From NCBI RefSeq assembly GCF_030013205.1, contig NZ_CP122648.1: a stretch of 64,000 nucleotides of DNA. One strand, written 5' to 3'. Source of the stretch: Escherichia coli. GTDB taxonomy: Bacteria; Pseudomonadota; Gammaproteobacteria; Enterobacterales; Enterobacteriaceae. Positions 1-64,000 of this stretch are shown here, one piece after another (the stretch's first letter is position 1; each line of letters begins with the position of its first letter). Made by a program: the position numbers and the translations under genes. Under the pieces are notes generated by a model. That model made no database searches, was not told where the DNA came from, and worked only from the letters and a program-made list of their open reading frames with translations.

Positions 1-1218
1 TCAGAACGATGAACACGGCACACACCAGGCCAGCCATTGCGTCAATAAAATCATTGAAATCCAGCTTCGAGACGTTACTTAACATCAGCAAACCTACGTA
101 CATCAGAGCGGGTGCAGTGGCGTAACCAGGGATCAAAAATGACAACGGTGATAAGAACAAAATCAGCAGGAATAACGCCCCCACTACGGTTGCGGTCAAT
201 CCTGTTTTACCCCCGGCGGCGGTTCCTGCCGCTGATTCGATATAAACCGCTGCGGGCGCTGCGCCCACCAGGCCGGAGAATATTGAACTTACTGAGTCAC
301 TGGTCAGGGCTTTGCCGCCGTTGATGATCTGGTTGTCTTTATCCAACAAATTCGCCTGACCGGCGACGGCACGGATGGTACCAGTGGCGTCGAACACTGC
401 GGTCATCACCAATGCTAGTACACTCGGAAGTACAGTTGGCTGGAGTGCGCCCATAATATCGAGGCTGAAAATCAGAGACTTACCATCTTCGCCAGTCAGG
501 CTTGGCATCGCCACCAGACCGTGGTATTTCACCGCTGGATCAAAGATTAAGCCGATGATCGAAATTGCAATAATCACCAACAAGATCCCGCCTGGTACGC
601 GGCACTTTTCCAGACCGAAGATGACCGCCAGCCCCAGCAAGCTCATCATCACCGGGAAGGAGGTAAACGCACCGAGCGCCACTGGCAAGCCTTCAATCGG
701 GTTTTTGATAACCATTCCCACACCGTTAGCAGCAATCAGCAGCAGAAACAGGCCGATACCGATACCTGTACCGTGAGCTATCCCCATCGGTAAATTACGT
801 AAGATCCAGGTACGCACACCGGTTACGGAAATGGCGGTGAAGATGACGCCCATCAGAAAGACCGCGCCCAGTGCGACAGGAACGCTAATTTGTTGCCCGA
901 GAACCAGACTGAATGCGGTAAACGCCGTCAAGGAAATCGCGCAACCAATCGCCATTGGCAAATTGGCCCATAATCCCATCAGCAACGAGCCGAAGCCCGC
1001 GACCAGACAGGTGGCAACAAACACAGCTGCGGGAGGAAAACCTGCTTTGCCCAGCATTCCCGGAACGACGATAACGGAATAAACCATGGCCAGAAAGGTC
1101 GTTAAGCCAGCCAGTACTTCCTGACGAACGGTACTGCCACGAGCGGTAATTTTAAAATAATTATCCAGCGGCCCTGTGGCTTTGGTGCGTCCGGTGTTTG
1201 TAGGATGTCTCCAGACAT
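1..1218 (-). CDS. ghxQ: NCS2/AzgA-family purine (guanine/hypoxanthine) permease; 3' end lies beyond the window start; apparent frameshift near the 5' end
   Basis: Minus-strand ORF is open to position 1 and translates to ...[31 protein letters not shown]... and ...[19 protein letters not shown]. The ATG at 1218 has a GAGGA RBS but is in a different frame. Sits immediately downstream of guaD, as in E. coli. Confidence 0.75.
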
Positions 1219-1253
1219 AATGATGTCCTCACGAGGATGTTAAAGTTTTATTA

Positions 1254-2573
1254 TTAGTTGCGTTCGTACACCAGACGACCATCAACGTAGGTGCGGTAGA
1301 TCGAACGGTCATCGCCCAACGTCATCATCACGAACAATTTGTCGACTAAAGAAACAGAGTTGTCATAGCGCAGCTGTTGTAGCGGAGTGGCGGTGGGTTC
1401 CATCACCACGAAATCAGCCTCTTTGCCAGGTAAAAAGTTGCCAATCAAATCGTCAAGGCCCAGAGATTTCGCTCCGCCGAGCGTGGCCAGGTAAAATGCT
1501 TCATATGCTGAGAGGCGATAGCCTTGTAGTTGCAACACTTTGTAGGCTTCGTTTAGCGTTTGCAGCATGTTGAAAGTTGTTCCGGCACCGATATCCGTTC
1601 CCATGCCCACTTTGACTTTCTTCTGCCATGCTTTTTTCAAGTTGAATAAGCCGCTGCCGAGGTAAAGGTTGGAGGTCGGACAGAAAGCAATGCTGGATTT
1701 GGTTTCGCTGAGACGATCCCACTCTTTTTCTTCGAGATGGACGCAGTGAGCAAAGACACAGTTTTTACCTGTCAGGCCATACTGGTGATAAACATCCAGA
1801 TAACCATCATGTTCAGGATAAAGTTCTTTCACCCAGGCAATTTCATCTTTGTTTTCACAGAGATGGGTATGTACCCACGTATCCGGATATTCTTCTTTCA
1901 GGCGTTTCGCCATCGCCATCTGTTCAGGAGATGAGGTAGGGGCGAAGCGTGGCGTAATCGCATACAACAGACGACCATTTTTGTGCCAGCGCTCGATCAG
2001 TTCTTTGCTTTGGTGATAGCTGCTTTCGGCAGTGTCGAGCAGATAATCCGGTGCGTTACGGTCCATCATCACCTTACCGGCAATCATACGCATATTGATA
2101 TGACTGGCGGCTTCAAACAGCGCATCAACGGATTGCGGATGAACAGTGCCAAACACCAGCGCCGTGGTGGTTCCGTTACGTAAAAGCTGCTTGATGAAGA
2201 ACGCCGACATTTCGCGGGCGTACTCTAAATCCTCATAACGACGTTCAGTAGGGAAGGTGTGTTTATTCAACCACTCCAGCAATTGCTCACCATAGGCCCC
2301 CACCATTTCACTTTGCGGATAATGGATATGTGTATCGACAAAGCCCGGTACTATCAGTTTGCCGCGATAGTCGCGCACGCGAATGGTGTCAGGAATTTGA
2401 TGTTTTCCGTTTTCCCATTCGCCAAACCATTCCACTTTTCCCTGTTTAATGAGTAATAAACCATCCTCAATAAACCGCAGCGCAGAGGCAATCTCTTCCG
2501 GGTTATCGACCGTACGGGTGACATCAATAAAACTGCCTCGTACCGCTTTTAACGTGTGTTCTCCTGACATCAT
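1254..2573 (-). CDS. guaD: guanine deaminase
   Basis: ORF track 1254..2693; internal start MMSGEHTLKAV at 2573 preceded by a GGAG RBS; metal-dependent amidohydrolase motifs (PGFVDTHIHYPQ); 439 aa. Confidence 0.9.
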   Translation of the reverse strand: MMSGEHTLKAVRGSFIDVTRTVDNPEEIASALRFIEDGLLLIKQGKVEWFGEWENGKHQIPDTIRVRDYRGKLIVPGFVDTHIHYPQSEMVGAYGEQLLEWLNKHTFPTERRYEDLEYAREMSAFFIKQLLRNGTTTALVFGTVHPQSVDALFEAASHINMRMIAGKVMMDRNAPDYLLDTAESSYHQSKELIERWHKNGRLLYAITPRFAPTSSPEQMAMAKRLKEEYPDTWVHTHLCENKDEIAWVKELYPEHDGYLDVYHQYGLTGKNCVFAHCVHLEEKEWDRLSETKSSIAFCPTSNLYLGSGLFNLKKAWQKKVKVGMGTDIGAGTTFNMLQTLNEAYKVLQLQGYRLSAYEAFYLATLGGAKSLGLDDLIGNFLPGKEADFVVMEPTATPLQQLRYDNSVSLVDKLFVMMTLGDDRSIYRTYVDGRLVYERN

Positions 2574-2587
2574 TGACTCCTTTACTG

Positions 2588-3976
2588 TTAATCCATCTCT
2601 TCCGCTGAGGTAATACCAGGCAGAACGTTTTCCTGTCGGTAGCCACCAGGGAGGATAATATTTAATAAAATCGCAGTTAACCCGCCAGCACAAATAGGGT
2701 TTTCAACTAGTACATAAATAGAGGCTGGCAATATTTTAAAAATTTCGGGATCGTAGGAGACGCCAAGCCCTAAACCTAAAGAAGTGGCGACAATAAGTGT
2801 TTCTCGGCGCTTTAAACCGTTGGTGATGATGATGCGAATCCCAGCGATAGCAATCATGGAAAACATCAACGTCATTGCGCCTCCCAGAACTGCCGAGGGT
2901 ATGGTTGTGAAGAAACCGCCAATCATCGGAAACAAGCCGAGGATAACCAGCATTACCGCGATGGTTCGCCCGACATAACGTGAAGCGACGCCAGTCATCT
3001 GAATAACCCCATTATTTTGCGCAAACGTGGTTAAGGGTAATGAACCGACAGCGGAGGCGATAACAGAAACCAGACCATCTGCCAGCACGCCGCCTTTCAG
3101 TCGGGACTGATACTCTTCCCCCTGAATAGGGCGGCGAGAAACCATTGCCGTGGCGGTGATATCGCCGACAGCTTCCAGCACGCTAAGCAAATAAATCGTG
3201 CCAACCACCAGGAACTGATGGAAGCTGAAACTAAAGCCGTATTTGAACGGATGCGGGATGGTGATTAACGGCAAATTGCGCATACTGCTGAAATCCACCA
3301 TACCCAGGCATAACGACACGATATAACCGACGCAAAGGCCAATGGCGATCCCTCCCATGCGTAGCAACGGACTGCGACAGCAGTTAAAGCCGATCACCAC
3401 AATCAAAACCAATAAACCAACGCCGAGATGTTCGTAATTGCCGAACGTACCGCTGCTTTTGGCCGCAAATCCTCCACCAAAATCTTTAATCAGGCTTAAG
3501 CCGATCATCAGCACCACAATGCCGCTGACGGTAGGCGTAATAACCCGACGTAAATAGGGCAGGATAAAAGAAGAGCCGACAACCAGAAATGCGCCAACGA
3601 AGGAGACGCCGAGGAGCGACGACATGATTAACTCTTCGTGAAAACCGTCGCTTTTCATGCTGCTGCCCAGCGCAATCATGACCGTAACAAATGAAAAATT
3701 GACTGACTGAATTGAGAGAAGACCAGAACCGACGATGCCGTAGCGGTTTACTTGTAACCAGGTACCAATACCAGAGGCGATCATCGCCATAGAAACCAGA
3801 TAAGCGGTTGTTTCAGCGGAAAGCTGTAAGGCCGCACCCACGATTAACGCGGGGGTTACCATCGGAACGAAAATTGCCAACAGATGGGTAATGGCACCAA
3901 CGAGAGCCTGATGAAAGGGAGGGCGATCCTCCAGTTCAAATATAAGGTCAGAACCTGCATGGTTTATATCAGACAT
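2588..3976 (-). CDS. xanQ: xanthine permease (NCS2 family)
   Basis: ORF track 2588..4210; start taken at MSDINHAGSDLIFELEDRPPF (3976) with a GGAG RBS; polytopic membrane protein. Confidence 0.88.
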   Translation of the reverse strand: MSDINHAGSDLIFELEDRPPFHQALVGAITHLLAIFVPMVTPALIVGAALQLSAETTAYLVSMAMIASGIGTWLQVNRYGIVGSGLLSIQSVNFSFVTVMIALGSSMKSDGFHEELIMSSLLGVSFVGAFLVVGSSFILPYLRRVITPTVSGIVVLMIGLSLIKDFGGGFAAKSSGTFGNYEHLGVGLLVLIVVIGFNCCRSPLLRMGGIAIGLCVGYIVSLCLGMVDFSSMRNLPLITIPHPFKYGFSFSFHQFLVVGTIYLLSVLEAVGDITATAMVSRRPIQGEEYQSRLKGGVLADGLVSVIASAVGSLPLTTFAQNNGVIQMTGVASRYVGRTIAVMLVILGLFPMIGGFFTTIPSAVLGGAMTLMFSMIAIAGIRIIITNGLKRRETLIVATSLGLGLGVSYDPEIFKILPASIYVLVENPICAGGLTAILLNIILPGGYRQENVLPGITSAEEMD

Positions 3977-4099
3977 CCCTTCACTCCTTTTAAAGTAAAT
4001 TTGATCATCTGAATCAGTAAAATAAATTCCCACGAATTTGGGGCGCAGGACGCCTTGAGAACGGCTTATCTCATTTTCGCAGTCACTATTTGGTCGTCG

Positions 4100-4131
4100 T
4101 TCAAACAGAGAAACAGGCCGCCGAAGCGGCC
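4100..4131 (-). terminator. putative intrinsic terminator downstream of xdhD
   Basis: GGCCGC-CGAA-GCGGCC hairpin at 4116-4131 followed on the minus strand by a T-rich tract (TGTTTCTCTGTTT). Confidence 0.4.
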
Positions 4132-4140
4132 ATTTGTTAT

Positions 4141-7011
4141 TTATATTTTTTCCAGCGCGGTGAGTATTTTCTCCGGTGTGAAATGCCATTCGCGTAACCA
4201 GATGCCGCATGCATCGTGAATTGCGGTAGCAATCGCCGGAGCTGCGCCATTTACACCGATTTCCGAGATCGATTTCGCCCCGAACGGGCCGACTTTATCG
4301 TCGCTCGGCACCAGCACAGCGCGGAAATCACGCGGAATGTCACCAATTTTCGGTGCGCCGTAACTGCGTAAATCACGCGTTAACGGGTGACCTTCGGCGT
4401 CATAAATGATTTCTTCGCTCATACTGTGGCCGATTGCACGAAGGGTGGCACCGTAGATTTGTCCCAACGCTAACTCTGGATTGACCGGTGTACCGCAATC
4501 CAGCAAGGCGTAGAATTTATCCAGGCGGATTTCACCCGTACGCGTGTTGACGGCGACTTCAGCAAAGTTTGCGCCATACGGGAAGGCGAAATCAGGCGTG
4601 ATATAACTGCCAGTTCCCACCAGTGAACCAAAGCCTGTGCCGGTTTCGCCTTTATGGGCAATATCCCCGAAACTAACTTCACCTTTCTTGCCGCGTACGA
4701 CGCCCGGCGTTGCTAGTTGGACATCTGCCACTGGCTCACCCAACATTTGCGCACCGTGGAACAGAATTTTCTCCCGCAGATTTTCTGCTGCCAAGCGCGC
4801 CGCGTTACCCGAGAAGCAAGTACCGGACGAGGCATATGCGCCTTTATCAAACAACGCATGATCGGTATCACCGGAGATAACATGCACGTCCTGCGGTGGG
4901 CAGTGCAGCACTTCTGCTGCCAGTTTCGTCACCACGGTATCCAGACCAGTACCAATATCCGCACCGCCAGAATGAACGATAAAGGTACCGTCTGATTCCA
5001 GTTTGATCATGCAGTTAGCCTGATCGATATCCGGGATCCCTGATTTCTGCATGATAATGGCGACGCCACGACCGATGTGCCAGTCACCGTTTTGTGGTTT
5101 TGGTGAAGACCATTGGATCATCTCGCGACCCTGACGCAGGATCTCTTCCAGTGCGCAGCTGGCGGCGGAAGGAACGGAGGTCGGCGCTTTACCTTCACCG
5201 ATTGCACCGAGAATTTTCAGCTCTTGCCCTTCGTGTACCCGGTTACGTTCGATAATTTCCAGTTGGTCGATCTGTAACTGTTCAGCCAGTTCCGCTAATG
5301 CCATGGTGATAGCGAAGTTACCTTTCGGTGCGCCATAACCCTGATAAGCACCATTTGGGCAAATGTTGCTGTAGTAGGTGGTGACCTGGAAATCGACGTT
5401 ATCGCACGGATATAACGGCAGCGACAGCGCCGGTCCGTTACACGGTACGGTGAGTGAGTGGTTGCCGTAAGGGCCAGTGTTGGCGCGGAAATCCATCTTC
5501 ACTGCCGTCAGGCGACCATCTTTTTTCGCTCCCAGTTTGACGGTGACTTTCGCGACGTGACGAGAGGTGTTAGCAATAAACTCTTCTTCACGGGTGTAGC
5601 GGAACAGTACCGGACGCCCGGTCACGCAGGTTGCCCAAGCGCACACTTCTTCCAGCAGGATGTCCTGTTTAGACCCAAAACCGCCGCCAACTCGCTCTTT
5701 AATGACATGAACTTTATGTTGTTTCATGCCCACGAGGCGCGCGACCTGGCGGCGTAAGTGCCATGGTACCTGGGTGGAGGCGTGGATAACCAGACGATCG
5801 CCGTCCATACGGGTAAAGCAGATATGAGTTTCAGTCGGGCACTGCTGCGCCTGCGTTGAGTTATAGGTTCGCTCAATGATCACATCGGCATCGGCAAAGC
5901 CTTTGTCCATATCGCCGATATGACCATGAATACTGGCGGCGATATTTTTACGGGGGCGAGAACCGATCGGGAAGTTGATGATCATATGCTCGCCGCGCTG
6001 GGCTGCATGGCTGTTATCGTCTTCCAGAGTATCTGGCGCACCAGCAACATACACCACCGGTTCATCGTGCACGACAGGTGCATCTTCCGCCATTGCTTCG
6101 TCAATCGACATTACCGGCTTAAGCACTTCATATTCAACGTCGATGAGCTTCAGTGCTTCGAGCGCAATTTCTTCACTTTCAGCGACGACCGCAGCAACGC
6201 GATCGCCGACGTGACGCATTTTCTTGCCGAACATACGGCGGTCAAGCGGTGACGGTTCCGGTGCGCTCTGACCGCCCGGGGTATAGTAGATATCCGGGCA
6301 ATTCAGGTGAGTAATAACGTGAACAACGCCCGGTAAGGCTTCAGCTTTGCTGACATCCAGATGAGTAATCAGTGCGTGAGCGTGTGGGCTACGTAACATT
6401 TTAATGACGCAGGCGTCAGCCGTTACGCGGTCTTCAACATAGCAGGGTTTCGCCTGCACCATTTTCGCGGCATCAGTTTTAGGATAATGCTTACCAATGA
6501 CTTCAAGGTCATCGCGGAAAGTCGGAGCGATATCAATGGTGGCCTGCGGATTATTTTTACGTGCAACCGCCAGTTCAATGACCTGATAGTATTGTTGCCA
6601 GCCTGCATCGCGGCTGAACAAACCAGAAAGCGCGTCGTCGATCTCTTCGCGGGTCGGTGCGGCAATGCGATCGAGAAGATCGGTGATAATCAGAGCCGCA
6701 GCTGGATCGTTATAACCAGACTGCACCACGCCAACATCAACCATTGCCTGTTGAACCAGACTTAACTCGTTCCATTTGCCCAGAGACTCTGCGGTACGAA
6801 TATCTGCCTTCTCTAACTGTGCGGCGATAAGCAAGGACGCGTTAACGATATTACCGTTACAGATAATTGCGTCAGAACCGGCAAACCCGAATCCATCATC
6901 GCTGTTGCGTACAGAGTGCATTCCCATGTTAAACAACAGCTTTTGCACGTTTTCGCCTGGATTAACGGTTAGCTCCTGAGGCGCGCCATTTAAAGTAAAG
7001 TGGATGATCAT
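4141..7011 (-). CDS. xdhD: molybdopterin-containing hydroxylase, large subunit (xanthine dehydrogenase family) with Fe-S/selenium-associated domain
   Basis: 956-aa ORF; aldehyde oxidase/xanthine dehydrogenase-type molybdopterin-binding regions; start ATG overlaps the ygfM stop (ATGA at 7008-7011). Confidence 0.9.
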   Translation of the reverse strand: MIIHFTLNGAPQELTVNPGENVQKLLFNMGMHSVRNSDDGFGFAGSDAIICNGNIVNASLLIAAQLEKADIRTAESLGKWNELSLVQQAMVDVGVVQSGYNDPAAALIITDLLDRIAAPTREEIDDALSGLFSRDAGWQQYYQVIELAVARKNNPQATIDIAPTFRDDLEVIGKHYPKTDAAKMVQAKPCYVEDRVTADACVIKMLRSPHAHALITHLDVSKAEALPGVVHVITHLNCPDIYYTPGGQSAPEPSPLDRRMFGKKMRHVGDRVAAVVAESEEIALEALKLIDVEYEVLKPVMSIDEAMAEDAPVVHDEPVVYVAGAPDTLEDDNSHAAQRGEHMIINFPIGSRPRKNIAASIHGHIGDMDKGFADADVIIERTYNSTQAQQCPTETHICFTRMDGDRLVIHASTQVPWHLRRQVARLVGMKQHKVHVIKERVGGGFGSKQDILLEEVCAWATCVTGRPVLFRYTREEEFIANTSRHVAKVTVKLGAKKDGRLTAVKMDFRANTGPYGNHSLTVPCNGPALSLPLYPCDNVDFQVTTYYSNICPNGAYQGYGAPKGNFAITMALAELAEQLQIDQLEIIERNRVHEGQELKILGAIGEGKAPTSVPSAASCALEEILRQGREMIQWSSPKPQNGDWHIGRGVAIIMQKSGIPDIDQANCMIKLESDGTFIVHSGGADIGTGLDTVVTKLAAEVLHCPPQDVHVISGDTDHALFDKGAYASSGTCFSGNAARLAAENLREKILFHGAQMLGEPVADVQLATPGVVRGKKGEVSFGDIAHKGETGTGFGSLVGTGSYITPDFAFPYGANFAEVAVNTRTGEIRLDKFYALLDCGTPVNPELALGQIYGATLRAIGHSMSEEIIYDAEGHPLTRDLRSYGAPKIGDIPRDFRAVLVPSDDKVGPFGAKSISEIGVNGAAPAIATAIHDACGIWLREWHFTPEKILTALEKI

Positions 7012-7787
7012 ACGGCTTCCTCCCCAGCCTGTTGGCAGTCGGCATACAGGTCGGCTACCAGAACTCCCGTGATATAGCGTTTATAGGCCACGCTGCCCCG
7101 CAAATCTTCCTGCGGGAAAATGGCGTTGGCGACAGCCTGTTCAAGTGCATTGCCTTCCAGATTTTGTTTTTCGACATCGTGCAGACGCAGTGCTTTACTG
7201 GCGACGCCATCCAGCGCAATTCGCATACCGTCGTGGTCTGTCATTGCAACGGCTGCCGTCACGACGGTTAAACCTGCCTGAGAACGGCTAATTTTGCGGG
7301 TCGCACAGGTGCGATACGGATCTTTAATGATAATTTCGGTTAGCAGGCGATCGCATGGGCAGGCCAGGTACTCTTCGATTGACAGTGTTTCGCCATTGCC
7401 AAAAACCAGTTCAGCATCCAGTGCCAGCAGGACGGGAAGCAGCACAGACTCTTCCTGCCGGGCGGCGATTTCACCACCAATGGTCGACTGATTACGAACA
7501 TGGCGAGAGTAGACAAAGCCGAGGGCTTCACGCAGTGCTGCAGGAATAAATCGCGCATCACGCAGTGGCTGCAAGCGAGACATTGCACCAATCCGCAGTG
7601 CACCGTTATCCCAGTCAACCCAGTCCAGTTCCAGATCCTGTAAGGAAATGGCAATCTTTTTATCGGTACGGGTTGGTGTAGCGTTGAGTTTGCTGCCCCC
7701 GGCGAACCAGACGGCTTCATCCTGGTAGCGGCGCTTCAGTTCCAGCGCCTGTTCGACAGAGTCGGGCCTGAAAAATTGTTCAATCAT
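7008..7787 (-). CDS. ygfM: FAD-binding subunit of molybdopterin dehydrogenase
   Basis: 259-aa ORF, FAD-binding PCMH-type fold; translationally coupled to xdhD. Confidence 0.88.
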   Translation of the reverse strand: MIEQFFRPDSVEQALELKRRYQDEAVWFAGGSKLNATPTRTDKKIAISLQDLELDWVDWDNGALRIGAMSRLQPLRDARFIPAALREALGFVYSRHVRNQSTIGGEIAARQEESVLLPVLLALDAELVFGNGETLSIEEYLACPCDRLLTEIIIKDPYRTCATRKISRSQAGLTVVTAAVAMTDHDGMRIALDGVASKALRLHDVEKQNLEGNALEQAVANAIFPQEDLRGSVAYKRYITGVLVADLYADCQQAGEEAV

Positions 7788-7837
7788 CTTCTTTCCTTAT
7801 TTAACCCTCTTCCCTACGGGAAGGGGGTATTTGTCAT

Positions 7838-9166
7838 TTATGCCAGCGCATCCATCCGACGCCACATACTGGCAGCGGCTTTTCTGGCTTGCGCATAAAT
7901 GGAATCGCAATCGAAGTTAAACCGACGGTCTTCATAGACCATCACGCCATTGACCATCACGCTATGAACGCTGCCTGAGCCCATACCGAAAGCGATATGC
8001 CCGGCGATATTGTCTGCCAGCAGCGGTGTCGGCGAGTTGTAATCGCAAATGGTTAAATCGGCTTTGTAACCAGCTTCCAGAAGGCCAAATTTCGCGCCAA
8101 AATTGCGGCTCATCAGTTCGTTGCCGTTAGTCAGGGCTTTGGCAAAACTGTCAGGCCACTGCGGACCACCCGCATCGCGATGTTTAAAGAAGGCAAATTT
8201 CATCTCTTCAAACATGTCCGAACCAATGCCGTCCGTTCCCAACGCCAGATTGCGGATGTCGCTAAGGTGATGGTTGTATCCGACATGGTTGTTCATGTTT
8301 GAACGGGCGTTATGCACCAGGAACGCGTCGCGTTGATTGAGCAGTGCGATGTCATCTTTCGACAAGTACAGCCCATGAGCGACCAGCGTTTTGCTGTCGA
8401 TGAGATCGAATTGCGCCAGTCGTGCCAGTAGGTCTTTGCCGTACCAGTGGTGACTGTAGGAAACGTCATAAAGGTCTTCCGCAGCGTGAATGTGCAAACC
8501 ACGACCTGTGGCTTTCACGGCTTCACGCAGCATCTCCAGACCGGCATCCGGCACGGTAAACGGCGCGTGAGCGCCGATATGTGCTTCCACCAGATACGGC
8601 TCGGTTGCTGCTTTCTTCGCCTCATCAATCTGACGGGCGAAGCGGATGTTTTCTTCTACACCTTCCTGCAACTCTTTGATGCCGTTGTTACGGTCAGTAG
8701 TTTCAAAACAGGTCATCGCGCGCAGGCCAACTTTTAAAAATGCGTTGCGCAATGTGGAGAGCGACCCGTCGATATACGCCGGAGAGGCATGGTGATCGAT
8801 AACCGATGTACATCCACTCTTAATCGCTTCCAGGGAACAAATCAGTCCGCTGTAATAGAGCGACTCTTCATCAAGGGCGCGATCGAGTCGCCACCAGAGA
8901 TTTTTCAGCGTTGAGATGAAATCCGGGCAGGGGGCGATGTTTGCCATAATTCCGCGGGAAAGTCCCGAGTAAAAATGGTTATGCGAGCAGACAATTCCCG
9001 GCATCACAATCCGACCATGCATCTCTTTGTAGCTGGCATCGGGGTAGCGTTGTGTCAGGGCATCGCCGATAGCGACAATCACATCATTTTCGATAGCGAT
9101 ATCAACGCCTTCCTGCACTTTCGCCGGGTGTAACTGCACTGCGGTGACATTCTTCAGAATCAACAT
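7838..9166 (-). CDS. ssnA: amidohydrolase-family protein (chlorohydrolase/aminohydrolase)
   Basis: 442-aa ORF with metal-dependent hydrolase motifs (CSHNHFYS, HIHAAED); stop 2 nt from the ygfK start. Confidence 0.88.
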   Translation of the reverse strand: MLILKNVTAVQLHPAKVQEGVDIAIENDVIVAIGDALTQRYPDASYKEMHGRIVMPGIVCSHNHFYSGLSRGIMANIAPCPDFISTLKNLWWRLDRALDEESLYYSGLICSLEAIKSGCTSVIDHHASPAYIDGSLSTLRNAFLKVGLRAMTCFETTDRNNGIKELQEGVEENIRFARQIDEAKKAATEPYLVEAHIGAHAPFTVPDAGLEMLREAVKATGRGLHIHAAEDLYDVSYSHHWYGKDLLARLAQFDLIDSKTLVAHGLYLSKDDIALLNQRDAFLVHNARSNMNNHVGYNHHLSDIRNLALGTDGIGSDMFEEMKFAFFKHRDAGGPQWPDSFAKALTNGNELMSRNFGAKFGLLEAGYKADLTICDYNSPTPLLADNIAGHIAFGMGSGSVHSVMVNGVMVYEDRRFNFDCDSIYAQARKAAASMWRRMDALA

Positions 9167-9168
9167 GA

Positions 9169-12100
9169 TTACACCTCCACGCGGCCCAGCAGATAATGAT
9201 GATGCTGGTGGACATGGCTAATAATGCGGCACATATCGTTCAGCTCCGGTGGTACGTTATTGAACTGACCTTCGCTGTCGATGTTTAACACCCAGCTTTG
9301 GTTATTCAGACGCACTCGTACCCGGCAATCTTCCACAAGGAAGCCTGGGTTGCTGCTGTTATCAAAGTCTTGCGACAGGCTGAAGACGGTGATTTTGTCT
9401 TTGTATGGTTTACCGTTCCACGGACAGAACTGAGCGCAGTTGCCGCATTCGTTACAGTAAGCGTCGAGGTGCAGCGTCTGGAATCTATTCTGGAAGCCTG
9501 GGACCGCAATGGAGACGTTGGCGCGGTTCGGGCAGACATCCACACACTTGCTGCAAACGTAGTTACATTCAAGGCAGCGAGCAGCTTCCTGCGCGACAAA
9601 CGCATCACGATCGTCACTGTCTACCTGGGTGATAGAGATATCGCCTTTACGTTGATAGATTTCCGCCGGATTGACGTTGTTCCAGTATTTATCGTTCTGG
9701 TGGGAACGGATATTTTCCCGACTAAGGATGGCATCGGTCGCCCGACGCGCGGTTCCGATAGCAGCGACAATGGAGGATGGTCCGCGCTGTACGTCGCCGA
9801 TCATAAAGACGTCTGTCAGACGAGTTTCGCCATTATGGTCGACGTCTGGCCAGCCGTTTTTGTCCAGCGGTACGCCCATCGCATTCAGGGCTTCAGTATC
9901 CTGCTGTTCACCAATGGCGGTGATCAGGCTGTCTACATGCAGTGTTACTGTTTCGTTGGTTTCAACCGGACGGCGACGACCTTTCTCATCAGGTTCGCCA
10001 AGCGACATAACGCGCAAGGTTAAGGTGCCATCAGCATCGAAACGTTCCGGATTATTCAGGAAACGGAACTCCACGCCGTCGTGCAACGCTTCTTCATACT
10101 CTTCGCGCCATGCTGGCATCTCTTGCAGTGAACGACGGTAAACGACCGTTGCTTTTTCTACGCCTGGAACGCGTAACGCCGCACGAGCGCAGTCCATTGC
10201 CGTGTTACCCGCCCCGACAACGACCACATGTTTGCCCAGCTTGAGCGCTGTGCCCTTGTTGTATTCACGCAGGAAGGGGAGTGATTTCCAGACATTTTGG
10301 TTGTCGCCCGCCAGTTTCACACCGCTATTTTTATCAGTGCCGGTGGCAATCAGAACATAGTGGAAGCCCTGATTTTTTAACTGTTCAACGGTCAGATCGG
10401 GTGAGCAGCCATACTCAAATTTCACGCCGTGAGCGGCAACAAAATCAATATCGTGCTGAATTAACTCTGCAGGAATACGGAACTGAGGAATGATATTTTT
10501 CACCACGCCGCCCGCATTGGCTTCGCGTTCAAACAGCGTAACCGGATGGCCCGCTCTGGCAAGGAAGTAACCTGCTGCCAGACCCGCCGGACCTGCACCA
10601 ATCACGGCAACCGGATGGCGTGAACCAGAACCGGCTGGTTTGTGCCAGCGTTGCTTATATTCATCCCAACCTTTTTCCAGCGCGACTTTTTTCAGTTCGC
10701 GGATATTCAGCGCACTGTCGTAATCCAGGCGGGTACAGTTGTATTGGCACTGGTGATCGCAAATATGACCGGTAATGGCGGGCAGGGCGTTGCGTTGGTA
10801 GATGAGTTCCAGTGCGTCGGCATAGCGGTGTTCGCCAAGCAGACGGATGTATTCCGGAATATCCTGTTTAATGGCGCAAGCAGTAACGCACGGTGCAACG
10901 TAGCAGTCGGTCAGCGGCAGGTCTTCTGCCACTTCAATACGCTCTTCTGGCTTCCAGTGTTTCTGAGTGTATTCCATGGTTAACGCGTCTGCTGCCAGTT
11001 TGTTCAGGCGTTCGACGTCAACATGGTCAAGCCCCCAGGCGTCGGAGCCTTCCAGCTCGCGCATGCAGGCACTTAAGCGCAGATAGCCGCCAGGTTTCAG
11101 CAGGTCGGTTGCCATAGTGATAGGGCGAATACCAGTATCAAAAATATCGCGGATAGTCAGCTGACTGGCACCACCGGAATAAGAAATGGGCAGTTTGCCG
11201 TCAAAGGCGCGAGAGAGAACTGCTGCAACATTGATGGAGAGCGGGAACAGCGCACGGCCTGACATATACATCTCTTCACCAGGCAGTGCGCCTTTATTGT
11301 TGATGGTGCCGAGAGTGTTAGTCAGTTTTACGCCAAAGCCGAGTGATTTTTCTTTTGCCAGTACCATCAGGCGTTCCAGCATTTCCAGCGCTTGCGTCAG
11401 CTTGAGGTCGTGATCAAATGACTCTTCTTTTAAGCCTATGTAACCGAAACCGCAGACATCGAGGATCTCACGAACACGCGCGTACCCCAGTAAGGTCGGG
11501 TTGAGTTTCACAAAGGTATTGAGCCCTTTTTCTTCCAGCATGTAGCGGCAAATGGCTTCGATTTCATGCGGAGGACAGCCGTGCATGGTGGAGAGGGTGA
11601 CGCCCTGCACCATACTGGTGGGGATGCGAGCGGGTAAGGCTTGCAAGCTTTCGCGTTTTTCCTGCAATCCGTGGCGGGCTAAAAATGCGTCATCCTGGAG
11701 TAATTTATTCAGCGTATCGCGATATTGCGCGAATTTCGGATGGTCAGATGCGTCCATCATATTGTCGATGAACTGTTGCATCGGTGGTTGCTTAATACCT
11801 TCGAGGTTATAACCGACGCTCATATTAAAGATGAACGATTTACCGGAATCAGAAGGCTGGAACATCGCTTCGAGAAGGTGCAGGGCAAACCAGGCTTTGA
11901 GGTATTCATCCCAGGCTTTAAGCAGGGTAAATTCGGTAGACCATTCGGTGTTAAAGCACTCGTCTTCGGCATCGATACAGGGCTTTTCCAGCTCCAGGCG
12001 GTCAAGAATTTGGACGGTTTTTAGTTCGATGAAGCGCCCGCCAGTCAGCCAGGAAGTGACAATATTTTGCGCGAGCTGCGTGTGCGGGCCAGCGGCAGGG

Positions 12101-12267
12101 CCGACGGGAGTGGCACAGGTTTCACCGAAGACGCTAACAGTTTTACCTTTTACGGGTGAGTAAAACTGTTGCTCGGGAATACCAAAGATTGAGCGTTGTT
12201 GTTGGTATTCATCAAATATGCGCGTCAAAAGTTCCTCAAACGGAATGGGACGCATAATATCCCCCAT
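9169..12267 (-). CDS. ygfK: large Fe-S/FAD oxidoreductase (putative selenate reductase / glutamate synthase-like subunit)
   Basis: 1032-aa ORF; 4Fe-4S cysteine clusters (CxxCxxCxxxCP) and a Rossmann GxGxxG motif (VIGAGPAGLAAG). Confidence 0.88.
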   Translation of the reverse strand: MGDIMRPIPFEELLTRIFDEYQQQRSIFGIPEQQFYSPVKGKTVSVFGETCATPVGPAAGPHTQLAQNIVTSWLTGGRFIELKTVQILDRLELEKPCIDAEDECFNTEWSTEFTLLKAWDEYLKAWFALHLLEAMFQPSDSGKSFIFNMSVGYNLEGIKQPPMQQFIDNMMDASDHPKFAQYRDTLNKLLQDDAFLARHGLQEKRESLQALPARIPTSMVQGVTLSTMHGCPPHEIEAICRYMLEEKGLNTFVKLNPTLLGYARVREILDVCGFGYIGLKEESFDHDLKLTQALEMLERLMVLAKEKSLGFGVKLTNTLGTINNKGALPGEEMYMSGRALFPLSINVAAVLSRAFDGKLPISYSGGASQLTIRDIFDTGIRPITMATDLLKPGGYLRLSACMRELEGSDAWGLDHVDVERLNKLAADALTMEYTQKHWKPEERIEVAEDLPLTDCYVAPCVTACAIKQDIPEYIRLLGEHRYADALELIYQRNALPAITGHICDHQCQYNCTRLDYDSALNIRELKKVALEKGWDEYKQRWHKPAGSGSRHPVAVIGAGPAGLAAGYFLARAGHPVTLFEREANAGGVVKNIIPQFRIPAELIQHDIDFVAAHGVKFEYGCSPDLTVEQLKNQGFHYVLIATGTDKNSGVKLAGDNQNVWKSLPFLREYNKGTALKLGKHVVVVGAGNTAMDCARAALRVPGVEKATVVYRRSLQEMPAWREEYEEALHDGVEFRFLNNPERFDADGTLTLRVMSLGEPDEKGRRRPVETNETVTLHVDSLITAIGEQQDTEALNAMGVPLDKNGWPDVDHNGETRLTDVFMIGDVQRGPSSIVAAIGTARRATDAILSRENIRSHQNDKYWNNVNPAEIYQRKGDISITQVDSDDRDAFVAQEAARCLECNYVCSKCVDVCPNRANVSIAVPGFQNRFQTLHLDAYCNECGNCAQFCPWNGKPYKDKITVFSLSQDFDNSSNPGFLVEDCRVRVRLNNQSWVLNIDSEGQFNNVPPELNDMCRIISHVHQHHHYLLGRVEV

Positions 12268-12588
12268 AACCCTCTCCTTAGCTTATACAGATATCATTGA
12301 GTGACCGGTGTTGAGAAATCCGGTGGTTTAGGGGGATAGAGCAACAATCGCACCACTCTTGCCAGGTTTGGCGGGAAATATAAAAAAATGTGAGGCGGCT
12401 CGAAACTTAAGGGCTTTTTGTGAATGAACTCACAGGTGCCAAATGAGAATTAAAATCACTCCTGAAAATTATTATTGCCAGCCCATTTATCACTTTTTCT
12501 CTTTTCTCAAAATCAGTGATTCCTTATCATTATGATAAAGAGTGCCGGAAGGATTAAATATTTGAACGCAATCGTTTAACTACGTTTT

Positions 12589-13167
12589 CTAAATTTCAGT
12601 ATACCTTTTCTTCGCTGTAATAAAGTCGTCAGGAGTATCAATATCTAAAATTATTTCTGCATTTTCTATTTCGACGGAATAATGATCTCCCATAAGGAGT
12701 GCCTGACGCATATTGGTGATATTGGGACGCTGGATTGCCTGCATCAGGCATGGCTTTGACACTAAAATCGGATGGCCGGGAATGCCATTATGGAGTGGCA
12801 GTATTGCGCCATCATTTCGTAACGACCAGATTTTTCTAAAAATCTCGATGGTGAGGGTAGGCATGTCACCGTGGGTGAGAAAACAATATTCTGTTTTTAC
12901 CGCGGGTACTGCGGCCTTTACTGATGTGAGTAAACCCTGCGCATAATCTGGGTTGTGAATAATAGTGATATTGCTCTGGTTCGCATAACGTTCGTGCAGT
13001 TCATTACCACGATAGCCGGTGACTAAAATAATTCGGCTACAAAACTGCAACGCATTTTTGATACTTGTATCAAGAATTGTTCCCTGTTGCCAGGGTAACA
13101 TCATTTTCCATTGCCCCATTCTTGATGATAATCCGGCAGCGGTAATTATACAGTCGATGGCTGACAT
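12589..13167 (-). CDS. mocA: molybdenum cofactor cytidylyltransferase (MobA-like nucleotidyltransferase)
   Basis: 192-aa ORF; N-terminal ITAAGLSSRMG nucleotidyltransferase motif; the ygfJ position in this cluster. Confidence 0.85.
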   Translation of the reverse strand: MSAIDCIITAAGLSSRMGQWKMMLPWQQGTILDTSIKNALQFCSRIILVTGYRGNELHERYANQSNITIIHNPDYAQGLLTSVKAAVPAVKTEYCFLTHGDMPTLTIEIFRKIWSLRNDGAILPLHNGIPGHPILVSKPCLMQAIQRPNITNMRQALLMGDHYSVEIENAEIILDIDTPDDFITAKKRYTEI

Positions 13168-13269
13168 AGTGGTTCCATTATTTATAGGGGCTAATAACGC
13201 CTGATAATTGCGTTACTTCCTGATGGATTAAGTTGGGGATAATTTATCCCAGAGAGGTCATAAAGACTC

Positions 13270-14040
13270 GTGAAAAGTATAGTTGACCCATCGGCATTAT
13301 TCATTGATTTAGGCGCGCAGAAACGTCCCACTGTGATTTCTGTTGTTGGGGCTGGGGGGAAAACCAGCTTGCTTTTTTGGCTGGCAGAACTGCTCCAGGC
13401 TAGCGGCAGGCGTGTGTTAATCACTACGACGACACATATGTTTATGCCAACGTCTCACTGGCCCGTGGTTTTCTGTCGTGATCCCGCCATGCTTCCTCAT
13501 GCGTCTCTTACATCCCCCATTTCATTTTGTTTTCACAGCTGGAAAGCGAACCAGGGAAAGGTGCAGGGATTTACGCCAGAAGCGATTGATGCACTGGTGC
13601 AACGACCAGAGTGTGACGTAATTCTCATTGAGGCAGATGGCTCGCGTGGAATGCCGTTAAAAGCGCCTGATGAGCACGAACCTTGCATACCTAAAAGCAG
13701 TTGCTGCGTGATTGCTGTGATGGGAGGACATATTTTGGGTGCAAAAGTGAGCACAGAAAATGTCCATCGCTGGTCGCAGTTTGCTGATATTACTGGGTTA
13801 ACACCTGATGCACCCTTGCAACTGAGCGATCTCGTTGCGCTGGTTCGCCACCCTCAGGGCGCGTTTAAAAACGTACCGCAAGGTTGTCGGCGAGTCTGGT
13901 TCATTAACCGTTTTTCTCAATGTGAGAATGCGATTGCGCAAAGCGAGCTCCTTCAACCGCTGCAACAACACAACGTAGAGGCAATCTGGCTGGGCGATAT
14001 ACAAGAACATCCTGCAATCGCGCGCAGATTTGTGAATTAG
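13270..14040 (+). CDS. yqeC: selenium-dependent molybdenum hydroxylase accessory protein YqeC
   Basis: 256-aa ORF with a P-loop-like VVGAGGKTS motif; conserved neighbour of yqeB. Confidence 0.85.
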   Translation: MKSIVDPSALFIDLGAQKRPTVISVVGAGGKTSLLFWLAELLQASGRRVLITTTTHMFMPTSHWPVVFCRDPAMLPHASLTSPISFCFHSWKANQGKVQGFTPEAIDALVQRPECDVILIEADGSRGMPLKAPDEHEPCIPKSSCCVIAVMGGHILGAKVSTENVHRWSQFADITGLTPDAPLQLSDLVALVRHPQGAFKNVPQGCRRVWFINRFSQCENAIAQSELLQPLQQHNVEAIWLGDIQEHPAIARRFVN

Positions 14041-14087
14041 CGGCCCGGGTATTCCGGGTTACTGAAAGGATATCCATTGAGGTTGGT

Positions 14088-15713
14088 ATGAATATTTTCA
14101 CAGAGGCTGCAAAACTCGAAGAGCAAAATTGTCCGTTTGCGATGGCGCAAATTGTTGATAGCCGAGGCTCGACTCCCCGCCATTCTGCACAAATGTTAGT
14201 GCGCGCCGATGGCTCTATCGTCGGTACAATTGGTGGCGGAATGGTTGAGCGGAAGGTGATTGAAGAGTCGCTTCAGGCATTGCAGGAACGTAAGCCGCGA
14301 TTATTCCATGGACGTATGGCTCGTAACGGTGCGGATGCTGTCGGGTCAGATTGTGGAGGTGCAATGTCAGTATTTATCAGCGTCCATGGTATGCGTCCAC
14401 GTCTGGTGTTGATTGGCGCGGGGCATGTCAACCGGGCGATAGCCCAGAGTGCGGCGCTATTAGGATTTGATATTGCCGTTGCTGATATTTATCGCGAAAG
14501 CCTCAATCCTGAACTATTCCCACCATCAACCACGCTTCTCCATGCTGAGTCGTTTGGTGCGGCAGTGGAAGCACTGGATATTCGCCCTGATAATTTTGTC
14601 CTGATTGCCACGAATAATCAGGATCGTGAAGCCCTCGACAAACTCATTGAACAGCCCATTGCATGGTTGGGGTTGCTGGCAAGTCGTCGCAAGGTTCAGC
14701 TTTTCCTGCGTCAATTGCGTGAGAAAGGCGTGGCTGAAGAACATATTGCCCGTTTACATGCGCCTGTTGGTTACAACATAGGTGCGGAAACGCCGCAGGA
14801 GATCGCCATCAGCGTGCTGGCAGAAATATTACAGGTGAAAAATAACGCGCCGGGTGGGCTGATGATGAAACCTTCTCATCCTTCCGGACACCAGCTGGTG
14901 GTGATTCGCGGTGCGGGGGATATCGCCAGTGGTGTGGCGCTACGTCTGTATCATGCGGGTTTTAAAGTGATCATGCTGGAAGTGGAAAAACCGACAGTGA
15001 TTCGTTGTACCGTGGCGTTTGCCCAGGCCGTGTTCGATGGCGAAATGACGGTCGAAGGCGTCACTGCCCGCCTGGCAACCAGCTCTGCGGAAGCGATGAA
15101 ACTTACCGAACGCGGATTCATCCCTGTGATGGTAGATCCCGCCTGTTCATTGCTTGATGAACTGAAACCGCTTTGCGTGGTGGACGCTATTCTGGCGAAA
15201 CAGAATTTGGGGACGCGGGCAGATATGGCACCAGTAACAATCGCGCTTGGGCCGGGCTTTATTGCAGGGAAGGATTGTCATGCGGTAATTGAAACAAATC
15301 GCGGGCACTGGCTCGGTCAGGTGATTTACTCTGGTTGTGCGCAGGAGAATACCGGTGTTCCTGGCAATATTATGGGGCATACCACCCGACGGGTGATCCG
15401 TGCTCCTGCTGCAGGCATTATGCGATCCAACGTGAAATTAGGCGATCTGGTGAAAGAGGGCGATGTGATTGCCTGGATTGGTGAGCATGAAATTAAAGCA
15501 CCGTTGACGGGGATGGTGCGTGGCTTGTTGAACGACGGACTAGCAGTGGTCGGTGGTTTTAAAATTGGTGATATCGATCCTCGTGGTGAAACGGCTGATT
15601 TCACCAGCGTTTCTGATAAAGCCCGGGCAATTGGCGGCGGCGTACTTGAGGCGTTAATGATGTTGATGCATCAGGGCGTGAAAGCGACAAAAGAAGTGCT
15701 GGAAGTGGCTTAA
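14088..15713 (+). CDS. yqeB: XdhC/CoxI-family selenium-dependent molybdenum hydroxylase accessory protein YqeB
   Basis: 541-aa ORF; XdhC-like N-terminal and Rossmann-like domains. Confidence 0.85.
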   Translation: MNIFTEAAKLEEQNCPFAMAQIVDSRGSTPRHSAQMLVRADGSIVGTIGGGMVERKVIEESLQALQERKPRLFHGRMARNGADAVGSDCGGAMSVFISVHGMRPRLVLIGAGHVNRAIAQSAALLGFDIAVADIYRESLNPELFPPSTTLLHAESFGAAVEALDIRPDNFVLIATNNQDREALDKLIEQPIAWLGLLASRRKVQLFLRQLREKGVAEEHIARLHAPVGYNIGAETPQEIAISVLAEILQVKNNAPGGLMMKPSHPSGHQLVVIRGAGDIASGVALRLYHAGFKVIMLEVEKPTVIRCTVAFAQAVFDGEMTVEGVTARLATSSAEAMKLTERGFIPVMVDPACSLLDELKPLCVVDAILAKQNLGTRADMAPVTIALGPGFIAGKDCHAVIETNRGHWLGQVIYSGCAQENTGVPGNIMGHTTRRVIRAPAAGIMRSNVKLGDLVKEGDVIAWIGEHEIKAPLTGMVRGLLNDGLAVVGGFKIGDIDPRGETADFTSVSDKARAIGGGVLEALMMLMHQGVKATKEVLEVA

Positions 15714-15721
15714 ATGAAAAT

Positions 15722-15755
15722 GGCCGGATGGTATTACCCACCCGGCCTTTTAATT
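15722..15755. terminator. bidirectional hairpin between convergent yqeB and yqeA
   Basis: GGCCGG...CCGGCC inverted repeat (15722-15747) followed by TTTTAATT; lies between the two stop codons. Confidence 0.5.
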
Positions 15756-16686
15756 ACTGACAAATCACCGTTCCGGTTTTGCCTTCAATCCCTTCTTTCG
15801 CTTTGCTCAATACGGTAATCAGTGCTTCACGACCTGCGCGAGAGCGAGCAAACGAGGCGGCAGCTTCCACTTTAGGCAGCATAGAACCTTTCGCAAAATG
15901 ACCTTCTTCGATAAAGCGTTCAGCATCACTTAATGACAGGCGATCGAGCCACTGTTCATTCTCTTTACCGAAGTTAATGGCCACTTTTTCTACCGCAGTC
16001 AGAATGATCAGCATATCGGCATCAATCATTTCTGCTAAACGGGCGCTGGCCCAGTCTTTATCGATAACCGCACTGGCACCACGCAGGTGGTTACCTTCAC
16101 GAATAACAGGGATACCACCACCGCCAACGGTGATCACCACCTGGCCTGCATCTACCAACGCTTTAACCGTTTCTTTTTCAATGATATCAACCGGTTTTGG
16201 CGAGGCAACAACACGGCGATAGCCGCGACCAGCATCTTCTTTCAGGGTGTAACCCTGTTTTGTCAGTTGCTCTGCTTCTTGCTCGGTAAAGAATGAACCG
16301 ATCGGCTTGGTCGGGTTGAGGAATGCCGGGTCGTTAGCATCGACTTCGACCTGGGTAACCAGCGTTGCTACAGGTTTATTAATGCCACGAGAAAGCAGTT
16401 CTTCTCTTAATGCGTTTTGTAGATCGTAACCAATATAACCCTGGCTTAAGGCAACACAGATAGACATCGGCAGCATTGGCGAGTGCGCTTCAGTTTTTGC
16501 GGCAGCTTCAAAGGCCTGGTTAATCATGCCCACCTGTGGCCCGTTACCGTGAGTGACGATGACCTCATGTCCCTGGGCAATTAAATCAACAATTGCCTGA
16601 GAAGTAATTTTTACCGCTTTCATTTGCCCGGCCAGATCGTCGCCCAGCGCATTCCCGCCCAGGGCGAGAACAATTTTCTTACTCAT
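15754..16686 (-). CDS. yqeA: carbamate kinase-like protein
   Basis: 310-aa ORF; amino-acid kinase fold with N-terminal KIVLALGGNAL. Confidence 0.88.
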   Translation of the reverse strand: MSKKIVLALGGNALGDDLAGQMKAVKITSQAIVDLIAQGHEVIVTHGNGPQVGMINQAFEAAAKTEAHSPMLPMSICVALSQGYIGYDLQNALREELLSRGINKPVATLVTQVEVDANDPAFLNPTKPIGSFFTEQEAEQLTKQGYTLKEDAGRGYRRVVASPKPVDIIEKETVKALVDAGQVVITVGGGGIPVIREGNHLRGASAVIDKDWASARLAEMIDADMLIILTAVEKVAINFGKENEQWLDRLSLSDAERFIEEGHFAKGSMLPKVEAAASFARSRAGREALITVLSKAKEGIEGKTGTVICQ

Positions 16687-16733
16687 TTTTCCTCACTCAT
16701 CATTCTTGATTGTGTATAGATCCCTGGCAGTGG

Positions 16734-18119
16734 TTAGAGCACGGGAGGGACAAACGGTTTGCGTCGCAGGAAACGACCTCGCCCGGCTTTGCCTGTAAAG
16801 GTGCCGTCACAGAAAATCGTTTCACCACGGGATAAAGTTCTGACAATCGCGCCCTGACAGGTAAAACCCTCCCATGGCGAATAGTCAGCGTTGTCGTGGA
16901 GATGGCGATGCTGAATTTGTTGGCTCTGACGTGGGTCGATAATCACCACGTCGCCATCGGAACCGGGCGCTAATAATCCTTTTTGCGGCCACAGGCCAAA
17001 CAGCCTGGCGGGCATCGCGCTGGTTAATTCAACAAAACGTTCCGGTGTTATACGTCCCGTCATTACGCCACTGGAAAACAGTAACTGCATGCGGTTTTCC
17101 ACACCGGGTAAGCCATTTGGGCAGCGACTGAAATCGCCTTTAGAAATTTGCAGGCGTTGAGCCATCGAGAACGTGCAGTGATCGGTCGCTACCACGTCAA
17201 TCGCACTATCGCTGATGCCACACCACAGTTTGTCCTGCTCGCGTACGTTACGCAGCGGTGGGCTAAGAATGAACTTCATGCCATCTTCTGTATCGTAACT
17301 GCGTTCGTCCAACAGGAGATATTGTGGGCAGGTTTCAACCCAGACTGGCTGGTGATTCGCACGGGCAAGACGCAGATAATCCAGACCTAAGCCGTTAGAC
17401 AGGTGCACGATATAGAGCGGGGCGTTACCGGCAATTTGTGCCAGGTTAATCATGCGGGCGATGGCTTCCGCTTCGCATTCCAGAGGGCGACTCAAGGCGT
17501 GATAGCGCGGCGCGGTTAACCCTGCGGCGATAAACTCCGCCCGCTTGCTGGCGATAGCTGCATCATTTTCCGGGTGCACGGTGGTCAGCGCGCCGGACTC
17601 ATGCAAGCGGCGTAACGCCTGCAAAACCTCGTCATCGTTGAGTTTGTATTGATAGGTTAAATAGAGTTTAAAACTGCTCAGTCCTTCTTCGACCATCATC
17701 GGGATTTCGTCGAGGATGGCGTGATTAATGTGCTGGATCACACCGTGAAAGCTGTAGTCGATGACCGCCTTATGGGCGGCATAACCACGATAAACCTCCA
17801 GTTGATGGCGTAACCGGCAGCCATTCGGGCCAAATCCCATATGGTCAATAATGGTTGTTGTACCGCCACACGCAGCTGCGCGGGTACCGGTAAAAAAATC
17901 ATCACAACTGCGCGCGATGCCGACATCAATATTGAAATGCGTATGGACATCCACGCCGCCAGGGAAAACGTAACAGCCAGTGGCATCAATTTCTTCATAC
18001 GGGAGCTGCGGCGAAATATTGGTGCCCAACTGGCGAACAATCCCGCTTTCAATCAGCAAATCCTGTTTGGCTTGTCCATCTGCGTTAACGACAGTGCCGT
18101 TTTTGATCAATACGCGCAT
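16734..18119 (-). CDS. hyuA: D-phenylhydantoinase (cyclic amidohydrolase)
   Basis: ORF track 16734..18131; start taken at MRVLIKNGTVV (18119) with a GGAG RBS; dihydropyrimidinase/hydantoinase motifs (GGVDVHTH). Confidence 0.88.
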   Translation of the reverse strand: MRVLIKNGTVVNADGQAKQDLLIESGIVRQLGTNISPQLPYEEIDATGCYVFPGGVDVHTHFNIDVGIARSCDDFFTGTRAAACGGTTTIIDHMGFGPNGCRLRHQLEVYRGYAAHKAVIDYSFHGVIQHINHAILDEIPMMVEEGLSSFKLYLTYQYKLNDDEVLQALRRLHESGALTTVHPENDAAIASKRAEFIAAGLTAPRYHALSRPLECEAEAIARMINLAQIAGNAPLYIVHLSNGLGLDYLRLARANHQPVWVETCPQYLLLDERSYDTEDGMKFILSPPLRNVREQDKLWCGISDSAIDVVATDHCTFSMAQRLQISKGDFSRCPNGLPGVENRMQLLFSSGVMTGRITPERFVELTSAMPARLFGLWPQKGLLAPGSDGDVVIIDPRQSQQIQHRHLHDNADYSPWEGFTCQGAIVRTLSRGETIFCDGTFTGKAGRGRFLRRKPFVPPVL

Positions 18120-18171
18120 AGCAAACTCCAAAAACCCTCCGGCGAACCGGAGGGGAATAAGTGAAGAGTAA

Positions 18172-19383
18172 TTATTCGGTTGCCAGCCAGCTTAACGGGA
18201 TTGCCGCGTACATCGCGGCACAGGTCACCAGGTGAGATTTCCAGGTTTTTTCGTTAGGTGCATGCGCTTCAGGTTCTTTACCTGGGCCAAAGCCGATCAC
18301 CGGAATGCCGTGACGGCCCATAATAGATACGCCGTTAGTTGAGAAGGTCCACTTATCAACAACCGGCGCTTTGCCAAACAGACCTTCGTAGGCATTCACC
18401 AGTGCTTTAACGGTGAAGTGATCTTCTTCCACTTTCCAGGTCGGGAAGTAGCATTCGGTTGGGTAAACCAGGCCAGTCCAGGACGGACGGTCGTAGTTGT
18501 ACATAGAAACAACCGCGTTAGCTTTCTGTACTGCAGGCAGGGCGCGGATTTCGTCCAGCGCGCCTTCCCAGGTTTCGCCCCAGGTCAGACGGCGGTCAAT
18601 AGAGACGGCGCAGCTATCTGCTACAGCGCAACGGCTTGGGGATGTGAAGAAGATTTCAGAAACGGTGAGGGTGCCTTTGCCGAGGAATTCGTCATAACCC
18701 AGACGTTGGGAGAGTTCTTGTAATTCGCCAAGAATCGGACCCATTTTGAAAATGGCGTTGTCACCGCGTTCTGGTGCAGAACCGTGGCAGCTAACACCCT
18801 GAACATCAATACGAATTTCCATACGACCGCGCTGACCACGGTATACCTGGCAGTCGGTTGGTTCGGTACTGACCACAAATTCCGGGCGAATGCCGGATTG
18901 TTCAATAATGTACTGCCAGCACAGGCCGTCGCAGTCTTCTTCCTGCACAGTACCGGTAACCAGCAGGGTATATTCATCTTCCAGACCGAGGTCTTTAATG
19001 ATTTTACCGGCATAAACCATAGATGCCATGCCGCCTTCCTGGTCGGAAGTACCGCGACCACCGATCAGCTCATCAGTTTCCATGCCTTCGTACGGATCGA
19101 AGTCCCAGTTTTTGATGTTGCCAATGCCGACGGTATCGATATGAGCGTCCATTGCCACCAGACGCGGGCCGTGGCCGATATAACCGAGAACGTTGCCCAT
19201 CGGGGCGATTTCAACTTTATCGAAGCCGACTTTTTCCATCTCTTCTTTAATACGATGTACTACGCGTTTTTCGTCGCAGCTTTCACTGGGAATAGCAACC
19301 ATGTCGCGCAGGAAGCGAGTCATGTCCGCCTGGTAATCTTTTGCTTTTTCAAGAATCAGTTTGAATGGAATATTCTTAGCCAT
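18172..19383 (-). CDS. ygeY: M20-family peptidase / amidohydrolase
   Basis: 403-aa ORF; ArgE/DapE-like metal-binding residues. Confidence 0.88.
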
Positions 19384-19440
19384 TATTTTTCTCCAGATTT
19401 TTTACTCCCCGTTTTGCAGGGAGCAGTTCCAATAGGGTGA

Positions 19441-20637
19441 TTAAGGTGCTACAGCGTGTTTGCCTTCCCAGACAACTTCGCGGTAGTGCTTCACGTCGGT
19501 GTCGCCTTCAGTGCTGATAACCAGCACTACGGCATCTTTGTTCAGCGCCAGTTTTTCCATCAGGCTTTGACGTTGCGGGTGATAATGAACCGCTGCGAGA
19601 ACGCCCAAACCGACAGCGCCGGATTCACCGGAGATGATGCGCGGGTCATTGCCGTACGGATTACCCAGCACACGCATACCTAATGCGGCAACGCTGTCCT
19701 GGCAGGAGATGAATTGGGTGGCGCAGTTACGTAGGATTTCCCAGCCCAGCGGGTTAGGTTCGCCGCAGGCCAGGCCCGCCATGATGGTGGCCATATCACC
19801 GCCAACGTTGACGATGTCGCCTTTGACGCCGGAGCGATAAATACAGTCAGCTTTGTCAGGTTCAACAATAATGCTGTGCAGATTTTGCGGGCTGTAGACG
19901 TCGACCAGATAACCCAGCACACCACCGGCCATTGCACCGACACCGGCTTGCAGCAGAACGTGCGTCGGGGTTACGCCCATTTCACGCATTTGCTCGACGG
20001 CTTCATCTGCCAGTGTTGCGTAGCCTTGCATGATCCAGGTTGGGATTTTGGTGTAACCTTCCCAGGCGGTATCTTGCACCACTTCCCAGCCGTGCTGCTG
20101 CGCGTGTTGCATGGTCAGGCGAACGGTATCGTCATAGTTCATATCCGTGACGATGCACTCGGCACCGAGGTTCAGAATGGCGTCAACGCGTTCCTGAGCA
20201 GAACCTTTCGGCATGTAAATCACCGCATTCTGTCCGAGTTGCTGTGCTGCCCACGCCACACCGCGCCCGTGGTTGCCGTCGGTGGTGGTCGCGAAAGTCA
20301 TTTTTTCGCCGATGGCATTTTTCAGGTGCTCAAATGACAGCGTTTCGATATCAAGATGATATTTTTCACACAATAATTGAGCGATGGCGTACGCACCGCC
20401 GAGCATTTTGAAGGCGTTCAGACCGAATCGTTTTGATTCGTCTTTGACGAGAATTTTCTTCACACCAAAAAGGTTTGCGAGATCGTCCAGCGCACAAAGC
20501 GGTGTTGGGCGATAACCAGCTATTTTCTGGTGGAACTGGCGCGCCAGTTTGGCCTGGCTTTGCGAAAAGAGCGGTGATGTTTCGCCGTTGAAAAATTTGT
20601 TATCGGCGATATCAATCTTCAATGAGAAAACGGACAT
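19441..20637 (-). CDS. dpaL: 2,3-diaminopropionate ammonia-lyase (PLP-dependent)
   Basis: 398-aa ORF; PLP fold-type II lysine region (KDESKRFGLNAFKMLG); the ygeX position. Confidence 0.88.
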   Translation of the reverse strand: MSVFSLKIDIADNKFFNGETSPLFSQSQAKLARQFHQKIAGYRPTPLCALDDLANLFGVKKILVKDESKRFGLNAFKMLGGAYAIAQLLCEKYHLDIETLSFEHLKNAIGEKMTFATTTDGNHGRGVAWAAQQLGQNAVIYMPKGSAQERVDAILNLGAECIVTDMNYDDTVRLTMQHAQQHGWEVVQDTAWEGYTKIPTWIMQGYATLADEAVEQMREMGVTPTHVLLQAGVGAMAGGVLGYLVDVYSPQNLHSIIVEPDKADCIYRSGVKGDIVNVGGDMATIMAGLACGEPNPLGWEILRNCATQFISCQDSVAALGMRVLGNPYGNDPRIISGESGAVGLGVLAAVHYHPQRQSLMEKLALNKDAVVLVISTEGDTDVKHYREVVWEGKHAVAP

Positions 20638-20694
20638 ATCCTATCCTTTTGGCCTCTGGAAATAGAGGGCCGACCAGCTGATCGGCCCGAGGGG

Positions 20695-21885
20695 TTATTT
20701 CACGCGTTCTTGCGCTTCTTTCAGCAGTTGCTCGAGCAGTGCACCTGGTTTGGCGTATTTACGGGACAGGATCATCGCGGCGATGATATAAGGCTTCCAG
20801 CTGGCTTCTTTGTAGGTTGCGATACGGTATTTTTCGAATACGCCTTCAGTCACTTCACCTTCTTTACAGGATACGCCGCTGATATCAGCTGGCAGGCAGT
20901 GCATGTACAGGGCTTCGCCATCACGGGTCAGTTCCATCATCTCTTCAGTACAATGCCAGTCTTTGTGTTGCGCGTTCTGTGCCAGACACTGTTTTTCCAG
21001 TGCTTTTAAGCCTTCGTGGTCGTTCGCACGCAGCAATTCAGTACGCTCTTCCATCACTTTGTAAGGTGCCCATGACTTCGGATAAACGATGTCTGCGTCT
21101 TTGAAGGCTTCTTCCATGCTGGTGACCTGACGGAAGCTACCACCGGATGCTTTAGCATTGTTTTTCGCCACTTCAACCACATCCGGGATCAGGTCGTAGC
21201 CTTCCGGATGGGCCAGGGTGACATCCATACCGAAGCGAGTCATCAGACCGATGATGCCTTGTGGTACAGAGAGCGGTTTGCCATAGCTTGGGGAGTAGGC
21301 CCAGGTCATGGCGATTTTTTTACCTTTCAGGTTTTCCAGTGAACCAAAGTGTTCACGTAACCATGCCAGGTCAGCCATTGACTGAGTCGGGTGGTCAATA
21401 TCGCATTGCAGGTTCACTAAAGCCGGACGTTGCGGCAGTACACCATGCTTGTAACCGTCATCAAGTGCAGCGCCAACTTCACGCATATAGGCGTTGCCTG
21501 CGCCCAGATACATATCGTCACGAATACCGATGGCATCGGCGCAGAAGGAGATCATATTGGCGGTTTCACGCACGGTTTCGCCGTGAGCGATTTGTGATTT
21601 GCCTTCGTCGAGATCTTGCTGTGCAAGGCCGAGCAGGTTAAGCGCGGAAGCATAAGAGAAACGGGTACGGGTGGAGTTGTCGCGGAATACGGAAATACCT
21701 AATCCACTATTAAAGACTTTGGTTGAGATGTTTTCAGCACGCAGTGCTTTTAATGCTGCGGCAACGTCCAGTACTTGTTTCAGTTCATCTGGCGTCTGTT
21801 CCCACGTTAACAAAAAATCTTTCTCGTGAAGGTGAGAGGTCAGCGAATTGATATCCTTAATCAGCTCATTAACAGTTTTCATCAT
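20695..21885 (-). CDS. ygeW: carbamoyltransferase (ATCase/OTCase-like)
   Basis: 396-aa ORF with the carbamoyl-phosphate-binding STRTR motif. Confidence 0.88.
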   Translation of the reverse strand: MMKTVNELIKDINSLTSHLHEKDFLLTWEQTPDELKQVLDVAAALKALRAENISTKVFNSGLGISVFRDNSTRTRFSYASALNLLGLAQQDLDEGKSQIAHGETVRETANMISFCADAIGIRDDMYLGAGNAYMREVGAALDDGYKHGVLPQRPALVNLQCDIDHPTQSMADLAWLREHFGSLENLKGKKIAMTWAYSPSYGKPLSVPQGIIGLMTRFGMDVTLAHPEGYDLIPDVVEVAKNNAKASGGSFRQVTSMEEAFKDADIVYPKSWAPYKVMEERTELLRANDHEGLKALEKQCLAQNAQHKDWHCTEEMMELTRDGEALYMHCLPADISGVSCKEGEVTEGVFEKYRIATYKEASWKPYIIAAMILSRKYAKPGALLEQLLKEAQERVK

Positions 21886-22360
21886 AAAGTCCCGGTAGTG
21901 GAATGACAGGCAAAGTGGTTTATTTCACTGTGACTTGCCAAAGTGATTGGTGTTTTCACAGCTATGCCTGGGACTAACAATAAGTGTGCCAGAATTATCC
22001 TCGGGGCTGCAAAAGACTAATTTGACGGATAATGTGTGGGGTTGATCACAAATTGATGCCAGCTTCCGGTTGTTTGTAAAATACGAAAACGTTTGGCTTT
22101 TTTTATCGCGTTATTTATTTGCTGCTAAGTATCAGAAATAAGATAAAGGGACAGGCGATCTCTCTTCAGTTTGATAAACTCACCGCCGTAATTCTCATAT
22201 TGATATAGAAATGTGATATCTCTTCCATAATTTCATTAGAAAGTGATAAAAATCTTATGTTTTTATCAAAGCCAATTTCGCCTGAGTTAATATCATCATG
22301 ATCTATGAACCATCAACGTCTTCAATGATCGACTTTTAAGTAAGTCTGGAAGGTAAAGCT

Positions 22361-24139
22361 ATGGAGCTTGCTACTACGCAGTCAGTATTGATGCAAATTC
22401 AACCGACAATTCAGCGTTTTGCCAGAATGCTTGCCAGCGTTTTGCAGCTTGAGGTTGAGATCGTTGATGAAAACTTGTGTCGCGTCGCCGGAACGGGCGC
22501 GTATGGGAAGTTTCTTGGTCGCCAGTTGAGCGGCAACTCACGCCTGCTCCGCCACGTCCTGGAAACGAAAACTGAAAAAGTTGTGACACAGTCTCGCTTC
22601 GATCCCCTTTGTGAAGGTTGCGATAGTAAAGAAAATTGCCGCGAAAAAGCATTTCTGGGTACGCCTGTCATTTTACAGGATCGTTGTGTTGGGGTGATAA
22701 GTTTGATTGCCGTTACCCACGAGCAACAAGAGCATATCAGTGATAATTTACGCGAATTTTCTGATTATGTTCGCCATATATCCACCATTTTTGTTTCGAA
22801 ACTTCTGGAGGATCAGGGGCCAGGAGATAACATCAGTAAAATATTCGCGACCATGATCGATAATATGGATCAGGGCGTATTAGTTGTTGATGATGAAAGT
22901 CGGGTTCAGTTTGTTAATCAGACTGCCTTAAAAACACTTGGTGTTGTACAAAATAATATTATTGGGAAACCTATCCGTTTCAGACCATTAACATTTGAGA
23001 GTAATTTTACCCATGGACATATGCAGCATATTGTTTCGTGGGACGATAAAAGTGAATTAATCATTGGTCAATTGCATAACATTCAGGGCCGACAATTATT
23101 TTTAATGGCGTTTCACCAATCGCATACCAGTTTTTCTGTAGCAAATGCACCTGATGAACCGCATATTGAACAATTGGTTGGCGAGTGCCGTGTTATGCGG
23201 CAATTAAAACGACTCATTAGCCGTATTGCACCCAGCCCATCCAGCGTTATGGTGGTTGGTGAAAGCGGCACGGGTAAAGAAGTTGTCGCCCGTGCAATCC
23301 ATAAGTTGAGCGGAAGACGGAATAAACCCTTTATTGCTATCAACTGTGCCGCGATTCCGGAGCAGCTTCTGGAGAGCGAACTGTTCGGTTATGTTAAAGG
23401 CGCATTTACTGGCGCTTCTGCCAACGGTAAAACAGGGTTGATTCAGGCGGCGAATACGGGCACGCTGTTTCTCGATGAAATAGGTGATATGCCATTAATG
23501 TTGCAGGCTAAATTACTGCGCGCTATTGAGGCGCGTGAAATTCTGCCGATTGGTGCCAGTAGCCCAATACAAGTCGACATTCGCATCATTTCTGCAACTA
23601 ACCAGAATTTGGCACAGTTCATTGCCGAAGGTAAATTCCGCGAAGATCTCTTCTACCGACTTAATGTTATCCCGATAACTCTGCCACCGCTGCGTGAACG
23701 TCAGGAAGATATTGAATTACTGGTGCATTACTTTTTACATCTGCATATCCGTCGGCTGGGATCGGTTTATCCTGGCATTGCTCCCGATGTCGTCGAAATA
23801 TTGCGTAAGCATCGTTGGCCCGGAAACCTGCGCGAGTTAAGCAATTTGATGGAATATCTGGTTAACGTTGTTCCTTCAGGTGAAGTTATCGACAGCACGC
23901 TATTGCCGCCAAATCTGCTGAATAATGGCACAACGGAGCAAAGTGATGTAACAGAGGTCACTGAGGCACACCTGTCACTCGATGATGCGGGCGGCACGGC
24001 GCTGGAGGAGATGGAAAAGCAAATGATCCGCGAGGCGCTTTCACGTCATAACAGCAAGAAGCAAGTTGCTGATGAACTGGGCATCGGCATTGCTACGCTC
24101 TATCGCAAGATTAAGAAATATGAGTTGTTAAACACATAA
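22361..24139 (+). CDS. ygeV: sigma54-dependent transcriptional activator (enhancer-binding protein)
   Basis: 592-aa ORF; AAA+ Walker A GESGTGKE, the sigma54-contact GAFTGA motif, and a C-terminal Fis-type HTH. Confidence 0.9.
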   Translation: MELATTQSVLMQIQPTIQRFARMLASVLQLEVEIVDENLCRVAGTGAYGKFLGRQLSGNSRLLRHVLETKTEKVVTQSRFDPLCEGCDSKENCREKAFLGTPVILQDRCVGVISLIAVTHEQQEHISDNLREFSDYVRHISTIFVSKLLEDQGPGDNISKIFATMIDNMDQGVLVVDDESRVQFVNQTALKTLGVVQNNIIGKPIRFRPLTFESNFTHGHMQHIVSWDDKSELIIGQLHNIQGRQLFLMAFHQSHTSFSVANAPDEPHIEQLVGECRVMRQLKRLISRIAPSPSSVMVVGESGTGKEVVARAIHKLSGRRNKPFIAINCAAIPEQLLESELFGYVKGAFTGASANGKTGLIQAANTGTLFLDEIGDMPLMLQAKLLRAIEAREILPIGASSPIQVDIRIISATNQNLAQFIAEGKFREDLFYRLNVIPITLPPLRERQEDIELLVHYFLHLHIRRLGSVYPGIAPDVVEILRKHRWPGNLRELSNLMEYLVNVVPSGEVIDSTLLPPNLLNNGTTEQSDVTEVTEAHLSLDDAGGTALEEMEKQMIREALSRHNSKKQVADELGIGIATLYRKIKKYELLNT

Positions 24140-24148
24140 CCTCAGTGA

Positions 24149-24180
24149 ATCCGGCCTGAATTCAGGCCGGATATCCTTTT
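24149..24180. terminator. bidirectional hairpin between convergent ygeV and xdhC
   Basis: Perfect palindrome ATCCGGCCTGAA/TTCAGGCCGGAT (24149-24172) followed by a T-rich tract. Confidence 0.5.
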
Positions 24181-24658
24181 ACTTCGTTTTCTCGCAATCC
24201 AGAACTGTATTTACAATCATCTGATACCCCGTGCAGCGACAAAGATTTCCCGCCAGTCCGCGACGAATTTCCGTAATCGTTAATGGCTTCTCGCGTGGTT
24301 TCGCCAGCATTGCTGTGGTAGCCATAATCAGGCCAGGCGTACAAAACCCGCACTGCACCGCGCCGGATTTCGCATAAGCCTGCTGAACATGAGAAAGTTT
24401 TCCGCCTTTCGCTTCACCTTCCAGCGTGCGGATCTCTTTTCCTTCAGCCCAGGCGGCAAGGTATAAGCAACTGTCTATTGCTGTGCCGTCGACCAGCACC
24501 GTACAGGCACCACATTCACCCACGCAGCACCCTTGTTTGACACTTAGCAGTCCTTGTTCGCGGAGTAATTCCGAGAGCGGCGTGCCTGGTGCGGCGTGAA
24601 GCTGAAAAGGGAGCCCGTTAATGGCGCATTCGATGGTAATTGTTTCGCTGTGATTCAT
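24179..24658 (-). CDS. xdhC: xanthine dehydrogenase Fe-S subunit (2Fe-2S ferredoxin-like)
   Basis: 159-aa ORF; cysteine motifs [10 protein letters not shown] and CGFCTPG. Confidence 0.9.
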
Positions 24659-25533
24659 TGCAATTTTCCCCCCGCCGCGGCGACGGCTTCGCTAATCACT
24701 TTTTTGGTCATCGTCTGGATGAGATGCAGACGAAACTCTTTACTGGCCCGCCATGAAGAACGCGGGGCGACATCTTGCAGGACAGATTCGCTGATAGCTT
24801 CCAGCGTTTGCAGGTTTAATGGCGCATTTTGTGCAGTCTGTTCGGCATGTTGGCAGCGAATCGGCGTTGGCGCGGCAACACCAAATGCCAGACGTAATTC
24901 GCTGAAATTGCCGTTATCCAGTCGGCAATGTGCGGCGCAGCCAATCGTTGAAATATCCATTGCGTCGCGCATGGCATATTTAAAATGCGCGCTGCCCGCG
25001 TGTTCTTTCGGCTGGGGCGGAAAATGAAAGGCGACAAGGATTTCGTCATGCTCAAGAGACACTTTGCCCGGCCCAGTGTGAAAGCCATTAATCGGGACGA
25101 AACGAACACCGCGCGGGGAGTGAATCTCCAGTTTCGCGTCATAAATTAGCGTTGGCGTGGCAGAATCTGCGCTGGTAGCACCGTTGCAAATATTTCCACC
25201 GTAGGTAGCGACGTTACGGATCTGCGGTCCGGCAATGGATGAGGCCGCAGCACATAACGCTGGGAGATGACGTTGAGTTACAGGATCTTCAATGAGCTGG
25301 GTAAATGTCGTTGCAGAGCCGATACGTAGTGAGCCATCTTCCGCCAGCGTAATTCCCCGCAGCTCCACCAGATTATGAATATCAACAATATGGCGATAAC
25401 GGTCATTGTGATGGTGGAGCTGAATCAGTACGTCAGTGCCACCGGCGAGCAGTTTGGCCTGCGGGTTGTCAGCCAGCAGGTTGATGGCATCGGCAAGGGT
25501 TGCTGCGCGATGGTAAGAAGCAAAATCAAACAT
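24655..25533 (-). CDS. xdhB: xanthine dehydrogenase FAD-binding subunit
   Basis: 292-aa ORF; 4-nt overlap with xdhC. Confidence 0.9.
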
Positions 25534-25543
25534 GATGTTATCC

Positions 25544-27796
25544 TCAAATCAATCCTGCCAGATGGAACTCTTCATATAACCGTTTTGGCGTCAGCGGCAG
25601 TGTATTGATTGCAACACCGGTAGCCATCTTCACCGCGTTACGAATAGCAGCGGCAACAGGAATTATTGGTGGCTCACCCAGTGACTTATGTCCGTATGCG
25701 GATTGCGGCTCATTGATTTCGACGAACGCGCTTTCCAGTTGTGGCAGATCCGGCATGGTCGGCATTTTGTAATCCAGCAGGTTGGGGTTACGGACCACGC
25801 CGCTTTTCGCATCAATGATCATCTCTTCAAATAGCGCCCAGCCAATGCCCATTCCGCCGTGTACCTGACCTTCTGCCAGTAGCGGATTAAGAATATGGCC
25901 CGAATCATGAACGTTGAGGATGCGGTTGATGGTGACTTTGCACAGCGCAATATCGATCGTCAGATCAACAAAGGTACAGCCAAACGCTGGTGGGTTAGTG
26001 GTGGTTTTGATGGAGCTTTCGGCAGAGAGCTGCCCGCCGCGTTCAGGGTGGTAGAAAGCGTCCATCGCCAAATCTTTTAACGACATTAACGGCTCTTCCG
26101 GTCGTTCAACCAGCACGATATGGCCTTTTATCAGGGTCAGATTCATCGCTGACTGATGTAGCATGACTGCGGCGTGAGCGATGATTTTCTCTTTTAATAA
26201 CAGTGCCGCACTGCGCAGCGCAGGCGCGGCAACATAGCTCTGGCGTGAGGCAAATGCGCCGGGATCGAACGGCGTAACATCGGTATCTTGTGTTGAAATA
26301 ACGCGAACGTCGCTGACCGGAACCCCCACGGTTTCTGCCACCATTTGCGAGAAGACGGTGTCGGCACCCTGACCGATTTCCGTCGCGCCGCTTTGCACGT
26401 TGATGGTTCCATCCTGATTCATCAGAAGGCGCGCGCCTGCTATTTCTACGCCGACAGGCCAGGTGTTCGAGGTGTAGCTAAAACAGGCGACGCCAACGCC
26501 GCGGCGTAAATTGCCTTTCTGGTTCTGGCACTCTGCACGGCGTTTTTCCCATTCAAAGATTTTCCGGCCTTTTTCAAGACACTCCGGCAACCCTGCGCTG
26601 TAAATACGTTTGCCCGTGAGCGGATTAGCATCTCCTTCGCGGGCGGCGTTGCGTAAACGAATTTCAACAGGATCAATACCTAACGCTGTCGCGGCGTCAT
26701 CAAGCATAGACTCAACGGCAAATACGACTTGTGGCGCGCCATAACCACGCATCGCACCAGCCGAGGGGAGGTTGGTATAGCAGGTCTTTGAACTGTAAGC
26801 GTAGGCACAACGAGGATAAAGGTAAGCGACTTTATTCCCCCCTGCAGAAGCGATGGAGTGCCCGTGAGATGCATAAGCGCCGGTGTTAGACAGAACATCC
26901 AGACTATAACCTTTCAATGTTCCGTCGCGGTTCACGCCCATTTGCCCGTCAATAGTAAAAGCGTGGCGGGTACGGGTTGCGAGGAAACACTCTTCACGGC
27001 TAAGGGAAACTTTCACCGGAATGCCGCCAAGCTTGCTGGTCAGGAATGCTGCCATTGGCTCTTCCAGTACATCCTGTTTATTACCAAAACCGCCACCGAC
27101 AAACGGTTTGATGACTCGTACGCATGACCAGGGGATATCCAGCGCCTGACCAACCACGCGGCGAACAATGTGCGGGATCTGGGTGCTGGAAACGATGGTA
27201 ATTCGCGAGTCATCCTCCATCCATGCCAGCGATGTCACGCTTTCCATGTGACAATGTTGAATGATCGGCGTCTGATAGTGCCCCTGTACCTGGTAGTCGG
27301 CGGCATCGATTGTTTGTTGGACATTGCCCGTCGTCATCGTGCTTTGTTTTAGTAAATTGCCGCCATTATGGATTGGTTCAGCGTCATCAGCCAGCGCCGC
27401 TTCTGGGGTGGTGATAACGGGTAATTCTTGCCACTCAATGCTGACCAATTGCGCCGCTTTTTCTGCCGTGAGTTCATCACGGGCCACGACGATGGCAACG
27501 GCGTCACCATGGTGACGAACATGGCGAGTTAGCAGTGCGCGATCGGCGGTATCGCGCTTGTTTTCGTCAAGTGTCCAGGCATGCCCAGCTGTAGCGAATG
27601 GGATATCAGGCACATCTTCCCAGGTAAAAATCGCCAGTACGCCCGGTAAACTTCTGGCTTGTTCATCATTAATACTTACGGCATAACCATGTGCGATAGG
27701 GCTACGTACATATTTCGCGTAACACATGCCCGCCATAACATAATCGTCAGTATATCGTGCCCGCCCGGTGACCTTAGCAATGGCATCTACGCGCAT
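25544..27796 (-). CDS. xdhA: xanthine dehydrogenase molybdopterin-binding subunit
   Basis: ORF track 25544..27835; start taken at MRVDAIAKVTGRARYTDDY (27796) with an AGGTGA RBS. Confidence 0.9.
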   Translation of the reverse strand: MRVDAIAKVTGRARYTDDYVMAGMCYAKYVRSPIAHGYAVSINDEQARSLPGVLAIFTWEDVPDIPFATAGHAWTLDENKRDTADRALLTRHVRHHGDAVAIVVARDELTAEKAAQLVSIEWQELPVITTPEAALADDAEPIHNGGNLLKQSTMTTGNVQQTIDAADYQVQGHYQTPIIQHCHMESVTSLAWMEDDSRITIVSSTQIPHIVRRVVGQALDIPWSCVRVIKPFVGGGFGNKQDVLEEPMAAFLTSKLGGIPVKVSLSREECFLATRTRHAFTIDGQMGVNRDGTLKGYSLDVLSNTGAYASHGHSIASAGGNKVAYLYPRCAYAYSSKTCYTNLPSAGAMRGYGAPQVVFAVESMLDDAATALGIDPVEIRLRNAAREGDANPLTGKRIYSAGLPECLEKGRKIFEWEKRRAECQNQKGNLRRGVGVACFSYTSNTWPVGVEIAGARLLMNQDGTINVQSGATEIGQGADTVFSQMVAETVGVPVSDVRVISTQDTDVTPFDPGAFASRQSYVAAPALRSAALLLKEKIIAHAAVMLHQSAMNLTLIKGHIVLVERPEEPLMSLKDLAMDAFYHPERGGQLSAESSIKTTTNPPAFGCTFVDLTIDIALCKVTINRILNVHDSGHILNPLLAEGQVHGGMGIGWALFEEMIIDAKSGVVRNPNLLDYKMPTMPDLPQLESAFVEINEPQSAYGHKSLGEPPIIPVAAAIRNAVKMATGVAINTLPLTPKRLYEEFHLAGLI

Positions 27797-28247
27797 GCAT
27801 GATTCACCTGTAGCGGTTGCTTCCCGCGCTTCCATAGAAATCCCCTCGATTTGAACATTTGGTTCTTATGGCAAAGATTTAGTCTAAGCAGGCAAGATTT
27901 ACGCCAGAAACGACGATAAGCGTTAAGGGAGGAAGGAAGTGTGATGATGTTAAAAAAACACAGATATGATACGAAACAGGACCCTGAATAGGGGCAGTGA
28001 TACGTATCAATATGAGTGGCGATAAAATCAATGTGATAAATTGGGATTATTACGCATCAGGATGGGAAATAGGGTAAATGAGTCAGGAAATTCGATACAT
28101 CTACAGTGAATATTTTGCTGATGATACTTCCCTTTGCCAAATGAAATTAACCTCTTTCTCTATTACCGCGTTTTTCCAGAAGCAAGAGATTGGGTATCAA
28201 GAGGCTGGCTGCTATGATATGGCGTCTTGTTTTTTAAGCGAGGAAAG

Positions 28248-29003
28248 ATTTTGAGTGCGGGACGCCTGAATAAAAAATCTCTGGGTATCGTGATGTTGTT
28301 ATCGGTTGGACTGCTTTTGGCGGGCTGCTCGGGTAGCAAATCATCCGATACAGGAACGTATTCCGGCTCCGTTTACACCGTGAAACGGGGGGATACGCTA
28401 TATCGTATTTCGCGCACCACGGGAACCAGCGTAAAAGAGCTGGCGCGACTGAACGGCATTTCCCCCCCTTACACCATTGAAGTTGGTCAGAAACTAAAAC
28501 TGGGTGGGGCGAAAAGTAGCAGTACACGTAAATCAACCGCCAAATCAACGACCAAAACCGCATCGGTTACACCGTCATCAGCAGTACCGAAATCTTCCTG
28601 GCCGCCAGTAGGGCAACGTTGTTGGTTATGGCCAACGACAGGGAAAGTTATCATGCCGTATTCGACAGCTGATGGCGGCAATAAAGGGATTGATATCTCA
28701 GCTCCACGGGGTACACCTATTTACGCCGCGGGTGCAGGAAAGGTGGTGTATGTGGGCAACCAGCTGCGTGGCTACGGTAATCTCATCATGATTAAACACA
28801 GTGAAGATTACATTACGGCTTACGCCCATAATGACACGATGCTGGTAAATAATGGGCAAAGCGTGAAGGCTGGGCAAAAAATCGCCACTATGGGGAGCAC
28901 TGATGCGGCATCGGTTCGCCTGCATTTCCAGATTCGTTACCGTGCAACGGCAATTGATCCGCTACGTTACTTGCCGCCTCAGGGCAGCAAGCCAAAATGC
29001 TGA
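28248..29003 (+). CDS. ygeR: LysM-domain, M23 peptidase-like lipoprotein
   Basis: TTG start after a GAGGA RBS; lipobox LLLAGCSG; LysM (YTVKRGDTLYRISR) plus C-terminal M23-like domain; 251 aa. Confidence 0.85.
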   Translation: MLSAGRLNKKSLGIVMLLSVGLLLAGCSGSKSSDTGTYSGSVYTVKRGDTLYRISRTTGTSVKELARLNGISPPYTIEVGQKLKLGGAKSSSTRKSTAKSTTKTASVTPSSAVPKSSWPPVGQRCWLWPTTGKVIMPYSTADGGNKGIDISAPRGTPIYAAGAGKVVYVGNQLRGYGNLIMIKHSEDYITAYAHNDTMLVNNGQSVKAGQKIATMGSTDAASVRLHFQIRYRATAIDPLRYLPPQGSKPKC

Positions 29004-29036
29004 TGGCGAATTAATCAGCAGTCAGCAGCGCGGCAC

Positions 29037-29064
29037 TTGCTAAGGAGAGCGTAAGGTTTATAAT
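29037..29064 (+). promoter_or_regulatory. putative sigma70 promoter of glyU
   Basis: TTGCTA (29037-29042), 16-bp spacer, TATAAT (29059-29064), about 27 bp upstream of the mature tRNA 5' end. Confidence 0.5.
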
Positions 29065-29091
29065 GCCTTACGCATCTCGAAGCGGGCGTAG

Positions 29092-29165
29092 TTCAATGGT
29101 AGAACGAGAGCTTCCCAAGCTCTATACGAGGGTTCGATTCCCTTCGCCCGCTCCAAACAAACATT
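29092..29165 (+). tRNA. glyU: tRNA-Gly (anticodon CCC)
   Basis: 74-nt cloverleaf GCGGGCG...CGCCCGCUCCA; anticodon stem AGAGC/GCUCU around loop UUCCCAA; T-arm GGUUCGAUUCC. Confidence 0.95.
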
Positions 29166-29319
29166 TCTCAACGTCTACTAAAGTCCATCAAACCCACGAA
29201 TATCAAGCCTTCCAGCCATTTTCATAGTTTATTAACGTCTACTCACAACTACCAGAATCTACACACAGAAGTGTATAGTAATGCGTATAGGACAAAATTT
29301 ATTTTTTGGAGCTATACAC

Positions 29320-30534
29320 ATGCTGCTTTCAGACCTTGCCATCAGGCGCGCGAAGCCGAAAGAAAAGGCTTATACACTCAATGACGGTAACGGGCTTTCG
29401 TTGCTCATTGAGCCGAACGGTTCGAAAGGGTGGCGACTGCGCTACAGGTTTGCAGGAAAGCCCAAAATGTTGTCGTTGGGTGTGTACCCTGATGTGTCTC
29501 TGTCTGATGCCAGGGCGGCAAGGGATGAGGCTAAAAGGCTTCTTGCTGGTGGTATAAATCCAAGTGAGGCCAGAAAAGCCCAAAAGCGAGAACAGGCGAG
29601 CAAATTTGGCAATACTTTTGAGGGTATTGCTCGCGAATGGTACGAAAAGCGGATCGACAGGTGGTCATCGTCATACGCCGAGGAAATGATCGAGACGTTT
29701 GAAAAAGATGTTTTTCCGTACATTGGCGGTAGGCCGATCGCAGAAATTAAGCCGATGGAATTGCTGGCGGTTCTTTCCCGTCTTAATGACCGTGGTGCGA
29801 CTGAAAAATTGCGTAAGGTTCGCCAGCGATGCGGCGAGGTGTTCCGGTACGCAATCATCACCGGACGCGCCGAATATAATCCAGCCCCTGACCTGGTGAG
29901 CGCATTTGCTCCACATAAAAAAGAGCATTACGCCTATTTGAAGGCCGACGAACTGCCGGAATTTTTCCGCGTTTTTAATACGTACACCGGAAGCCAGATC
30001 GTCAAACTGGCAATGCGGCTATTAATTCTGACAGGTGTCAGACCCGGGGAATTACGGCAGGCAGAATGGCAGGAGATCGATTTTGATAATCGTTTGTGGG
30101 AAGTGCCTAAAGAACGAATGAAGATGCGCCGTCCGCATTGTGTGCCATTACCAGAACAGGCGATAAAAATACTGGAGCAGTTAAAAAACATGACAGGCCA
30201 GTATCAGTTTATTTTCCCCGGTCGTATTCGCCACAGTAAGCCAATGAGTGAAATGGCGATGAATGTGCTCATTCGTCGTATCGGCTATGCCGGGCGCGTT
30301 ACTGGTCATGGATTCCGGCACACCATGAGCACCATTTTGCATGAGCAGGGCTATAACACTGCGTGGATAGAAACGCAGCTCGCGCACGTCGATAAAAACT
30401 CAATTCGTGGCACGTACAACCATGCGCAATATCTGGACGGGCGGCGGGAAATGCTTCAGTGGTACGCTGATTATATGGATTCGCTCGAGCATGGCGGAAA
30501 TGTGGTGCATGGTGAGTTCGGAAAATGCGGGTGA
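29320..30534 (+). CDS. int: tyrosine integrase, P4 family
   Basis: ORF track 29281..30534; start taken at MLLSDLAIRRAKPK (29320); catalytic HGFRHT and RGTYNHA motifs. Confidence 0.9.
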   Translation: MLLSDLAIRRAKPKEKAYTLNDGNGLSLLIEPNGSKGWRLRYRFAGKPKMLSLGVYPDVSLSDARAARDEAKRLLAGGINPSEARKAQKREQASKFGNTFEGIAREWYEKRIDRWSSSYAEEMIETFEKDVFPYIGGRPIAEIKPMELLAVLSRLNDRGATEKLRKVRQRCGEVFRYAIITGRAEYNPAPDLVSAFAPHKKEHYAYLKADELPEFFRVFNTYTGSQIVKLAMRLLILTGVRPGELRQAEWQEIDFDNRLWEVPKERMKMRRPHCVPLPEQAIKILEQLKNMTGQYQFIFPGRIRHSKPMSEMAMNVLIRRIGYAGRVTGHGFRHTMSTILHEQGYNTAWIETQLAHVDKNSIRGTYNHAQYLDGRREMLQWYADYMDSLEHGGNVVHGEFGKCG

Positions 30535-30656
30535 CTGGTTGAGTATACAGTAGTAGACTTTGAGCGACGAAAGAAAAGGCTGTGTCTAGGGTCGCTCCCG
30601 AAAATCCGTACACCTCGACGGACTGGTACAGCCACTACAGTAGAGGACGCTGAGGT

Positions 30657-31460
30657 GTGCGTATGATTGATATTCATGCCGAATTAAACGAATACAAAAA
30701 AGATTTTATTTCTTTACGTGAATTTCTTGAGGTCGTGCTTAAGGTCGCTGGTGATGATTATGATGTTTCAGATGTCATAACTTGGATACTCAGGAGAATA
30801 AGCGGAGAACATATCCGCCTGTACACAGTAAATGAATTTAAGCTGTTGGAATCTTTTTGTAACCCGTATCGGGATGAATTTGATAATGATGTTCTTTATA
30901 GAAATCTGAATGCGGTTCGGAAACGTGGTTGTTTACCTGGTGAGAGGGATGAAAATGGTTTTCTGGTGTCCGGTTATTGGGAAGATCCCGAATTTGAGAA
31001 CATTGGATTTATAAGGGGTGAAATTTTCGCAATTTTTCCCGATGTCCTTGACGCGTTAACGAAGCTGGAAGGCGCTAACTCTTCTGAAAATGACGAGGCA
31101 CAAGGACGCGATATTGAAAAGAAAGAGTTGCGTACAGAGGATGATTTATTATCCCAAATCGCAATGCTGGAAAAAGAAAACGCAGAGTTAAGGGCAAGGA
31201 TAGAGCAGTTAGAGCAAGAGCGCCCGATACACTTATATAAATACTGGGATAAAGACCCATTAGCTAAGGCTATTGAGATTAGAAACAGAGAGTGGGCCAA
31301 TTACGATCCAGAAAATGATTTTGCCACCAGGGGAAATCAAGAAGCGATAACCAGGGAGCTTAAGCAGTGGGGGGCAAGTAATGCACTTGCAACGCTCATA
31401 GAGAGGACTGCCTGCCCTATTAACCGAGACAACAGCCAAAAGAACGCAAAGCCGGATTAA
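30657..31460 (+). CDS. hypothetical protein, 267 aa, C-terminal coiled coil; orphan cargo gene between int and alpA
   Basis: Complete ORF; predicted coiled coil (LSQIAMLEKENAELRARIEQLEQE); no catalytic motif recognised. Confidence 0.7.
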   Translation: MRMIDIHAELNEYKKDFISLREFLEVVLKVAGDDYDVSDVITWILRRISGEHIRLYTVNEFKLLESFCNPYRDEFDNDVLYRNLNAVRKRGCLPGERDENGFLVSGYWEDPEFENIGFIRGEIFAIFPDVLDALTKLEGANSSENDEAQGRDIEKKELRTEDDLLSQIAMLEKENAELRARIEQLEQERPIHLYKYWDKDPLAKAIEIRNREWANYDPENDFATRGNQEAITRELKQWGASNALATLIERTACPINRDNSQKNAKPD

Positions 31461-31475
31461 CGCACCATACCGCAT

Positions 31476-31619
31476 ACCCTGAGGGTGATTTACTGTTACC
31501 CTGAGGGTATTTTTTTATCTTCCCCGTCAATTTTACCATCACCCTTAGGGTAGATTTCCTCCCGATTACCATCACCCTTAGGGTAGATTTCCTTCCGGTA
31601 ACCATTAGGCCTGAGGGTA
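31476..31619. repeat. five copies of an imperfect palindrome CCCT-n-AGGGTA upstream of alpA
   Basis: Copies at 31476-31486, 31498-31508, 31541-31552, 31574-31585, 31609-31619; a 25-bp unit ACCATCACCCTTAGGGTAGATTTCC occurs twice. Confidence 0.7.
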
Positions 31620-31687
31620 TGAAAATATTCGTTATTTCTGTGCCATGATTACCTCGTCAAATTGAGTAGACGTTATGAGGTAAATAT

Positions 31688-31885
31688 ATGTCAAATACGC
31701 TTATTCGTTTAACAGAAGTTCAGCGTAGAACTGGATATAGCAAGGCATGGATTTATCGCCTTATGGGGCAAGGTAAATTTCCTGCATCAGTTAAAATTGG
31801 CTCGCGAGCTATTGCTTTCGTTGAGAGTGAAATTGACGAGTGGATTAATCAGCGTATTGCGGAATCACGCGGAACAGCTACCTGA
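31688..31885 (+). CDS. alpA: AlpA-family phage transcriptional regulator (MerR-like HTH)
   Basis: 65-aa ORF; VQRRTGYSKAWIYRLM...FPASVKIGSRAIAFVESEIDEWI is the AlpA signature. Confidence 0.85.
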   Translation: MSNTLIRLTEVQRRTGYSKAWIYRLMGQGKFPASVKIGSRAIAFVESEIDEWINQRIAESRGTAT

Positions 31886-31962
31886 TTAAATGGCTACGGG
31901 GCTATTGCCCCCAGCTATCCACCAGCAAATAAAAGTAACTTAATTCGATAGCAGGAGTTTTT

Positions 31963-32763
31963 ATGAAATTTCCAAAAACGCCCGTACAGGGGCGGGGCTT
32001 CGTTCGGCCTGAAAACCAGAATCTGCAAAATTTCGGCGAAATTATCCCGATTATTTCCGGCGTTATTGGCGGGAGTGAAACCACTATTGTTAGCGCCAGA
32101 GCGTTACATAAGGCGTTAGGTGTAGGGCGCGTTTTCCGTTCGTGGATCAAGGGGCGCATTGAAGAATATGGGTTCACGGAAGGCGTGGATTATAAGGTTG
32201 TTGAATATTTGAGCCGACCCGATCCGGTGAGCGCAAAATCTCGCCAGCAAACCGCTCTTGAGTACATCATCACAGTGAACATGGCGAAAGAACTGGCGAT
32301 GGTCGAACGTACCGAACAGGGCCGCGCCGTTCGCCAGTACTTTATCAAATGCGAGGAGGAGCTACACAAGGTTGCGCCTGTTCGTTCCGCAGCGTTACGC
32401 CGGGAACTGAAAGCCCGTATCACAGTTGCCAGCTACTTTAAGCCAATGTGTGCCGCGCTGGAGGCGTACCGGGCTGAACTGGGTAAAAACACACTCCAGC
32501 ACCACTACACCACGGAAGCGAACATGCTGGCGCGTATCGTGCTGGGTGGCATGACTGCAAAACAGTGGGCACTGGCGAACGGCATTACAGGCGAACCACG
32601 CGACCACATGAGCACGTTGCAGCTTGAGCACCTTTCTTACCTTGAGCAGAGCAATATCACGCTGATTGAGTTAGGCCAGGACTACCACCAGCGGAAGGCT
32701 GAATTAATTCGTCTTTCGCAGCGTTGGTTAGCCCGTCGCATGGAGGAAAACAGCCATGTGTAA
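31963..32763 (+). CDS. phage antirepressor-like protein (Bro-N/AntA-type N-terminus)
   Basis: 266-aa ORF; the N-terminal region resembles phage antirepressor proteins. Confidence 0.6.
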   Translation: MKFPKTPVQGRGFVRPENQNLQNFGEIIPIISGVIGGSETTIVSARALHKALGVGRVFRSWIKGRIEEYGFTEGVDYKVVEYLSRPDPVSAKSRQQTALEYIITVNMAKELAMVERTEQGRAVRQYFIKCEEELHKVAPVRSAALRRELKARITVASYFKPMCAALEAYRAELGKNTLQHHYTTEANMLARIVLGGMTAKQWALANGITGEPRDHMSTLQLEHLSYLEQSNITLIELGQDYHQRKAELIRLSQRWLARRMEENSHV

Positions 32764-33237
32764 CGCTCTGACCGTTACAAAAAGAAAAAGCGCCCCGTTG
32801 CCGGAGCGCCTTTGTGAACGAATAGCCTACTGCGCCATATTGCTTACTGTCTACGAGGCAGATTATAGCGTTGTGGTCGCACAGAGTGAAGGCGCTGATC
32901 ACCGTTACTACAGCACACCAGAAATGCAGAATATTTTGCTGCAAAATGTCGTTGGCCACGCTGTCCGGAAAGCAAAAAATTTTGCTGGTGGCGTGACTGA
33001 TACGATTTTTTCTGGTTGCTCGGTGCTGATCAACTTAACCTGGACTTATGTACAACATTGCAACTATTCCTACTTTAAGCTGAATGTAACTTTACCTATA
33101 TCATTAGAGGTATGGTCGCGCTTGACCTCAATTTCACCATTTTGTAGCCCTGCTACAAAAAAATATAAAAGTGTCAATGTTGCTGCAATCAGTAACCATT
33201 TTCCAAAAATATACATTCTTGATTTTACCCTTAATCG

Positions 33238-33411
33238 TCAACCTTTTGGCACGATGCCTCGCTGTTGTAATTCTTTGCGGAGCACTCGTTTAATCCAGGT
33301 AGCTAATGAGGTGTCGCCGTCTGCTTTGGCTGCCTCCTCAAGTTGTGCCCTAAATTCTTCTGGTAGCCGCATTTGGTATGGTGGCGATCGTTTTTCTAAT
33401 GGTGTTGACAT
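33238..33411 (-). CDS. Arc/MetJ-type ribbon-helix-helix DNA-binding protein (57 aa)
   Basis: Manual translation MSTPLEKRSPPYQMRLPEEFRAQLEEAAKADGDTSLATWIKRVLRKELQQRGIVPKG; below the 60-aa ORF-track cutoff; start abuts a palindromic operator. Confidence 0.6.
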   Translation of the reverse strand: MSTPLEKRSPPYQMRLPEEFRAQLEEAAKADGDTSLATWIKRVLRKELQQRGIVPKG

Positions 33412-33451
33412 GGTAATTACCCATAATTACTATAGTTACACGGTAATTACC
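33412..33451. promoter_or_regulatory. putative operator: two perfect GGTAATTACC palindromes 30 bp apart
   Basis: Palindromes at 33412-33421 and 33442-33451 in the divergent region between the Arc-like gene and the 33548 gene. Confidence 0.55.
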
Positions 33452-33547
33452 ATTGTACTTACCATTGCAAAAAAAACAACGCCCCGGACTGCGGGAACAG
33501 TACCAGGGCGTCTAACCACCAACGATAGCGAAAGTATCGAGGTAGCT

Positions 33548-33751
33548 ATGATAAATCATACCACACACCCGCAAGGGCGGGACTCGCACAACCTGAATAA
33601 ATACATCTGGCGTTTTATCGCCCTGAGCACGGCACAACCGCGCGTGATTCACATCGAGGCCACCAGCGAACAGGAAGCCCGCCAGCAATCTCCTGATGGC
33701 TGCGTGATGGTATTCGCTGCCCGTATTCGCCAGGAGGTACGCCATGATTAA
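33548..33751 (+). CDS. hypothetical small protein (67 aa)
   Basis: ATG at 33548 with a GAGG RBS; 8-nt overlap with the next ORF. Confidence 0.55.
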   Translation: MINHTTHPQGRDSHNLNKYIWRFIALSTAQPRVIHIEATSEQEARQQSPDGCVMVFAARIRQEVRHD

Positions 33752-34109
33752 CCTGTCACTTACCGACCTTCACCGCATTCAGTTTGACGAGAAATTTACC
33801 GGGCAGCTACTGGTCCATGTGGAGAACGGGCGCATAGTGCGTAATTACCACCTGCCGGATGGTGCAATTGCCGGAAGCGTTGAAGCATTGCTGGAAATGG
33901 CAGAACGTGCGCGACTGATTAAGCCGTTAACGTGCCATCACGATGATGATCTGCATTTTACCGGACGCATGGTGAGCCATTATGAAAACGGCGTTGAGGT
34001 ATCCCGCGAACGTCTGCGTGATGATTGCTGTTTCGGCACATTGCCGGAATTTATCGAATTGCTGACCGATTGCGGTTATCAGGTAATTCAGAGCAAGACG
34101 CAGGAGTAA
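33744..34109 (+). CDS. hypothetical protein (121 aa)
   Basis: ORF track; operon context upstream of primase. Confidence 0.6.
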   Translation: MINLSLTDLHRIQFDEKFTGQLLVHVENGRIVRNYHLPDGAIAGSVEALLEMAERARLIKPLTCHHDDDLHFTGRMVSHYENGVEVSRERLRDDCCFGTLPEFIELLTDCGYQVIQSKTQE

Positions 34110-34115
34110 AAAACC

Positions 34116-34406
34116 ATGAAAAAGAAAAATTCTGGCTTTACTGCCAGCGGCCCCGCTCGGCCTGAAATCAAACACGGCGATATTTACCGCGACACCAGAC
34201 GTGGGGGACGAGTGGTTATTCGTCACGTTACGCCAGGCAATATCACCTACCGCCGTGAGGCTTACGAATATGACTGCGTAATGCCGCGCCGTCAGTTTGA
34301 GCGTGATTTTATTCTGGTGGAAAACAAACAACAGGCGGTGGCGAGACGTGCAGCCACGAATATTAAAAAAATCCGGGCAATGTTGGTTGCGGGAGGTAAG
34401 AAGTGA
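34116..34406 (+). CDS. hypothetical protein (96 aa)
   Basis: ORF track; 4-nt overlap with the primase start. Confidence 0.6.
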   Translation: MKKKNSGFTASGPARPEIKHGDIYRDTRRGGRVVIRHVTPGNITYRREAYEYDCVMPRRQFERDFILVENKQQAVARRAATNIKKIRAMLVAGGKK

Positions 34407-36208
34407 AAAACGCCCCGAATTTAAAATATCAGCCGAAGGATAAATTCACTGAGGTAATCATTTTTGCCGGGACGGATGCTTACGCCCATGCTCAACACTG
34501 GATTGAAAGCGAAGGACGAAAACACGGCGATAACGTACCACCTGTTTACCTGGGGCCGAAGCAACTGGCAGACCTGGCGAACATCCGCATTATCGACGAA
34601 GGGCGCCGCTTTGCGCGTGTCTATATCGCAGGGGAGATCGAACCAATTCAGATCAACGCTATCGCCGAAAAGCTGGCACTGGCTGGCGTACAGGAGGCGA
34701 AATTATACAAAGGCATCACCGACCGGGAGCCGGAGAACTGGCGCGATTACCTGCAACGGATCCGCGAACAGGCAGAGCGCGGGGAAGTTTCAGCGATGAA
34801 ATTAGTCACAAAAAATAGTGACCTACCCAGGCCAGCACTAAATCAGATGGGAGCCAGCCAGAGAGGGGAAGTATTGCTTGAATATTATGGAAGGGCACTG
34901 GCTATAAATGACGATTCTGATGTAGTTCACCATTACAACGGAATTGTCTGGGAGCCTGTATCTGATAAGGAACTCCAGCGGTCTATGGCGAAGATTTTTA
35001 TTGATGCTGGAATCAGTTATTCGCAAAACGCCATTAAATTTGCCGTAGACACAATGAAATTGAGCCTGCCTGTTATGGGCGGGGCAGACAGGAATCTTAT
35101 TGGATTCAGTAACGGGGTATTTGATACCCGGACAGGAAATTTTCGGGAGCATAACAAAAATGACTGGTTGTTAAATGCCAGTGAATTACCGTTCAGCCCA
35201 CCAGCAGAGGGGGAAACGCTGGCAACACATGCGCCGAATTTCTGGAAGTGGCTGCGTCGTTCGGTGGCAAATAACGATCGTAAAGCGGATCGCGTACTGG
35301 CGGCATTATTCATGGTACTGGCGAACCGGTACGACTGGCAGTTATTCCTTGAGGTAACGGGGCCGGGCGGAAGCGGTAAAAGTGTGATGGCGGAGATTTG
35401 TACCATGCTGGCGGGTAAGGCCAATACAGTATCGGCGAGCATGAAGGCGCTGGAAGACGCGAGGGAACGAGCGTTAGTGGTGGGATATTCTCTGATTATC
35501 ATGCCTGACATGACCCGCTACGCAGGTGATGGTGCTGGGATTAAGGCCATTACAGGCGGTGACAAGGTGGCAATCGACCCGAAACATAAAGCCCCCTACT
35601 CCACACGTATTCCGGCGGTAGTGCTGGCAGTAAACAATAACGCCATGTCATTCAGTGATCGCAGTGGAGGGATCTCGCGTCGTAGGGTGATATTTAATTT
35701 CTCTGAGGTCGTACCGGAGAACGAACGCGATCCCATGCTGGTGGAAAAAATAGAAGGCGAACTGGCGGTAGTGATTCGCCATTTGCTTACACGATTTGCC
35801 GACCAGGACGAAGCGAAAAGACTACTTTATGAGCAGCAAAAATCAGAAGAAGCACTGTTAATAAAGCGTGAAGGTGATTCGCTGGTGGACTTCTGCGGTT
35901 ATCTGATGTCGTTGGTTAAATGTGAGGGGATGATAGTAGGTAATGCAGAAATAGTGCCATTTAGCCCGAGGCGATATCTGTATCATGCTTATTTGGCTTA
36001 TATGTCTGCGCATGGTCTGGGAAAACCGGTATCACTGACACGCTTTGGTACAGATATGCCAGGGGCAATGGCTGAGTACGGAAAGGAGTACAAGCGGGCT
36101 AAATGCACTAAAGGTCCAGATAAAGGGCGAACGATCACAAATGTTCTGTTAGATAAAGATGCTGATGGATGGTTACCAGCAGCGGCAGGCATTAACGACA
36201 GAACATGA
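34403..36208 (+). CDS. phage/satellite-type DNA primase-helicase (P4 alpha / D5-like)
   Basis: 601-aa ORF; Walker A GPGGSGKS; followed directly by an iteron array. Confidence 0.8.
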   Translation: MKNAPNLKYQPKDKFTEVIIFAGTDAYAHAQHWIESEGRKHGDNVPPVYLGPKQLADLANIRIIDEGRRFARVYIAGEIEPIQINAIAEKLALAGVQEAKLYKGITDREPENWRDYLQRIREQAERGEVSAMKLVTKNSDLPRPALNQMGASQRGEVLLEYYGRALAINDDSDVVHHYNGIVWEPVSDKELQRSMAKIFIDAGISYSQNAIKFAVDTMKLSLPVMGGADRNLIGFSNGVFDTRTGNFREHNKNDWLLNASELPFSPPAEGETLATHAPNFWKWLRRSVANNDRKADRVLAALFMVLANRYDWQLFLEVTGPGGSGKSVMAEICTMLAGKANTVSASMKALEDARERALVVGYSLIIMPDMTRYAGDGAGIKAITGGDKVAIDPKHKAPYSTRIPAVVLAVNNNAMSFSDRSGGISRRRVIFNFSEVVPENERDPMLVEKIEGELAVVIRHLLTRFADQDEAKRLLYEQQKSEEALLIKREGDSLVDFCGYLMSLVKCEGMIVGNAEIVPFSPRRYLYHAYLAYMSAHGLGKPVSLTRFGTDMPGAMAEYGKEYKRAKCTKGPDKGRTITNVLLDKDADGWLPAAAGINDRT

Positions 36209-36236
36209 TACGAAATTTATAAGTTGAAACTTAAAA

Positions 36237-36572
36237 GTAGACGGTTGGTAGACAGATACACTTAACCCTCTACCAACCATCTACTAATTAATGTTTTGAA
36301 TTATATAGGTATTTTTAATGTGGTAGAGAGGTGGGCAGTTATTTCTATATTCCTAAACCACGGGGGGTATATAAAAAAACAGATAGTTAAGGGTTCATTT
36401 TTTAAATTTCTCTTTTAACTGTCTACACTGTCTACCATTTAGTAAAAATCATTAATTATCAATGTATTAATGCGGTAGACAGTTAGTAGACAGTTTGCAG
36501 ATTGTTTTTTTGTTATGAGTTAATAACATTAAATAAATCAATCAATTATATCGGTAGACAGTTGGTAGACAG
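36237..36572. repeat. putative replication origin: paired GGTAGACAG iterons flanking an AT-rich segment
   Basis: GTAGACGGTTGGTAGACAG (36237-36255), inverted copy (36268-36284), TGGTAGAGAGGTGGGCAG (36321-36338), inverted pair (36419-36436), GCGGTAGACAGTTAGTAGACAG (36473-36494), TCGGTAGACAGTTGGTAGACAG (36551-36572). Confidence 0.7.
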
Positions 36573-36580
36573 TTGTAACG

Positions 36581-37123
36581 ATGGGGCAAAGCATGACTAA
36601 GCTGACCATTAACAGAAAACCGAAAGGCATTTATGGCACGCCGCAGAAAACGACGCAGGCGGCACAGGAGCAGGATAAAACCACGTCGGCGCATAAAGTG
36701 ATGCCCGGTAACCAGAAAGCGCAGCAGAAGCCCACAGGGGCGACACCGTGGCGGCATATGACCAAGCGCCAGCGCAAAAACCGCAGGCGCATTAACCGCC
36801 TCACTGAGTTGTGGCCTGAATTATTCAGCCGGGAAGCACCGAAGCCGCTTAAGGTGGGGATATTCGACGACCTGATGCAGGATCTCGCCGTCAGGGGGCT
36901 GGCATTCGGTCCAGGGGCATTGCGTGCGACGCTGGCATCTTATGCACAGTGTCCGCGCTATTACCGCGCCTTAATGGCTGGTGGGGTACGCTACGACCTG
37001 AAAGGCCAGCCGTGCGGCGAGGTGACACCACAGGAACAACAGGACGCAGAAACGCGGCTGGTGGCGCTGAATGAGAAGCGCAAACGTCAGCGCCGGGTAG
37101 CAAAGGAGAAAACAGGCGCATGA
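36581..37123 (+). CDS. ProQ/FinO-domain RNA-binding protein
   Basis: PLKVGIFDDL...LRATLASYAQCPRYYRAL...YDLKGQPCGEV parallels ProQ (PLKIGIFQDL...LRSALRLYTSSWRYL...VDLDGNPCGEL). Confidence 0.75.
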   Translation: MGQSMTKLTINRKPKGIYGTPQKTTQAAQEQDKTTSAHKVMPGNQKAQQKPTGATPWRHMTKRQRKNRRRINRLTELWPELFSREAPKPLKVGIFDDLMQDLAVRGLAFGPGALRATLASYAQCPRYYRALMAGGVRYDLKGQPCGEVTPQEQQDAETRLVALNEKRKRQRRVAKEKTGA

Positions 37124-37407
37124 TTCACGACAGCAAAGCGGAAGCACTGGAAGCGCGTGGTCTGTACCGGAGAGCGGCGGCGCGGTGGGCTGAGGTCATC
37201 ATGCTGGCGAATGATGACAAGGCACGGGAACAGGCGGCAAAACGTCGCGCGGAATGTATCCGCAAGGCAGCACGCCCACCAGCACGGCAGGATAATTTCG
37301 GGGAGATGCGCGAAACCATCAGCCGGGCACATGCCGGGATGGGATTACATCAGCCCAATGGTAAGGCATTCAGGAAATACCCTGGATCGAAAAATTGCAG
37401 TCAGTGA
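37120..37407 (+). CDS. PerC-family transcriptional activator-like protein
   Basis: 95-aa ORF; SKAEALEARGLYRRAAARWAEV matches the PerC-family N-terminal signature; ATGA overlap with the upstream gene. Confidence 0.6.
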   Translation: MIHDSKAEALEARGLYRRAAARWAEVIMLANDDKAREQAAKRRAECIRKAARPPARQDNFGEMRETISRAHAGMGLHQPNGKAFRKYPGSKNCSQ

Positions 37408-37608
37408 CGGAGGCCGGGATTTTTCCCGGCTTTTTTGTGCCAGTAAAAAGCCCGCAGCCAGAAGTGTTGCGGGCTTTGTTTTTCAGGTGATTGAAGTCAA
37501 TGGGAAGAACGCGATCATCATGCGTTATTGTTTCATAAATTGCAATGATGTAGATCGTCATTTCAGTTTGTGCAATCATAATCGTTGTTTTGTTCAGGAG
37601 ATATGACT

Positions 37609-37782
37609 ATGAGAAAAGCCAGCGTGAAACCTGTTTTACTCGCTCGTGATCAGATTGAAGCATTACAGCGCATCCAGGACGAGGAACGCCGCAATTCTCC
37701 GCTGGGGATTGCTCCGAGCATTCATGAGGTCGCCCGGCGTTTAATGCAGCGGGCGCTTTATCCCGTAGAACGTCCGGCCTGA
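37609..37782 (+). CDS. hypothetical small protein (57 aa)
   Basis: ATG at 37609, 9 nt after an AGGAG RBS; ORF track 37585..37782. Confidence 0.45.
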   Translation: MRKASVKPVLLARDQIEALQRIQDEERRNSPLGIAPSIHEVARRLMQRALYPVERPA

Positions 37783-37821
37783 TGGTCGTGATTTTTTGGT
37801 GAAAAAAGAGAGGTGGTAAAA

Positions 37822-38400
37822 ATGCCAGCAAGCAAAGAAGATTTGCGATTAAAACTGATGGAGGTGGTTAACGCTCTGTCAGAGTCGCAGGGCAGCACTC
37901 CGCAGGAGATTATCGAAATTCTGAATGCGATCCCCGCACAGGATTTCATAAAAGAGGATAACGCTAATCAAAACATCGTCGCGTCAGTCGAAGATGAATC
38001 CTCACTGGCAGAAGCCCAGGCCAAAGCGGATTCCGCATACAGCAATATGGGCCGTCGAGCTCCGGCCCCGTTTGCTGGTGAAAAGTCGATGGATTACCGC
38101 AAGCGTGCATTAATTGGCGCACAGAAGCTGGCTAAAAAATTCAGTGATGTGGATATTCGTTCCGTTTCAGATTCTGCAACGCTGGCGGTGCTGGAAGATC
38201 AGATTTACAAGGCTGCTCAGGAAAGTGCTCAGTGGGCCGTGGAAAACACGCCGGGTTATTTGACTAAAAAAGTCAGGATGGATGAAGCCGGGCGCCGGAT
38301 TACTGAATATCAGGGGGATCCGAATAACTGGCTTAGTGCTTTCAAAATCCCTCCCCGTCGCCTGGTCAAAATTAACGTTGCAAGCCTCGCGGGGGCATGA
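37822..38400 (+). CDS. hypothetical protein (192 aa)
   Basis: ORF track 37813..38400; ATG at 37822 follows GAGAGGTGG. Confidence 0.65.
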   Translation: MPASKEDLRLKLMEVVNALSESQGSTPQEIIEILNAIPAQDFIKEDNANQNIVASVEDESSLAEAQAKADSAYSNMGRRAPAPFAGEKSMDYRKRALIGAQKLAKKFSDVDIRSVSDSATLAVLEDQIYKAAQESAQWAVENTPGYLTKKVRMDEAGRRITEYQGDPNNWLSAFKIPPRRLVKINVASLAGA

Positions 38401-38464
38401 AAAACGTGCTGATTTCAGCCCTGCCGGATTTGGCGGGGCTTATTGATTATAACCGGGTGACATT

Positions 38465-39148
38465 ATGCTTTTAACAGAAATTGAGGCGGCAAAGCAGATT
38501 CGGGACGGTCAGCTACCGTCGCCTTATCAGTTCTCCAACATGTGGCTGGTTAACCTGCGTATTACAGGGACTGGCATGGCCTACCGCGCCGAAGAAAAAG
38601 AATTTGTCTGGCGTTCACCGCAAACTTATCTCAATCCGCAGTTCCTGGAACGTTGCGCCGGAGTACCCGTCATTATCGACCATCCCGAAGGCAAAACCAT
38701 TGAAGACGTTGGCGAACGGTCGCGCATTATTGGCACCGTCATGTTGCCGTATATTCGCGGTGACGAGGTGTGGGGTGTATGCCGGATTTACGGGCAGGAA
38801 ATCATCGATTACATCCAGAAAGCACGGGGGGAGGTATCCACCAGCCCGTCGGTTGTGTTTTGTGGTGCGTCCGGTGGGGCAGAAGTTCCTGATGTAATGG
38901 GCGAGGACAATTTTTTCATTGAGGGTACGCCATTTCTTATCGATCACGTTGCGCTCGTACCGTTGGGCGTATGGGATAAGGGCGGGAAACCATCAGGTGT
39001 GGAAGTAACAACGCCGACAGAAGAAGAACAGCTCGCCGGAATGGTCCGTGAAGTTATTGATGCGGCCTGCAAGCCAGCTCTGGAAAAACTGGAAGAAATA
39101 TCCGGGCGGCTGGATCAACTGGAAAAAAACAGAGTGAGTGAATCATGA
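38465..39148 (+). CDS. hypothetical protein (227 aa)
   Basis: ORF track; overlaps the next gene by 4 nt. Confidence 0.65.
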   Translation: MLLTEIEAAKQIRDGQLPSPYQFSNMWLVNLRITGTGMAYRAEEKEFVWRSPQTYLNPQFLERCAGVPVIIDHPEGKTIEDVGERSRIIGTVMLPYIRGDEVWGVCRIYGQEIIDYIQKARGEVSTSPSVVFCGASGGAEVPDVMGEDNFFIEGTPFLIDHVALVPLGVWDKGGKPSGVEVTTPTEEEQLAGMVREVIDAACKPALEKLEEISGRLDQLEKNRVSES

Positions 39149-39762
39149 AAATTGCTAAAAACTTAAATCTGATTATCCCTGTGCGCACTGAAAAGGGTAA
39201 TGGCTGGCTCCATGCCACGCCGATCAGCAAAGAGGTGTTTAAAGAGCATTTCTTCATCCTGAGTAAAACCTTTTCTGCCATTTTTTCTGAAGGTCTTGGT
39301 GTTGTTGCGGGTCCGCGCGTTGCCTGCCTTATGCTGGAGAAAATCTCCCGTGACTCCGGTTTATGGGATGGGGAGAAAGGCATACGTAATACGCTCATAA
39401 ACGAAATTATTCGCCTGGCAAACCTTGTTTATCCAGTGGAGGGCAAAGGCTACGACACAATCCCTCTCGATATGGCGCTGGAGCGTGAAATCGTTGATTT
39501 GGACGAAGTGGCGGGTGAACTTGTTTTTTTTACATGCGTCTCGTCGATAAATTCCCCGGAGCAGACGAAGGGGACTATGGATGCGGTGAATGGAATATGG
39601 AGCACTCAATGCTCGTCCTTGAGTCTTACGGAATGGATCGATTCATTGCCGACATTGAAGCCTGCCGTCAGTTCTGGCGCGACGGCGAACACGTCATCAG
39701 CGACATCCTCGACTACTCAGCCGGAGCCGGATTCAGAGACATCTGTGCAGATTCCGGTCTGA
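39145..39762 (+). CDS. hypothetical protein (205 aa), Ser/Thr-rich C-terminus
   Basis: ORF track; translationally coupled to the upstream gene. Confidence 0.65.
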   Translation: MKIAKNLNLIIPVRTEKGNGWLHATPISKEVFKEHFFILSKTFSAIFSEGLGVVAGPRVACLMLEKISRDSGLWDGEKGIRNTLINEIIRLANLVYPVEGKGYDTIPLDMALEREIVDLDEVAGELVFFTCVSSINSPEQTKGTMDAVNGIWSTQCSSLSLTEWIDSLPTLKPAVSSGATANTSSATSSTTQPEPDSETSVQIPV

Positions 39763-39826
39763 ATGTAAAAACAGCAGCTCAGTTTCGTGAGCTGCTCAAA
39801 TTCAAAAATCCCGCAGGAGTATTGTA

Positions 39827-41866
39827 ATGTCAGGTAATCAGATGCCAGTTCTGACGCTGGACGTTAATGAAGAACACCTCAAACGGCTTGAGGCAATTTT
39901 TGAAAAGTATCGCAACGGGCTGATGATCGGCCCTGCCGGAACGCCGATGAAAATACCGGGGCAAAGTGGGCGCAGCGTGGGGGCAGGCTTACCCGTGGCG
40001 GCAAAATCTGGTCGGACAGGACCGGATGTATCCGGGAGAGTGAGGGACGAAAAAGGGCGCTTTGTCGGCAGCGGAAAAACAGCAGATTCGTTCGTAAGCA
40101 ACTATAAAGGTCGCGGCGAAACGATGTTTGATAAGTATCTCAGCGGGCTGGGGAAAAATGCCCAACAGACGCTGAAAACTTACAAGCAGATCAATTCTAC
40201 ACTACAGACGACCACTTCAAGATTAAACAACCTGTTTAAAACAACCGTATCGTGGGGAACAAAACTCTCGGTTATGGGCGTTGCCGGACCGTTTGGCTTT
40301 GGCATGATGTCCCGTAGTGTTGTAGAGAAACAGAAAAATGCAGATGAGCTGGTGGCAACGCCAGGAGAGTTAAAGGCGGCAGAAAGCACTTATTCGCCTT
40401 ATTTTTCCGGTGTTGGCAATGTGCTCAATACACTGGCAGCAGCACAAAATGATATATCGCATCCTGCCCGCGTCGGCCTGCTTAATCTGGGGCTAAATCC
40501 TGATAAAAACGCGACTGAAAACCTGCCTGTATTCCTGAAAAAGGTTGCAGAGCTGGCAAAGGAATATCAGGGAAGTGGTCTTACCCAGAGCATGCTCAGG
40601 GGAAGAGGGCTTGGATGGGTAAATTTTGGTCTTACTAACCAGTTAGTCAAATATCAGGACAAAATACCTGAACTCAACAAAGAGTTTTCGTTACGTGCAG
40701 CGCAGAATGATTCGTTACTGACCTCTGCACATACAAGTAAATATCAGAATATTACCAGTAACCTGGAAAAAAACTGGGATCGGCTTACCAGCGGATTTCA
40801 GGGAGCAATGGCGGGGAATGAAGACGCTTTAATCAGAATGTCTGATGGTGCCACGAATGCTGCCCTGAATTTCATGAATGGTGAGAACTTTAAAAGGATT
40901 CTGACGGATGTAGAAACGGGGCTGGATAAACTTGGTAAGTACGTAAATGGCCCGGATTTTAATAACGACCTGAACAATTTTGCCGAAAACGTTGCAAAGG
41001 TTGTTAAGGCACTTAGCGGGTTTGTTGGTTTTGCGGTTGAACATCCCTGGCTTTTTGGGGCCGCAGTACTTGCTGGACCATCGAGAGTTGGTGCTGTGGC
41101 AGCCACAACGACCGGAGTTGCCGCCCGTGTTGTTGGTGGAAGTCTTCTTGGGGCTACAGCCGGAACAGTAGCTGGATTGGCTATTCCTACAAATGACACA
41201 CCTACCACCAGTGAGGAAATGAAAGGGCTGGAGGGGCGTTTCAACTTTGATTATTTTAACGAAGTGCAGGAGTGGCAAAAAAACAATCCGGGTAAGGTCT
41301 GGCCTGGAGGATTGCAGGGATTTTCAAATCAAGTAAACAGATCTGCATATTTATCCAGAGGGATCAGGAATAACAATCCCGGAAATCTTAATTTCGCAGG
41401 ACAAAAAGGGGCTACCCTGGAATCGGGGCCAAATGCCCGTTTTGCCAGCTTCCCGACGATGCTGGAAGGCATTGCCGCCTTAGATCGGCAGGTAATGCTA
41501 TACCTGAAACGCGGCAAAAATACGATTGATCAGATTATTGATATTTATGCCCCTTCATCTGATGGAAATAACACATCGTCCTATAAAAGCTATCTCTCTC
41601 AGTACACCGGATTAGGTGTTAAGGAGAAAATCGATGGTTCTAATTTTGAGGTCATGAAAAAGCTAATTCAGGGCATTATTAACCATGAAAATGGTGCTGC
41701 CGCTAAAGCTGTAAGTGTTGAAGATGTGATCCGGGCGCTGGCTATGAATCGTGGGATTGTCCCTGCAGCAGGAAACAATGATCAGAACGTTAAGTTGGAA
41801 ATTGTTCGGAACGCTGGTGCCGATTACTTCGCGCAACTAATTGGTGCTCAACGGTTCCTGGGATGA
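39827..41866 (+). CDS. large hypothetical protein (679 aa) with glycine-rich hydrophobic segment, tape-measure-like
   Basis: AGGAG RBS; central segment AVLAGPSRVGAVAATTTGVAARVVGGSLLGATAGTVAGLAI; function not assignable from sequence. Confidence 0.7.
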   Translation: MSGNQMPVLTLDVNEEHLKRLEAIFEKYRNGLMIGPAGTPMKIPGQSGRSVGAGLPVAAKSGRTGPDVSGRVRDEKGRFVGSGKTADSFVSNYKGRGETMFDKYLSGLGKNAQQTLKTYKQINSTLQTTTSRLNNLFKTTVSWGTKLSVMGVAGPFGFGMMSRSVVEKQKNADELVATPGELKAAESTYSPYFSGVGNVLNTLAAAQNDISHPARVGLLNLGLNPDKNATENLPVFLKKVAELAKEYQGSGLTQSMLRGRGLGWVNFGLTNQLVKYQDKIPELNKEFSLRAAQNDSLLTSAHTSKYQNITSNLEKNWDRLTSGFQGAMAGNEDALIRMSDGATNAALNFMNGENFKRILTDVETGLDKLGKYVNGPDFNNDLNNFAENVAKVVKALSGFVGFAVEHPWLFGAAVLAGPSRVGAVAATTTGVAARVVGGSLLGATAGTVAGLAIPTNDTPTTSEEMKGLEGRFNFDYFNEVQEWQKNNPGKVWPGGLQGFSNQVNRSAYLSRGIRNNNPGNLNFAGQKGATLESGPNARFASFPTMLEGIAALDRQVMLYLKRGKNTIDQIIDIYAPSSDGNNTSSYKSYLSQYTGLGVKEKIDGSNFEVMKKLIQGIINHENGAAAKAVSVEDVIRALAMNRGIVPAAGNNDQNVKLEIVRNAGADYFAQLIGAQRFLG

Positions 41867-41917
41867 TTTAAATACACGCGCTTTCCGGCGCATTAATACA
41901 GTCTGAGGGGAAGTGTC

Positions 41918-42445
41918 ATGTTTATGAGCAAGGCAGAATATGCCAAACACAAAGGCGTAAGCCGCCAGACAGTTTACGACTGGATCGAGAAAGGCGAAGT
42001 GATCATGTCTGGCAAAAAAATTGATGTGGAAGCGACAGAGCAGCGGAACAGCCCACCAGCACAGGGAAAAGATACCGTTTCTGAAATGTGGCCAGAGAGA
42101 ACGCTGGAAATGACGTGGGGCGAGTTCTGGAAAGCAGTTAAGGCCAGAGACGGTAAAATCCCTGCACCAGTAACGGACAATGACATACAGCAGCGTGTAC
42201 AGGATGCAGCCGGGGAACTATGCTGTGAAGTGCAATTTCTTGATGATGGTGCTATCTGCCTTGAGGATTATGCTGGGCAATATTACTTTGAGCAGTATGA
42301 TTTTCGGGAAAATGCCAGGCTGGCAATTCGTATGCTGCGTTGTGAGCTCTGCTATGTTGCAGGTGATTGTCCCGATGAGCTGGATAACTGGAGTGAAGCC
42401 GGACTAAACGCCCTGGCTGAGTGGGAAAAATCAGGCCATCAATGA
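41918..42445 (+). CDS. HTH protein resembling terminase small subunit Nu1 N-terminus
   Basis: N-terminal KAEYAKHKGVSRQTVYDWIEKGEV resembles the lambda Nu1 winged-HTH region; GAGGGGA RBS; 175 aa. Confidence 0.55.
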   Translation: MFMSKAEYAKHKGVSRQTVYDWIEKGEVIMSGKKIDVEATEQRNSPPAQGKDTVSEMWPERTLEMTWGEFWKAVKARDGKIPAPVTDNDIQQRVQDAAGELCCEVQFLDDGAICLEDYAGQYYFEQYDFRENARLAIRMLRCELCYVAGDCPDELDNWSEAGLNALAEWEKSGHQ

Positions 42446-42451
42446 CCTCAA

Positions 42452-42732
42452 AAAGTGTCAAGTTGAGCAGCTTGCCAGGTTGACACTTTACACTCTGAAC
42501 GCGAAAAAGTGTCAACCTCGCTGTAAGCCCCGCCATTACTGGCCTTTCGCCAGATTTACCACGTCAAAAAGCCGAAAAAATCGCGAAAAGTGTCAAGTTG
42601 CCATGCTTAGAAATGCTAAGGTTTGATAAGGTTTTTCGCGAAAAAGTGTCAAGTGTGTCAACCTGCGATGTTAAGATTTGTTAAGGTCTTAAGCCGGAAA
42701 GTGTCAACCAGCCCCCTAAGATTTCCTAAGGT
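42452..42732. repeat. array of AAAGTGTCAA direct/inverted repeats interleaved with TAAGATTT-nn-TAAGGT motifs
   Basis: AAAGTGTCAA at 42452, 42506, 42587, 42643, 42698; inverted copy 42480-42489; TAAGATTTnnTAAGGT at 42673 and 42717. Confidence 0.75.
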
Positions 42733-42739
42733 GTAAACC

Positions 42740-42919
42740 ATGACCATCACCGAAGCCGATTTGCTGGAGATGATCCGCAGCATTGCCGGAATCAAACAAC
42801 CAGCAAGCAAAATTAACAGGTGTTCAGCGCCTGTTTCCGTTGTGCTGCAGCAGGAACGCCACCAGCATGATGATGTGAGGCCGTATCAGTGGCGGAAACC
42901 GGACAGGCCGCGACGGTGA
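42740..42919 (+). CDS. hypothetical small ORF (59 aa)
   Basis: ATG after an AAGGTG RBS just downstream of the repeat array; below the ORF-track size cutoff. Confidence 0.3.
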   Translation: MTITEADLLEMIRSIAGIKQPASKINRCSAPVSVVLQQERHQHDDVRPYQWRKPDRPRR

Positions 42920-43385
42920 GCGGAACGTTCGGTAAGGCTACAGCCAAGCCAAACATTAAGCCTACGGGTAACCCTTCGAAGGGGCTTTAAAGGGGAGATG
43001 ATTATCCTTACCAGTTGATAAACAAGCAAACCTCAAATTTGAGGTTTGTATCTGCCTGACTTATTTTTGTGCTAAGTTGTTGATATATCCGACGACACAA
43101 ATTTGCGTTCTGTGGCTGGTGGTGGCGAGTTACGACCGATCATTTCCTTCCTGGCAGGTTACATCCTGCTGCTCAACTACTACGGTAGCCACTACGATTA
43201 ACTACGCGATGCCGATATGGGGATTCCCATATCGGTTTATCCGTGATCATCCACCAGCTTGATCACGGTTAACAGGGGATGTGTAATCCCCAAGCGAGTG
43301 ATAAATGTGTATAGAAATGTGTATAGAATTTATTTTAGAACTCGCGAATGCGCCTTTATTACTGGCCTTGTGGCTTGTTGTATTG

Positions 43386-43403
43386 TTCCCTTCGCCCGCT
43401 CCA
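43386..43403 (+). repeat. att direct repeat (18-bp copy of the glyU 3' end) at the island 1 / island 2 junction
   Basis: TTCCCTTCGCCCGCTCCA is identical to tRNA positions 29148-29165. Confidence 0.85.
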
Positions 43404-43900
43404 GAATCTCCCCAGGTGGAGAAGACTAAAAAAGTCTTCTCTGTCAGCAACTTAAACAGTTACCTATTTAATTTGCTTAGGAGTTCTACCATTGTGATCC
43501 GCCCTTAGTAACTGTCACGTTAAGTTACTCGGTGAGATGACAGTATAACCTAACGTTGGCGGCAGTTGCACCTCTCACACCGCGATAGCACAACGTGAAG
43601 ATAAAGCCCATCCTGGCATTGTAATGTCATCGACAGACTGAACACACGCATTTAAGCCCGATGTGCGGCCTTGTGGCTGCGTAAACAGGTTTATGGTGAT
43701 ATTGGTCCTTGCAAACCATATGCAAGCTCTATCAGCGTTTCAGCCACGCTCCCAACGGGTACACGGTTATCCTGATAAGGTGTGATCTTTCTGACAATCT
43801 GATGAAGTCGCTACGCTCCCGCTTGTTGCTGTATCACCAACGGGGCTTTATGGTTTCTATTGTCTATAATAATCTCACAATTCCCCTGCATGAGGTTGAT

Positions 43901-44107
43901 ATGACTGTTAGCTACAAGATTACTTATGAGCATAGAGACGGTGATCAAATTAGAATGGAAGAGGTTTTATTCCATTCAGAGCATGAACCAACAAAAGATG
44001 AAATTCATGATGCAGTAAGAAAAGATACTGTGAGATTTAATTCTCCATCTAATGGAGTAACGGCTGTTTCAGGGTTTAAAGTGATTTCGGTTGTCCCTGT
44101 TCCATGA
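43901..44107 (+). CDS. hypothetical small protein (68 aa)
   Basis: ATG at 43901 after a GAGG RBS; ORF track lists a longer 43709..44107 frame. Confidence 0.5.
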   Translation: MTVSYKITYEHRDGDQIRMEEVLFHSEHEPTKDEIHDAVRKDTVRFNSPSNGVTAVSGFKVISVVPVP

Positions 44108-44140
44108 ATGGTTATAGAAGGGGCTGGAAGCCCCTAATTA

Positions 44141-44461
44141 TTACTTCTTAATATCGCCAGTGCATTGATATTCGATAGTCACAAGTGTTTGCATACAACC
44201 AGATGAAGAAGGTTGTGAACATTGAGAAGTGAATCCACCAAAAGGCTCGGCTCCTGAATATCCCCAAGCGGCACAACGCGCTTTGGCTGCATTCATGCCT
44301 TGTTGTGGATCTACAACAGGACTTTCAAACATACCGTAAGAATAACTCATCCTAACTGTGCCGTCTGATTTGCTTCCACCAGTTGGAACGAGTTGTTTTT
44401 TTGTTGCACATCCAGAAATAATCAATGTTGAAGCAAGTAACAGCATTAAACTTTTGCGCAT
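44141..44461 (-). CDS. small lipoprotein (106 aa), Cys-rich
   Basis: Signal peptide with lipobox LIISGC; convergent with the upstream gene across a GGGGCT-GGA-AGCCCC hairpin (44117-44131). Confidence 0.7.
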   Translation of the reverse strand: MRKSLMLLLASTLIISGCATKKQLVPTGGSKSDGTVRMSYSYGMFESPVVDPQQGMNAAKARCAAWGYSGAEPFGGFTSQCSQPSSSGCMQTLVTIEYQCTGDIKK

Positions 44462-45113
44462 GTAAATAATCCCAAGAGATAATGGTTATGTATTGATTTA
44501 AAGCGTTTTTAGATTAATGCATTAACTTAGCAAAATTAAGTCTTTTCTGATTGTTTGCAGAGTAAAAATGAGTTGCTTTCGAAATTATTTCGGATGTTTA
44601 TTGTATTACGGTTTTTCAAACCGTCTAACTATTGTCGCTATTGAATGGGCAATAATAGCAAGAGGATTCATTTCGTCATTGGAGGCAACAAAAAGTCGGT
44701 AACTGATAGCTACAACGAATGAAACAATAACGAGAAAGCGGATAGTGCTAAGATGTTTTGAAGATAAATGCATAACGCCCCCTAAATGAATGTGAGGGGG
44801 ATTAAATCATGCAAATTTGTTGTGTGCAATACTGGTAATTTATCCTAATAGTCTACTATTCACCTCAATCTACGTCAACCAATATTTGATGTAGATTTGA
44901 TTTTCTTTTAAAAACAATATGTTGCAATTTGTTGGGTTTTGGGGTTAGGTTGTTTTTTGGACGTTTCCATCAAGTGTAAAGATACGTTTAGCCTTCATAG
45001 TGAGTTCAGTTACTGTCTTTTTCTCTGAAATCGGCGCATACGTGATCATCGCTTAACGAGAAGATCAGCGCCGTCAGGTCCATGCAGCGACAATTCTGAA
45101 ATATCAGGAGGCA

Positions 45114-45665
45114 TTACGCTTCCTGCTCTTTCTTGATACGTTGCACCGTCTGTGTGCTGACACTGAAATCTTTTGCTACGCTCCGAATTGATCCACCATT
45201 CGCGAGAGCGGCAACAATTCCCGCTCGATCAATTGCTTTTCCATTACCACGTTTTGCTATACGCCCAGCTGCCTTAGCTGCGGCGATCCCTTCACGTTGA
45301 CGCTCAAGCATCATTTCACGTTCCATTTGTGCCACTGCTGCAAGCACTGTGAGCATCATATTCCCTGCGGGAGAGTTCTTCCCTGTCTTAAAGTCTTCTT
45401 TATGGAAATGCACAGACACGCCGCGCTCTGTTAATTGCTCAACCGTTGCCAGAAGGTCGGCTGTATTACGGCAAAGGCGATCAATACTGTGAACATGCAA
45501 AACATCACCTTCCCGCACATAGTTCATCATTGCCTCAAACTGTGGGCGCTGGGTATTCTTGCCTGACGCTTTATCTTCAAAGACTTTATCAAGAGCTACT
45601 CCAGCTAATTGACGGTCTGTGTTTTGTTGCACAGTCGATACCCTAATGTATCCAATATTAGCCAT
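45114..45665 (-). CDS. serine recombinase (resolvase/invertase family)
   Basis: 183-aa ORF; N-terminal IGYIRVSTVQQ with catalytic Ser; C-terminal HTH (SIRSVAKDFSVSTQTVQRI). Confidence 0.85.
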   Translation of the reverse strand: MANIGYIRVSTVQQNTDRQLAGVALDKVFEDKASGKNTQRPQFEAMMNYVREGDVLHVHSIDRLCRNTADLLATVEQLTERGVSVHFHKEDFKTGKNSPAGNMMLTVLAAVAQMEREMMLERQREGIAAAKAAGRIAKRGNGKAIDRAGIVAALANGGSIRSVAKDFSVSTQTVQRIKKEQEA

Positions 45666-46166
45666 TTTCTTTATTCCTTCTGTGTTGATTTGTGTGTAGT
45701 GATTATTGATCGTGTTGATTAGGTGTGTAAAGGACTTTTTTCACTACGAAATTCGAAGGTTTTTAGTGTGGTGATTTAGCCTGCTTTATCACTACACGTC
45801 TTGCATGAGAATCATGTAGTTACGTTTTGGTAAAATTAGCAAGCTATTAAATAGTGTGTTTATTTTGAAAAAATAATTTTTTGTTGCATTAAAGAAAACT
45901 TGTTCGACAAATAATAGATTGATTTTTAATCAATAATTTCTGATAGTGCTCTGTAAGCCGCATTACACAAGGCTTTGCGAAAGTGATGTAAAAGTGAAGA
46001 AAGTAAGAATTGCACTTTTAAGCTACTTTTCATTGAATTTTTAGTATGGAATTACACAGGGATTAATCATCAATTACATTGAATTTAAGCCTGTTTTAGA
46101 TGTTTAATTTTGGTAGCAAGAAACACTTTTAGAAGATCATTGCACAGATGTTATGTGATAAATGGA

Positions 46167-46325
46167 TGTAACGATGGGTTACATTCAGCTATCTGAAATA
46201 CTCTCTGTAAGAAATTTGGTAGTAACGATTCGTTACATAGACTAATTATTGAATGTAACGATATTACACATCGGTAGTAACGATACGTTACATCGGCAGA
46301 TGATTGGTTGTAACGAAAGGTTACA
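46167..46325. repeat. five palindromic sites TGTAAC-n5-GTTACA (and GTAACGA-n-TCGTTAC variants)
   Basis: Sites at 46167-46183, 46223-46237, 46254-46268, 46276-46290, 46309-46325 inside a 1.7-kb non-coding AT-rich region. Confidence 0.75.
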
Positions 46326-47357
46326 CAATAAGACTAACATCTATAATACTAATAATAAAACTAACTATTAAACTATATAATATAATTCTTTTTTATCTTT
46401 ATAAGAATAATTATAGGGATACCCGTTAGGGAGTCTAACGACTATCCCTTAATCTATTGGCATTCGCCAGAACCTTGCACAAGTTAGAGTGTTAGTCGTT
46501 AGACTGCTTGTCATAACACATAGTTTTTGTTTGTTGATGTTAGTTAGTAGATCTATGTTCGCTTTCCGCTCACAACGAATATGTAATCTACTATGTGCAA
46601 ATAGCCTACGGCTTGCGTAAGGCTAAATAGTCTTGCGCTGTGCGCAGAACGATAATTAACTAACTACCATCTAACGATCATCAATCATCTAAAATAAATT
46701 TCTTGTGCAATGTTCTTGCGAATGCAATTAGGGTAGCGTTACCCCTTTGGGGATGCTAACGCATAACTATAGATCAACCATCAAACAGACAAAAAAGAAA
46801 AATATGGTTTAAAGATGTTAGGTAGTAGATGAGTTTCTACCGCTTAAATCAAGCCGTAGGCGAGCTAAACGTATATAAGGTAGGGAAACACTTAGCGGTA
46901 ATAGATTAGCTCGTTATAGAGATTCTGAGGAGCTTTACAGGTATTTTATAAGGTGTCTGAAATTAGATTTTATCTACCATCACCTTTTCATATACCTAAC
47001 AAATACAAAATAAGCACCTTAAATAAGCCTCTGGCGAGCTAAACGGTCATTACATAAGGGAATGTATTGTTTTTATCAAAACCTCGTTAGAACGCGTTTT
47101 AGAGCGTTATTAGACAATAATGAAGAATAGCACTACACAGGAGAGCACGAATTGCTAAGACAAATTATAAATTGCTGAAATAGATCGGATTTTTTGCAAA
47201 ATGGTATTGACAAATGTCTCTTTCTGTGCAATAATAGGTATTAGAGGGACAGAAAACATTCTTATCCTCTAAGTAATTAAACCAATGCACCGCACTTTGA
47301 GCCGTCAGGCTGCAAGGTGTCTTTTTCTTTTAACCAAATAGAATAGGAGGTTAATTA

Positions 47358-47540
47358 ATGAAATATTTCACTCCACAGGATGTAGTAGAAGCCTGGAAAC
47401 GTGGTGAGATCAATCGTTTTAAAGTAAGGATGAACAGGAACACAGCGCGACGCTGTGGTTATCCAGAGCGTGAAAAATGTTTTGACGATGCACTAAAAAT
47501 TATTGATGAACTGCGTAAGGCAGAAGTAGAGAAAGAATAA
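47358..47540 (+). CDS. hypothetical small protein (60 aa)
   Basis: Strong AGGAGG RBS; ORF track. Confidence 0.65.
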   Translation: MKYFTPQDVVEAWKRGEINRFKVRMNRNTARRCGYPEREKCFDDALKIIDELRKAEVEKE

Positions 47541-47561
47541 TAACAGGAGAAGGAGAAAACT

Positions 47562-47729
47562 ATGAGCGAAACTAAGAAACCAATTCCGCGCACTTACCTA
47601 CACGTTGACCCTGAAATCTTCAAGGTTTTATTTGCTGAAGCCAAGAAAAGGCAAATTATGGTCAGTGATTTGATGTTAGAAATCATTACTGAAGCAGCAG
47701 AGAACATCAAACAAAAAAAGGGTAAGTGA
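47562..47729 (+). CDS. ribbon-helix-helix-like small protein (55 aa)
   Basis: Manual translation MSETKKPIPRTYLHVDPEIFKVLFAEAKKRQIMVSDLMLEIITEAAENIKQKKGK; GGAGAAGGAG RBS; below the ORF-track cutoff. Confidence 0.55.
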   Translation: MSETKKPIPRTYLHVDPEIFKVLFAEAKKRQIMVSDLMLEIITEAAENIKQKKGK

Positions 47730-47782
47730 TCCTCATTCACTTTAGTAGCGCATTAAGCGTGATTTATAAGGAGATAATTCTA

Positions 47783-48463
47783 ATGTCTAAAATTAAATTG
47801 ATTCGTGAAAAATACCAGTATGTTGATAAACAAACAGGAGAAATTAAAGACAGAACTTTGAATATACCACACTACTTTTGTGAGATTGAATTCATCTACT
47901 CCTCAAATATTGAGGATGGAAAAGCGAAGTTTAGTGCAGAAATGCAAAAATTATATTGCTATGTTTCAGATTGGGAGAAATCAGGGGGGATATGTTTTGA
48001 AACACAAACGAAGTTAAGTAAAGTTTGTGGCTGTAGCCGTAAGACAGTTAATGAATTGATTGGTCTTATGATTAAAATCGGTCTTTTAGAAGAGGTCGGA
48101 GAACGAATCCCAAAACGTCCTTTAAAATTACGTGCGCTACTTCTCACAGATGCACATATTACTCCCCCTGGAGAATCATCACTACCTGATCCTTCTGAGA
48201 AAGAAGACGAATCTAATGAAATATTGAATGTTTCCGAAATCATCCTTGAAGAAGAAACACAAGAGCCAGAGTTCCCTGAGCGGCCCGAAATTTTTACTTG
48301 GCTTCTTTCCCTTGATAAGAAGAAACCACCGCACGAAGAAACAGAAGATTTTGTAAAACGTGCATTAGATTCAAAGAATATCTATCTTGAGAAACAGGCT
48401 TTTCACGATCTGATAATATCTCTAAGAGAAAAAAGTGAAATATACGATTCAATACCATTCTAA
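47783..48463 (+). CDS. winged-HTH protein (226 aa), possible replication initiator or regulator
   Basis: AAGGAG RBS; HTH-like TQTKLSKVCGCSRKTVNELIGLMIKIGLLEE; acidic C-terminal half. Confidence 0.65.
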   Translation: MSKIKLIREKYQYVDKQTGEIKDRTLNIPHYFCEIEFIYSSNIEDGKAKFSAEMQKLYCYVSDWEKSGGICFETQTKLSKVCGCSRKTVNELIGLMIKIGLLEEVGERIPKRPLKLRALLLTDAHITPPGESSLPDPSEKEDESNEILNVSEIILEEETQEPEFPERPEIFTWLLSLDKKKPPHEETEDFVKRALDSKNIYLEKQAFHDLIISLREKSEIYDSIPF

Positions 48464-48472
48464 GGAGAATAA

Positions 48473-48742
48473 ATGACTTATAACATCACTATAGGAAACA
48501 AAACTATTGAAATAACTGAAAGCGGATACAACATTTTAAAAGCTATTTTGGAAATAGAGTTCTCACCGCCGACAGTGGTTAGCTTTTGTAGTTTAGGCGG
48601 CTACAGCGCACAACACGTGAATCATTGGTTAAACCATTTTACATCGTTCGGTGTGCTGGATTATGAAGGGATTAACAGCACTACATTTCGTCTTTTGAAA
48701 TTAAACAAAGATTTTGAATTGTTTATCACAAACAATCAATAA
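48473..48742 (+). CDS. hypothetical protein (89 aa)
   Basis: AAGGAG RBS; ORF track. Confidence 0.6.
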   Translation: MTYNITIGNKTIEITESGYNILKAILEIEFSPPTVVSFCSLGGYSAQHVNHWLNHFTSFGVLDYEGINSTTFRLLKLNKDFELFITNNQ

Positions 48743-48838
48743 CAACAGATCGGGCAATACATATGGCAAATGCATTTATGGCGATATTCATTGTAACAAT
48801 GGTATCAAGTTTTTATAATCCACATAAAAAGAGGGAAA

Positions 48839-49222
48839 ATGGGAAGAAAGAAAAAGAACAACTTAAAACGTATTGAAAAAAACAGTAACTTCAATTCAAC
48901 AAGACAACGTCCACCGACACACACCAATAACGAAATTCCAGGGGAAGAGATAATATTTATTCTTGAAACAGAATCCCCTGAATTAAGCGATGAAGAATTA
49001 GAAATAATCCAGTCAATGCCAGGCGTTTACTTTCGCCCAAGAACAAGAAAACAAACTATCATTTCTGATGGCACTCTGAAACGTTGGCAGCTTTTAGGGT
49101 TTAGCTCCTATCATCATTTTTTGGGATTTAACGCTTTCAATAATTGTGTAGGTGGTGCATCGGAAGTCGATCTGATGGCTCATTTAGAAGATACATTAGC
49201 TTCTAACAAACGTTCTAACTAA
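48839..49222 (+). CDS. hypothetical protein (127 aa)
   Basis: AGAGGG RBS; ORF track. Confidence 0.6.
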   Translation: MGRKKKNNLKRIEKNSNFNSTRQRPPTHTNNEIPGEEIIFILETESPELSDEELEIIQSMPGVYFRPRTRKQTIISDGTLKRWQLLGFSSYHHFLGFNAFNNCVGGASEVDLMAHLEDTLASNKRSN

Positions 49223-49237
49223 TAAAATGATGGGAGT

Positions 49238-49510
49238 ATGTATAAGCGCCCAATGAAAATAATCGAAAAAGGAAAAATAATGATTAACTATCAACTATTA
49301 GAAACAACATTTTTTAAAGAAGCAAAACAACTTGCAGAAGTGTTTATTTCACTGGCTGAACGAGCAAAAGAAGAAAATGATTTTGCCTTGCTTGATGATG
49401 TGCTGGATGACATTGCAACCTATCGTATACCGCTACAGATTGCACTAAACAAGGCTAAACAGATTCAGCAAGAGATGGAATCAGCAGATCAAGGAGAGAT
49501 TGCACAATGA
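49238..49510 (+). CDS. hypothetical protein (90 aa)
   Basis: ORF track; 4-nt overlap with the next gene. Confidence 0.55.
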   Translation: MYKRPMKIIEKGKIMINYQLLETTFFKEAKQLAEVFISLAERAKEENDFALLDDVLDDIATYRIPLQIALNKAKQIQQEMESADQGEIAQ

Positions 49511-49815
49511 CAGACAACATTCTGGAAGTTATGGACACTCTTTCGGATCGGATGATCGCCCTACAGACACGTATCAATCAAGCCTATTCAGATTTATGCG
49601 ATTACACGCTCTCTCAATGCGTTAGTAGCTTAATGAAGGTGAATGTAAGCCTTGACGATTTCATCTCTCTGGTGAGCGATTTAGAGCTATCTAAGGACGA
49701 TGTCAGGCTGTGTACTCAAACCATCACAGACACCGCCAGCACGTTAAAGGCTGCAAGTGAAGAGATTCAGCAATTAGTAGATGATTTAGCAAAAAGTGCT
49801 ATTTTCTCCAAATGA
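49507..49815 (+). CDS. hypothetical protein (102 aa)
   Basis: AAGGAG RBS; ORF track. Confidence 0.6.
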   Translation: MTDNILEVMDTLSDRMIALQTRINQAYSDLCDYTLSQCVSSLMKVNVSLDDFISLVSDLELSKDDVRLCTQTITDTASTLKAASEEIQQLVDDLAKSAIFSK

Positions 49816-50807
49816 TAATGAAAATCATTTGCATTTATAACGATTTCATTATATAATGATATTAGGGGTAGATAAAAAGGTTTTGACTGGTGTTAATCCT
49901 TCTACTGTCATAAATCCCTGCATATGGAAGGTGATAGCCTCAAGGGTTGAGTGGCATTAACCTCTAACAAATATTACCTTCCATCTCTCAAGAAGTTTTA
50001 GAATAATCATAACTCCCTCTTTGATTGTTGATTGTTTCTACGTTGTGTTGATGAATGTTGTTAGGCATTGTGCTTAATTTTGATAAAAGCGGGTAGGTGT
50101 TATCTCCTTGCCCTTCCCGCTCTTATTTTTCATCTATGCTTATCCTAAAGCTCCTTATTTTGTCCGAAAACATTAAAGAGCCTTACACTGATAGTTATAT
50201 TTTATAACTATTTACTAACATCATTAAACTCTTATTTAATGACAGAAGTTAGTAACAGAATAATCTATTAAGTTGTTGTCAAAAAACTATCATCTGCATA
50301 GCGTTAGCCGCAAGTAGAGAGAGTTTAGTTAAGAATGGTGCAATAAACTTTGGAAATATTGATAGCAAAACTAGTTTTATAGAATGCGGATCTATAATCT
50401 TTGGTTGTAAAAACGATTTTCTGAAACGGTAGATTACTGTTGGTGTAGTTAATCCTTATTAAAAATTTAATCTGTGAGTAGATTGGAATAGTGATTCCTT
50501 AAAATCTGACTGGTGCATCCACACCATGAAAGATAGCAGTTGGCCACCGCGCCCCGAATAGATATTCCTGATTGATTCCGCATGTTTTCCTAAGAGCATG
50601 TTTTCAGGAATATCTGTTCACCCTTTAAACCTATCTTTAAGCATGTTTAATAAGCATTCTTAGAGATACGTTTAAAACCTCCTCAAGGTTTTACTTATCG
50701 CTGTGTATTGCCCGACACGTTAATAAATCCCCCTCGCTATTGTCAGATTGAACCTCTTATAGCCTGGGGGATTTATTAAATTCCAGCATAATGGAATCGT
50801 TATATAA

Positions 50808-51017
50808 ATGAAACAAGAAATTATCCTGAAATATGGCAATGAAAAGTTAACACTAACTGAAGATGTGTTGAATGCTACAGCCTACGCGCTTGGCATCACT
50901 CCCACAGAATTAAAGAAACAGTGTGAACGTCTTTATAAGGCTGAAAGCAATAAACCATCTCACCAAGATTTGATTAATGCTAAAGCTCAACAAATCAAAC
51001 AATCTAAGGAAAAATAA
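50808..51017 (+). CDS. hypothetical small protein (69 aa)
   Basis: ORF track; stop overlaps the next start (TAATG). Confidence 0.5.
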   Translation: MKQEIILKYGNEKLTLTEDVLNATAYALGITPTELKKQCERLYKAESNKPSHQDLINAKAQQIKQSKEK

Positions 51018-51391
51018 TGGCTATTTTAAAATTAAGCGATGTTTTCCCACATCGTAAAAGCATCACTGACGTAGTGAGCTATGCAACCGACCCTTACGCG
51101 GCTGTAGAAAGCAAAAAATTTGCAGCACTTGCACAAGATGTAACGTGCGGCGACCTCATTGATTCATCCGGCGCTAAATATGTTAGCGGCGCTGATGTTC
51201 TTGTCGTTGTGTCTGACTTCGTAACTGCTGATTCAAATAAAACAGTTAACGTGCTTCGTGCTAATGCCGGACTCGTTTGCATCAAAGCTGATGCCCTGAA
51301 TGCCGAAGGCGCTGTAAAAGAAGCTGCTATTGCAGCTCTCGCTGCTAAAGGCTTCCAGCTTGAAGGCTTCCACTCTGTTTTCACATCTTAA
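51017..51391 (+). CDS. putative phage head decoration-like protein (124 aa)
   Basis: Position directly upstream of a major-capsid-like gene, as for lambda D/E; the assignment rests on context only. Confidence 0.45.
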   Translation: MAILKLSDVFPHRKSITDVVSYATDPYAAVESKKFAALAQDVTCGDLIDSSGAKYVSGADVLVVVSDFVTADSNKTVNVLRANAGLVCIKADALNAEGAVKEAAIAALAAKGFQLEGFHSVFTS

Positions 51392-51407
51392 GAAGGAATA
51401 AATAATA

Positions 51408-52436
51408 ATGATTATCGGAAATGAAGTGGTTGATCTTGCTCCACTGTTCGAATTAAACGACTCACGCAATTACCTACTGTCTACTCTGGATTTTACTGAT
51501 CCTGTGCCTGTAGAAAGTCACAAAGTGGCTGTTTCCCAGCTTATCGAGAGCAATGAATCTCTGTTCAACCATCCTACAAGCCGTTTTAGCTCTGAGCATA
51601 ACGTTACTAAGCGTGAGAACGGGGAAGAATGGCTGATTGAAATCCCTTACTTCCTGCGTGAAGACCTGATCAAACCGCAGGACGTGCAAGGCAAACGCAA
51701 AGCCGGAAGCTCTATTGAAGAAACACTGCCGGATCTGTATGCGGAATATATCGCTACACACAATGTTGCATTCCAGCGCACTAAAGAAAGCATCCTCGCG
51801 GCTTCTCTGTTCTCTGGCAAGACACATACCCCGAAAACTGACGATGTTCTGATCGACTACAGCACTCTGTTCGGTGTGTCTCCAATGACTGCAACCGTTG
51901 ACGCATCCAGCACCAACACAATGACCGTATTCAAGCAATTTGATCAGATGCATACGGATATGATTGCTAAGGCACAAAGCCAGGCTGCAACCATTGAGCG
52001 TGTTGTTGTGTTCTGTAAACCTGCGGCATTCAACGCTATTCGTTACAGCGTTGGCATGGTTAATGCGTTCCAGTATGCAAGCCCTGTAGACGATGCAAAC
52101 GTGGTGTTTAATGTGCGTTCTCTGCTGCCTGGTGTAACTACTTTCACCATTCCAGGAACTAACATTGACCTGATCAAAGTGACTGATCCGCTGCTGCTGG
52201 CACATATGACCGCTGACGCTGTAGCTATTCCTAAACTTGCTAAGGGGGCAGGTGTTTACCAAGCTATTTTTGGTGCGCCTTCCAGTTCATTCGATCTGCT
52301 GTCTCAAGGCGCTAAAGAGTATTACAGCTATGCTTTCGAATCGAATCGCGGCGACGCAGTGCACGTAGTGACCGAGAATAGCTCGCTTGTGGTTAACCAC
52401 GGTGTTGGCTTCTCTGTGCAGATCACAGTAGCGTAA
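51408..52436 (+). CDS. putative phage major capsid protein, lambda E-like
   Basis: 342 aa (lambda gpE is 341 aa); C-terminus ...GVGFSVQITVA resembles the gpE C-terminus ...DEFVSVQLA; N-terminal DLAPLFEL region. Confidence 0.5.
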   Translation: MIIGNEVVDLAPLFELNDSRNYLLSTLDFTDPVPVESHKVAVSQLIESNESLFNHPTSRFSSEHNVTKRENGEEWLIEIPYFLREDLIKPQDVQGKRKAGSSIEETLPDLYAEYIATHNVAFQRTKESILAASLFSGKTHTPKTDDVLIDYSTLFGVSPMTATVDASSTNTMTVFKQFDQMHTDMIAKAQSQAATIERVVVFCKPAAFNAIRYSVGMVNAFQYASPVDDANVVFNVRSLLPGVTTFTIPGTNIDLIKVTDPLLLAHMTADAVAIPKLAKGAGVYQAIFGAPSSSFDLLSQGAKEYYSYAFESNRGDAVHVVTENSSLVVNHGVGFSVQITVA

Positions 52437-52590
52437 AAAGTGTTAAAGACGTTCCCCTACGTCTGGAAATAATCGGGGCAATAAGGGTAAGGGATAATCA
52501 TATAAGCAAAATATGCGCTGTCTCTTGCACTTTTTGTTTTTCTACTGTCTACAAACCCAAATAAAAATATATATATGTGAGAGAAAACCA

Positions 52591-52788
52591 ATGAATACAG
52601 AAAATTCACAGGCATTAATTCTTAAATCTGTAAAAGAACTGGCAGCTATTAGCGATGACTCAATAATCAATGTCAGTGCCTTATGCAGAATGCTTTCAAT
52701 TGATGCAAATAATGTGCGGCAGCGTGTGTTTCAGACTGGATGCAGCACTTTTGAAGCAATTACATACTACTGTTCTAAAAAACAATAA
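52591..52788 (+). CDS. hypothetical small protein (65 aa)
   Basis: ATG at 52591 within the ORF-track frame 52513..52788. Confidence 0.45.
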   Translation: MNTENSQALILKSVKELAAISDDSIINVSALCRMLSIDANNVRQRVFQTGCSTFEAITYYCSKKQ

Positions 52789-52822
52789 TAAACAACAATC
52801 ATAATACAGGGAAACAATTAAC

Positions 52823-54646
52823 ATGTTAGAGCTAAACATCAGCCGCTTGTCAAACGTTGTCACCTTCGAAGTTAACCGACCATCATTAGAGAAAGCAAAA
52901 GCAGAAGTAGAAAAACTTCGTAAACAAATGGCGGCGGTGAAAGATATAGAATTGCGTGTTAAGACACATAAACAATCAACCGCTAGAGCAAAAAAAGACG
53001 TAGACGATATTGCTAAAAAGCAAGCACAGGCTGATAAAGCTAATGCTAAAGCACAATTAGCCGCTCAACGTGTAGTTGCAAGAGAACAAAAAGCCCTGGC
53101 AGCACGCAAAGAGAAGGCAGAATTAAAGCTTTTAGACGTTGGATCAAGCATTAGTGCAATGCACCGTCTTTCTGTAGCGGAACAATATAAAGCTATTGCA
53201 CAGGCTAGAGAAATTGCCCTCCAATATGAAAGAGGCGCTATTAGTCTGGCACGTATGAATAGCCAAATGAAACGCCTACAACAGCAACAACGTAAGATTA
53301 ATGGCAATCGTAACGCTCACGCTAAAGCCTATGCACCTGTTAAGGGTAGCGGGAGTATTGGCGGCGGTGCTGCGGCTGTTATGCTGGGTGGCTTAGGCGC
53401 TGGCGCTACGTATATGGCTATGAGCAAAGCCTCTGAATTTATGGCTAATAGCTTTGCGAATGCTGAAACAGAAGGGGAATTAATCCAACGTGCAAGGCTT
53501 GGTGGAGTTGATTACAACTTACTTAATAATCTTGAGCGTTGGGCTTACGATAACGGGATCGATAGCCTCCAGGGTGATCAGGGACGCAGAAAAATACTAG
53601 ATGCCATCGGTAAAGATGTGCGTGAACGTGCAACCAAATCTTATGACGAGGCTGAATATGTAGTCGATAAGAAAACAGGGAAAGGCGAATGGAAGGGCGG
53701 CGATAGCGGCATCAATACTTTAATGAATGAAGGATTCCTAACTAAAAAGGATCTAAAAGACTTTGCTGATAATCCGGCTGGTCTGGTTAGTAAAGCAGTT
53801 CAGGGAATGGTAGCTAAAGGCTATTCAGATGCACAAATCGGTAGTCGTCTGGAAGATCTGGCTGATGATTTGATGCTCACCTCTAAATACTGGACACGCT
53901 CCGCTAAAGAAGTGGAACAATCAGCACGAGAACAACGAGAATCAGGGCGCTGGGTAACGCAGGCACAACAGGAAAGCGTTATTAAATTCCGTGAACTGAA
54001 TAATGCACTTAGTGGGCTTTCTGACTCACAAGGGATCGCCTTTGTTGATGGCTTTATGAAATCTCTTGATCCGAAAGTGATTGAAGAGTTTAAAAAGAGC
54101 ATGGTTGCAATGCTGCCAATGTTTACCAAATTAGGCGAGGCTATCGGCGGATTGGTTAACGCTGTAATGAAAGCAATCAACTGGCTGATGAAAAACGACG
54201 AGAAGACGGCAGCTATTCAGAAGAATTTAGGTGATGCACCGCCACTATCTAACGAAGGAATGAAGCAGAATCTTTCTAATCTCACTCCTGATCAATATAA
54301 AGGCGCTGGCACCGGAACAACTAAGCCAGATAACAGCAATTCCCTGGTTAACACTATTAAAAGCTGGTTTATGCCAGAAGAAACGGTAGGTGGGGCGCAG
54401 GCTGTAAATCAATACAGTCTCGAAGGACAAAACATTGCAAATCTGAAACAGAGTGCAGCACAACAAGCTTTCAAGGCTCCTTCTTACACCTTTGCACCTG
54501 TTATTAACTTCAATCCAGAATTACAAGTAAATGCAGAAGTGCCGCTAACTATCGAATCAGACACCGGACGATTGAGCGAATTTATCGACTTCAAATCAAA
54601 GGCATCTTCCGCTGAGTTTAGCAAGCTATTTAGACTGGCCCCCTGA
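52823..54646 (+). CDS. tape-measure-like protein (coiled-coil plus glycine-rich hydrophobic segment); 3' end truncated by IS2
   Basis: 607-aa ORF; N-terminal coiled coil; [25 protein letters not shown]; the last 5 codons and the stop come from the IS2 left end. Confidence 0.6.
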
Positions 54647-54721
54647 ATCTCCAGACAACCAATATCACTTAAATAAGTGATAGTCTTAATACTAGTTTTT
54701 AGACTAGTCATTGGAGAGCAG

Positions 54722-55087
54722 ATGATTGATGTCTTAGGACCGGAGAAACGCAGACGGCGTACTACACAGGAAAAGATCGCTATTGTTCAGCAGAGTTTTG
54801 AACCGGGAATGACGGTCTCCCTTGTTGCCCGGCAACACGGTGTGGCAGCCAGCCAGTTATTTCTCTGGCGCAAGCAATACCAGGAGGGAAGTCTTACTGC
54901 TGTGGCCGCAGGAGAGCAGGTCGTTCCTGCCTCTGAACTTGCTGCTGCCATGAAGCAGATTAAAGAACTCCAGCGCCTGCTCGGCAAAAAAACGATGGAA
55001 AATGAACTCCTTAAAGAAGCCGTTGAATACGGGCGTGCAAAAAAGTGGATAGCGCACGCGCCCTTATTGCCCGGGGATGGGGAGTAA
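54722..55087 (+). CDS. insC: IS2 transposase OrfA (InsC)
   Basis: [41 protein letters not shown]... matches IS2 InsC. Confidence 0.9.
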
Positions 55088-55950
55088 GCTTAGTCAGCCG
55101 TTGTCTCCGGGTGTCGCGTGCGCAGTTGCACGTCATTCTCAGACGAACCGATGACTGGAAAGATGGTCGCCGCAGCCGTCACTCAGATGATACGGATGTG
55201 CTTCTCCGTATACACCATGTTATCGGAGAGCTGCCCACGTATGGTTATCGTCGGGTATGGGCGCTGCTTCGCAGACAGGCCGAACTTGATGGTATGCCTG
55301 CGATCAATGCCAAACGTGTTTACCGGATCATGCGCCAGAATGCGCTGTTGCTTGAGCGAAAAACCGCTGTACCGCCATCGAAACGGGCACATACTGGCAA
55401 AGTGGCCGTGAAAGAAAGCAATCAACGATGGTGCTCTGACGGGTTCGAGTTCCGCTGTGATAACGGAGAAAAACTGCGAGTCACGTTCGCGCTGGACTGC
55501 TGTGACCGTGAGGCACTGCACTGGGCAGTCACTACGGGCGGCTTCGACAGTGAAACAGTACAGGACGTAATGCTGGGAGCGGTGGAACGCCGCTTCGGCA
55601 ACGAGCTTCCGGCGTCTCCAGTAGAGTGGCTGACGGATAATGGTTCATGCTACCGGGCTAATGAAACACGGCAGTTTGCCCGGATGTTGGGGCTTGAACC
55701 GAAGAACACGGCGGTGCGGAGTCCGGAGAGTAACGGCATAGCAGAGAGCTTCGTGAAAACGATAAAGCGTGACTACATCAGTATCATGCCTAAACCAGAC
55801 GGGTTAACGGCAGCAAAGAACCTTGCAGAGGCGTTCGAGCATTATAACGAATGGCATCCGCATAGTGCACTGGGTTATCGCTCGCCACGGGAATATCTGC
55901 GGCAGCAGGCCAGTAATGGGTTAAGTGATAACAGGTGTCTGGAAATATAG
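55045..55950 (+). CDS. insD: IS2 transposase OrfB (InsD), DDE catalytic domain
   Basis: 301-aa ORF overlapping orfA in the -1 frame; IS3-family integrase core. Confidence 0.9.
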
Positions 55951-56050
55951 GGGCAAATCCACTATTAACGCTGGGTGTTATGTCAGGCGGGTCAACCTAT
56001 TAATCATCACTGTGGGGCGGTTTAGCCCCCTTAAATAAGGATTACAAATT

Positions 56051-56728
56051 ATGGCAATGGGTCCGTTAACCATTGGTCGCCCGACTGAGGCGAAAATCAA
56101 CAGCACAAGCAACGATAGCAACGGTAGAACAACCAAAGGGGGTAACGGCTTTGCGATCATTACCTCTAATCTCGGCAGTGGTGCAAATGCTGCTTACAAT
56201 GACTACCAGGCATTATCATTTGATAGCGTGGAATCGACGAAAGTTAGCAGAAATGCGGACGTTACAAGCTATGCCGTCGAATCAGGATCAGAAGTTAGTG
56301 ATCATGTTCAAATACGGAATAACAAGTTCACATTACAAGGGCGTATCTCTGAAACCGTATTGAAGCTCAATCCCGATATGATTAAGAATGCGGGAATTAA
56401 CGGCAATCGACGTATGCTTATGCTTGAATACCTAAATCAGTTGATGGACAGTCGCCAACCTTTCCTACTTGTCACTGAGTTAAAAAATTATGACAACGTT
56501 GTGTTAGTTGGCATGTCTTACGAAGAAGAAGCAAGCGAAAGCCTATTGTTTACTCTTGATTTTGAGCAAATCCGTCTTGTCTCTAAAGCAACTACAAGCG
56601 CAATTGCGGTAAAAACAGCACCAAATAAATCTGTAGGAGGTCAGGTTAAAATGCAGGTAAATACAACAGAACAGAAAAATCAAAAAAGCCCAGGGCAAGA
56701 CGTTGTAACGCCAGTATTTAAACAATAG
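56051..56728 (+). CDS. hypothetical protein (225 aa)
   Basis: AAGGA RBS; ORF track; immediately downstream of the IS2 insertion. Confidence 0.6.
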   Translation: MAMGPLTIGRPTEAKINSTSNDSNGRTTKGGNGFAIITSNLGSGANAAYNDYQALSFDSVESTKVSRNADVTSYAVESGSEVSDHVQIRNNKFTLQGRISETVLKLNPDMIKNAGINGNRRMLMLEYLNQLMDSRQPFLLVTELKNYDNVVLVGMSYEEEASESLLFTLDFEQIRLVSKATTSAIAVKTAPNKSVGGQVKMQVNTTEQKNQKSPGQDVVTPVFKQ

Positions 56729-56821
56729 CCTTAAACACCTATGAAACGCTCTATAACGAGATAATCATAAAAGAGGCATCAATCTATATTGAAGCCTCTT
56801 TATTACGTCTATGGCGTTGTT

Positions 56822-58042
56822 TTACGCCTTAAAATCAATATTTAATTCATATCTTACTAATTCTACATATTCAGCTAATTCTGGAATGCTTGCCCCTTGT
56901 GAGTAGGTGCGAAAGGCTTCTGTTTTGGCTTTTTGCTCAGTGTGGCCCGTAATACTGCCGATCCTGGTCTCGCTAACTCCGGCACGATCAAGACAAGTGA
57001 TAAACATCCCGCGCAAGCTGTGAAAGCATTGTCTATCTGTAGCGATTGGCAAGACGCTACGACGTAAACGTGAGAATGCTTGAGAATAGAACGGGCCTTT
57101 CTTGCCGTCGATTCTTTTTACTTTGTTCGAGTGAGGGAACAAATATTCACCATAATTATGATTTAAATATTCATCGACAATAATCGATAGTCTCGAATGT
57201 ATCGGAACGTGTCTGATCCCTGCTTTAGTCTTACTCTTGCTGATATAAAAACAGCGTATTCCTTCCACAGTTACAACCTCTGACTTTTTCAGGCTTGCCA
57301 GTTCGTCTAATCTGCATCCTGAAAACAAGCCCATTAAAATAATATTTCTGATCTCCGGCTCCGCTGCATCAAGTAGCTTTTGCATTTGTTCAGGTGTAAA
57401 CGGTTGATAACTCTCGATTGTGCGACGTGCTTCGAGGTTATGACCGTGAAAAGGGTTACTGTCTGGTATTCCGTCATAACGGCGTTTAGCAAATTCATAG
57501 AGCGATCCTAAGCATGTAAGCCAGTTTTGACGAGATTGATCGGCTGCTCCTCGTTGCTTCTGGTCATCTAAGAATACTGTTACAAGCCGTCTGCCTATTT
57601 TCTCAATATGAATATCATCTTTCTGAATGCTTTGTAAAAATAGCTCAACGGCCCTTGCTGATTTCTGTAGTGTTGAGTATGAACGACGCTCTCTGTAGCA
57701 TTCGGCGTATTCGTCACGTATTAAGCATAGGGAAGGCGATGCATAACCGCGTTTTACGGCTCTTTGCGTGTTTTTATTGGCCCTTGCCTCTGAATGTAAG
57801 AATTCAATAGCTTTTTGTAACCTCCTTTCGGGGTTATCAGGATTATGTTTCCGCTTTAGTTCCTCCCATTCTAATAACAGATGGTTTCTGAATCTTCTCG
57901 CCTCATTCAGATCTCGTGTAGATGTGCTTTTTCTCCACAACTTGTAAGGGTAAAGATGGCGTAAGTATTTAGGAACAAAAATCTGAAACATCCAGATCCC
58001 ATCTTTTCTCTTAAATAAGTATGCTTGGCTCTTGATCGACAC
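56822..58042 (-). CDS. tyrosine recombinase / phage integrase
   Basis: 406-aa ORF adjacent to att copy 3; C-terminal HSLRG and tyrosine-containing region; different family from the island 1 integrase. Confidence 0.75.
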   Translation of the reverse strand: MSIKSQAYLFKRKDGIWMFQIFVPKYLRHLYPYKLWRKSTSTRDLNEARRFRNHLLLEWEELKRKHNPDNPERRLQKAIEFLHSEARANKNTQRAVKRGYASPSLCLIRDEYAECYRERRSYSTLQKSARAVELFLQSIQKDDIHIEKIGRRLVTVFLDDQKQRGAADQSRQNWLTCLGSLYEFAKRRYDGIPDSNPFHGHNLEARRTIESYQPFTPEQMQKLLDAAEPEIRNIILMGLFSGCRLDELASLKKSEVVTVEGIRCFYISKSKTKAGIRHVPIHSRLSIIVDEYLNHNYGEYLFPHSNKVKRIDGKKGPFYSQAFSRLRRSVLPIATDRQCFHSLRGMFITCLDRAGVSETRIGSITGHTEQKAKTEAFRTYSQGASIPELAEYVELVRYELNIDFKA

Positions 58043-58127
58043 GATAATGATCCTCTATTATCACGTAATCAGTTACCTATGATTGATCACAAAATCTTTA
58101 TTTTACAGCAGGTTATTATGGGTTTCC

Positions 58128-58150
58128 TCGATTCCCTTCGCCCGCTCCAA
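58128..58150 (+). repeat. att direct repeat (23-bp copy of the glyU 3' end) at the distal island boundary
   Basis: TCGATTCCCTTCGCCCGCTCCAA is identical to 29144-29166. Confidence 0.85.
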
Positions 58151-58381
58151 TTTATCTTCACCTCATCAACCTGCCATTTTTGTTGTATCTGATTTTCTAT
58201 ATTATCTTAATTCAATCGCTTCAGACTTTTCGCAATCGCCGTAATACTTCCCCATTTTTTTGTAAATAAAAGCGTTTACGCAATGCAATCCATTTGTAAC
58301 AACCCAGGTAAAATACCTTATTTTCAAGTTGTTAAATAAGTGGTTATCTACGCTTTTAACAAACGATTGATGGAATCTTTT

Positions 58382-59992
58382 ATGAAAGGGAAATCTACAT
58401 TAACTCTTCTGCTCGCTGGTATATTTTCATGCGGCACATGCCAGGCGACAGGGGCAGAAGTGACGAGTGAATCTGTATTTAACATTCTTAATTCCACGGG
58501 GGCAGCAACTGATAAAAGTTATTTATCGTTAAATCCAGATAAGTATCCTAATTATCGTCTTCTGATTCACTCAGCCAAATTAAAAAATGAAATAAAGAGC
58601 CACTATACCAAAGACGAAATTCAAGGATTGTTAACATTAACAGAAAATACACGAAAGTTAACGTTGACGGAGAAACCCTGGGGAACATTTATTCTTGCTT
58701 CTACTTTCGAAGATGACAAAACAGCGGCAGAAACCCACTATGATGCTGTCTGGCTGAGGGATAGTTTATGGGGCTATATGGCATTAGTATCAGATCAAGG
58801 AAATAGTGTAGCCGCAAAAAAGGTTCTGCTCACTCTGTGGGATTATATGTCTACGCCCGACCAGATTAAGCGGATGCAGGACGTCATTAGCAACCCAAAA
58901 CGACTGGATGGTATTCCTGGGCAAATGAATGCTGTGCATATCCGATTTGACAGCAACTCCCCCGTGATGGCAGATGTGCAGGAAGAAGGCAAGCCGCAGC
59001 TGTGGAACCATAAACAAAATGATGCGTTAGGTCTTTATCTTGATCTCCTTATACAAGCAATCGACACTGGTACTATTAACGCTGAAGATTGGCAAAAAGG
59101 TGACCGATTAAAATCGGTTGCGCTGCTGATTGCTTATCTGGATAAAGCCAATTTCTATGTTATGGAAGATTCCGGAGCGTGGGAAGAAGATGCCAGATTA
59201 AACACATCTTCCGTTGCACTGGTGACCTCTGGACTGGAACGTTTGTCGAACTTACTCTCGAAGAAAGACTCTGTTTTTATCTCTGATTTACTGCGCGAAG
59301 CTAAAGCCAATGAACTGGATGAACCTCTTTCAACAACGAGGTTGAACCACCTCATAGATAAAGGTTATGAAAGAATAACGCTACAACTTGATTTAGGGGG
59401 AGAATCCCCAGGTTATCTGGAAAAAGATAAACATTACAGAGAAGCCGATGCGGCTTTACTTAATGTTATTTATCCTGCAAATCTTTCAAAGATAAATACC
59501 AGAAGAAAAGAGCAAGTTCTAAAAATAGTTAAAAAACTAGCAGGTCCGTATGGTATAAAAAGATACGAGAAGGATAATTATCAGTCGGCAAATTTTTGGT
59601 TCAATGATATTAAAACTGATACCGATCAAAATTCACATGCGAAAAGAGAAAAGTGCTTCATTCCATCAACAGAAGCAGAATGGTTTTTTGACTCATGGTA
59701 TGCAAAATCAGCAGCAATTGTTTATAAAGAATCAAGAAAAGAAGAGTATTTGAATGACTCAGTGCAATTTATGAATAGATCATTGGCCCAAATAACAGGC
59801 GAGAATATGATTGGTGCAAATGGCAGGAGCGTACCTGAAATGGCACTTCCCGAAAGCTATAACTATATCCACAAGTCGGGAACTTTGCATGAAGCGCCAA
59901 GCCCTATCATTCCGCTAAATTGGTCGAAAGCTTCAATGACTCTCATGTTGAAAGAGATGTCCAACCTTATCAATGATGAGGGAAATAAATAG
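58382..59992 (+). CDS. glycoside hydrolase family 15-like lipoprotein (ygeQ-like, apparently full length)
   Basis: Signal peptide MKGKSTLTLLLAGIFSCGTCQA; GH15-type SGAWEE catalytic motif; alternative upstream starts at 58340 and 58370. Confidence 0.7.
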   Translation: MKGKSTLTLLLAGIFSCGTCQATGAEVTSESVFNILNSTGAATDKSYLSLNPDKYPNYRLLIHSAKLKNEIKSHYTKDEIQGLLTLTENTRKLTLTEKPWGTFILASTFEDDKTAAETHYDAVWLRDSLWGYMALVSDQGNSVAAKKVLLTLWDYMSTPDQIKRMQDVISNPKRLDGIPGQMNAVHIRFDSNSPVMADVQEEGKPQLWNHKQNDALGLYLDLLIQAIDTGTINAEDWQKGDRLKSVALLIAYLDKANFYVMEDSGAWEEDARLNTSSVALVTSGLERLSNLLSKKDSVFISDLLREAKANELDEPLSTTRLNHLIDKGYERITLQLDLGGESPGYLEKDKHYREADAALLNVIYPANLSKINTRRKEQVLKIVKKLAGPYGIKRYEKDNYQSANFWFNDIKTDTDQNSHAKREKCFIPSTEAEWFFDSWYAKSAAIVYKESRKEEYLNDSVQFMNRSLAQITGENMIGANGRSVPEMALPESYNYIHKSGTLHEAPSPIIPLNWSKASMTLMLKEMSNLINDEGNK

Positions 59993-60000
59993 TTTTCATA

Positions 60001-60237
60001 ATGAGGCGGTCCTGGATTAAAAGGACCGCTCAAAGAGAAATCGTAAGGGAGGTAAAAGTGATCAATAAATTACTGTTAGCTTACCTGATAGGTCTGGTTG
60101 TGACATCGACCTTAATATTTATCTTCTCGGAAGAAAAAGTAACATATCGGTTGTTTGCTGCAGTAATTACAGGGTTGACCTGGCCGCTTAGCCTCATTCC
60201 ATCCATCATAAGTCTCATGATTCGTAAATCCGACTAA
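60001..60237 (+). CDS. small membrane protein (78 aa)
   Basis: ORF track; two predicted hydrophobic helices. Confidence 0.45.
   Translation: MRRSWIKRTAQREIVREVKVINKLLLAYLIGLVVTSTLIFIFSEEKVTYRLFAAVITGLTWPLSLIPSIISLMIRKSD

Positions 60238-64000: not shown

What the first reader, a model, noticed from the sequence alone, without database searches (positions are those of the whole stretch)
36237..36572. Iteron-type origin directly downstream of the primase gene
Paired GGTAGACAG iterons in direct and inverted orientation flank an AT-rich 130-bp core just after the primase-helicase stop, the classic architecture of a satellite/PICI replication origin. This supports autonomous replication of island 1 after induction.
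Basis: partly seen in the sequence, partly recalled or inferred. Interest (0 to 1): 0.45.

Follow-up and report, generated by a model that had tools for sequence, protein, structure and literature searches.

The report
Iteron replication origin of a satellite island
The repeats are real and are almost certainly the replication origin of a phage-satellite island (PICI/P4 type) in an E. coli chromosome, bound by the helicase gene just upstream; it is a new example of an origin type already described and tested in E. coli in 2018.

Summary
Observation confirmed. 36236-36572 holds twelve GGTAGACAG-type units in six pairs (three of the units degenerate). The intergenic DNA is 15-27% GC and starts 28 bp after the stop of the 601-aa "primase". 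Interpretation supported.

1. The C-terminus of that protein is homologous to the solved origin-binding domain of phage P4 alpha (PDB 1KA8, E 1e-18).
2. The tested origin of the prototype E. coli PICI, EcCICFT073, lies in the same position and uses the same GGTAGA core.
3. In 66 of 80 homologous loci across Enterobacterales an iteron array follows the gene, on a conserved layout.
4. The iteron sequence changes by class (GGTAGACAG, GGTGAACA as in P4, GGTGGAGAC and others). The change coincides with replacement of residues 567-581, which probably form the wing of the binding domain.

Refinements:
- There is no single 130-bp AT core. Two inverted-pair modules each enclose a spacer of about 36 bp at 15-16% GC.
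- Unlike P4, the island has one iteron cluster, not two.
- The "primase" lacks the zinc ribbon and the Toprim catalytic residues of P4 alpha.

Nothing was tested in vivo here. This is a new member of a known kind, of modest interest.

The parts
34403..36208 (+). pri-rep gene: 601-aa initiator with a Toprim-like N-domain, D5_N, an SF3 helicase (DUF5906) and a C-terminal Pox_D5 origin-binding domain
   Evidence: Pfam hits. 49% identity to P4 alpha over aa 146-592. 44% identity to EcCICFT073 Pri-Rep.
34403..34789 (+). N-terminal domain (aa 1-129): Toprim-like fold without the catalytic Glu or DxD and without a zinc ribbon
35873..36178 (+). Origin-binding domain (aa 491-592), winged-helix type
   Evidence: phmmer hit to PDB 1KA8, the P4 alpha origin-binding domain, E 1.1e-18.
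36101..36145 (+). Putative specificity segment (aa 567-581, CTKGPDKGRTITNVL), probably the beta-hairpin wing
   Evidence: Within-class identity 0.76 against between-class identity 0.32, the largest gap along the protein. A 5-aa insertion is specific to the GACAG classes. A strand-loop-strand is predicted, but the model has low confidence, pLDDT 54.
36236..36255 (+). Iteron pair A (AGTAGACGG, GGTAGACAG; 11-bp spacing). This pair is extra relative to the family layout and forms a palindrome with pair B.
   Evidence: (I6: 17-nt arms, 94% complementary).
36266..36285 (-). Iteron pair B (degenerate: GGTAGAGGG, AGTAGATGG)
36286..36321 (.). AT-rich spacer of module 1 (15% GC), a candidate melting site
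   Evidence: The spacing from the (- -) pair to the (+ +) pair, about 44 bp start to start, is conserved in homologous loci.
36322..36338 (+). Iteron pair C (GGTAGAGAG, then GGTGGGCAG, which is degenerate here but GTAGACAG in relatives)
36339..36418 (.). Linker of about 80 bp (27% GC) with a conserved CCACGGGGGG block. It is about 77 bp longer than in the family layout.
36419..36436 (-). Iteron pair D (TGTAGACAG, GGTAGACAG; 9-bp spacing)
36437..36473 (.). AT-rich spacer of module 2 (16% GC), a candidate melting site. It contains the IHF-consensus match 36457-36469.
36474..36493 (+). Iteron pair E (GGTAGACAG, AGTAGACAG; 11-bp spacing)
36494..36552 (.). AT-rich spacer (19% GC) holding the least stable 40-mer of the island. 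It contains the IHF-consensus match 36536-36548.
36553..36572 (+). Iteron pair F (GGTAGACAG twice; 11-bp spacing), ending 20 bp before the annotated ProQ/FinO start at 36593

Best explanation
36236-36572 is the vegetative replication origin of a 14-kb PICI-type phage satellite integrated at tRNA-Gly(CCC).

Proposed mechanism:
1. The product of the upstream gene (34403-36208) is a self-loading initiator-helicase of the P4-alpha / PICI Pri-Rep type.
2. Its C-terminal winged-helix domain recognises the 9-11-bp iterons (GGTAGACAGTT). Residues of about 567-581 set which iteron variant is read.
3. Protein bound at inverted iteron pairs brackets AT-rich spacers of about 36 bp (36286-36321 and 36437-36473). 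There the duplex opens and SF3 hexamers load.
4. Priming and elongation are then done by host enzymes.

Status of each step:
- Shown here: the repeats, their position, the homology of the binding domain, the shared iteron with a tested origin, the conservation of the layout, and the iteron/protein covariation.
- Inferred: binding, the melting site, helicase loading, and the source of primers.
For: - Cluster statistics and AT-richness.
- The upstream protein has D5_N, DUF5906 and Pox_D5 domains. Its aa 491-592 match PDB 1KA8, the P4 alpha origin-binding domain, at E 1e-18. It is 49% identical to P4 alpha over 447 aa.
- In P4 the iteron-bearing crr lies directly after the alpha stop.
- Fillol-Salom et al. 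2018 (PMC6092414) describe E. coli PICI origins as iteron sets flanking AT-rich DNA immediately 3' of pri-rep. They showed pri- and ori-dependent plasmid maintenance for EcCICFT073. Their deletion primer and the CFT073 sequence show 12 GGTAGA(C/T)A units in that origin.
- Of 80 homologous loci, 66 carry at least 4 copies of a 7-mer in the 300 bp after the stop, against 41 of 3284 control windows. The generalised iteron occurs 5.4 times per 300 bp there, against 0.14 in the background.
- The layout is conserved across iteron classes, for example offsets 16- 26- 70+ 90- 101- 109- 154+ 164+ 184- 229+ 237+. All units are swapped in concert.
- Compared with loci that carry GGTGAACA, the window protein is 85-87% identical over aa 147-555 but only 38-46% over aa 556-592. 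Compared with Kluyvera L010, which has the same iteron, the figures are 88% and 81%.
- L080 and L081 differ at 10 of 587 residues, 8 of them in the last 86, and have different iterons.
- The first downstream gene is unrelated in most loci: 45 clusters in 65 loci. The array therefore travels with the rep gene.
- The SaPI precedent is an SF3 Rep with a C-terminal winged helix, iterons immediately downstream of rep, and self-loading (PMC9371898).
Against: - There are no functional data for this island.
- The iteron/domain covariation is confounded by shared ancestry, and mutual information is diffusely high along the protein.
- Within E. coli relatives, iterons are not significantly better conserved than spacers: 85% against 77% invariant columns, p = 0.11.
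- The layout departs from the family norm, with an extra pair A, a 77-bp insertion and three degenerate units. Reduced activity cannot be excluded.
- In P4 the homologous position is crr, a cis-required element, not the site where replication starts.
- The structural model of the binding domain has low confidence, pLDDT 54.
Confidence: 0.85

Rival explanations
1. The region is a crr-like, cis-acting accessory site, as in P4. It binds the initiator and is needed in cis, but replication starts at a separate origin elsewhere in the island.
For: The position matches P4 crr exactly. In P4, crr (4291-4590) follows the alpha stop (4636) and the separate ori lies 4.5 kb away. The (+)(- -)(+ +) block of the 120-bp crr repeat resembles the module seen here.
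Against: The window has no second iteron cluster, and no other 400-bp window holds more than 2 hits. For EcCICFT073 the pri gene plus the adjacent region alone maintained a plasmid (PMC6092414).
Confidence: 0.07
2. The repeats are mainly a transcriptional operator or promoter region for the downstream ProQ/FinO-PerC-morphogenesis operon. They are bound by the Rep protein or by another island regulator.
For: Pair F ends 20 bp before the ProQ start. In iteron replicons, initiator binding often also regulates transcription (general knowledge).
Against: Sigma-70-like sites are not enriched: 2 found, 2.0 expected. The downstream gene differs in almost every homologous locus while the array stays put. 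The upstream DUF4222 protein does not track iteron class.
Confidence: 0.05
3. The region is a decaying, non-functional origin remnant in a domesticated island.
For: Three of the twelve units are degenerate and a 77-bp insertion departs from the family layout. Related E. coli copies are hit by IS3 or IS1.
Against: The rep ORF is intact and 97-99% identical to many database copies. The same origin variant is kept at 90-100% identity in 97 E. coli genomes. Nine units match the consensus with at most 1 mismatch.
Confidence: 0.08
4. Pairs A and B act at the RNA level, as a 3' hairpin of the pri transcript: a terminator, a stabiliser, or a ligand for the adjacent ProQ/FinO protein.
For: The RNA fold has -25.2 kcal/mol, z = -5.8. 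Pair A is absent from the family layout. In ETEC1716 both arms changed in concert. P4 has a terminator at the equivalent place.
Against: No U-tract follows, and the terminator scan finds nothing on the + strand. There is no Rfam match. An inverted pair of protein-binding sites gives the same fold for free. This would be an added role, not an alternative one.
Confidence: 0.1

Closest known systems
Replication origin of E. coli PICI EcCICFT073 (Fillol-Salom et al. 2018, ISME J, PMC6092414)
   Same: It lies immediately 3' of pri-rep and has iterons in both orientations around AT-rich DNA, with the same GGTAGA(C/T)A core. The Rep architecture is the same and a DUF4222 gene lies upstream. The island type is the same: int, an AlpA-like HTH, an Icd-like gene, PerC, and unidirectional genes.
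   Different: Rep is only 44% identical. The wing segment differs (5-aa insertion). The window origin is about 100 bp longer, with an extra front pair and a 77-bp linker. The downstream gene is ProQ/FinO rather than a hypothetical gene plus SSB. The integration site is tRNA-Gly(CCC), which is not in the 2018 list.
Satellite phage P4: alpha protein with type I iterons in crr and ori
   Same: Helicase plus origin-binding domain are homologous: 49% identity, and a match to PDB 1KA8. An iteron array lies directly after the gene, as crr does. The iterons share the frame GGT-N-N-A-N-A. Many homologous loci use the P4 iteron GGTGAACA itself.
   Different: The iteron is GGTAGACAG, not GGTGAACA. There is one cluster instead of ori plus crr. 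No type II repeats were looked for. The N-terminal zinc ribbon and Toprim primase are replaced by a 130-aa Toprim-like domain without catalytic residues.
SaPI origins and Rep / PriRep initiator-helicases (Ubeda et al. 2007; Qiao et al. 2022, PMC9371898)
   Same: The origin lies immediately downstream of rep. Iterons lie on both sides of AT-rich DNA and point in opposite directions. The initiator is an SF3 helicase with a C-terminal winged helix, and origin specificity matches the Rep allele.
   Different: SaPI iterons are 5-6 nt, whereas these are 9-11 nt. No sequence relationship to SaPI Reps was tested here. The host lineage is Gram-negative.

Membership tests
Gram-negative PICI pri-rep/ori replicon (Fillol-Salom 2018) | Origin located immediately 3' of the pri-rep gene | tested here: met
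   The first iteron starts 28 bp after the stop at 36208.
Gram-negative PICI pri-rep/ori replicon (Fillol-Salom 2018) | Sets of iterons flanking AT-rich DNA | tested here: met
   Six pairs, with spacers at 15-19% GC.
Gram-negative PICI pri-rep/ori replicon (Fillol-Salom 2018) | Rep homologous to a validated PICI Pri-Rep, and iterons related to its origin | tested here: met
   44% identity over the full length to EcCICFT073 Pri-Rep. The GGTAGA core is shared.
Gram-negative PICI pri-rep/ori replicon (Fillol-Salom 2018) | PICI island context: int, alpA-type regulator, unidirectional genes, about 10-15 kb, own att site | tested here: met
   Gene order from RefSeq annotation and Pfam/PHROG hits. 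att repeats at 29134-29156 and 43387-43404 give 14.3 kb.
Gram-negative PICI pri-rep/ori replicon (Fillol-Salom 2018) | Pri- and ori-dependent replication | not testable with these tools
   Needs the plasmid-maintenance or copy-number assay.
P4 alpha / type I iteron replicon | Initiator with an alpha-type helicase and C-terminal origin-binding domain | tested here: met
P4 alpha / type I iteron replicon | Type I iteron TGTTCACC (GGTGAACA) | tested here: not met
   There are zero GGTGAACA units. The iteron is GGTAGACAG.
P4 alpha / type I iteron replicon | Two separated cis elements (ori and crr) | tested here: not met
   The window has a single cluster, whereas P4 is annotated with two.
P4 alpha / type I iteron replicon | N-terminal zinc-ribbon plus Toprim primase domain | tested here: not met
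   No Pfam match, whereas P4 alpha has both. The fold is Toprim-like but the acidic motif residues are missing.
SaPI-type origin | Iterons immediately downstream of rep, in opposite orientations around an AT-rich centre | tested here: met
   The definition is taken from PMC9371898.
SaPI-type origin | Penta- or hexanucleotide iterons and a SaPI Rep homologue | tested here: not met
   The units here are 9-11 nt. Homology to SaPI Reps was not examined.
DnaA-dependent iteron plasmid origins (RepA/pi type) | DnaA boxes next to the iterons | tested here: not met
   No TTATCCACA match with up to 2 mismatches inside 36209-36580.

The most novel reading that the evidence does not exclude
The whole P4-alpha / PICI Pri-Rep family uses one origin scaffold. 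On it, all roughly 12 iterons are rewritten in concert (GGTAGACAG, GGTGAACA, GGTGGAGAC, GGTGGACAG, GGTGTTCAT, GGTATACAT). Each rewrite is matched by changes in a 15-residue wing of the origin-binding domain. This would give a small recognition code and sets of orthogonal replicons, so that several satellites could share one cell without cross-firing. The near-isogenic pair L080/L081 (10 amino-acid differences, mixed iteron arrays) would be a switch caught in progress. The window element would be one specificity class, with an expanded layout and an initiator that has lost its own primase.
Probability: 0.45. Interest if true: 0.5.

Novelty: new member of a known kind. Interest (0 to 1): 0.27.

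Why it matters
- It fixes the replicon of an unlisted PICI-type island at tRNA-Gly(CCC). This origin variant is present in about 100 of 5426 complete E. coli genomes.
- It links the PICI origins described in 2018 directly to the P4 crr/alpha system, which that paper treated as only distantly related.
- The practical gain is a testable map from protein to site. Swapping residues 567-581, or the three wing substitutions that separate L080 from L081, should retarget the initiator to another iteron class.
- Such retargeting bears on satellite incompatibility, on cross-activation between co-resident islands, and on building orthogonal replicons.
- As a discovery it is incremental: the kind of element, its position and its logic are already established.

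Tried and rejected
- **DnaA boxes:** none in the region.
- **IHF consensus:** two matches sit next to pairs E and F. They are absent from the enterobacterial relatives, and the family-wide excess comes from one Xenorhabdus/Photorhabdus clade. I do not treat this as a defining feature.
- **Sigma-70 promoters and terminators:** no enrichment, and no + strand terminator.
- **Rfam:** only two sub-threshold miRNA chance hits.
- **Iteron versus spacer conservation among six E. coli relatives:** not significant, p = 0.11. The sequences are too similar to be informative.
- **Column-wise mutual information between protein and iteron class:** dominated by phylogeny. I replaced it with within-class versus between-class identity among close relatives.
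- **Full-text search for the iteron strings:** returned only unrelated primer lists.
- **Search of the 2018 supplement for the tRNA-Gly/xdhA site:** nothing found.
- **AF2 model of the binding domain:** low confidence (pLDDT 54). I used it only for secondary-structure order.
- **GTGTATAG repeats at 43.3 kb:** they looked like a second iteron set, but they sit beside attR and recur beside int. They are more likely integrase arm sites.

Full report
**Where the window comes from.** The region is 100% identical to the chromosome of E. coli ETEC4079 (NZ_CP122643.1). The RefSeq annotation around it reads: tRNA-Gly, integrase, hypothetical, helix-turn-helix regulator, AntA, Icd-like, hypothetical, DUF4222, "DNA primase family protein", a 384-bp gap, ProQ/FinO, PerC, NUDIX, DUF2213 and further hypotheticals. 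All of these genes lie on one strand. The tRNA-Gly(CCC) gene is at 29082-29155. Its 3' end recurs as an 18-nt partial copy at 43387-43404 and as an exact 23-nt copy at 58128-58150. "Island 1" is therefore about 14.3 kb, and a second element sits in tandem behind it.

**The observation.**
- GGTAGACAG with up to one mismatch occurs 18 times in the window (shuffles: mean 7.3). Eight of these hits fall in 36247-36572.
- With an 8-mer core, the best 400-bp window holds 9 hits. No window away from this cluster holds more than 2.
- The sequence and an alignment with six E. coli relatives give twelve units in six pairs: A (+ +), B (- -), C (+ +), D (- -), E (+ +) and F (+ +). Units within a pair lie 8-11 bp apart.
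- Three units are degenerate in this strain. The second unit of pair C reads GTAGACAG in relatives.
- GC falls to 24-33% across the gap. Four of the five least stable 40-mers in 28-44 kb lie here.
- The "130-bp AT-rich core" needs correcting. That stretch contains pair C and a conserved G-rich block. The DNA at 15-19% GC is confined to the spacers B-C, D-E and E-F.

**The upstream protein.**
- Pfam finds D5_N, DUF5906 (an SF3 helicase core) and Pox_D5.
- Residues 491-592 match PDB 1KA8, the origin-binding domain of the phage P4 alpha protein, at E 1e-18.
- Residues 146-592 are 49% identical to P4 alpha.
- P4 alpha also has a primase zinc ribbon and a Toprim domain. The window protein has neither by sequence.
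- By my reading of the sequence, the position where the Toprim catalytic Glu would align (the IIFAG segment) holds an Ala that is invariant in 11 homologues. No conserved DxD follows.
- I therefore read the protein as an initiator-helicase with a vestigial primase domain. "Primase" is an inherited label.

**Link to tested origins.**
- Fillol-Salom et al. 2018 (PMC6092414) describe E. coli PICI origins as iteron sets around AT-rich DNA right after pri-rep. They showed that a plasmid carrying the EcCICFT073 module is maintained only with both pri and ori.
- Their pri-deletion primer contains GGTAGACAGGGTAGACAG.
- The CFT073 sequence shows 12 GGTAGA(C/T)A units in the 270 bp after pri.
- The window therefore shares its iteron core with the prototype, although the two Rep proteins are only 44% identical.
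- In P4, the annotated crr element, which carries type I iterons (GGTGAACA), sits directly after the alpha stop. A second cluster, ori, lies 4.5 kb away.
- The window has only one cluster.

**Comparative test.**
- A scan of one genome per species returned 80 loci encoding relatives at 46-83% identity, in Klebsiella, Kluyvera, Pectobacterium, Serratia, Yersinia, Erwinia, Xenorhabdus, Photorhabdus and others.
- In 66 of the 80 loci, the 300 bp after the stop carries at least 4 copies of some 7-mer. Only 41 of 3284 control windows do.
- The units fall into sequence classes: GGTAGACAG (window, Kluyvera georgiana), GGTAGAYAG (CFT073, Raoultella ornithinolytica), GGTGAACA (P4 and 63 loci), GGTGGAGAC (Rahnella, Yersinia, Edaphovirga, Erwinia), GG(T/C)GGACAGTT (Serratia), GGTGTATAG, GGTATACAT and GGTGTTCAT.
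- The positions and orientations of the units are nearly the same across classes. A DNA alignment shows every unit swapped in concert on one scaffold.
- A recurring module is a (- -) pair, a spacer, then a (+ +) pair, about 44-46 bp start to start, with the spacer averaging 26% GC.
- The window contains this module twice (B-C and D-E), followed by the terminal pair F at the family spacing.
- It also has an extra front pair A and a linker about 77 bp longer than usual.

**Protein/site covariation.**
- Among close relatives, the window protein is 85-87% identical to GGTGAACA-class proteins over residues 147-555. Over residues 556-592 the figure drops to 38-46%.
- Against Kluyvera, which has the same iteron, the figures are 88% and 81%.
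- In sliding windows, the largest gap between within-class and between-class identity is at residues 567-581 (0.76 against 0.32).
- That segment carries class-specific sequences and indels. It lies between two short predicted strands after the helix-turn-helix, where a wing would be, but that model has low confidence.
- L080 and L081 differ at 10 of 587 residues, 8 of them in the last 86. Three substitutions fall in this segment.
- Their arrays are mainly GGTGTTCAT and GGTATACAT respectively, and each array contains a few units of the other type.
- The neighbouring DUF4222 protein does not follow iteron class.
- The first gene after the array is unrelated in most loci: 45 clusters in 65 loci.
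- Shared ancestry remains a confound. Even so, the localisation of the differences is what a binding-specificity determinant would give.

**Mechanism.** I draw on P4 alpha (established knowledge: origin recognition by the C-terminal domain, helicase, primase) and on SaPI Reps (PMC9371898). SaPI Reps are self-loading SF3 helicases with a C-terminal winged helix, iterons immediately downstream of rep, and ATP-independent binding and melting.
1. After induction, the initiator binds the iteron pairs through its winged helix.
2. Inverted pairs bracket the AT-rich spacers, where the duplex opens.
3. Hexamers load, and host enzymes prime and extend.

No DnaA boxes are present, which fits initiation independent of DnaA. 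All of these steps are inferred, not shown.

**Rivals.**
- *A crr-only role.* The absence of a second cluster and the EcCICFT073 plasmid result argue against it.
- *An operator for the ProQ-PerC operon.* It has no promoter support, and the variable downstream genes contradict it.
- *A decayed relic.* This cannot be excluded, but the rep gene is intact. The origin variant is also kept at 90-100% identity in 97 genomes.
- *An RNA role for pairs A and B.* They would fold into a strong RNA hairpin, which could add a 3'-end function next to a ProQ/FinO gene. This is speculative.

**Verdict.** The finding is correct and well placed. It describes a new member of a known and experimentally established kind of origin. 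The added value here is fourfold:
- the direct homology to P4 crr and alpha;
- the family-wide scaffold with concerted iteron switching tied to residues 567-581;
- the two-module anatomy;
- the likely loss of primase activity.

Noticed in passing
[not shown]
   Followed up: partly
window 29134-29156, 43387-43404, 58128-58150: The tRNA-Gly(CCC) 3' end is repeated twice downstream (18-nt partial, then 23-nt exact). Two elements therefore sit in tandem. Island 1 spans about 29.1-43.4 kb. A second element spans 43.4-58.15 kb and carries a capsid-E gene, a Dit-like tail gene, an IS (rve) transposase, a resolvase, and an integrase on the minus strand at its far end.
   Followed up: partly
window 43303-43328, 29312-29320 and 29370-29378: A tandem AATGTGTATAGAA repeat lies about 60 bp left of attR of island 1. 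One exact copy (CTATACAC, 29312) and one copy with a single mismatch (TTATACAC, 29370) lie just inside the int end. These are probably integrase arm-type sites. The repeat happens to equal the replication iteron of an unrelated homologue (L078).
   Followed up: no
window 36236-36285: Iteron pairs A and B form a palindrome with 17-nt arms. As RNA it folds at -25.2 kcal/mol (z = -5.8), at the 3' end of the pri message and just upstream of a ProQ/FinO-family gene. In strain ETEC1716 both arms carry matching changes. A role as an RNA 3' hairpin or as a ProQ ligand is possible but untested.
   Followed up: partly
window 36458-36495 and 36537-36574: A 38-nt direct repeat (84% identity, 79 bp apart) joins an IHF-consensus match (TATCAATGTATTA / AATCAATCAATTA) to each of iteron pairs E and F. 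The IHF match is not conserved in the enterobacterial relatives.
   Followed up: partly
L080 3001-5064 and L081 3001-5064: Escherichia sp. ESNIH1 and Lelliottia nimipressuralis carry Rep proteins that differ at 10 of 587 residues, 8 of them in the last 86. Their iterons are GGTGTTCAT and GGTATACAT. Each array is a mixture of both types, so this looks like a specificity switch in progress.
   Followed up: partly
loci L003-L082, first ORF after the iteron array: The gene just downstream of the origin is hypervariable: 45 unrelated clusters in 65 loci. This includes large ORFs of 595-738 aa in the Xenorhabdus elements, so the site behaves as a cargo hotspot.
   Followed up: no
L090 2456-3721; hits H6-H9: In E. 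coli FDAARGOS_1302 an IS3-family element is inserted in this origin just after pair D and removes pairs E and F, with ProQ and PerC missing. In four other strains an IS1 interrupts the match and overlaps the annotated pri gene. Some copies of the island are therefore disabled.
   Followed up: no
L084 (LR881103.1, 'Escherichia phage vB_KppS-Ant'): This 16.5-kb record is labelled as an induced prophage. It encodes a 73%-identical Rep followed by 12 GGTGAACA iterons, plus capsid, portal and terminase genes. It looks like a capsid-forming satellite rather than a phage. The record shows that such elements can be recovered after induction.
   Followed up: no

Follow-up and report, generated by a model that had tools for sequence, protein, structure and literature searches.

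A FinO-domain gene overlapping a PerC-family gene on a PICI-type satellite at tRNA-Gly glyU of Escherichia coli

Introduction

The window analysed here, a stretch of 64,000 nucleotides from the Escherichia coli contig NZ_CP122648.1, carries two short genes on the plus strand (36581-37407) together with type III secretion genes of ETT2. An earlier note on this DNA had read the two as a gene for a ProQ/FinO-domain RNA chaperone and a coupled gene for a PerC-family activator-like protein, and had taken their nearness to ETT2 as a hint of action on that locus. This raises the question of what the two proteins are, what kind of element carries them, and whether their position says anything about their targets. 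That PICIs of E. coli can carry PerC genes is established, and since such satellite-borne regulators are known to alter virulence, curli and motility programmes, the present copy adds little alone. Less expected is the conserved, apparently co-translated FinO-domain protein beside PerC, which occurs in both E. coli and Salmonella; this partner is annotated in RefSeq, and no discussion of it was found in the literature searched.

Results

The first gene encodes a FinO-domain protein

The claim of a ProQ/FinO domain in the open reading frame at 36581-37123 was borne out by a match to Pfam PF04352 at 84.5 bits (cut-off 27, E 6.2e-24), in which profile positions 4-108 of 109 were aligned. The frame and its domain held and the start codon did not: ATG 36581 is probably 12 nt early and ATG 36593 is likelier, because RefSeq takes ATG 36593, and because GGGCAAAGCATGAC is kept in a Salmonella homologue while ATG 36581 is not. 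With this start, the gene (36593-37123, plus strand) encodes a FinO-domain protein of the ProQ/FinO family with 176 aa, as identified by Pfam, PDB sequence matches, an AlphaFold2 model, Foldseek and a family alignment. Its N-terminal 55 residues are basic and disordered, and are followed by the FinO domain and a long C-terminal helix. The AlphaFold2 model had pLDDT values mostly above 90 at residues 58-175, and Foldseek returned FinO (1dvo) as the best match (E 1.2e-6, probability 1.00), with further matches at probability 1.00 to NMB1681 and to RocC, including its terminator-bound form 7rgu; the target-normalised TM-score for RocC was about 0.8.

The RNA-binding residues K35, R58, Y70, R80 and D82 of ProQ are retained as K87, R111, Y123, R133 and D135. 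Tyr70 and Arg80 of ProQ are reported to be essential RNA-binding residues (PMC7491321), and their counterparts Y123 and R133 were invariant among the 19 satellite homologues of the family alignment. After the FinO domain the chain runs about 30 residues further as a single helix and then ends. The protein is no ProQ orthologue, as it scored 58.1 bits against NCBIfam NF003434 (equivalog cut-off 127) and has no Tudor-like C-terminal domain; nor is it the FinO of F-like plasmids, as it scored 64 bits against NF010317 (cut-off 136) and Rfam gave no antisense RNA in the island. From alignments and model, we infer an RNA-binding chaperone of FinO/FopA architecture that lacks the C-terminal domain of ProQ. 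A search of a phage collection found no close homologue; the FinO-domain matches, in Sodalis, Aeromonas, Shewanella and Cronobacter phages, did not exceed 39% identity.

The second gene encodes a PchE-like member of the PerC family

The assignment of the frame at 37120-37407 to the PerC family was confirmed by a match to Pfam PF06069 at 111.6 bits (cut-off 22.6, E 2.2e-32), which covered 1-89 of the 90 profile positions. The gene, on the plus strand, encodes a small PchE-like regulator of 95 aa, as judged from Pfam, identities to relatives and a structure model. Identity was 51% to PchE (over 90 aa), 46% to EcCIMP1_025 and 44% to EPEC PerC, and an N-terminal core of D4, A7, E8, G14, Y16-R17-R18-A19, R22 and W23 is kept across the aligned PerC-family homologues. 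The structure model has helices at residues 5-13, 16-29 and 33-51 with pLDDT 81-89, which points to an N-terminal three-helix core without a DNA-binding fold. A PDB fold search with this model gave nothing below E = 2 and only weak TPR/MIT-like helical matches; a sequence search against solved structures showed no similarity, and the phage collection held two weak matches and no close homologue.

The NCBIfam model ANR_neg_reg (NF033650) was matched by 28 of the 28 PerC-family members tested (E up to 1, best 1.5e-7), with alignments spanning residues ~6-52, and the present protein scored 14.4 bits against it, below the cut-off of 32. This suggests that the PerC family is remotely homologous to ANR.

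The pair lies in a PICI-type satellite integrated at glyU

The two genes sit within a PICI-type phage satellite of 14.3 kb that has integrated at the tRNA-Gly gene glyU and has the gene order int, int-alpA RNA, alpA, antA, divergent Arc-like repressor, icd-like gene, RgdR-like DUF4222 gene, primase, iteron origin, ProQ-like gene, PerC-like gene and tandem terminators. The tRNA-Gly (CCC) gene (29082-29155, plus strand) was identified by ARAGORN and Rfam, and its 3' end (29134-29156; direct repeat family D1) forms the attL core of the island. A degenerate copy of this 3' end at 43382-43404 on the plus strand (family D1, 78% identity) is the probable attR. Beside glyU lies a tyrosine integrase gene (29281-30534, plus strand; Pfam Arm-DNA-bind_3, Phage_int_M and Phage_integrase, RefSeq annotation), followed on the same strand by an int-alpA RNA motif (Rfam RF02996; 30579-30646, 45.5 bits against a gathering score of 35.8), an AlpA-family regulator (31688-31885, Pfam Phage_AlpA 69.4 bits) and an AntA/AntB-type antirepressor (31963-32763, from the RefSeq annotation of the identical genome).

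On the minus strand, a 57-aa Arc-like ribbon-helix-helix protein of YlcI/YnfO type is encoded at 33238-33411, followed by a 48-aa ORF (from the ORF list and sequence). The Arc match was weak (16.8 bits, below cut-off), and equivalents of this gene are annotated YlcI/YnfO in related islands. This leftward unit is closed by a strong intrinsic terminator at 32786-32813 on the minus strand (12-bp stem with 7 GC pairs, T-run), and GGTAATTACC palindromes at 33412-33451 overlap the divergent promoter region. The rightward operon opens with an Icd-like gene (33548-33751, plus strand, RefSeq annotation), ahead of which the promoter scan marked a promoter-like site at 33405-33433 (10/12). It continues on the plus strand with a DUF4222 protein gene (34116-34406, Pfam DUF4222 70 bits), a homologue of the LEE regulator RgdR (ECs1581), which is itself a DUF4222 protein; the island protein is 49% identical to it, with HGD replacing RGD. 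The stop of this gene overlaps the start of a gene for a P4/D5-type primase-helicase (34403-36208, plus strand; Pfam D5_N, DUF5906 and Pox_D5), which scored 95.8 bits against the NCBIfam P4-family primase C-terminus model, below its cut-off of 108.7.

Between primase and pair lies a replication-origin-like region (36209-36580, no strand assigned), recognised from its repeats and GC profile, which is AT-rich (31% GC) and contains about 10 GTAGACAGTT iterons in both orientations, with pairs 11 nt apart. Nine of the 13 iteron matches in the window fall within 36237-36574, where 2.35 would be expected for the whole window; they form clusters at 36237-36285 and 36417-36574 around the sequence of 31% GC.

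Gram-negative PICIs have been defined by Fillol-Salom et al. 2018 (PMC6092414) by a terminal integrase at an attachment site, an AlpA-type regulator, a primase with origin, and a size of about 10-15 kb with an incomplete structural and lysis set. The present element has a terminal integrase beside glyU with att repeats, an AlpA-type regulator, a primase with an iteron-bearing, low-GC origin, and 14.3 kb, in which the phage structural and lysis set is reduced to a DUF2213/protease-like, an injection-transglycosylase-like and a small HTH/TerS-like gene. Its architecture agrees with that of EcCIMP1 and OI-51. A 175-aa HTH protein at 41918-42445 was considered as an RppC homologue and rejected, since its sequence matched none of the solved structures. 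No sid, psu or delta families turned up when most of the island ORFs were scanned against Pfam and PHROG.

The two genes form one unit under purifying selection

The stop codon TGA of the ProQ-like gene (37121-37123) overlaps the ATG of the PerC-like gene (37120-37122) in the context ...gcgcATGAttc..., and an AAGGAG lies 13 nt upstream of the PerC-like start. Of the translational coupling claimed by the earlier note, the gene overlap was thus observed, and the coupling itself is plausible given the ATGA overlap and the AAGGAG. Both genes are also annotated by RefSeq in the chromosome of a porcine ETEC that is 100% identical. The pair is likewise adjacent in diverged E. coli and Salmonella satellites, usually with an overlap of 4-11 nt. 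In some islands the ProQ gene is partnered by an unrelated 138-aa protein instead of PerC, and OI-51 has an SSB-PchE arrangement without ProQ; the partners are thus modular, and the two proteins need not cooperate. The 138-aa partner was considered as a divergent PerC, which was unsupported, with no Pfam match. Likewise, the 'ssDNA-binding protein' of OI-51 was considered as a hidden FinO domain and proved to be a genuine SSB (Pfam SSB 62.5 bits) that does not resemble the ProQ-like protein.

Pseudogenes are frequent in cryptic islands, and in one natural related copy the ProQ-like gene is interrupted by a stop codon next to an intact PerC gene, so the two frames might be decaying remnants or annotation artefacts without function. 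Both are full length with strong domain scores, their key residues are invariant, and intact copies occur in hundreds of genomes. Moreover, dN/dS was 0.07-0.35 for both genes (five homologous loci each), in comparisons with dS up to ~1.3. By these data on selection and conservation, the remnant reading is effectively refuted.

The pair follows directly on the iteron origin and primase of the satellite, and it is closed off by two tandem intrinsic terminators (37411-37485, plus strand; terminator scan, fold -44.6 kcal/mol, z-score -4.6). The promoter scan of the origin region upstream of the pair found none scoring well (best 9/12). The pchE gene of OI-51 offers an analogy, since its transcription starts in the post-primase intergenic region and yields a polycistronic RNA (ECs1586-ssb-pchE) (PMC7369912), and its expression is basal without induction and is lowered by SOS (PMC7369912, PMC6265319). 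Because the mapped pchE start and unit are analogous, the promoter of the present pair probably lies within the origin region (36209-36580), from which the unit would be transcribed at a basal level in the lysogen.

We favour, with a probability of about 0.6, the reading that the pair is a bicistronic regulatory unit of a PICI-type satellite at glyU, in which an RNA chaperone is joined to a PerC-like protein that modifies host transcription, the nearness to ETT2 coming from integration. In this reading the ligands of the ProQ-like protein would be stem-loops that carry a 3' tail, for instance terminator hairpins, in RNAs of the satellite, the helper phage or the host. The PerC-like protein, by analogy with PchE, would probably alter host transcription in adhesion, motility and virulence regulons, and would probably do so by contacting a regulatory protein rather than by binding DNA directly, in a mode that may resemble that of ANR proteins on AraC-type activators or H-NS.

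Search for an RNA partner and a possible role in the satellite life cycle

An alternative is that the pair serves the satellite and not its host: the FinO-domain protein would chaperone an antisense or structured RNA for satellite replication, copy number or helper-phage expression, and the PerC-like protein would modulate a satellite or helper regulator during induction. The pair follows primase and origin immediately and in many relatives stands directly 3' of an SSB gene. It is also kept in minimal satellites of ~8 kb having almost no cargo, and could therefore serve the satellite life cycle rather than host reprogramming. Plasmid FinO-domain proteins steer replication and transfer via dedicated antisense RNAs, and the characterised ones of mobile elements act on the RNAs of their own element, FopA on Inc/repZ and FinO on FinP/traJ (PMC9977716, PMC7491321). 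Regulatory C4 and isrK RNAs were found in the related satellites L002 and L012.

In the present island, a search for a P4-like CI/C4 immunity RNA gave no C4 or isrK match, with the immunity region searched to E up to 10. Rfam over the island, the immunity region and the pair with its flanks returned only the tRNA and int-alpA above threshold, and the remaining matches in these regions were sub-threshold hairpins; neither an antisense RNA nor a further known RNA family was thus found, which speaks against the life-cycle role. Also against it, the equivalent pchE unit is expressed uninduced and falls upon SOS induction, only rppA blocked lambda or phage 80 when the post-origin genes of EcCICFT073 were cloned singly (PMC6739421), and the natural copy with the interrupted ProQ-like gene has kept its PerC gene. 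A role confined to the satellite is possible, and on this evidence we consider it somewhat doubtful.

Several candidate ligands of the ProQ-like protein were tried and rejected. C4/isrK as an obligatory ligand is present in L002 and L012 but absent from the island. For an antisense RNA over the 5' coding region of the ProQ-like gene, the terminator-like minus-strand hairpins (36801-36785 and 36642-36626) have stems of only 5 bp. In codons 1-60 of this gene, synonymous divergence was not clearly below that of the core, being modestly lower in two comparisons, and the region is poorly conserved as DNA in diverged homologues. A further antisense candidate, over the beginning of the DUF4222 gene with hairpins near 34132-34191, was dropped: its stems were weak, and a search of the minus strand gave no promoter. 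The terminator after PerC was rejected as a ProQ-specific ligand, as a similar GCCGG...CCGGCTTTTTTT terminator lies 3' of pchE in OI-51, which has no ProQ; a terminator of this type is missing 3' of PerC in L012 and L013.

The module occurs at several sites, and its nearness to ETT2 follows from integration

Taking a match over at least 80% of the two-gene query as both genes side by side, we counted 238 carriers of the pair among 5426 complete E. coli genomes. The identical proteins (WP_000164223.1 and WP_000581049.1) also occur at abgR/mcaS-smrA in other strains, and related pairs lie near tRNA-Ile, beside tRNA-Pro (yejM-yejO), beside paoCD and, in Salmonella salamae, beside an ActS-like gene and a tRNA. 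The same module thus occupies at least four further positions on the chromosomes of other strains.

The location that the earlier note had given for the ETT2 genes proved right, with an eivF-like HTH gene at 60583-61332, sctC/eivG at 61329-63032 and an InvE-like gene from ~63037. This start of ETT2 (60583-63032, plus strand; ORFs and RefSeq of the identical genome) lies outside the element and downstream of the pair, at a distance of 23 kb, of which 20.7 kb reach to the boundary of the island at 58150; the earlier figure of about 20 kb is correct. The idea that the PerC-like protein controls these adjoining genes, their proximity reflecting a functional link, draws on membership in a family that includes activators of LEE1, namely PerC of EPEC and the Pch proteins of group 1, and on the AraC/InvF-type regulator in ETT2 (annotated HTH domain-containing), since the PerC family is weakly homologous to ANR proteins, which target AraC-type regulators (PMC4038620). 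The island also encodes an RgdR homologue. On the other side, the module is found far from ETT2 at the other sites and in Salmonella, integration at glyU accounts for the position, the nearest characterised relatives are non-activating (PchE) or repressing (EcCIMP1_025) at LEE1, and in the identical genome ETT2 apparatus genes (eivJ/spaN-like and yscQ-like) are frameshifted. Four papers were listed as naming ETT2 together with PerC, and neither term stands in the title or abstract of any of them. We regard such control as very unlikely.

The pair is near ETT2 because the satellite integrates at glyU, which also flanks ETT2; and since the same module sits at several other sites, proximity follows from the choice of integration site. 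These results indicated that the proximity is not evidence for a regulatory link, and the hint of type III secretion activation drawn from it is not supported. That PerC-like proteins encoded on islands change host expression has experimental support from the close relatives PchE and EcCIMP1_025. In the favoured reading, of a satellite-borne bicistronic regulatory unit, the ETT2-adjacent position would be a by-product of glyU integration.

Discussion

A bolder version of the favoured reading, which we consider unlikely, is that a satellite-encoded RNA chaperone with its own clientele and a co-translated PerC/ANR-like protein make up a two-layer module, post-transcriptional and transcriptional, that reprograms the helper phage or the host. 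The clientele could include antisense or terminator RNAs of the helper phage, host sRNAs and mRNA 3' ends normally served by ProQ, and the host targets could be adhesion, motility and AraC/H-NS-controlled virulence loci, possibly EivF/ETT2. A satellite-borne FinO-domain protein could reveal RNA-level control of interactions between satellite, helper and host, and could represent a third class of FinO-domain protein, one that competes with ProQ in many strains, both commensal and pathogenic. The locus also carries a caution, namely that proximity is no guide to regulatory links when both neighbours are drawn to one tRNA integration hotspot.

Comparison with known systems

The closest relative compared is PchE (ECs1588), a 'group 3' PerC homologue on the PICI EcCIEDL933 (O-island 51/Sp7 of O157:H7). 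OI-51 shares with the present island the layout of int, DUF4222 (RgdR), primase, origin, nucleic-acid-binding protein, PerC and terminator, and in both the PerC-family gene comes last in a short polycistronic unit, which starts in the post-primase intergenic region in OI-51 and probably also here. It differs in that the genes upstream of pchE are ECs1586 and SSB and not a FinO-domain gene, in its primase type and iteron sequence, and in a full capsid and packaging set that is absent from the island. The known effects of PchE are repression of csgD/curli, ler and eae and induction of flagella (PMC6265319, PMC7369912), and according to two reports it does not activate LEE1 (PMC11773190, PMC6265319).

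The PICI EcCIMP1 of E. coli MP1 (Pick et al. 2025), which carries EcCIMP1_025, has the same backbone of int, AlpA, AntA, DUF4222, icd-like gene and primase, and it also bears virion genes resembling those of its helper phage. Unlike the island, it has no ProQ/FinO gene, its PerC gene lies at the far end of the element, and it has C4 and isrK RNAs, of which the glyU island has none. Overexpression of EcCIMP1_025 represses LEE1 in C. rodentium, and an ANR-like role was hypothesised for it by Pick et al. (PMC11773190). EPEC PerC (pMAR2 perABC) and PchA/B/C of EHEC belong to the same Pfam family, but are LEE1 activators borne on plasmids or lambdoid prophages, whereas the present gene is borne on a satellite; by its identities to PchE, EcCIMP1_025 and EPEC PerC, the protein appears closer to the non-activating group. 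Proteins of the ANR (AraC negative regulator) family, such as Aar, Rnr and Cnr, are small and helical like the PerC-like protein, which is longer (95 aa against <80) and has no partner AraC regulator encoded beside it.

The ProQ-like protein resembles FinO of F-like plasmids and FopA of pCol1B9 in its predicted FinO fold, its basic N-terminal extension, its lack of a ProQ-type C-terminal domain and its place on a mobile element. It differs from them in an identity to FinO of ~30-35% over the domain, in that no cognate antisense RNA (FinP, Inc) was found in the island, and in that its gene is chromosomal, satellite-borne and joined to a PerC gene rather than plasmid-borne. The N-terminal domain of the chromosomal ProQ of E. 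coli aligns with its FinO domain at E 6e-12, whereas the satellite protein has an extra basic N-terminus of ~55 aa and neither the linker nor the Tudor-like C-terminal domain of ProQ.

The ProQ/FinO-domain gene overlaps a PerC-family gene in island 1

The ORF listing of the window contained two ORFs on the same strand, 36581..37123 (180 aa) and 37120..37407 (95 aa), which matched Pfam ProQ/FinO (PF04352; 84.5 bits, cut-off 27) and Pfam PerC (PF06069; 111.6 bits, cut-off 22.6), respectively. The ProQ-like stop and the PerC-like start share ATGA, with AAGGAG 13 nt upstream. The porcine ETEC4079 chromosome is 100% identical across the stretch, and both genes are present in its RefSeq annotation. 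These results confirmed the gene pair that the earlier note had read from the DNA. The ProQ-like ORF itself stood, but its start at 36581 is probably too early. RefSeq starts the gene in ETEC4079 at the ATG equivalent to 36593, and GGGCAAAGC, which precedes this ATG, is conserved in the Salmonella homologue, while ATG 36581 is not; 36593 was therefore taken as the start, giving 176 aa. The pair is compositionally distinct from the remainder of island 1 (GC 58-59% versus about 49%), and purifying selection acts on both genes (dN/dS 0.07-0.35), extending to the basic N-terminal stretch of the ProQ-like protein.

The ProQ-like protein carries a FinO domain with conserved RNA-binding residues

The ProQ-like protein aligned with the ProQ N-terminal domain (E 6e-12), FinO, NMB1681 and RocC. 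Its NCBIfam scores were below the cut-offs of both ProQ (58 versus 127) and FinO (64 versus 136); it is therefore not orthologous to either. Equivalents of ProQ K35, R58, Y70, R80 and D82 were all present, and the five residues were invariant in 19 homologues, except R111 and D135, which were at least 90% conserved. Tyr70 and Arg80 of ProQ have been reported as essential for RNA binding, as quoted in PMC7491321. In the AlphaFold2 model, residues 1-55 were disordered and a confident FinO domain lay between long helices; Foldseek placed FinO 1dvo best (E 1.2e-6), followed by RocC, including its terminator-bound form. Since the protein consists of a basic N-terminal extension and a FinO domain, without the ProQ C-terminal domain, it is closer in likeness to FinO and FopA than to ProQ.

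The protein would bind RNAs with a hairpin and a 3' tail. In the search for such a partner, no Rfam family was found around the pair or in the immunity region, candidate antisense hairpins were weak, and island 1 lacked the C4 and isrK RNAs that related satellites carry where island 1 has its regulatory switch (L002, 23717-23944; L012, 2899-3568).

The pair follows the origin region of a phage satellite

Repeat search showed that the final 23 bases of the tRNA-Gly(CCC) gene glyU (29082-29155) recur as a degenerate copy at 43382-43404 and an exact copy at 58128-58150, which indicates two elements in tandem between glyU and ETT2. The 14.3-kb island 1 opens with a tyrosine integrase and continues with an AlpA regulator (31688-31885) and an AntA-type antirepressor (RefSeq annotation). 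A leftward unit on the minus strand (33070-33480 region) encodes an Arc-like 57-aa protein and a hydrophobic 48-aa ORF and has a strong terminator at 32786-32813. Two exact GGTAATTACC palindromes (33412-33421 and 33442-33451) overlap the divergent promoter region, including the rightward TTGACA-17-TACTAT promoter of the icd-like/primase operon, and the whole looks like a divergent regulatory switch. The rightward operon comprises the icd-like gene, a 121-aa ORF, a DUF4222 protein and a P4/D5-type primase. The 372 nt between the primase and the ProQ-like gene have a GC content of 31% and contain about 10 GTAGACAGTT iterons; this region holds 9 of the 13 matches in the window, with 2.35 expected for the whole window. 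The pair follows, and then two tandem terminators (fold -44.6 kcal/mol, z -4.6). Beyond them are a few virion-type genes, namely a DUF2213/protease-like gene, a small HTH/TerS-like gene and one for a 679-aa injection-transglycosylase-like protein 52% identical to its phage Rac-SA53 counterpart. Island 1 is built like the Gram-negative phage-inducible chromosomal islands (PICIs; criteria in PMC6092414), and the ProQ-PerC pair forms a conserved two-gene unit on the 3' side of the satellite origin, closed by the tandem terminators.

Several further features of island 1 were observed. The Rfam int-alpA RNA motif RF02996 (30579-30646; 45.5 bits versus 35.8) lies directly 3' of the integrase stop, as it does in related island L004 (963-1030), and the next gene encodes a 265-aa coiled-coil-like hypothetical protein, not alpA. 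Between this gene and alpA, at 31475-31598, a pair of short TACCCTGAGGGT(G/A) hairpins, together with a 33-nt sequence duplicated in tandem and in perfect register (31533-31565 and 31566-31598, 94% identical), may form a regulator-binding or attenuator region. Just 3' of the small HTH/TerS-like gene (41918-42445), repeated CGCGAAAAAGTGTCAA / AAAAAGTGTCAAG motifs and inverted GTGTCAA...TTGACAC arms at 42450-42680 may serve the satellite as a packaging (pac/cos) site or an operator. The DUF4222 protein (34116-34406), upstream of the primase and overlapping its start, is a homologue of RgdR/ECs1581 (49% identity; the RGD motif reads HGD), which regulates LEE type III secretion and motility from an O157 prophage. 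ECs1581 also belongs to the DUF4222 family, a connection that the RgdR paper does not make. The primases of island 1 (D5_N/P4 type) and O157 O-island 51 (OI-51; DUF927 type) have their first ~140 residues in common at 49% identity (34403-34820 versus L003, 5101-5530), and their remaining parts are unrelated. This suggests that one N-terminal module, which perhaps binds the origin or a partner, has been joined to different catalytic bodies; the iterons differ accordingly (GTAGACAGTT in island 1 versus TAACCCGCA in OI-51).

The second element (43404-58150) has the exact glyU copy as its right boundary and an inward-facing integrase on the minus strand (56822-58042), opposite in orientation to island 1. 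Besides an IS3 element and yecR, it has genes for a major capsid protein (51408-52436), a baseplate protein and a resolvase-type recombinase (45114-45665).

The pair is a mobile module whose position next to ETT2 is not by design

The ETEC4079 proteins WP_000164223.1 and WP_000581049.1 were found identical in a satellite between abgR/mcaS and smrA. Near-identical or related pairs lie near tRNA-Ile by gabD, at glyU in a strain with a rearranged ETT2 side, adjoining paoCD, at tRNA-Pro between yejM and yejO, and, in Salmonella enterica subsp. salamae, beside an ActS-like gene and a tRNA. Diverged pairs (ProQ-like 55-86%, PerC-like 52-72% identity) stay adjacent, with an overlap of 4 or 11 nt or a 2-nt gap. 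A match spanning at least 80% of the two-gene query, read as both genes side by side, was found in 238 of 5426 complete E. coli genomes; a further 1671 had DNA related to one gene only, many of these matches probably being to a gene of 114 aa that encodes just the FinO core and lies in another type of island, e.g. in O157:H7 86-24. The two partners are modular, and some satellites carry SSB, ProQ and then an unrelated 138-aa protein. Taken together, the pair is a mobile, conserved module.

Among single loci, a satellite of this type, encoding identical ProQ-like and PerC-like proteins, occupies a non-tRNA attachment site in FDAARGOS_1058 (L009, 3090-3450), where it adjoins the McaS/IsrA sRNA gene in the abgR-smrA interval. 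The 86-24 gene (L017, 9016-9360; 78% DNA identity to the FinO core of the window) belongs to an unrelated island and neighbours a dnd/dpt phosphorothioation cluster; such genes, judged from this one inspected locus, probably account for many FinO-core-only matches in E. coli. Isolate AF40 (L020, 9507-10324) has an internal stop in the ProQ-like gene and an intact adjacent PerC gene.

The ORFs and RefSeq annotation bore out that eivF, eivG and eivE are nearby, 21-23 kb downstream: an eivF-like HTH gene (60583-61332), sctC/eivG (61329-63032) and then an InvE-like gene. The earlier note took this proximity to make cross-regulation plausible, which found no support, as the same module occupies other integration sites and ETT2 apparatus genes are frameshifted in the identical genome. 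Just past the window end, the SpaN/EivJ-like and YscQ-like genes of ETEC4079 carry frameshifts and an IS2 element has inserted (L008, 11984-13805); the ETT2 secretion apparatus there is probably non-functional. ETT2 does encode an AraC-type regulator, and regulation by the pair is possible only in this weak sense.

The PerC-like protein probably acts on host transcription

The PerC-like model had three helices within residues 5-51 (pLDDT 81-89) and no recognisable DNA-binding fold, and gave no significant PDB match. The NCBIfam ANR model matched 28 of 28 aligned PerC-family members (best E 1.5e-7), with the window protein below threshold (E 0.024). This supports a remote PerC-ANR relationship, as Pick et al. 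suspected. Since ANR proteins down-regulate AraC-type activators (PMC4038620), the relationship fits a protein-protein mode of action. Most likely, the PerC-like protein alters host transcription through contact with a regulator. PchE of OI-51 represses csgD/curli, ler, eae and lpfA1 and strongly induces flagella, and ler and espA expression has been described as independent of group 3 PchE (PMC6265319, PMC7369912); EcCIMP1_025 silences LEE1 in C. rodentium (PMC11773190). pchE is expressed uninduced and drops upon SOS induction (PMC6265319, PMC7369912), from a polycistronic ECs1586-ssb-pchE RNA starting in the post-primase intergenic region (PMC7369912). By analogy with pchE, the pair would have its own promoter inside the origin region and be expressed in the lysogen.

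The principal alternative is a role of the pair in the cycle of the satellite itself, by controlling replication or manipulating the helper. Three points speak for it: the pair lies beside the origin and SSB, minimal satellites of only about 8 kb still keep it, and FinO and FopA set a precedent. Among the cloned post-origin genes of EcCICFT073, only rppA interfered with lambda or phage 80 (PMC6739421). An action on host transcription and a role in the satellite cycle are not mutually exclusive.

Comparison with known satellites

PerC homologues on E. coli PICIs have already been described, as has the way they affect virulence and motility genes of the host, and FinO-domain proteins are known on plasmids and phages (PMC9977716). 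The papers searched gave no account of E. coli PICIs that encode a FinO-domain protein, or of such a protein coupled to PerC; both genes were already annotated by RefSeq. Plasmid FinO proteins are only about 30-35% identical to the ProQ-like protein, and phage FinO-domain homologues at most 39%. The PerC-like protein is 51% identical to PchE, 46% to EcCIMP1_025 and 44% to EPEC PerC. EcCIMP1 and OI-51 both closely parallel island 1 in layout; OI-51 carries ECs1586, SSB and PchE without ProQ.

Follow-up and report, generated by a model that had tools for sequence, protein, structure and literature searches.

Introduction

Experimental proof that a virus satellite controls tail assembly comes so far only from PLE and its helper ICP1 in Vibrio cholerae (Nature 2026). 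There, a tape measure protein, a chaperone and a hub encoded by PLE were shown experimentally to build chimeric tails with ICP1 (PMC11838301, PMC12987554; Mathur et al., bioRxiv 2025 / Nature 2026). Among Gram-negative PICIs, the elements of the EcCICFT073 type (Fillol-Salom et al. 2018, PMC6092414; 2019, PMC6739421) are ~14 kb long and have a left-end integrase, AlpA, a primase followed by an iteron origin, 3′ morphogenesis and packaging genes, and specific att sites. Classical PICIs are defined by the absence of phage structural genes, and EcCICFT073 is without capsid-morphogenesis genes.

Here we describe an element, island 1, in a 64,000-nucleotide stretch of Escherichia coli DNA (the window). 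Its organization is that of the EcCICFT073-type PICIs in every feature just listed, and the backbone traits of a Gram-negative PICI are present: integrase, att repeats, AlpA, a primase with an adjacent origin, and a size of ~10–15 kb. The island departs from the classical definition, however, in having a tape measure gene, a chaperone gene and pieces of a head protease/scaffold gene; in its family, the tape measure may be replaced by a hub. Its helper is probably a Rac-like myovirus, whereas the EcCICFT073-type PICIs use λ or φ80.

Like PLE, island 1 is a tailless satellite with genes for a tape measure protein and a tail assembly chaperone. In some PLE variants a baseplate hub replaces these or is added to them, and sister islands of island 1 have a hub cassette in the same slot. 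PLE manipulates capsid assembly and, by analogy, the same is proposed for island 1. The differences are also clear. PLE proteins are 19–41% identical to their ICP1 counterparts, whereas those of island 1 share 82–94% identity with helper alleles, with which they recombine. In the island 1 family, unlike PLE, the cassette is optional and swappable (13–14 of 33 islands). The PLE tape measure is 95 aa shorter, whereas that of island 1 is essentially unchanged in length, and the probable helper is a temperate myovirus rather than a lytic phage. A tape measure gene is also reported or predicted in cf-PICIs and in the Mycolicibacterium EPIP satellites (bioRxiv 10.64898/2025.12.02.691453); these elements have capsid, portal and connector genes as well, whereas island 1 has none of them.

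Organization of Island 1

Island 1 is 14,266 bp (about 14.27 kb) and extends from 29138 to 43403, between exact 18-nt repeats of tRNA-Gly. attL (29138–29155, + strand) is the 3′ end of tRNA-Gly(ccc), itself at 29082–29155, and the repeat recurs as attR at 43386–43403 (+). All genes that follow are on the + strand. A P4-type tyrosine integrase gene (29281–30534; domains Arm-DNA-bind_3, Phage_int_M and Phage_integrase) is followed by an int-alpA RNA motif (30579–30646; Rfam RF02996, 45.5 bits against a gathering score of 35.8) and by an AlpA-family regulator gene (31688–31885; PF05930, 2.4e-19). The replication module consists of a D5_N/Pox_D5 primase-helicase gene, recognized by its domain match (34403–36208), and GTAGACAGTT iterons (36237–36574, +) of repeat families D2, D3 and D5, which are probably the island's replication origin. 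The ORFs and annotation of 29138–43403 include no capsid, large terminase or lysis genes; portal and connector genes are likewise absent from the ORFs, the annotation and phage-family profile matches of that interval, and no sheath, tube or fibre genes are encoded by the island. The satellite character proposed in the preliminary description is borne out by int, AlpA, a D5-type primase, att repeats and the lack of capsid, terminase and lysis genes.

Genes of the ProQ/FinO family (36581–37123) and the PerC family (37120–37407) lie directly upstream of the module studied here. A terminator-like hairpin with a 12-bp stem and a T run (37447–37477, +) divides these regulators from the assembly operon. 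The operon's first gene is a conserved 57-aa ORF (37609–37782), for which a family match was sought and none was found; its position is kept in E. coli, Klebsiella and Pantoea islands. Four genes, g1 to g4, come next, and the operon unit also takes in g5 (41918–42445). The four were described earlier as co-directional genes of 192, 227, 205 and 679 aa between 37822 and 41866; the sizes are exact, and the ORFs agree with the RefSeq annotation of E. coli ETEC4079 NZ_CP122643.1. The spacing is 64 nt between g1 and g2, a 4-nt overlap between g2 and g3, and 64 nt between g3 and g4.

The earlier view that none of the four carries an assignable motif does not hold, as all have confident phage homologues: g1–g4 are all homologous to virion-assembly genes of the Rac-SA53/pPE4-like temperate myoviruses. 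By sequence comparison, the island has in them its own versions of the helper genes for the capsid protease/scaffold, the tail chaperone and the tail tape measure. Homology to standard morphogenesis proteins had been named as the mark of a degraded prophage. The homology is there, but the degraded prophage is not; the genes belong to an island family that is mobile, conserved and kept by selection, and that occurs together with an intact copy of the phage.

A Split Head-Maturation Gene

g1 (37822–38400, +; 192 aa) has an island-specific helical N-terminus of ~55 aa, after which comes a part homologous to the C-terminal domain of the phage's DUF2213 head protein. It is 64% identical to residues 295–423 of Rac-SA53 rac43 and matches positions 409–544 of phrog_6216. 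The family is conserved, at 190–199 aa. A structural model of g1 is helical and gave no significant fold match. RefSeq names g1 a 'NUDIX hydrolase', a label that finds no support: g1 has no NUDIX domain, and neither Pfam nor NCBIfam gave a hit. Where relatives are fused, their NUDIX domain lies N-terminal to DUF2213; g1 instead matches the C-terminal domain.

g2 (38465–39148, +; 227 aa) is a stand-alone DUF2213 domain with a long C-terminal helix. The domain has the prohead-protease fold (HK97/T4 gp21/herpesvirus assemblin type). Residues H73, S125/S127 and H161 (the last nearly invariant) are conserved in 28 homologues with assemblin-like spacing and are, from the sequence, candidate catalytic residues. 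g2 does not carry its own capsid-targeting C-terminal segment; that domain is on g1, separately encoded upstream, whereas in the phage gene the two are one chain.

Comparison of sequence and structure thus identifies g1 and g2 as the helper head-maturation gene, which in the phage runs from an N-terminal prohead protease through a coiled-coil linker to a C-terminal domain and is here cut in two and permuted, with the ~70-aa linker gone. The split pair persists at 55–62% identity in Klebsiella and Pantoea islands that have small-terminase genes. By analogy, a scaffold or capsid-binding role can be suggested for g1: SaPI CpmB shares its capsid-binding end with the scaffold of 80α, as g1 may share that of the helper scaffold, and the protease–scaffold fusion gpO of P2 resembles the architecture of the helper's protein. 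The likeness is one of analogy only; unlike SaPI CpmA/CpmB and P4 Sid, the proteins of island 1 come from the helper's own gene in a copy that is split and permuted. Pfam and PHROGs scans of the island ORFs found no P4-like Sid, Psu or Delta/Ogr.

The Tail Assembly Chaperone and Its Frameshift

g3 (39145–39762, +) encodes a 0-frame product of 205 aa that is 82% identical over its full length to rac52, the gene of which immediately precedes that of the tape measure in the phage; the synteny agrees with the g3–g4 order. A programmed −1 frameshift is predicted in g3 (39524–39827, +), at a T8 run (39524–39531) that includes T_TTT_TTT at 39525–39531. The −1 frame opens just upstream of the slippery run (TGA, 39516–39518) and ends at a TAA (39825–39827) overlapping the g4 ATG; entered at the T8 run, the −1 ORF occupies 39531–39827, giving a predicted shifted product of ~227 aa. 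The T8 run is invariant in the three islands and three phages aligned and is also found in a Salmonella island and a further phage (L022 and L020); in the RM9088 island the run is T7 rather than T8, and the gene is annotated as frameshifted. g3 found no match in a sequence search of the PDB. g3 has what distinguishes gpG/GT-type chaperones: a place directly upstream of the tape measure gene, a −1 frameshift site, and two predicted products sharing an N-terminus. Judged from sequence, it is a tail assembly chaperone of the helper type with its −1 frameshift intact.

The Tape Measure Protein and Its C-Terminal Tail

Over its full length, g4 (39827–41866, +; 679 aa) is 87% identical to the tape measure of the prophage resident in UMNF18, and its identity to phage alleles is 87–94%. 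In Rac-SA53, pPE4, the UMNF18 prophage and metagenomic phage contigs, its orthologues fill the tape measure slot, which the genes for sheath, tube and chaperone precede and those for the baseplate hub follow. The resemblance to tape measure proteins suggested earlier was therefore well founded, and the long Gly/Ala-rich hydrophobic segment is real, at about residues 395–460 (~41009–41206). A C-terminal domain of the peptidoglycan-hydrolase type (~41327–41746) matches phrog_2276, a tape measure family (3e-31), PDB 9vvp_L (9e-14) and the endolysin 7q47 (1.6e-11). We take g4 to be a full-length tape measure protein of the contractile-tail phage type, with a predicted place in the virion. Tails are expected to keep their length, because the island and helper proteins are nearly equal in size.

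In its center, g4 forms a mosaic with different phage alleles, and its extreme C-terminus (~41765–41863) is island-specific. In phage context, five tape measure alleles, drawn from six phage or prophage loci, finish in ...QQIPG, even where overall identity is 44–52%, within a conserved motif, ...AQLAGxQQIPG. The seven alleles in island context end in four other ways, and the motif is altered in all island alleles examined. Against a phage allele that is 94% identical, 15 of the 38 differences in g4 fall within the last 33 residues. The changed C-terminus could in part be a by-product of a recombination junction.

g5 and the AAGTGTCAA Array

g5 (41918–42445, +) encodes 175 aa with an N-terminal HTH (HTH_17; phrog_57 small terminase, 1.3e-6 over residues 1–42), and its position is that of the small-terminase genes in the Klebsiella and Pantoea relatives. 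It has no similarity to the helper small terminase and none detectable to solved structures, which would cover Rpp, if deposited. g5 is a candidate packaging or regulatory factor. Just 3′ of it is an array of six AAGTGTCAA motifs, five direct and one inverted (42453–42707), the spacing of which is identical in all eight of eight E. coli islands; the array is missing from the phage loci. The motifs are candidate binding sites, either pac-like or operator. More plausibly than g1–g4, packaging specificity would reside in g5 and the AAGTGTCAA array, or in the small-terminase genes of related islands.

The Island Family and Its Probable Helper

The g1–g2 junction was found in 33 of 5,426 complete E. 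coli genomes. These 33 islands use three or more att sites (tRNA-Gly, tRNA-Pro and abgR/smrA) and have three integrase and replicon types, and all of them contain g1 and g2. The slot after g2 is empty or holds either g3–g4 or a baseplate-hub cassette from the same phage, as in OkiPb01676. The g3–g4 cassette is placed exactly between g2 and g5, with gene-boundary-precise junctions in operon register. As the slot is empty in 13 of the 33 islands, and g3–g4 has been lost by microhomology deletion in three, the tail cassette is dispensable for persistence. The same island, chaperone and tape measure genes included, is found in Salmonella, where the tape measure copy has no stops. In Pantoea, an island-like region directly adjoins a phage head module.

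The phage is rare, in ~80 of 5,426 genomes (75 full-module genomes are listed). It accompanies the island in at least 21 of the 33 genomes, against 59 of the 5,393 genomes without the island (odds ratio 158, p = 6e-32), a statistic that treats strains as unrelated and ignores their relatedness, many being pig ETEC from a single study. ETEC4079 itself appears helper-free, as it has an empty ttcA site and is missing from the 75 listed. Identity between island and phage reaches 82–94% for the g3 and g4 proteins and up to 100% over 200-nt windows. The helper of island 1 is thus probably a temperate myovirus of the Rac-SA53/pPE4 type.

Selection on the Module

The island copies analysed (eight each of g1, g2 and g5, five of g4, and four of g3) are free of internal stops. 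Across the module, dN/dS is mostly 0.05–0.3: it is 0.05–0.49 for g1, g2, g3 and g5, apart from 0.62 in one near-identical g3 pair, and 0.14–0.19 within type for g4. Island alleles of g3 and g4 give 0.11–0.19 at dS of 0.14–0.28, with two close g3 pairs at 0.34 and 0.62. Because stops are absent and dN/dS is low, g1–g5 are real genes, not chance ORFs.

Function of the Module

Having its own copies of helper assembly genes, the satellite probably builds part of the stolen virus particle itself. The reading that we favor, at a probability of about 0.6, is that the module is a virion-assembly hijack operon of a PICI-like satellite of a Rac-SA53/pPE4-type helper, which would remodel helper capsid assembly and build chimeric tails as PLE does. 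In this proposal, helper induction would lead the island to express the assembly operon. Using the C-terminal domain that the two sides share, g1 would dock on the helper's capsid protein and, with the untethered protease g2, stand in for the helper's long protease-scaffold, biasing assembly to capsids that fit the 14.3-kb genome, ~0.27–0.30 of the helper's. g3 and its frameshift product would load helper baseplates with the island's own tape measure, and it follows from this step that satellite particles would carry chimeric tails. The island-specific tail of the tape measure may serve selective incorporation, or escape from an agent targeting the helper tape measure.

Could the genes instead be passive recombination debris? 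On this view, island and helper have sequence in common and recombine, the phage genes were picked up by accident and are useless to the island, and the region amounts to a mosaic or degrading prophage fragment. Such an origin would account for the very high phage identity, the mosaic center of g4, the cassette's absence from 13 islands and deletion from three, the T7 run in RM9088, and the Pantoea region that abuts a head module. We nonetheless consider it unlikely. The dN/dS of the g3 and g4 island alleles (the two close g3 pairs aside), the lack of stops in five E. coli island copies and the Salmonella copy, and the retention of both the frameshift site and the dual-coding region all argue against it. 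Moreover, the ends of the cassette coincide exactly with gene boundaries and it lies in operon register, two different tail-core cassettes occupy one slot, and g1 and g2 are in every island, with the split pair conserved across genera.

The preliminary description offered helper interference, packaging redirection or defence, and manipulation of the helper is the part that stands as the best reading. Interference in a narrower sense, in which an altered-tail tape measure and untethered protease/scaffold pieces act as dominant-negative subunits that poison assembly of the helper or related phages, would protect the host population rather than serve satellite transfer. The motif common to all phage tape measures is changed in every island allele examined, the protease is split from its C-terminal domain, and satellites with the tail-assembly inhibitors Tai (PMC11364771) and Rta (PMC11838301) are known. 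Such a decoy role seems improbable to us, however. The satellite has no tail genes beyond g3–g4 and so needs working tails; the chaperone is carried along with its frameshift, which points to productive assembly; islands are kept even when the slot is empty; and the PLE tape measure offers the precedent of a functional virion component. PADLOC defence models gave no hits to g1–g4, which also speaks against stand-alone anti-phage defence. The 3′ end of satellites often holds accessory and defence genes (PMC11364771), but all four genes are explained as head and tail assembly homologues, and g5 with its array, or the relatives' small-terminase genes, are the likelier carriers of packaging specificity. 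Homology therefore largely refutes a packaging-redirection or defence module, which we regard as very improbable.

Returning to the hijack operon, a broader and decidedly more tentative proposal is that enterobacterial PICI-like satellites (in E. coli, Salmonella, Citrobacter, Enterobacter, Klebsiella and Pantoea) re-engineer both virion ends from pieces of helper genes. The split, permuted g1–g2 protease/scaffold might redirect the capsid, while a plug-in slot swaps tail-core cassettes (chaperone and tape measure, or hub). Recombination with resident helpers might keep the cassette current while the satellite-specific tape measure tail stays, marking or privileging satellite tails or evading tape-measure-directed exclusion.

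If the hijack reading is true, satellite manipulation of tails extends to a tractable E. coli/Salmonella system with a temperate helper, in which natural variants (empty slot, chaperone and tape measure cassette, hub cassette, and deletion derivative) are ready-made controls. The short difference in the tape measure's C-terminal tail could explain how the satellite's protein is chosen over the helper's, and the split protease/scaffold suggests a further capsid-remodelling route that differs from those of Sid, CpmB, TcaP and Ccm. RefSeq names for module genes ('NUDIX hydrolase', 'lytic transglycosylase domain-containing protein' and 'hypothetical') are misleading, and satellite finders that reject elements with structural genes may miss this family. 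As to their hosts, pig ETEC and STEC commonly carry these islands, and an enterotoxin is present in the related phage Rac-SA53.

Limits and Layout of Island 1

Island 1 adjoins a tRNA-Gly(ccc) gene (bp 29082–29155), the last 18 nt of which recur as an exact second copy at bp 43386–43403 and as a degenerate copy at bp 58125–58149. The exact repeat defines island 1 as the segment extending from bp 29138 to 43403 (14,266 bp). The gene content includes a P4-type integrase, an AlpA regulator, AntA, DUF4222 and a D5-type primase. An int-alpA RNA motif (Rfam RF02996, 45.5 bits) lies between the integrase gene and the next gene, at bp 30579–30646, and a 33-nt tandem duplication in perfect register, 94% identical, is found upstream of the AlpA gene at bp 31533–31598. 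Between the primase and ProQ/FinO genes, GTAGACAGTT iterons at bp 36237–36574 form the probable island origin. The ProQ/FinO gene is followed by a PerC gene and a strong terminator-like hairpin (bp 37447–37477), after which comes a unit made up of a 57-aa ORF, the genes here termed g1 to g5, and a 59-aa ORF. Capsid, portal, large terminase and lysis genes are all absent from bp 29138–43403, as are Sid, Psu and Delta.

Identity of the Four Genes

The preliminary description reported four ORFs at bp 37822–41866, and their coordinates and sizes agree with the RefSeq annotation. RefSeq names the product of g1 (bp 37822–38400, 192 aa) "NUDIX hydrolase" and that of g2 (bp 38465–39148, 227 aa) "DUF2213", and those of g3 (bp 39145–39762, 205 aa) and g4 (bp 39827–41866, 679 aa) are hypothetical. 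NCBIfam and PADLOC gave zero matches for g1–g4; strong PHROGs matches were found for all four. By tblastn, phage genomes with counterparts were identified, namely Escherichia phage Rac-SA53 and phage vB_Apl-pPE4, the latter deposited as an Actinobacillus phage. Both are myoviruses with a complete gene order. The head genes are arranged as small terminase, large terminase, portal, MuF-like, DUF2213, 205-aa and major capsid, and the tail genes as sheath, tube, 205-aa, "lytic transglycosylase", 222 aa, 88 aa, hub and baseplate. In Rac-SA53 the major capsid protein is rac45 and the hub rac56.

Residues 1–221 of g2 are 54% identical in pairwise alignment to the N-terminal residues 1–226 of the Rac-SA53 DUF2213 head protein, rac43, and g1 residues 61–189 are 64% identical to its C-terminal residues 295–423. 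Over its full length, g3 is 82% identical to the product of the phage gene that immediately precedes the one for the tape measure protein, and g4 is 87% identical to the tape measure protein of the Rac-like prophage resident in UMNF18 and 94% identical to a phage allele of equal length, P0210. The label "uncharacterised" is to be replaced: by sequence comparison, g1–g4 are satellite-borne copies of head and tail assembly genes of the putative helper.

RefSeq names vary among near-identical alleles, g1 being called either "NUDIX hydrolase" or "hypothetical" and g4 either "lytic transglycosylase domain-containing" or "hypothetical". The Rac-like prophage portal carries the name "anti-CBASS protein Acb1 family protein".

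A Head Gene Split in Two

Since g2 corresponds to the N-terminal part of rac43 and g1 to its C-terminal part, the phage head gene is split in the island. The order of the halves is reversed with respect to the phage, and the Ala/Glu/Lys-rich linker of ~70 aa is gone. Sequence and structural modelling identify g2 as a predicted prohead protease domain. The AlphaFold model, built from 28 homologues, has a pLDDT of 81.7, and residues H73, S125/S127 and H161, which are invariant or nearly so, have an assemblin-like spacing. Querying the PDB by sequence with the DUF2213 protein of the phage returned nothing useful, and a profile search with the alignment termed A2 was swamped by matches to the NUDIX domain of fused homologues. 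This domain stands at the N-terminus of many distant g2 homologues and is the source of the RefSeq name of g1. The g1 protein itself is without a NUDIX domain, and its designation as a NUDIX hydrolase has no support; the g1 model is helical, with no significant structural neighbour found.

In strain ETEC4079, a pig isolate to whose sequence (NZ_CP122643.1) the window is identical, one extra A in the A-run at the 3′ end of g2 (bp 39121–39127) results in a 227-aa product and a stop overlapping the g3 start codon. In the other islands whose g2 is intact, the gene codes for 223 aa and a gap of 7 nt comes after it.

The Tail Genes g3 and g4

The g3 gene is, as judged from its sequence, a frameshifting tail assembly chaperone gene. 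A run of eight Ts at bp 39524–39531 gives, in the frame of g3, the heptamer T_TTT_TTT. Slightly upstream of this run the −1 frame becomes open, and it is closed by a TAA sharing bases with the start codon of g4 (TAATG). Three islands and three phages show no variation in either the run or the dual-coding region, and both occur as well in one Salmonella island and one further phage. In E. coli RM9088 (bp 10645–11261 of the compared locus), the slippery run is T7 rather than T8, so the 0 frame continues directly into the frameshift ORF; RefSeq labels the gene "frameshifted". The T7 run could reflect an error in sequencing the homopolymer, or be a natural variant making the fused product alone.

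The g4 protein looks like a tape measure protein in its own sequence too: the hydrophobic Gly/Ala segment ascribed earlier to the 679-aa protein is present, and the C-terminal domain matches solved peptidoglycan-hydrolase-type domains. Island g4 proteins come in two body types, one of 679 aa with an RNNNPGN-type domain and one of 687 aa with an SLT-type domain, each nearest to a different phage allele. The five phage-context alleles, from six phage or prophage loci, all end in ...AQLAG(T/M)QQIPG, an end kept even between phage alleles that are 44–52% identical overall. The seven island-context alleles have four other ends: GAQRFLG, GAQQFHR, FSGLMPR and AGVWVPR. Between g4 and the 94%-identical phage allele, 15 of the 38 differences lie in the last 33 residues. 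Selection may account for the changed tail, as may scarring at the right-hand junction. An N-proximal variable segment (residues 41–78) was also considered as island-specific; it is found in phage-context alleles P0258 and P0210 as well, and that claim is withdrawn.

The g5 Gene and Its Motif Array

The gene following g4, g5 (bp 41918–42445), encodes an HTH protein that resembles neither the helper small terminase nor the small-terminase genes of the Klebsiella island, nor any solved structure. Directly 3′ of g5, at bp 42453–42707, are six AAGTGTCAA motifs, five direct and one inverted, with an extra copy at bp 33169. Each of the eight E. coli islands examined has the array at the same spacing; the phage loci lack the motif. 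Its sequence makes the array a candidate target of g5, as a pac-like or an operator site.

The Island Family and Its Variable Slot

The g1–g2 junction, which is exclusive to the island arrangement, is present in 33 of 5,426 complete E. coli genomes at 94.5–100% identity. The islands fetched occupy three sites (tRNA-Gly, tRNA-Pro, and between abgR and smrA). Their integrases differ and their replicons are of three types (D5 primase, RepA helicase and DUF927); the 3′ module is the same throughout. The g1–g2 query matched three places in ETEC4079 (NZ_CP122643.1) and up to four to seven in other pig ETEC, so several related islands may coexist in one genome.

The slot between g2 and g5 holds the g3–g4 cassette in 13–14 genomes and is empty in 13. 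In three others it holds a remnant, in which g2 is fused to the last ~130 nt of g4 by a microhomology deletion, and in a further three an 88-aa gene with a gene for a 345-aa baseplate hub, 78% and 73% identical to phage genes (hub cassette phrog_196 match, 8e-37). All cassettes have their left edge at one common island position, after GTGAGTGAATC at an ATG, and their right edge just 5′ of the g5 ATG.

One Salmonella enterica island has the full g1–g5 set. The split g1/g2 pair occurs also, at 55–62% identity, in islands of Klebsiella aerogenes and Pantoea agglomerans, where small-terminase genes follow the pair. The P. agglomerans locus (bp 1–20666) contains integrase, D5 primase, SSB, PerC, g1-like, g2-like and two small-terminase-like genes and, past a 545-nt gap, Rac-like phage portal, MuF-like, DUF2213 (438 aa), 208-aa and capsid genes. 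Phage terminase genes are absent between the island-like part and the portal. This locus could be a tandem integration beside a helper or a satellite–phage hybrid.

Association with Rac-like Phages

The full Rac-like structural module is rare, occurring in about 75–80 of the 5,426 genomes. At least 21 of the 33 island genomes also have it (odds ratio 158, Fisher's p = 6e-32, strain relatedness being ignored); UMNF18 and ETEC1716, for example, carry both an island and a Rac-like prophage. A resident helper was sought in ETEC4079: the ttcA site at which Rac attaches is unoccupied, and the strain is absent from the lists of genomes with the module. The islands of cq9, STEC005 and ETEC1732 lie between abgR and smrA, ~5–10 kb from ttcA, the seat of the Rac-like prophage; only a short stretch of chromosome thus parts the satellite from its putative helper. 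The length of island 1 is 0.27–0.30 of that of the phage genome, which is within the range of known satellite-to-helper size ratios.

Proposed Function

We infer that, most likely, g1 and g2 remodel helper capsid assembly and g3 and g4 build chimeric tails. The nearest precedent for a satellite-encoded chaperone and tape measure protein is that of the PLE satellites of Vibrio cholerae, all of which encode both, with a hub in some; PLE virions incorporate the PLE tape measure protein and exclude that of phage ICP1, and deletion of the PLE gene lowers transduction by 96–99.9% (PMC11838301, PMC12987554). The PLE study also predicted tape measure genes in cf-PICIs (PMC11838301, PMC12987554), and a tape measure protein is reported for mycobacterial EPIP satellites (preprint, bioRxiv 10.64898/2025.12.02.691453). 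According to their published description, classical PICIs of E. coli (EcCICFT073, for example) have no capsid-morphogenesis genes. Our literature searches turned up neither this island family of E. coli and Salmonella nor a split protease/scaffold in a satellite, and nothing specific on what DUF2213 does or on tape measure or protease genes in satellites of E. coli.

One rival explanation, which is less likely, is that g1–g4 are passive recombination debris; the fused remnants in the slot speak for it, the state of the genes against it. Across all island gene copies analysed there are no internal stops. Pairwise Nei–Gojobori dN/dS, from up to eight islands, is 0.06–0.49 for g1, 0.05–0.27 for g2, 0.11–0.34 for g3 (0.62 for one near-identical pair with dS of 0.007), 0.14–0.19 for g4 within a type, and 0.04–0.34 for g5. 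The other rival, also less likely, is that the products act as dominant-negative decoys; the island-type ends of g4 speak for it, and the incorporation of the satellite's own tape measure protein in the PLE case against it.

The Element Downstream of Island 1

A second integrative element, island 2 (bp 43404–58149), shares the tRNA-Gly att site of island 1 in a tandem arrangement and ends in the degenerate att at bp 58125–58149. It has, on the minus strand, a tyrosine integrase gene (bp 56822–58042) and a serine recombinase gene (bp 45114–45665), along with a major-capsid-like gene (bp 51408–52436), a tape-measure-like gene (bp 52823–54646), a baseplate/tail-fibre-like gene (bp 56051–56728), a replication-initiator-like gene and an IS3 insertion. 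Its GC content is low over much of its length, at 34–38% across several kb. Kinship with the Rac-like phage was considered and rejected, as the capsid and baseplate proteins are unrelated to those of the phage; island 2 is likewise unrelated to island 1. It could be a further satellite-like or degraded phage element that keeps a tape-measure-like gene.

Follow-up and report, generated by a model that had tools for sequence, protein, structure and literature searches.

The window analysed here is the whole stretch of 64,000 nucleotides of Escherichia coli DNA (contig NZ_CP122648.1); across the 18 kb that were compared, it is 100% identical to the chromosome of E. coli ETEC4079 (NZ_CP122643.1), a strain of porcine origin. 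It contains a single tRNA-Gly(CCC) gene (glyU, 29082–29155), the 3' end of which, GATTCCCTTCGCCCGCTCCA (29136–29155), recurs at two positions further to the right (Table 1); the three copies indicate that two unrelated elements have been inserted in tandem. Island 1 (29156–43403) is P4-like, with an integrase, an int-alpA RNA, a primase and an Icd-like gene; the Rfam match to the int-alpA sRNA lies just downstream of the integrase gene (30579–30646, plus strand, 45.5 bits). Island 2 (43404–58149, 14.7 kb) carries Rep-like, E-type major capsid, tape-measure-like and Dit-like tail protein genes, an IS3 insertion and, at its far right end, an integrase gene, and is regarded as a satellite or remnant because it is too small for a complete tailed phage. 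In strain K_EC180, which lacks island 1, the tRNA gene is followed directly by island 2. The IS3-family element (54722–55950) sits between the tape-measure-like and Dit-like genes; K_EC180 lacks it and has a slightly longer ORF upstream. No direct nucleotide matches to sequenced phages were found.

A minus-strand ORF for 106 aa, already labelled ‘YecR family lipoprotein’ in RefSeq, ends 738 bp from the left end of island 2, in agreement with the first-pass annotation, which had placed a lipoprotein of this length just inside the island. Its TAA stop occupies 44141–44143, and the remainder of the interval noted at that stage (44108–44140) lies outside the ORF, in an intergenic gap that contains a hairpin. 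The N-terminus reads MRKSLMLLLASTLIISG/C18ATKK..., with the lipobox I-S-G-C (LIISG/C18). In E. coli, the residue at position +2 of a lipoprotein decides its membrane destination under the Lol rule, and Ala at +2 directs the protein to the outer membrane, so that outer-membrane delivery is expected for this lipoprotein. The four cysteines previously counted beyond the lipobox are C63, C81, C89 and C100, all of which are located in the mature domain; like C18, they do not vary in an alignment of 50 sequences, the K-12 YecR among them. The GC content of the gene is 41.7%, close to the 40.9% of island 2 as against 50.6% for the core, and its composition is foreign. The AT-rich context suggests that the gene could be subject to silencing.

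Table 1. Features at the left and right ends of island 2 (positions in the window)
Feature	Position	Strand	Basis or remark
att repeat at the junction of islands 1 and 2	43386–43403	+	copy of the tRNA-Gly 3' end
Variant-specific cargo segment, from the left att to the shared backbone	43404–44634		siblings align only from 44635
Convergent hypothetical ORF	43850–44107	+	85 aa in RefSeq; 68 aa from the ATG at 43901
Perfect hairpin AGGGGCT-GGA-AGCCCCT, 7-bp stem	44119–44135		between convergent stops; position kept in homologues on other backbones
YecR-family lipoprotein CDS	44141–44461	-	ATG start, 106 aa; RefSeq WP_001232281.1; PF13992; sequence and fold of 7BGL
Signal peptide and lipobox, residues 1–18, Cys18 predicted to be lipidated, Ala at +2	44408–44461	-	sequence; conservation of C18
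Conserved 5' block of the cassette, Shine-Dalgarno GGGA, probable promoter	44462–44571	-	upstream conservation across backbones
Unannotated hydrophobic 55-aa ORF between recombinase and cassette	44606–44773	-	ORF list
Serine recombinase of the resolvase/invertase type, shared backbone	45114–45665	-	Pfam Resolvase, 5.7e-39; phrog_125, 5e-62
Island 2 integrase gene	56822–58042	-	far right end of the island
att repeat at the right end of island 2, adjoining the integrase gene	58130–58149	+	copy of the tRNA-Gly 3' end

The protein matches Pfam family PF13992 (YecR) over the full model (positions 1–73 of 73; E 1.8e-23; score 83 bits, gathering threshold 27). When the PDB was searched by sequence, the one real match was the YecR chain of 7BGL (E 9e-10), the structure of the Salmonella flagellar LP ring, in which 26 copies of this chain are present. 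An AlphaFold (AF2) model built on the 50-sequence alignment (pLDDT 88) predicts that the mature part is a folded α/β domain of 85 residues. When this model was searched with Foldseek, the YecR chain 7bgl_1 was the sole match at E <= 0.001 (E 1.3e-5, TM 0.73/0.91 with the higher value on the target, rmsd 1.4 Å over 84 residues, 28% identity). In the LP ring, YecR is a lipidated outer-membrane protein bound to the outer face of every FlgH subunit, and its N-terminal cysteine lies level with a normal bilayer (bioRxiv 10.1101/2020.12.05.413195). The canonical yecR gene is strongly FlhDC-dependent and its product has been suggested in the literature to protect or remodel the outer membrane around the L ring; a later paper reports that YecR is dispensable for L-ring formation and assigns it no role.

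The window gene is not the host's own yecR. Of 5426 complete E. coli genomes, 5419 have the core gene, located near ftnA in K-12 (b1904), and 124 (2.3%) have the island gene, in all cases on the chromosome and with at least 99% identity in 123 of the 124. A few of these E. coli copies are 5'-truncated, which indicates that the gene is dispensable. Orthology to the canonical flagellar YecR failed on three counts, namely an identity of 29% to the K-12 protein, a locus in an island at tRNA-Gly and the presence of a separate core yecR, and the window gene is thus a second, divergent paralogue beside the core copy. The two proteins share their Pfam family, length, lipobox, four aligned cysteines and fold, but the window lipoprotein is only 28–29% identical to the Salmonella and E. 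coli proteins and is encoded by an accessory gene on a mobile element, whereas canonical yecR is a core, FlhDC-regulated gene. No flagellar genes are present among the neighbours of the lipoprotein gene, and a search for a sigma-28-like promoter upstream of it found none, the best match having 7 mismatches in 16 positions.

The stop codons of the lipoprotein gene and of the convergent ORF (TGA at 44105–44107) are separated by a gap of 33 bp. The perfect hairpin that had been described between the two genes is indeed located in this gap, and its core, GGGGCT-GGA-AGCCCC (44120–44134), can be extended by one base on each side. Its fold energy is −12.8 to −13.5 kcal/mol, with z-scores against shuffled sequence of −1.8 (plus strand) and −2.4 (minus strand), so that taken alone it is only modestly better than shuffled sequence. 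A pattern scan scores it as terminator-like, in a region where three such sites are found against 2.4 expected, which is no excess over chance. The stronger evidence for a terminator is the conserved position across homologues. Of the 8 distinct enterobacterial homologues located on other backbones, 7 have a G/C hairpin 4–10 nt past the stop, followed in several by a T run; among 94 homologue loci, 25 show a fold with z < −2 in the 60 nt that follow the stop codon. Because it is conserved after the stops of homologues, the hairpin is assigned to the lipoprotein gene as its predicted terminator.

On the other side of the gene, about 110 bp upstream of the ATG is conserved alongside the ORF and its hairpin in elements with different flanking genes, and blastn similarity to one relative from another Enterobacteriaceae genome (L007) extends to 44553. 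From its sequence, the cassette is a self-contained unit comprising this 5' region with a probable promoter, the ORF and its own predicted terminator. The convergent ORF lies outside the conserved cassette. It has no match in Pfam, PHROG, NCBIfam or PADLOC, its homologues are confined to Escherichia, and it is not present beside yecR-like genes elsewhere. It was consequently rejected as a functional partner and is an incidental neighbour, for which neither linkage to the lipoprotein nor the status of a real gene can be shown. At 43647–43870 there is a non-coding block of 224 bp that is about 90.6% identical to unannotated DNA of many plasmids from Citrobacter, Serratia, Morganella, Enterobacter and E. 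coli, and that in one E. coli IncFIB plasmid lies directly beside relBE.

Comparison with sibling elements shows where the cassette stands in relation to the rest of island 2. Elements inserted at tRNA-Thr (thrW) beside proBA (E. coli ZJ3920 and A15; L102/L103) share with island 2 the recombinase, the small ORF and the genes to the right, carry a 50-aa ORF in place of the yecR cassette, and align with the window only from 44635 onward. The same backbone block is found next to sopAB on an IncFIB/FIC plasmid, where it again aligns only from 44635 and the lipoprotein gene is missing. Since these siblings share the backbone without the cassette, the leftmost 1.23 kb of island 2 (43404–44634) is a variable cargo slot and the lipoprotein gene a moron. 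The element family to which island 2 belongs thus recognises at least two different att sites and varies in the cargo at its left end. Taking this status together with the family assignment, it is virtually certain that the window protein is a mobile member of the YecR family carried as cargo. The reading of the first-pass annotation is supported in part. The gene for this small lipoprotein is cargo at the margin of a phage-like island; the protein is predicted to be of the disulfide type and located in the outer membrane, and its homologues occupy classic moron positions. The superinfection exclusion or receptor masking put forward in that annotation found no direct support.

The hydrophobic 55-aa ORF has an annotated counterpart of 52 aa (60% identity) at the same position, downstream of the 99%-identical recombinase, in the IncF plasmid and in the tRNA-Thr siblings, and probably encodes a real small membrane protein. 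The serine recombinase is 99% identical to the one next to sopAB on the IncFIB/FIC conjugative plasmid, which suggests a plasmid-type multimer-resolution module within a phage-like island. Inverted repeats are present at 44690–44706/45006–45022 and 46454–46483/46702–46731; inverted queries found the inverted orientation of the two candidate segments in 0 of 384 and 0 of 375 matching E. coli genomes. Phase variation of yecR driven by the recombinase was rejected, given the lack of inverted genomes and the fact that the recombinase belongs to the backbone and is present in siblings without yecR.

Adjacency of a recombinase and a yecR-like gene recurs in Xanthomonas plasmids, Pantoea and Janthinobacterium. 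In other Enterobacteriaceae relatives (L007–L010, ~7337–7552), a small tyrosine recombinase (192–205 aa) and a secreted, cysteine-containing protein of 66–71 aa stand directly upstream of the yecR-like gene, where the window has the serine recombinase module. A conserved two-gene module of recombinase and yecR was nonetheless rejected, since the recombinases are about 30% identical or of another superfamily, their orientation varies, and a recombinase is found within 7 kb of the yecR-like gene in just 12 of the 80 genome loci examined. The recurrence is treated as co-location in cargo or stability regions.

The wider family relations of the window protein were followed by an exhaustive homologue search, which, with cut-offs of E <= 1e-3 and E <= 1e-10, gave 799 and 396 representative clusters respectively. 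Members of the subfamily are 45–92% identical to the window protein and have in common the motifs PTGGS(K/R)xDG(T/I)V and C-x-AWGY-x-G-A-E-PFGG, both of which are missing from canonical YecR. They occur in Enterobacterales, Methylococcales, Pseudomonas, Xanthomonas, Burkholderiales, Alphaproteobacteria, Pasteurellaceae and other taxa, and many of their genes are found on phages, prophages, islands and plasmids. The Bordetella phages BPP-1, BIP-1 and BMP-1 carry a homologue, which in BPP-1 (bbp28) is a lone gene on the opposite strand, and two phages reported for Synechococcus have one just upstream of the tape-measure gene. In a lambdoid prophage of Rodentibacter the homologue lies between ninG and the Bro/lysozyme (lysis) genes. 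A P4-like island of Pantoea ananatis and capsid-E elements located next to actS in other Enterobacteriaceae also carry homologues.

On plasmids, homologues are found in Xanthomonas, both on conjugative plasmids and on others; the presence of a YecR-family gene on Xanthomonas plasmids has been noted before (PMC4619425). In plasmids of about 2.1 kb from Salmonella, Shigella flexneri and Klebsiella pneumoniae (NZ_CP100751.1 with eight similar PLSDB records, and CP052474.1), the homologue, 56% identical to the window protein, is the only credible ORF. No match to RNAI at the gathering score was obtained on the 2.1-kb plasmid, and its classification as ColE1-type was for this reason dropped; a 5-kb Klebsiella plasmid with a homologue does have RNAI and Rop. 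Plainly chromosomal copies are also known, in Aggregatibacter (between queH and miaB), Herbaspirillum and Roseateles. These copies, and the fact that most of the 80 loci have no recombinase nearby, indicate that not all members of the clade are mobile and that its role may be a general one in the envelope.

The hosts of the subfamily include Klebsiella, Shigella, Aggregatibacter and Rodentibacter, which are known to lack flagella. The function of the subfamily therefore cannot require the L ring. This distribution, on phages, on plasmids and in hosts that lack flagella, further sets the window gene's subfamily apart from canonical YecR. Membership of the YecR family was already annotated, and what is new here is the existence and mobility of a non-flagellar subfamily: a sister group of a recently recognised flagellar basal-body component has been captured repeatedly by phages, satellites and plasmids, also where flagella are absent. 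The first-pass annotation had held that homology to a housekeeping lipoprotein would refute a role in phage exclusion. Homology to YecR is formally present, but in a mobile paralogue of 29% identity and not in the housekeeping copy; given this and the occurrence of the clade in non-flagellated hosts, the homology neither refutes nor supports exclusion.

Our best guess at the function, offered tentatively and by analogy with known systems, is exclusion, or protection of the carrier cell at the outer membrane. This role is preferred because the gene is retained by mobile elements whether or not the host is flagellated, and in some cases is all that they carry. In the mechanism proposed, the lipoprotein would be sorted by the Lol pathway through its Ala at +2 and anchored in the inner leaflet of the outer membrane, with two DsbA-made disulfides among the four invariant cysteines stabilising its fold. 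It might then dock, laterally or from the periplasm, on a protein embedded in the outer membrane, much as YecR does on the FlgH L ring. The docking partner would probably not be the flagellum, because mobile elements keep the clade in hosts that have none, in some cases with no other gene. The carrier would thereby be protected from entrants that use the outer membrane, such as a superinfecting phage and possibly a bacteriocin or conjugative DNA, in a mode similar to that of Llp and Cor but reached with a different fold.

Llp of phage T5 and Cor of phages phi80, N15 and HK022 are small phage-encoded outer-membrane lipoproteins that act on the FhuA barrel from inside the cell. Like them, the window gene is mobile-element cargo and a predicted standalone transcription unit, and phage and prophage copies of its family exist. 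In contrast, there is no sequence or family relation in Pfam or PHROGs, and the fold search of the window protein gave only YecR, so that any likeness of function is by analogy. The lambda-type morons bor and lom and the plasmid-borne TraT have the same organisation, in which a promoter region, an ORF and a terminator occupy a variable slot and encode an outer-membrane protein (a prediction in the case of the window gene), but no homology to any of these is seen.

Searches of PHROGs, Pfam, NCBIfam and PADLOC gave no link to Llp, Cor, TraT, Bor or a defence system, and PADLOC-DB matched neither the lipoprotein nor the two small ORFs next to it; assignment to a known defence or exclusion family was dropped, nothing meaningful having come from PADLOC, PHROGs or NCBIfam. 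No homology or experiment that ties any YecR-family protein to exclusion was found. A yecR knockout was one of the hits when knockouts were screened for inhibition of lambda infection (PMC2900299), a weak hint that the YecR fold can influence phage entry.

An alternative, which we consider unlikely though worth weighing, is that the protein is an envelope-fitness conversion factor, Bor/TraT-like or barrier-maintaining, which promotes survival in serum, in detergents or under outer-membrane stress and does not exclude entrants. The distribution on mobile elements fits this role equally, the housekeeping-type chromosomal contexts in some taxa agree with it, and so does the suggested part of YecR in protecting or remodelling the outer membrane around the L ring. 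Against it stands the lack of homology to Bor, Iss or TraT.

It is rather doubtful that the window protein is a flagellar accessory paralogue which binds FlgH and joins or replaces the host YecR in the L-ring belt, with consequences for flagellar assembly, for protection of the outer membrane near the motor or for susceptibility to flagellotropic phages. L-ring binding is exactly what the only characterised homologue does, the fold is kept at an rmsd of 1.4 Å, and the host lineage is H1-flagellated (O139:H1 relatives). Nevertheless, identity to the Salmonella and E. coli proteins is merely 28–29%, canonical YecR lacks the clade motif PTGGS(K/R)xDG, and neither a flagellar gene context nor a sigma-28-like promoter is seen, whilst the clade is present in the non-flagellated Klebsiella, Shigella, Aggregatibacter and Rodentibacter, as well as in the phages reported for Synechococcus.

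That the gene is a functionless passenger, hitch-hiking in a decaying island, is improbable. Truncated alleles in some E. coli, the incomplete appearance of island 2 with its IS3 insertion and the presence of the gene in just 2.3% of genomes would be expected of such a passenger, but the family is kept across proteobacterial classes at 45–60% identity, with invariant cysteines and in 799 representative clusters, the terminator and 5' region are conserved along with the ORF, and on the 2.1-kb plasmids the gene is the sole cargo. A role in lysis, as an o-spanin or as a lipoprotein of the bacteriocin-release type, is scarcely credible. In its favour are a weak PHROG match to an Rz-like spanin (E 0.091) and the character of a small, cysteine-containing outer-membrane lipoprotein. 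The match, however, is confined to the signal peptide (residues 2–26) and includes no significant stretch, the mature part is predicted as a folded 85-residue α/β domain where a short proline-rich peptide would be expected, and no i-spanin, holin or endolysin is a neighbour; a lysis role, including that of an Rz1-like o-spanin, is effectively refuted by this domain architecture and gene context.

Were the preferred role of exclusion or protection correct, the protein would add a new fold to the small known set of exclusion lipoproteins, and would hint at what the flagellar YecR was recruited from. A bolder and unlikely extension is that the YecR fold is primarily a tool of mobile elements, in which the subfamily would dock on outer-membrane protein assemblies to exclude phage, DNA or toxins as a new structural class of exclusion lipoprotein, the flagellar YecR would be a domesticated offshoot and the 2.1-kb plasmids would be minimal ‘exclusion plasmids’. 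The mobile subfamily offers a concrete handle on the role of the YecR fold through a single 0.5-kb cassette; should the cassette prove inactive, what remains is an accessory lipoprotein of an ordinary kind, already annotated, within a cryptic island.

Two further parts of the window deserve mention. To the right of the recombinase gene, 45666–47357 is a non-coding, AT-rich stretch of 1.7 kb (33.6% GC) with repeated GTAACG-N-CGTTAC palindromes, especially at 46165–46324, and it contains the 30-nt inverted repeat at 46454–46483/46702–46731, the arms of which are 87% complementary and 218 nt apart; the palindromes and this repeat may represent the origin, iterons or operators of the element. Beyond island 2 (58340–64000) are a GH15 glycoside hydrolase gene, a gene for a GhoT/OrtT-family toxin and the start of the ETT2 type III secretion cluster (sctC and gatekeeper).
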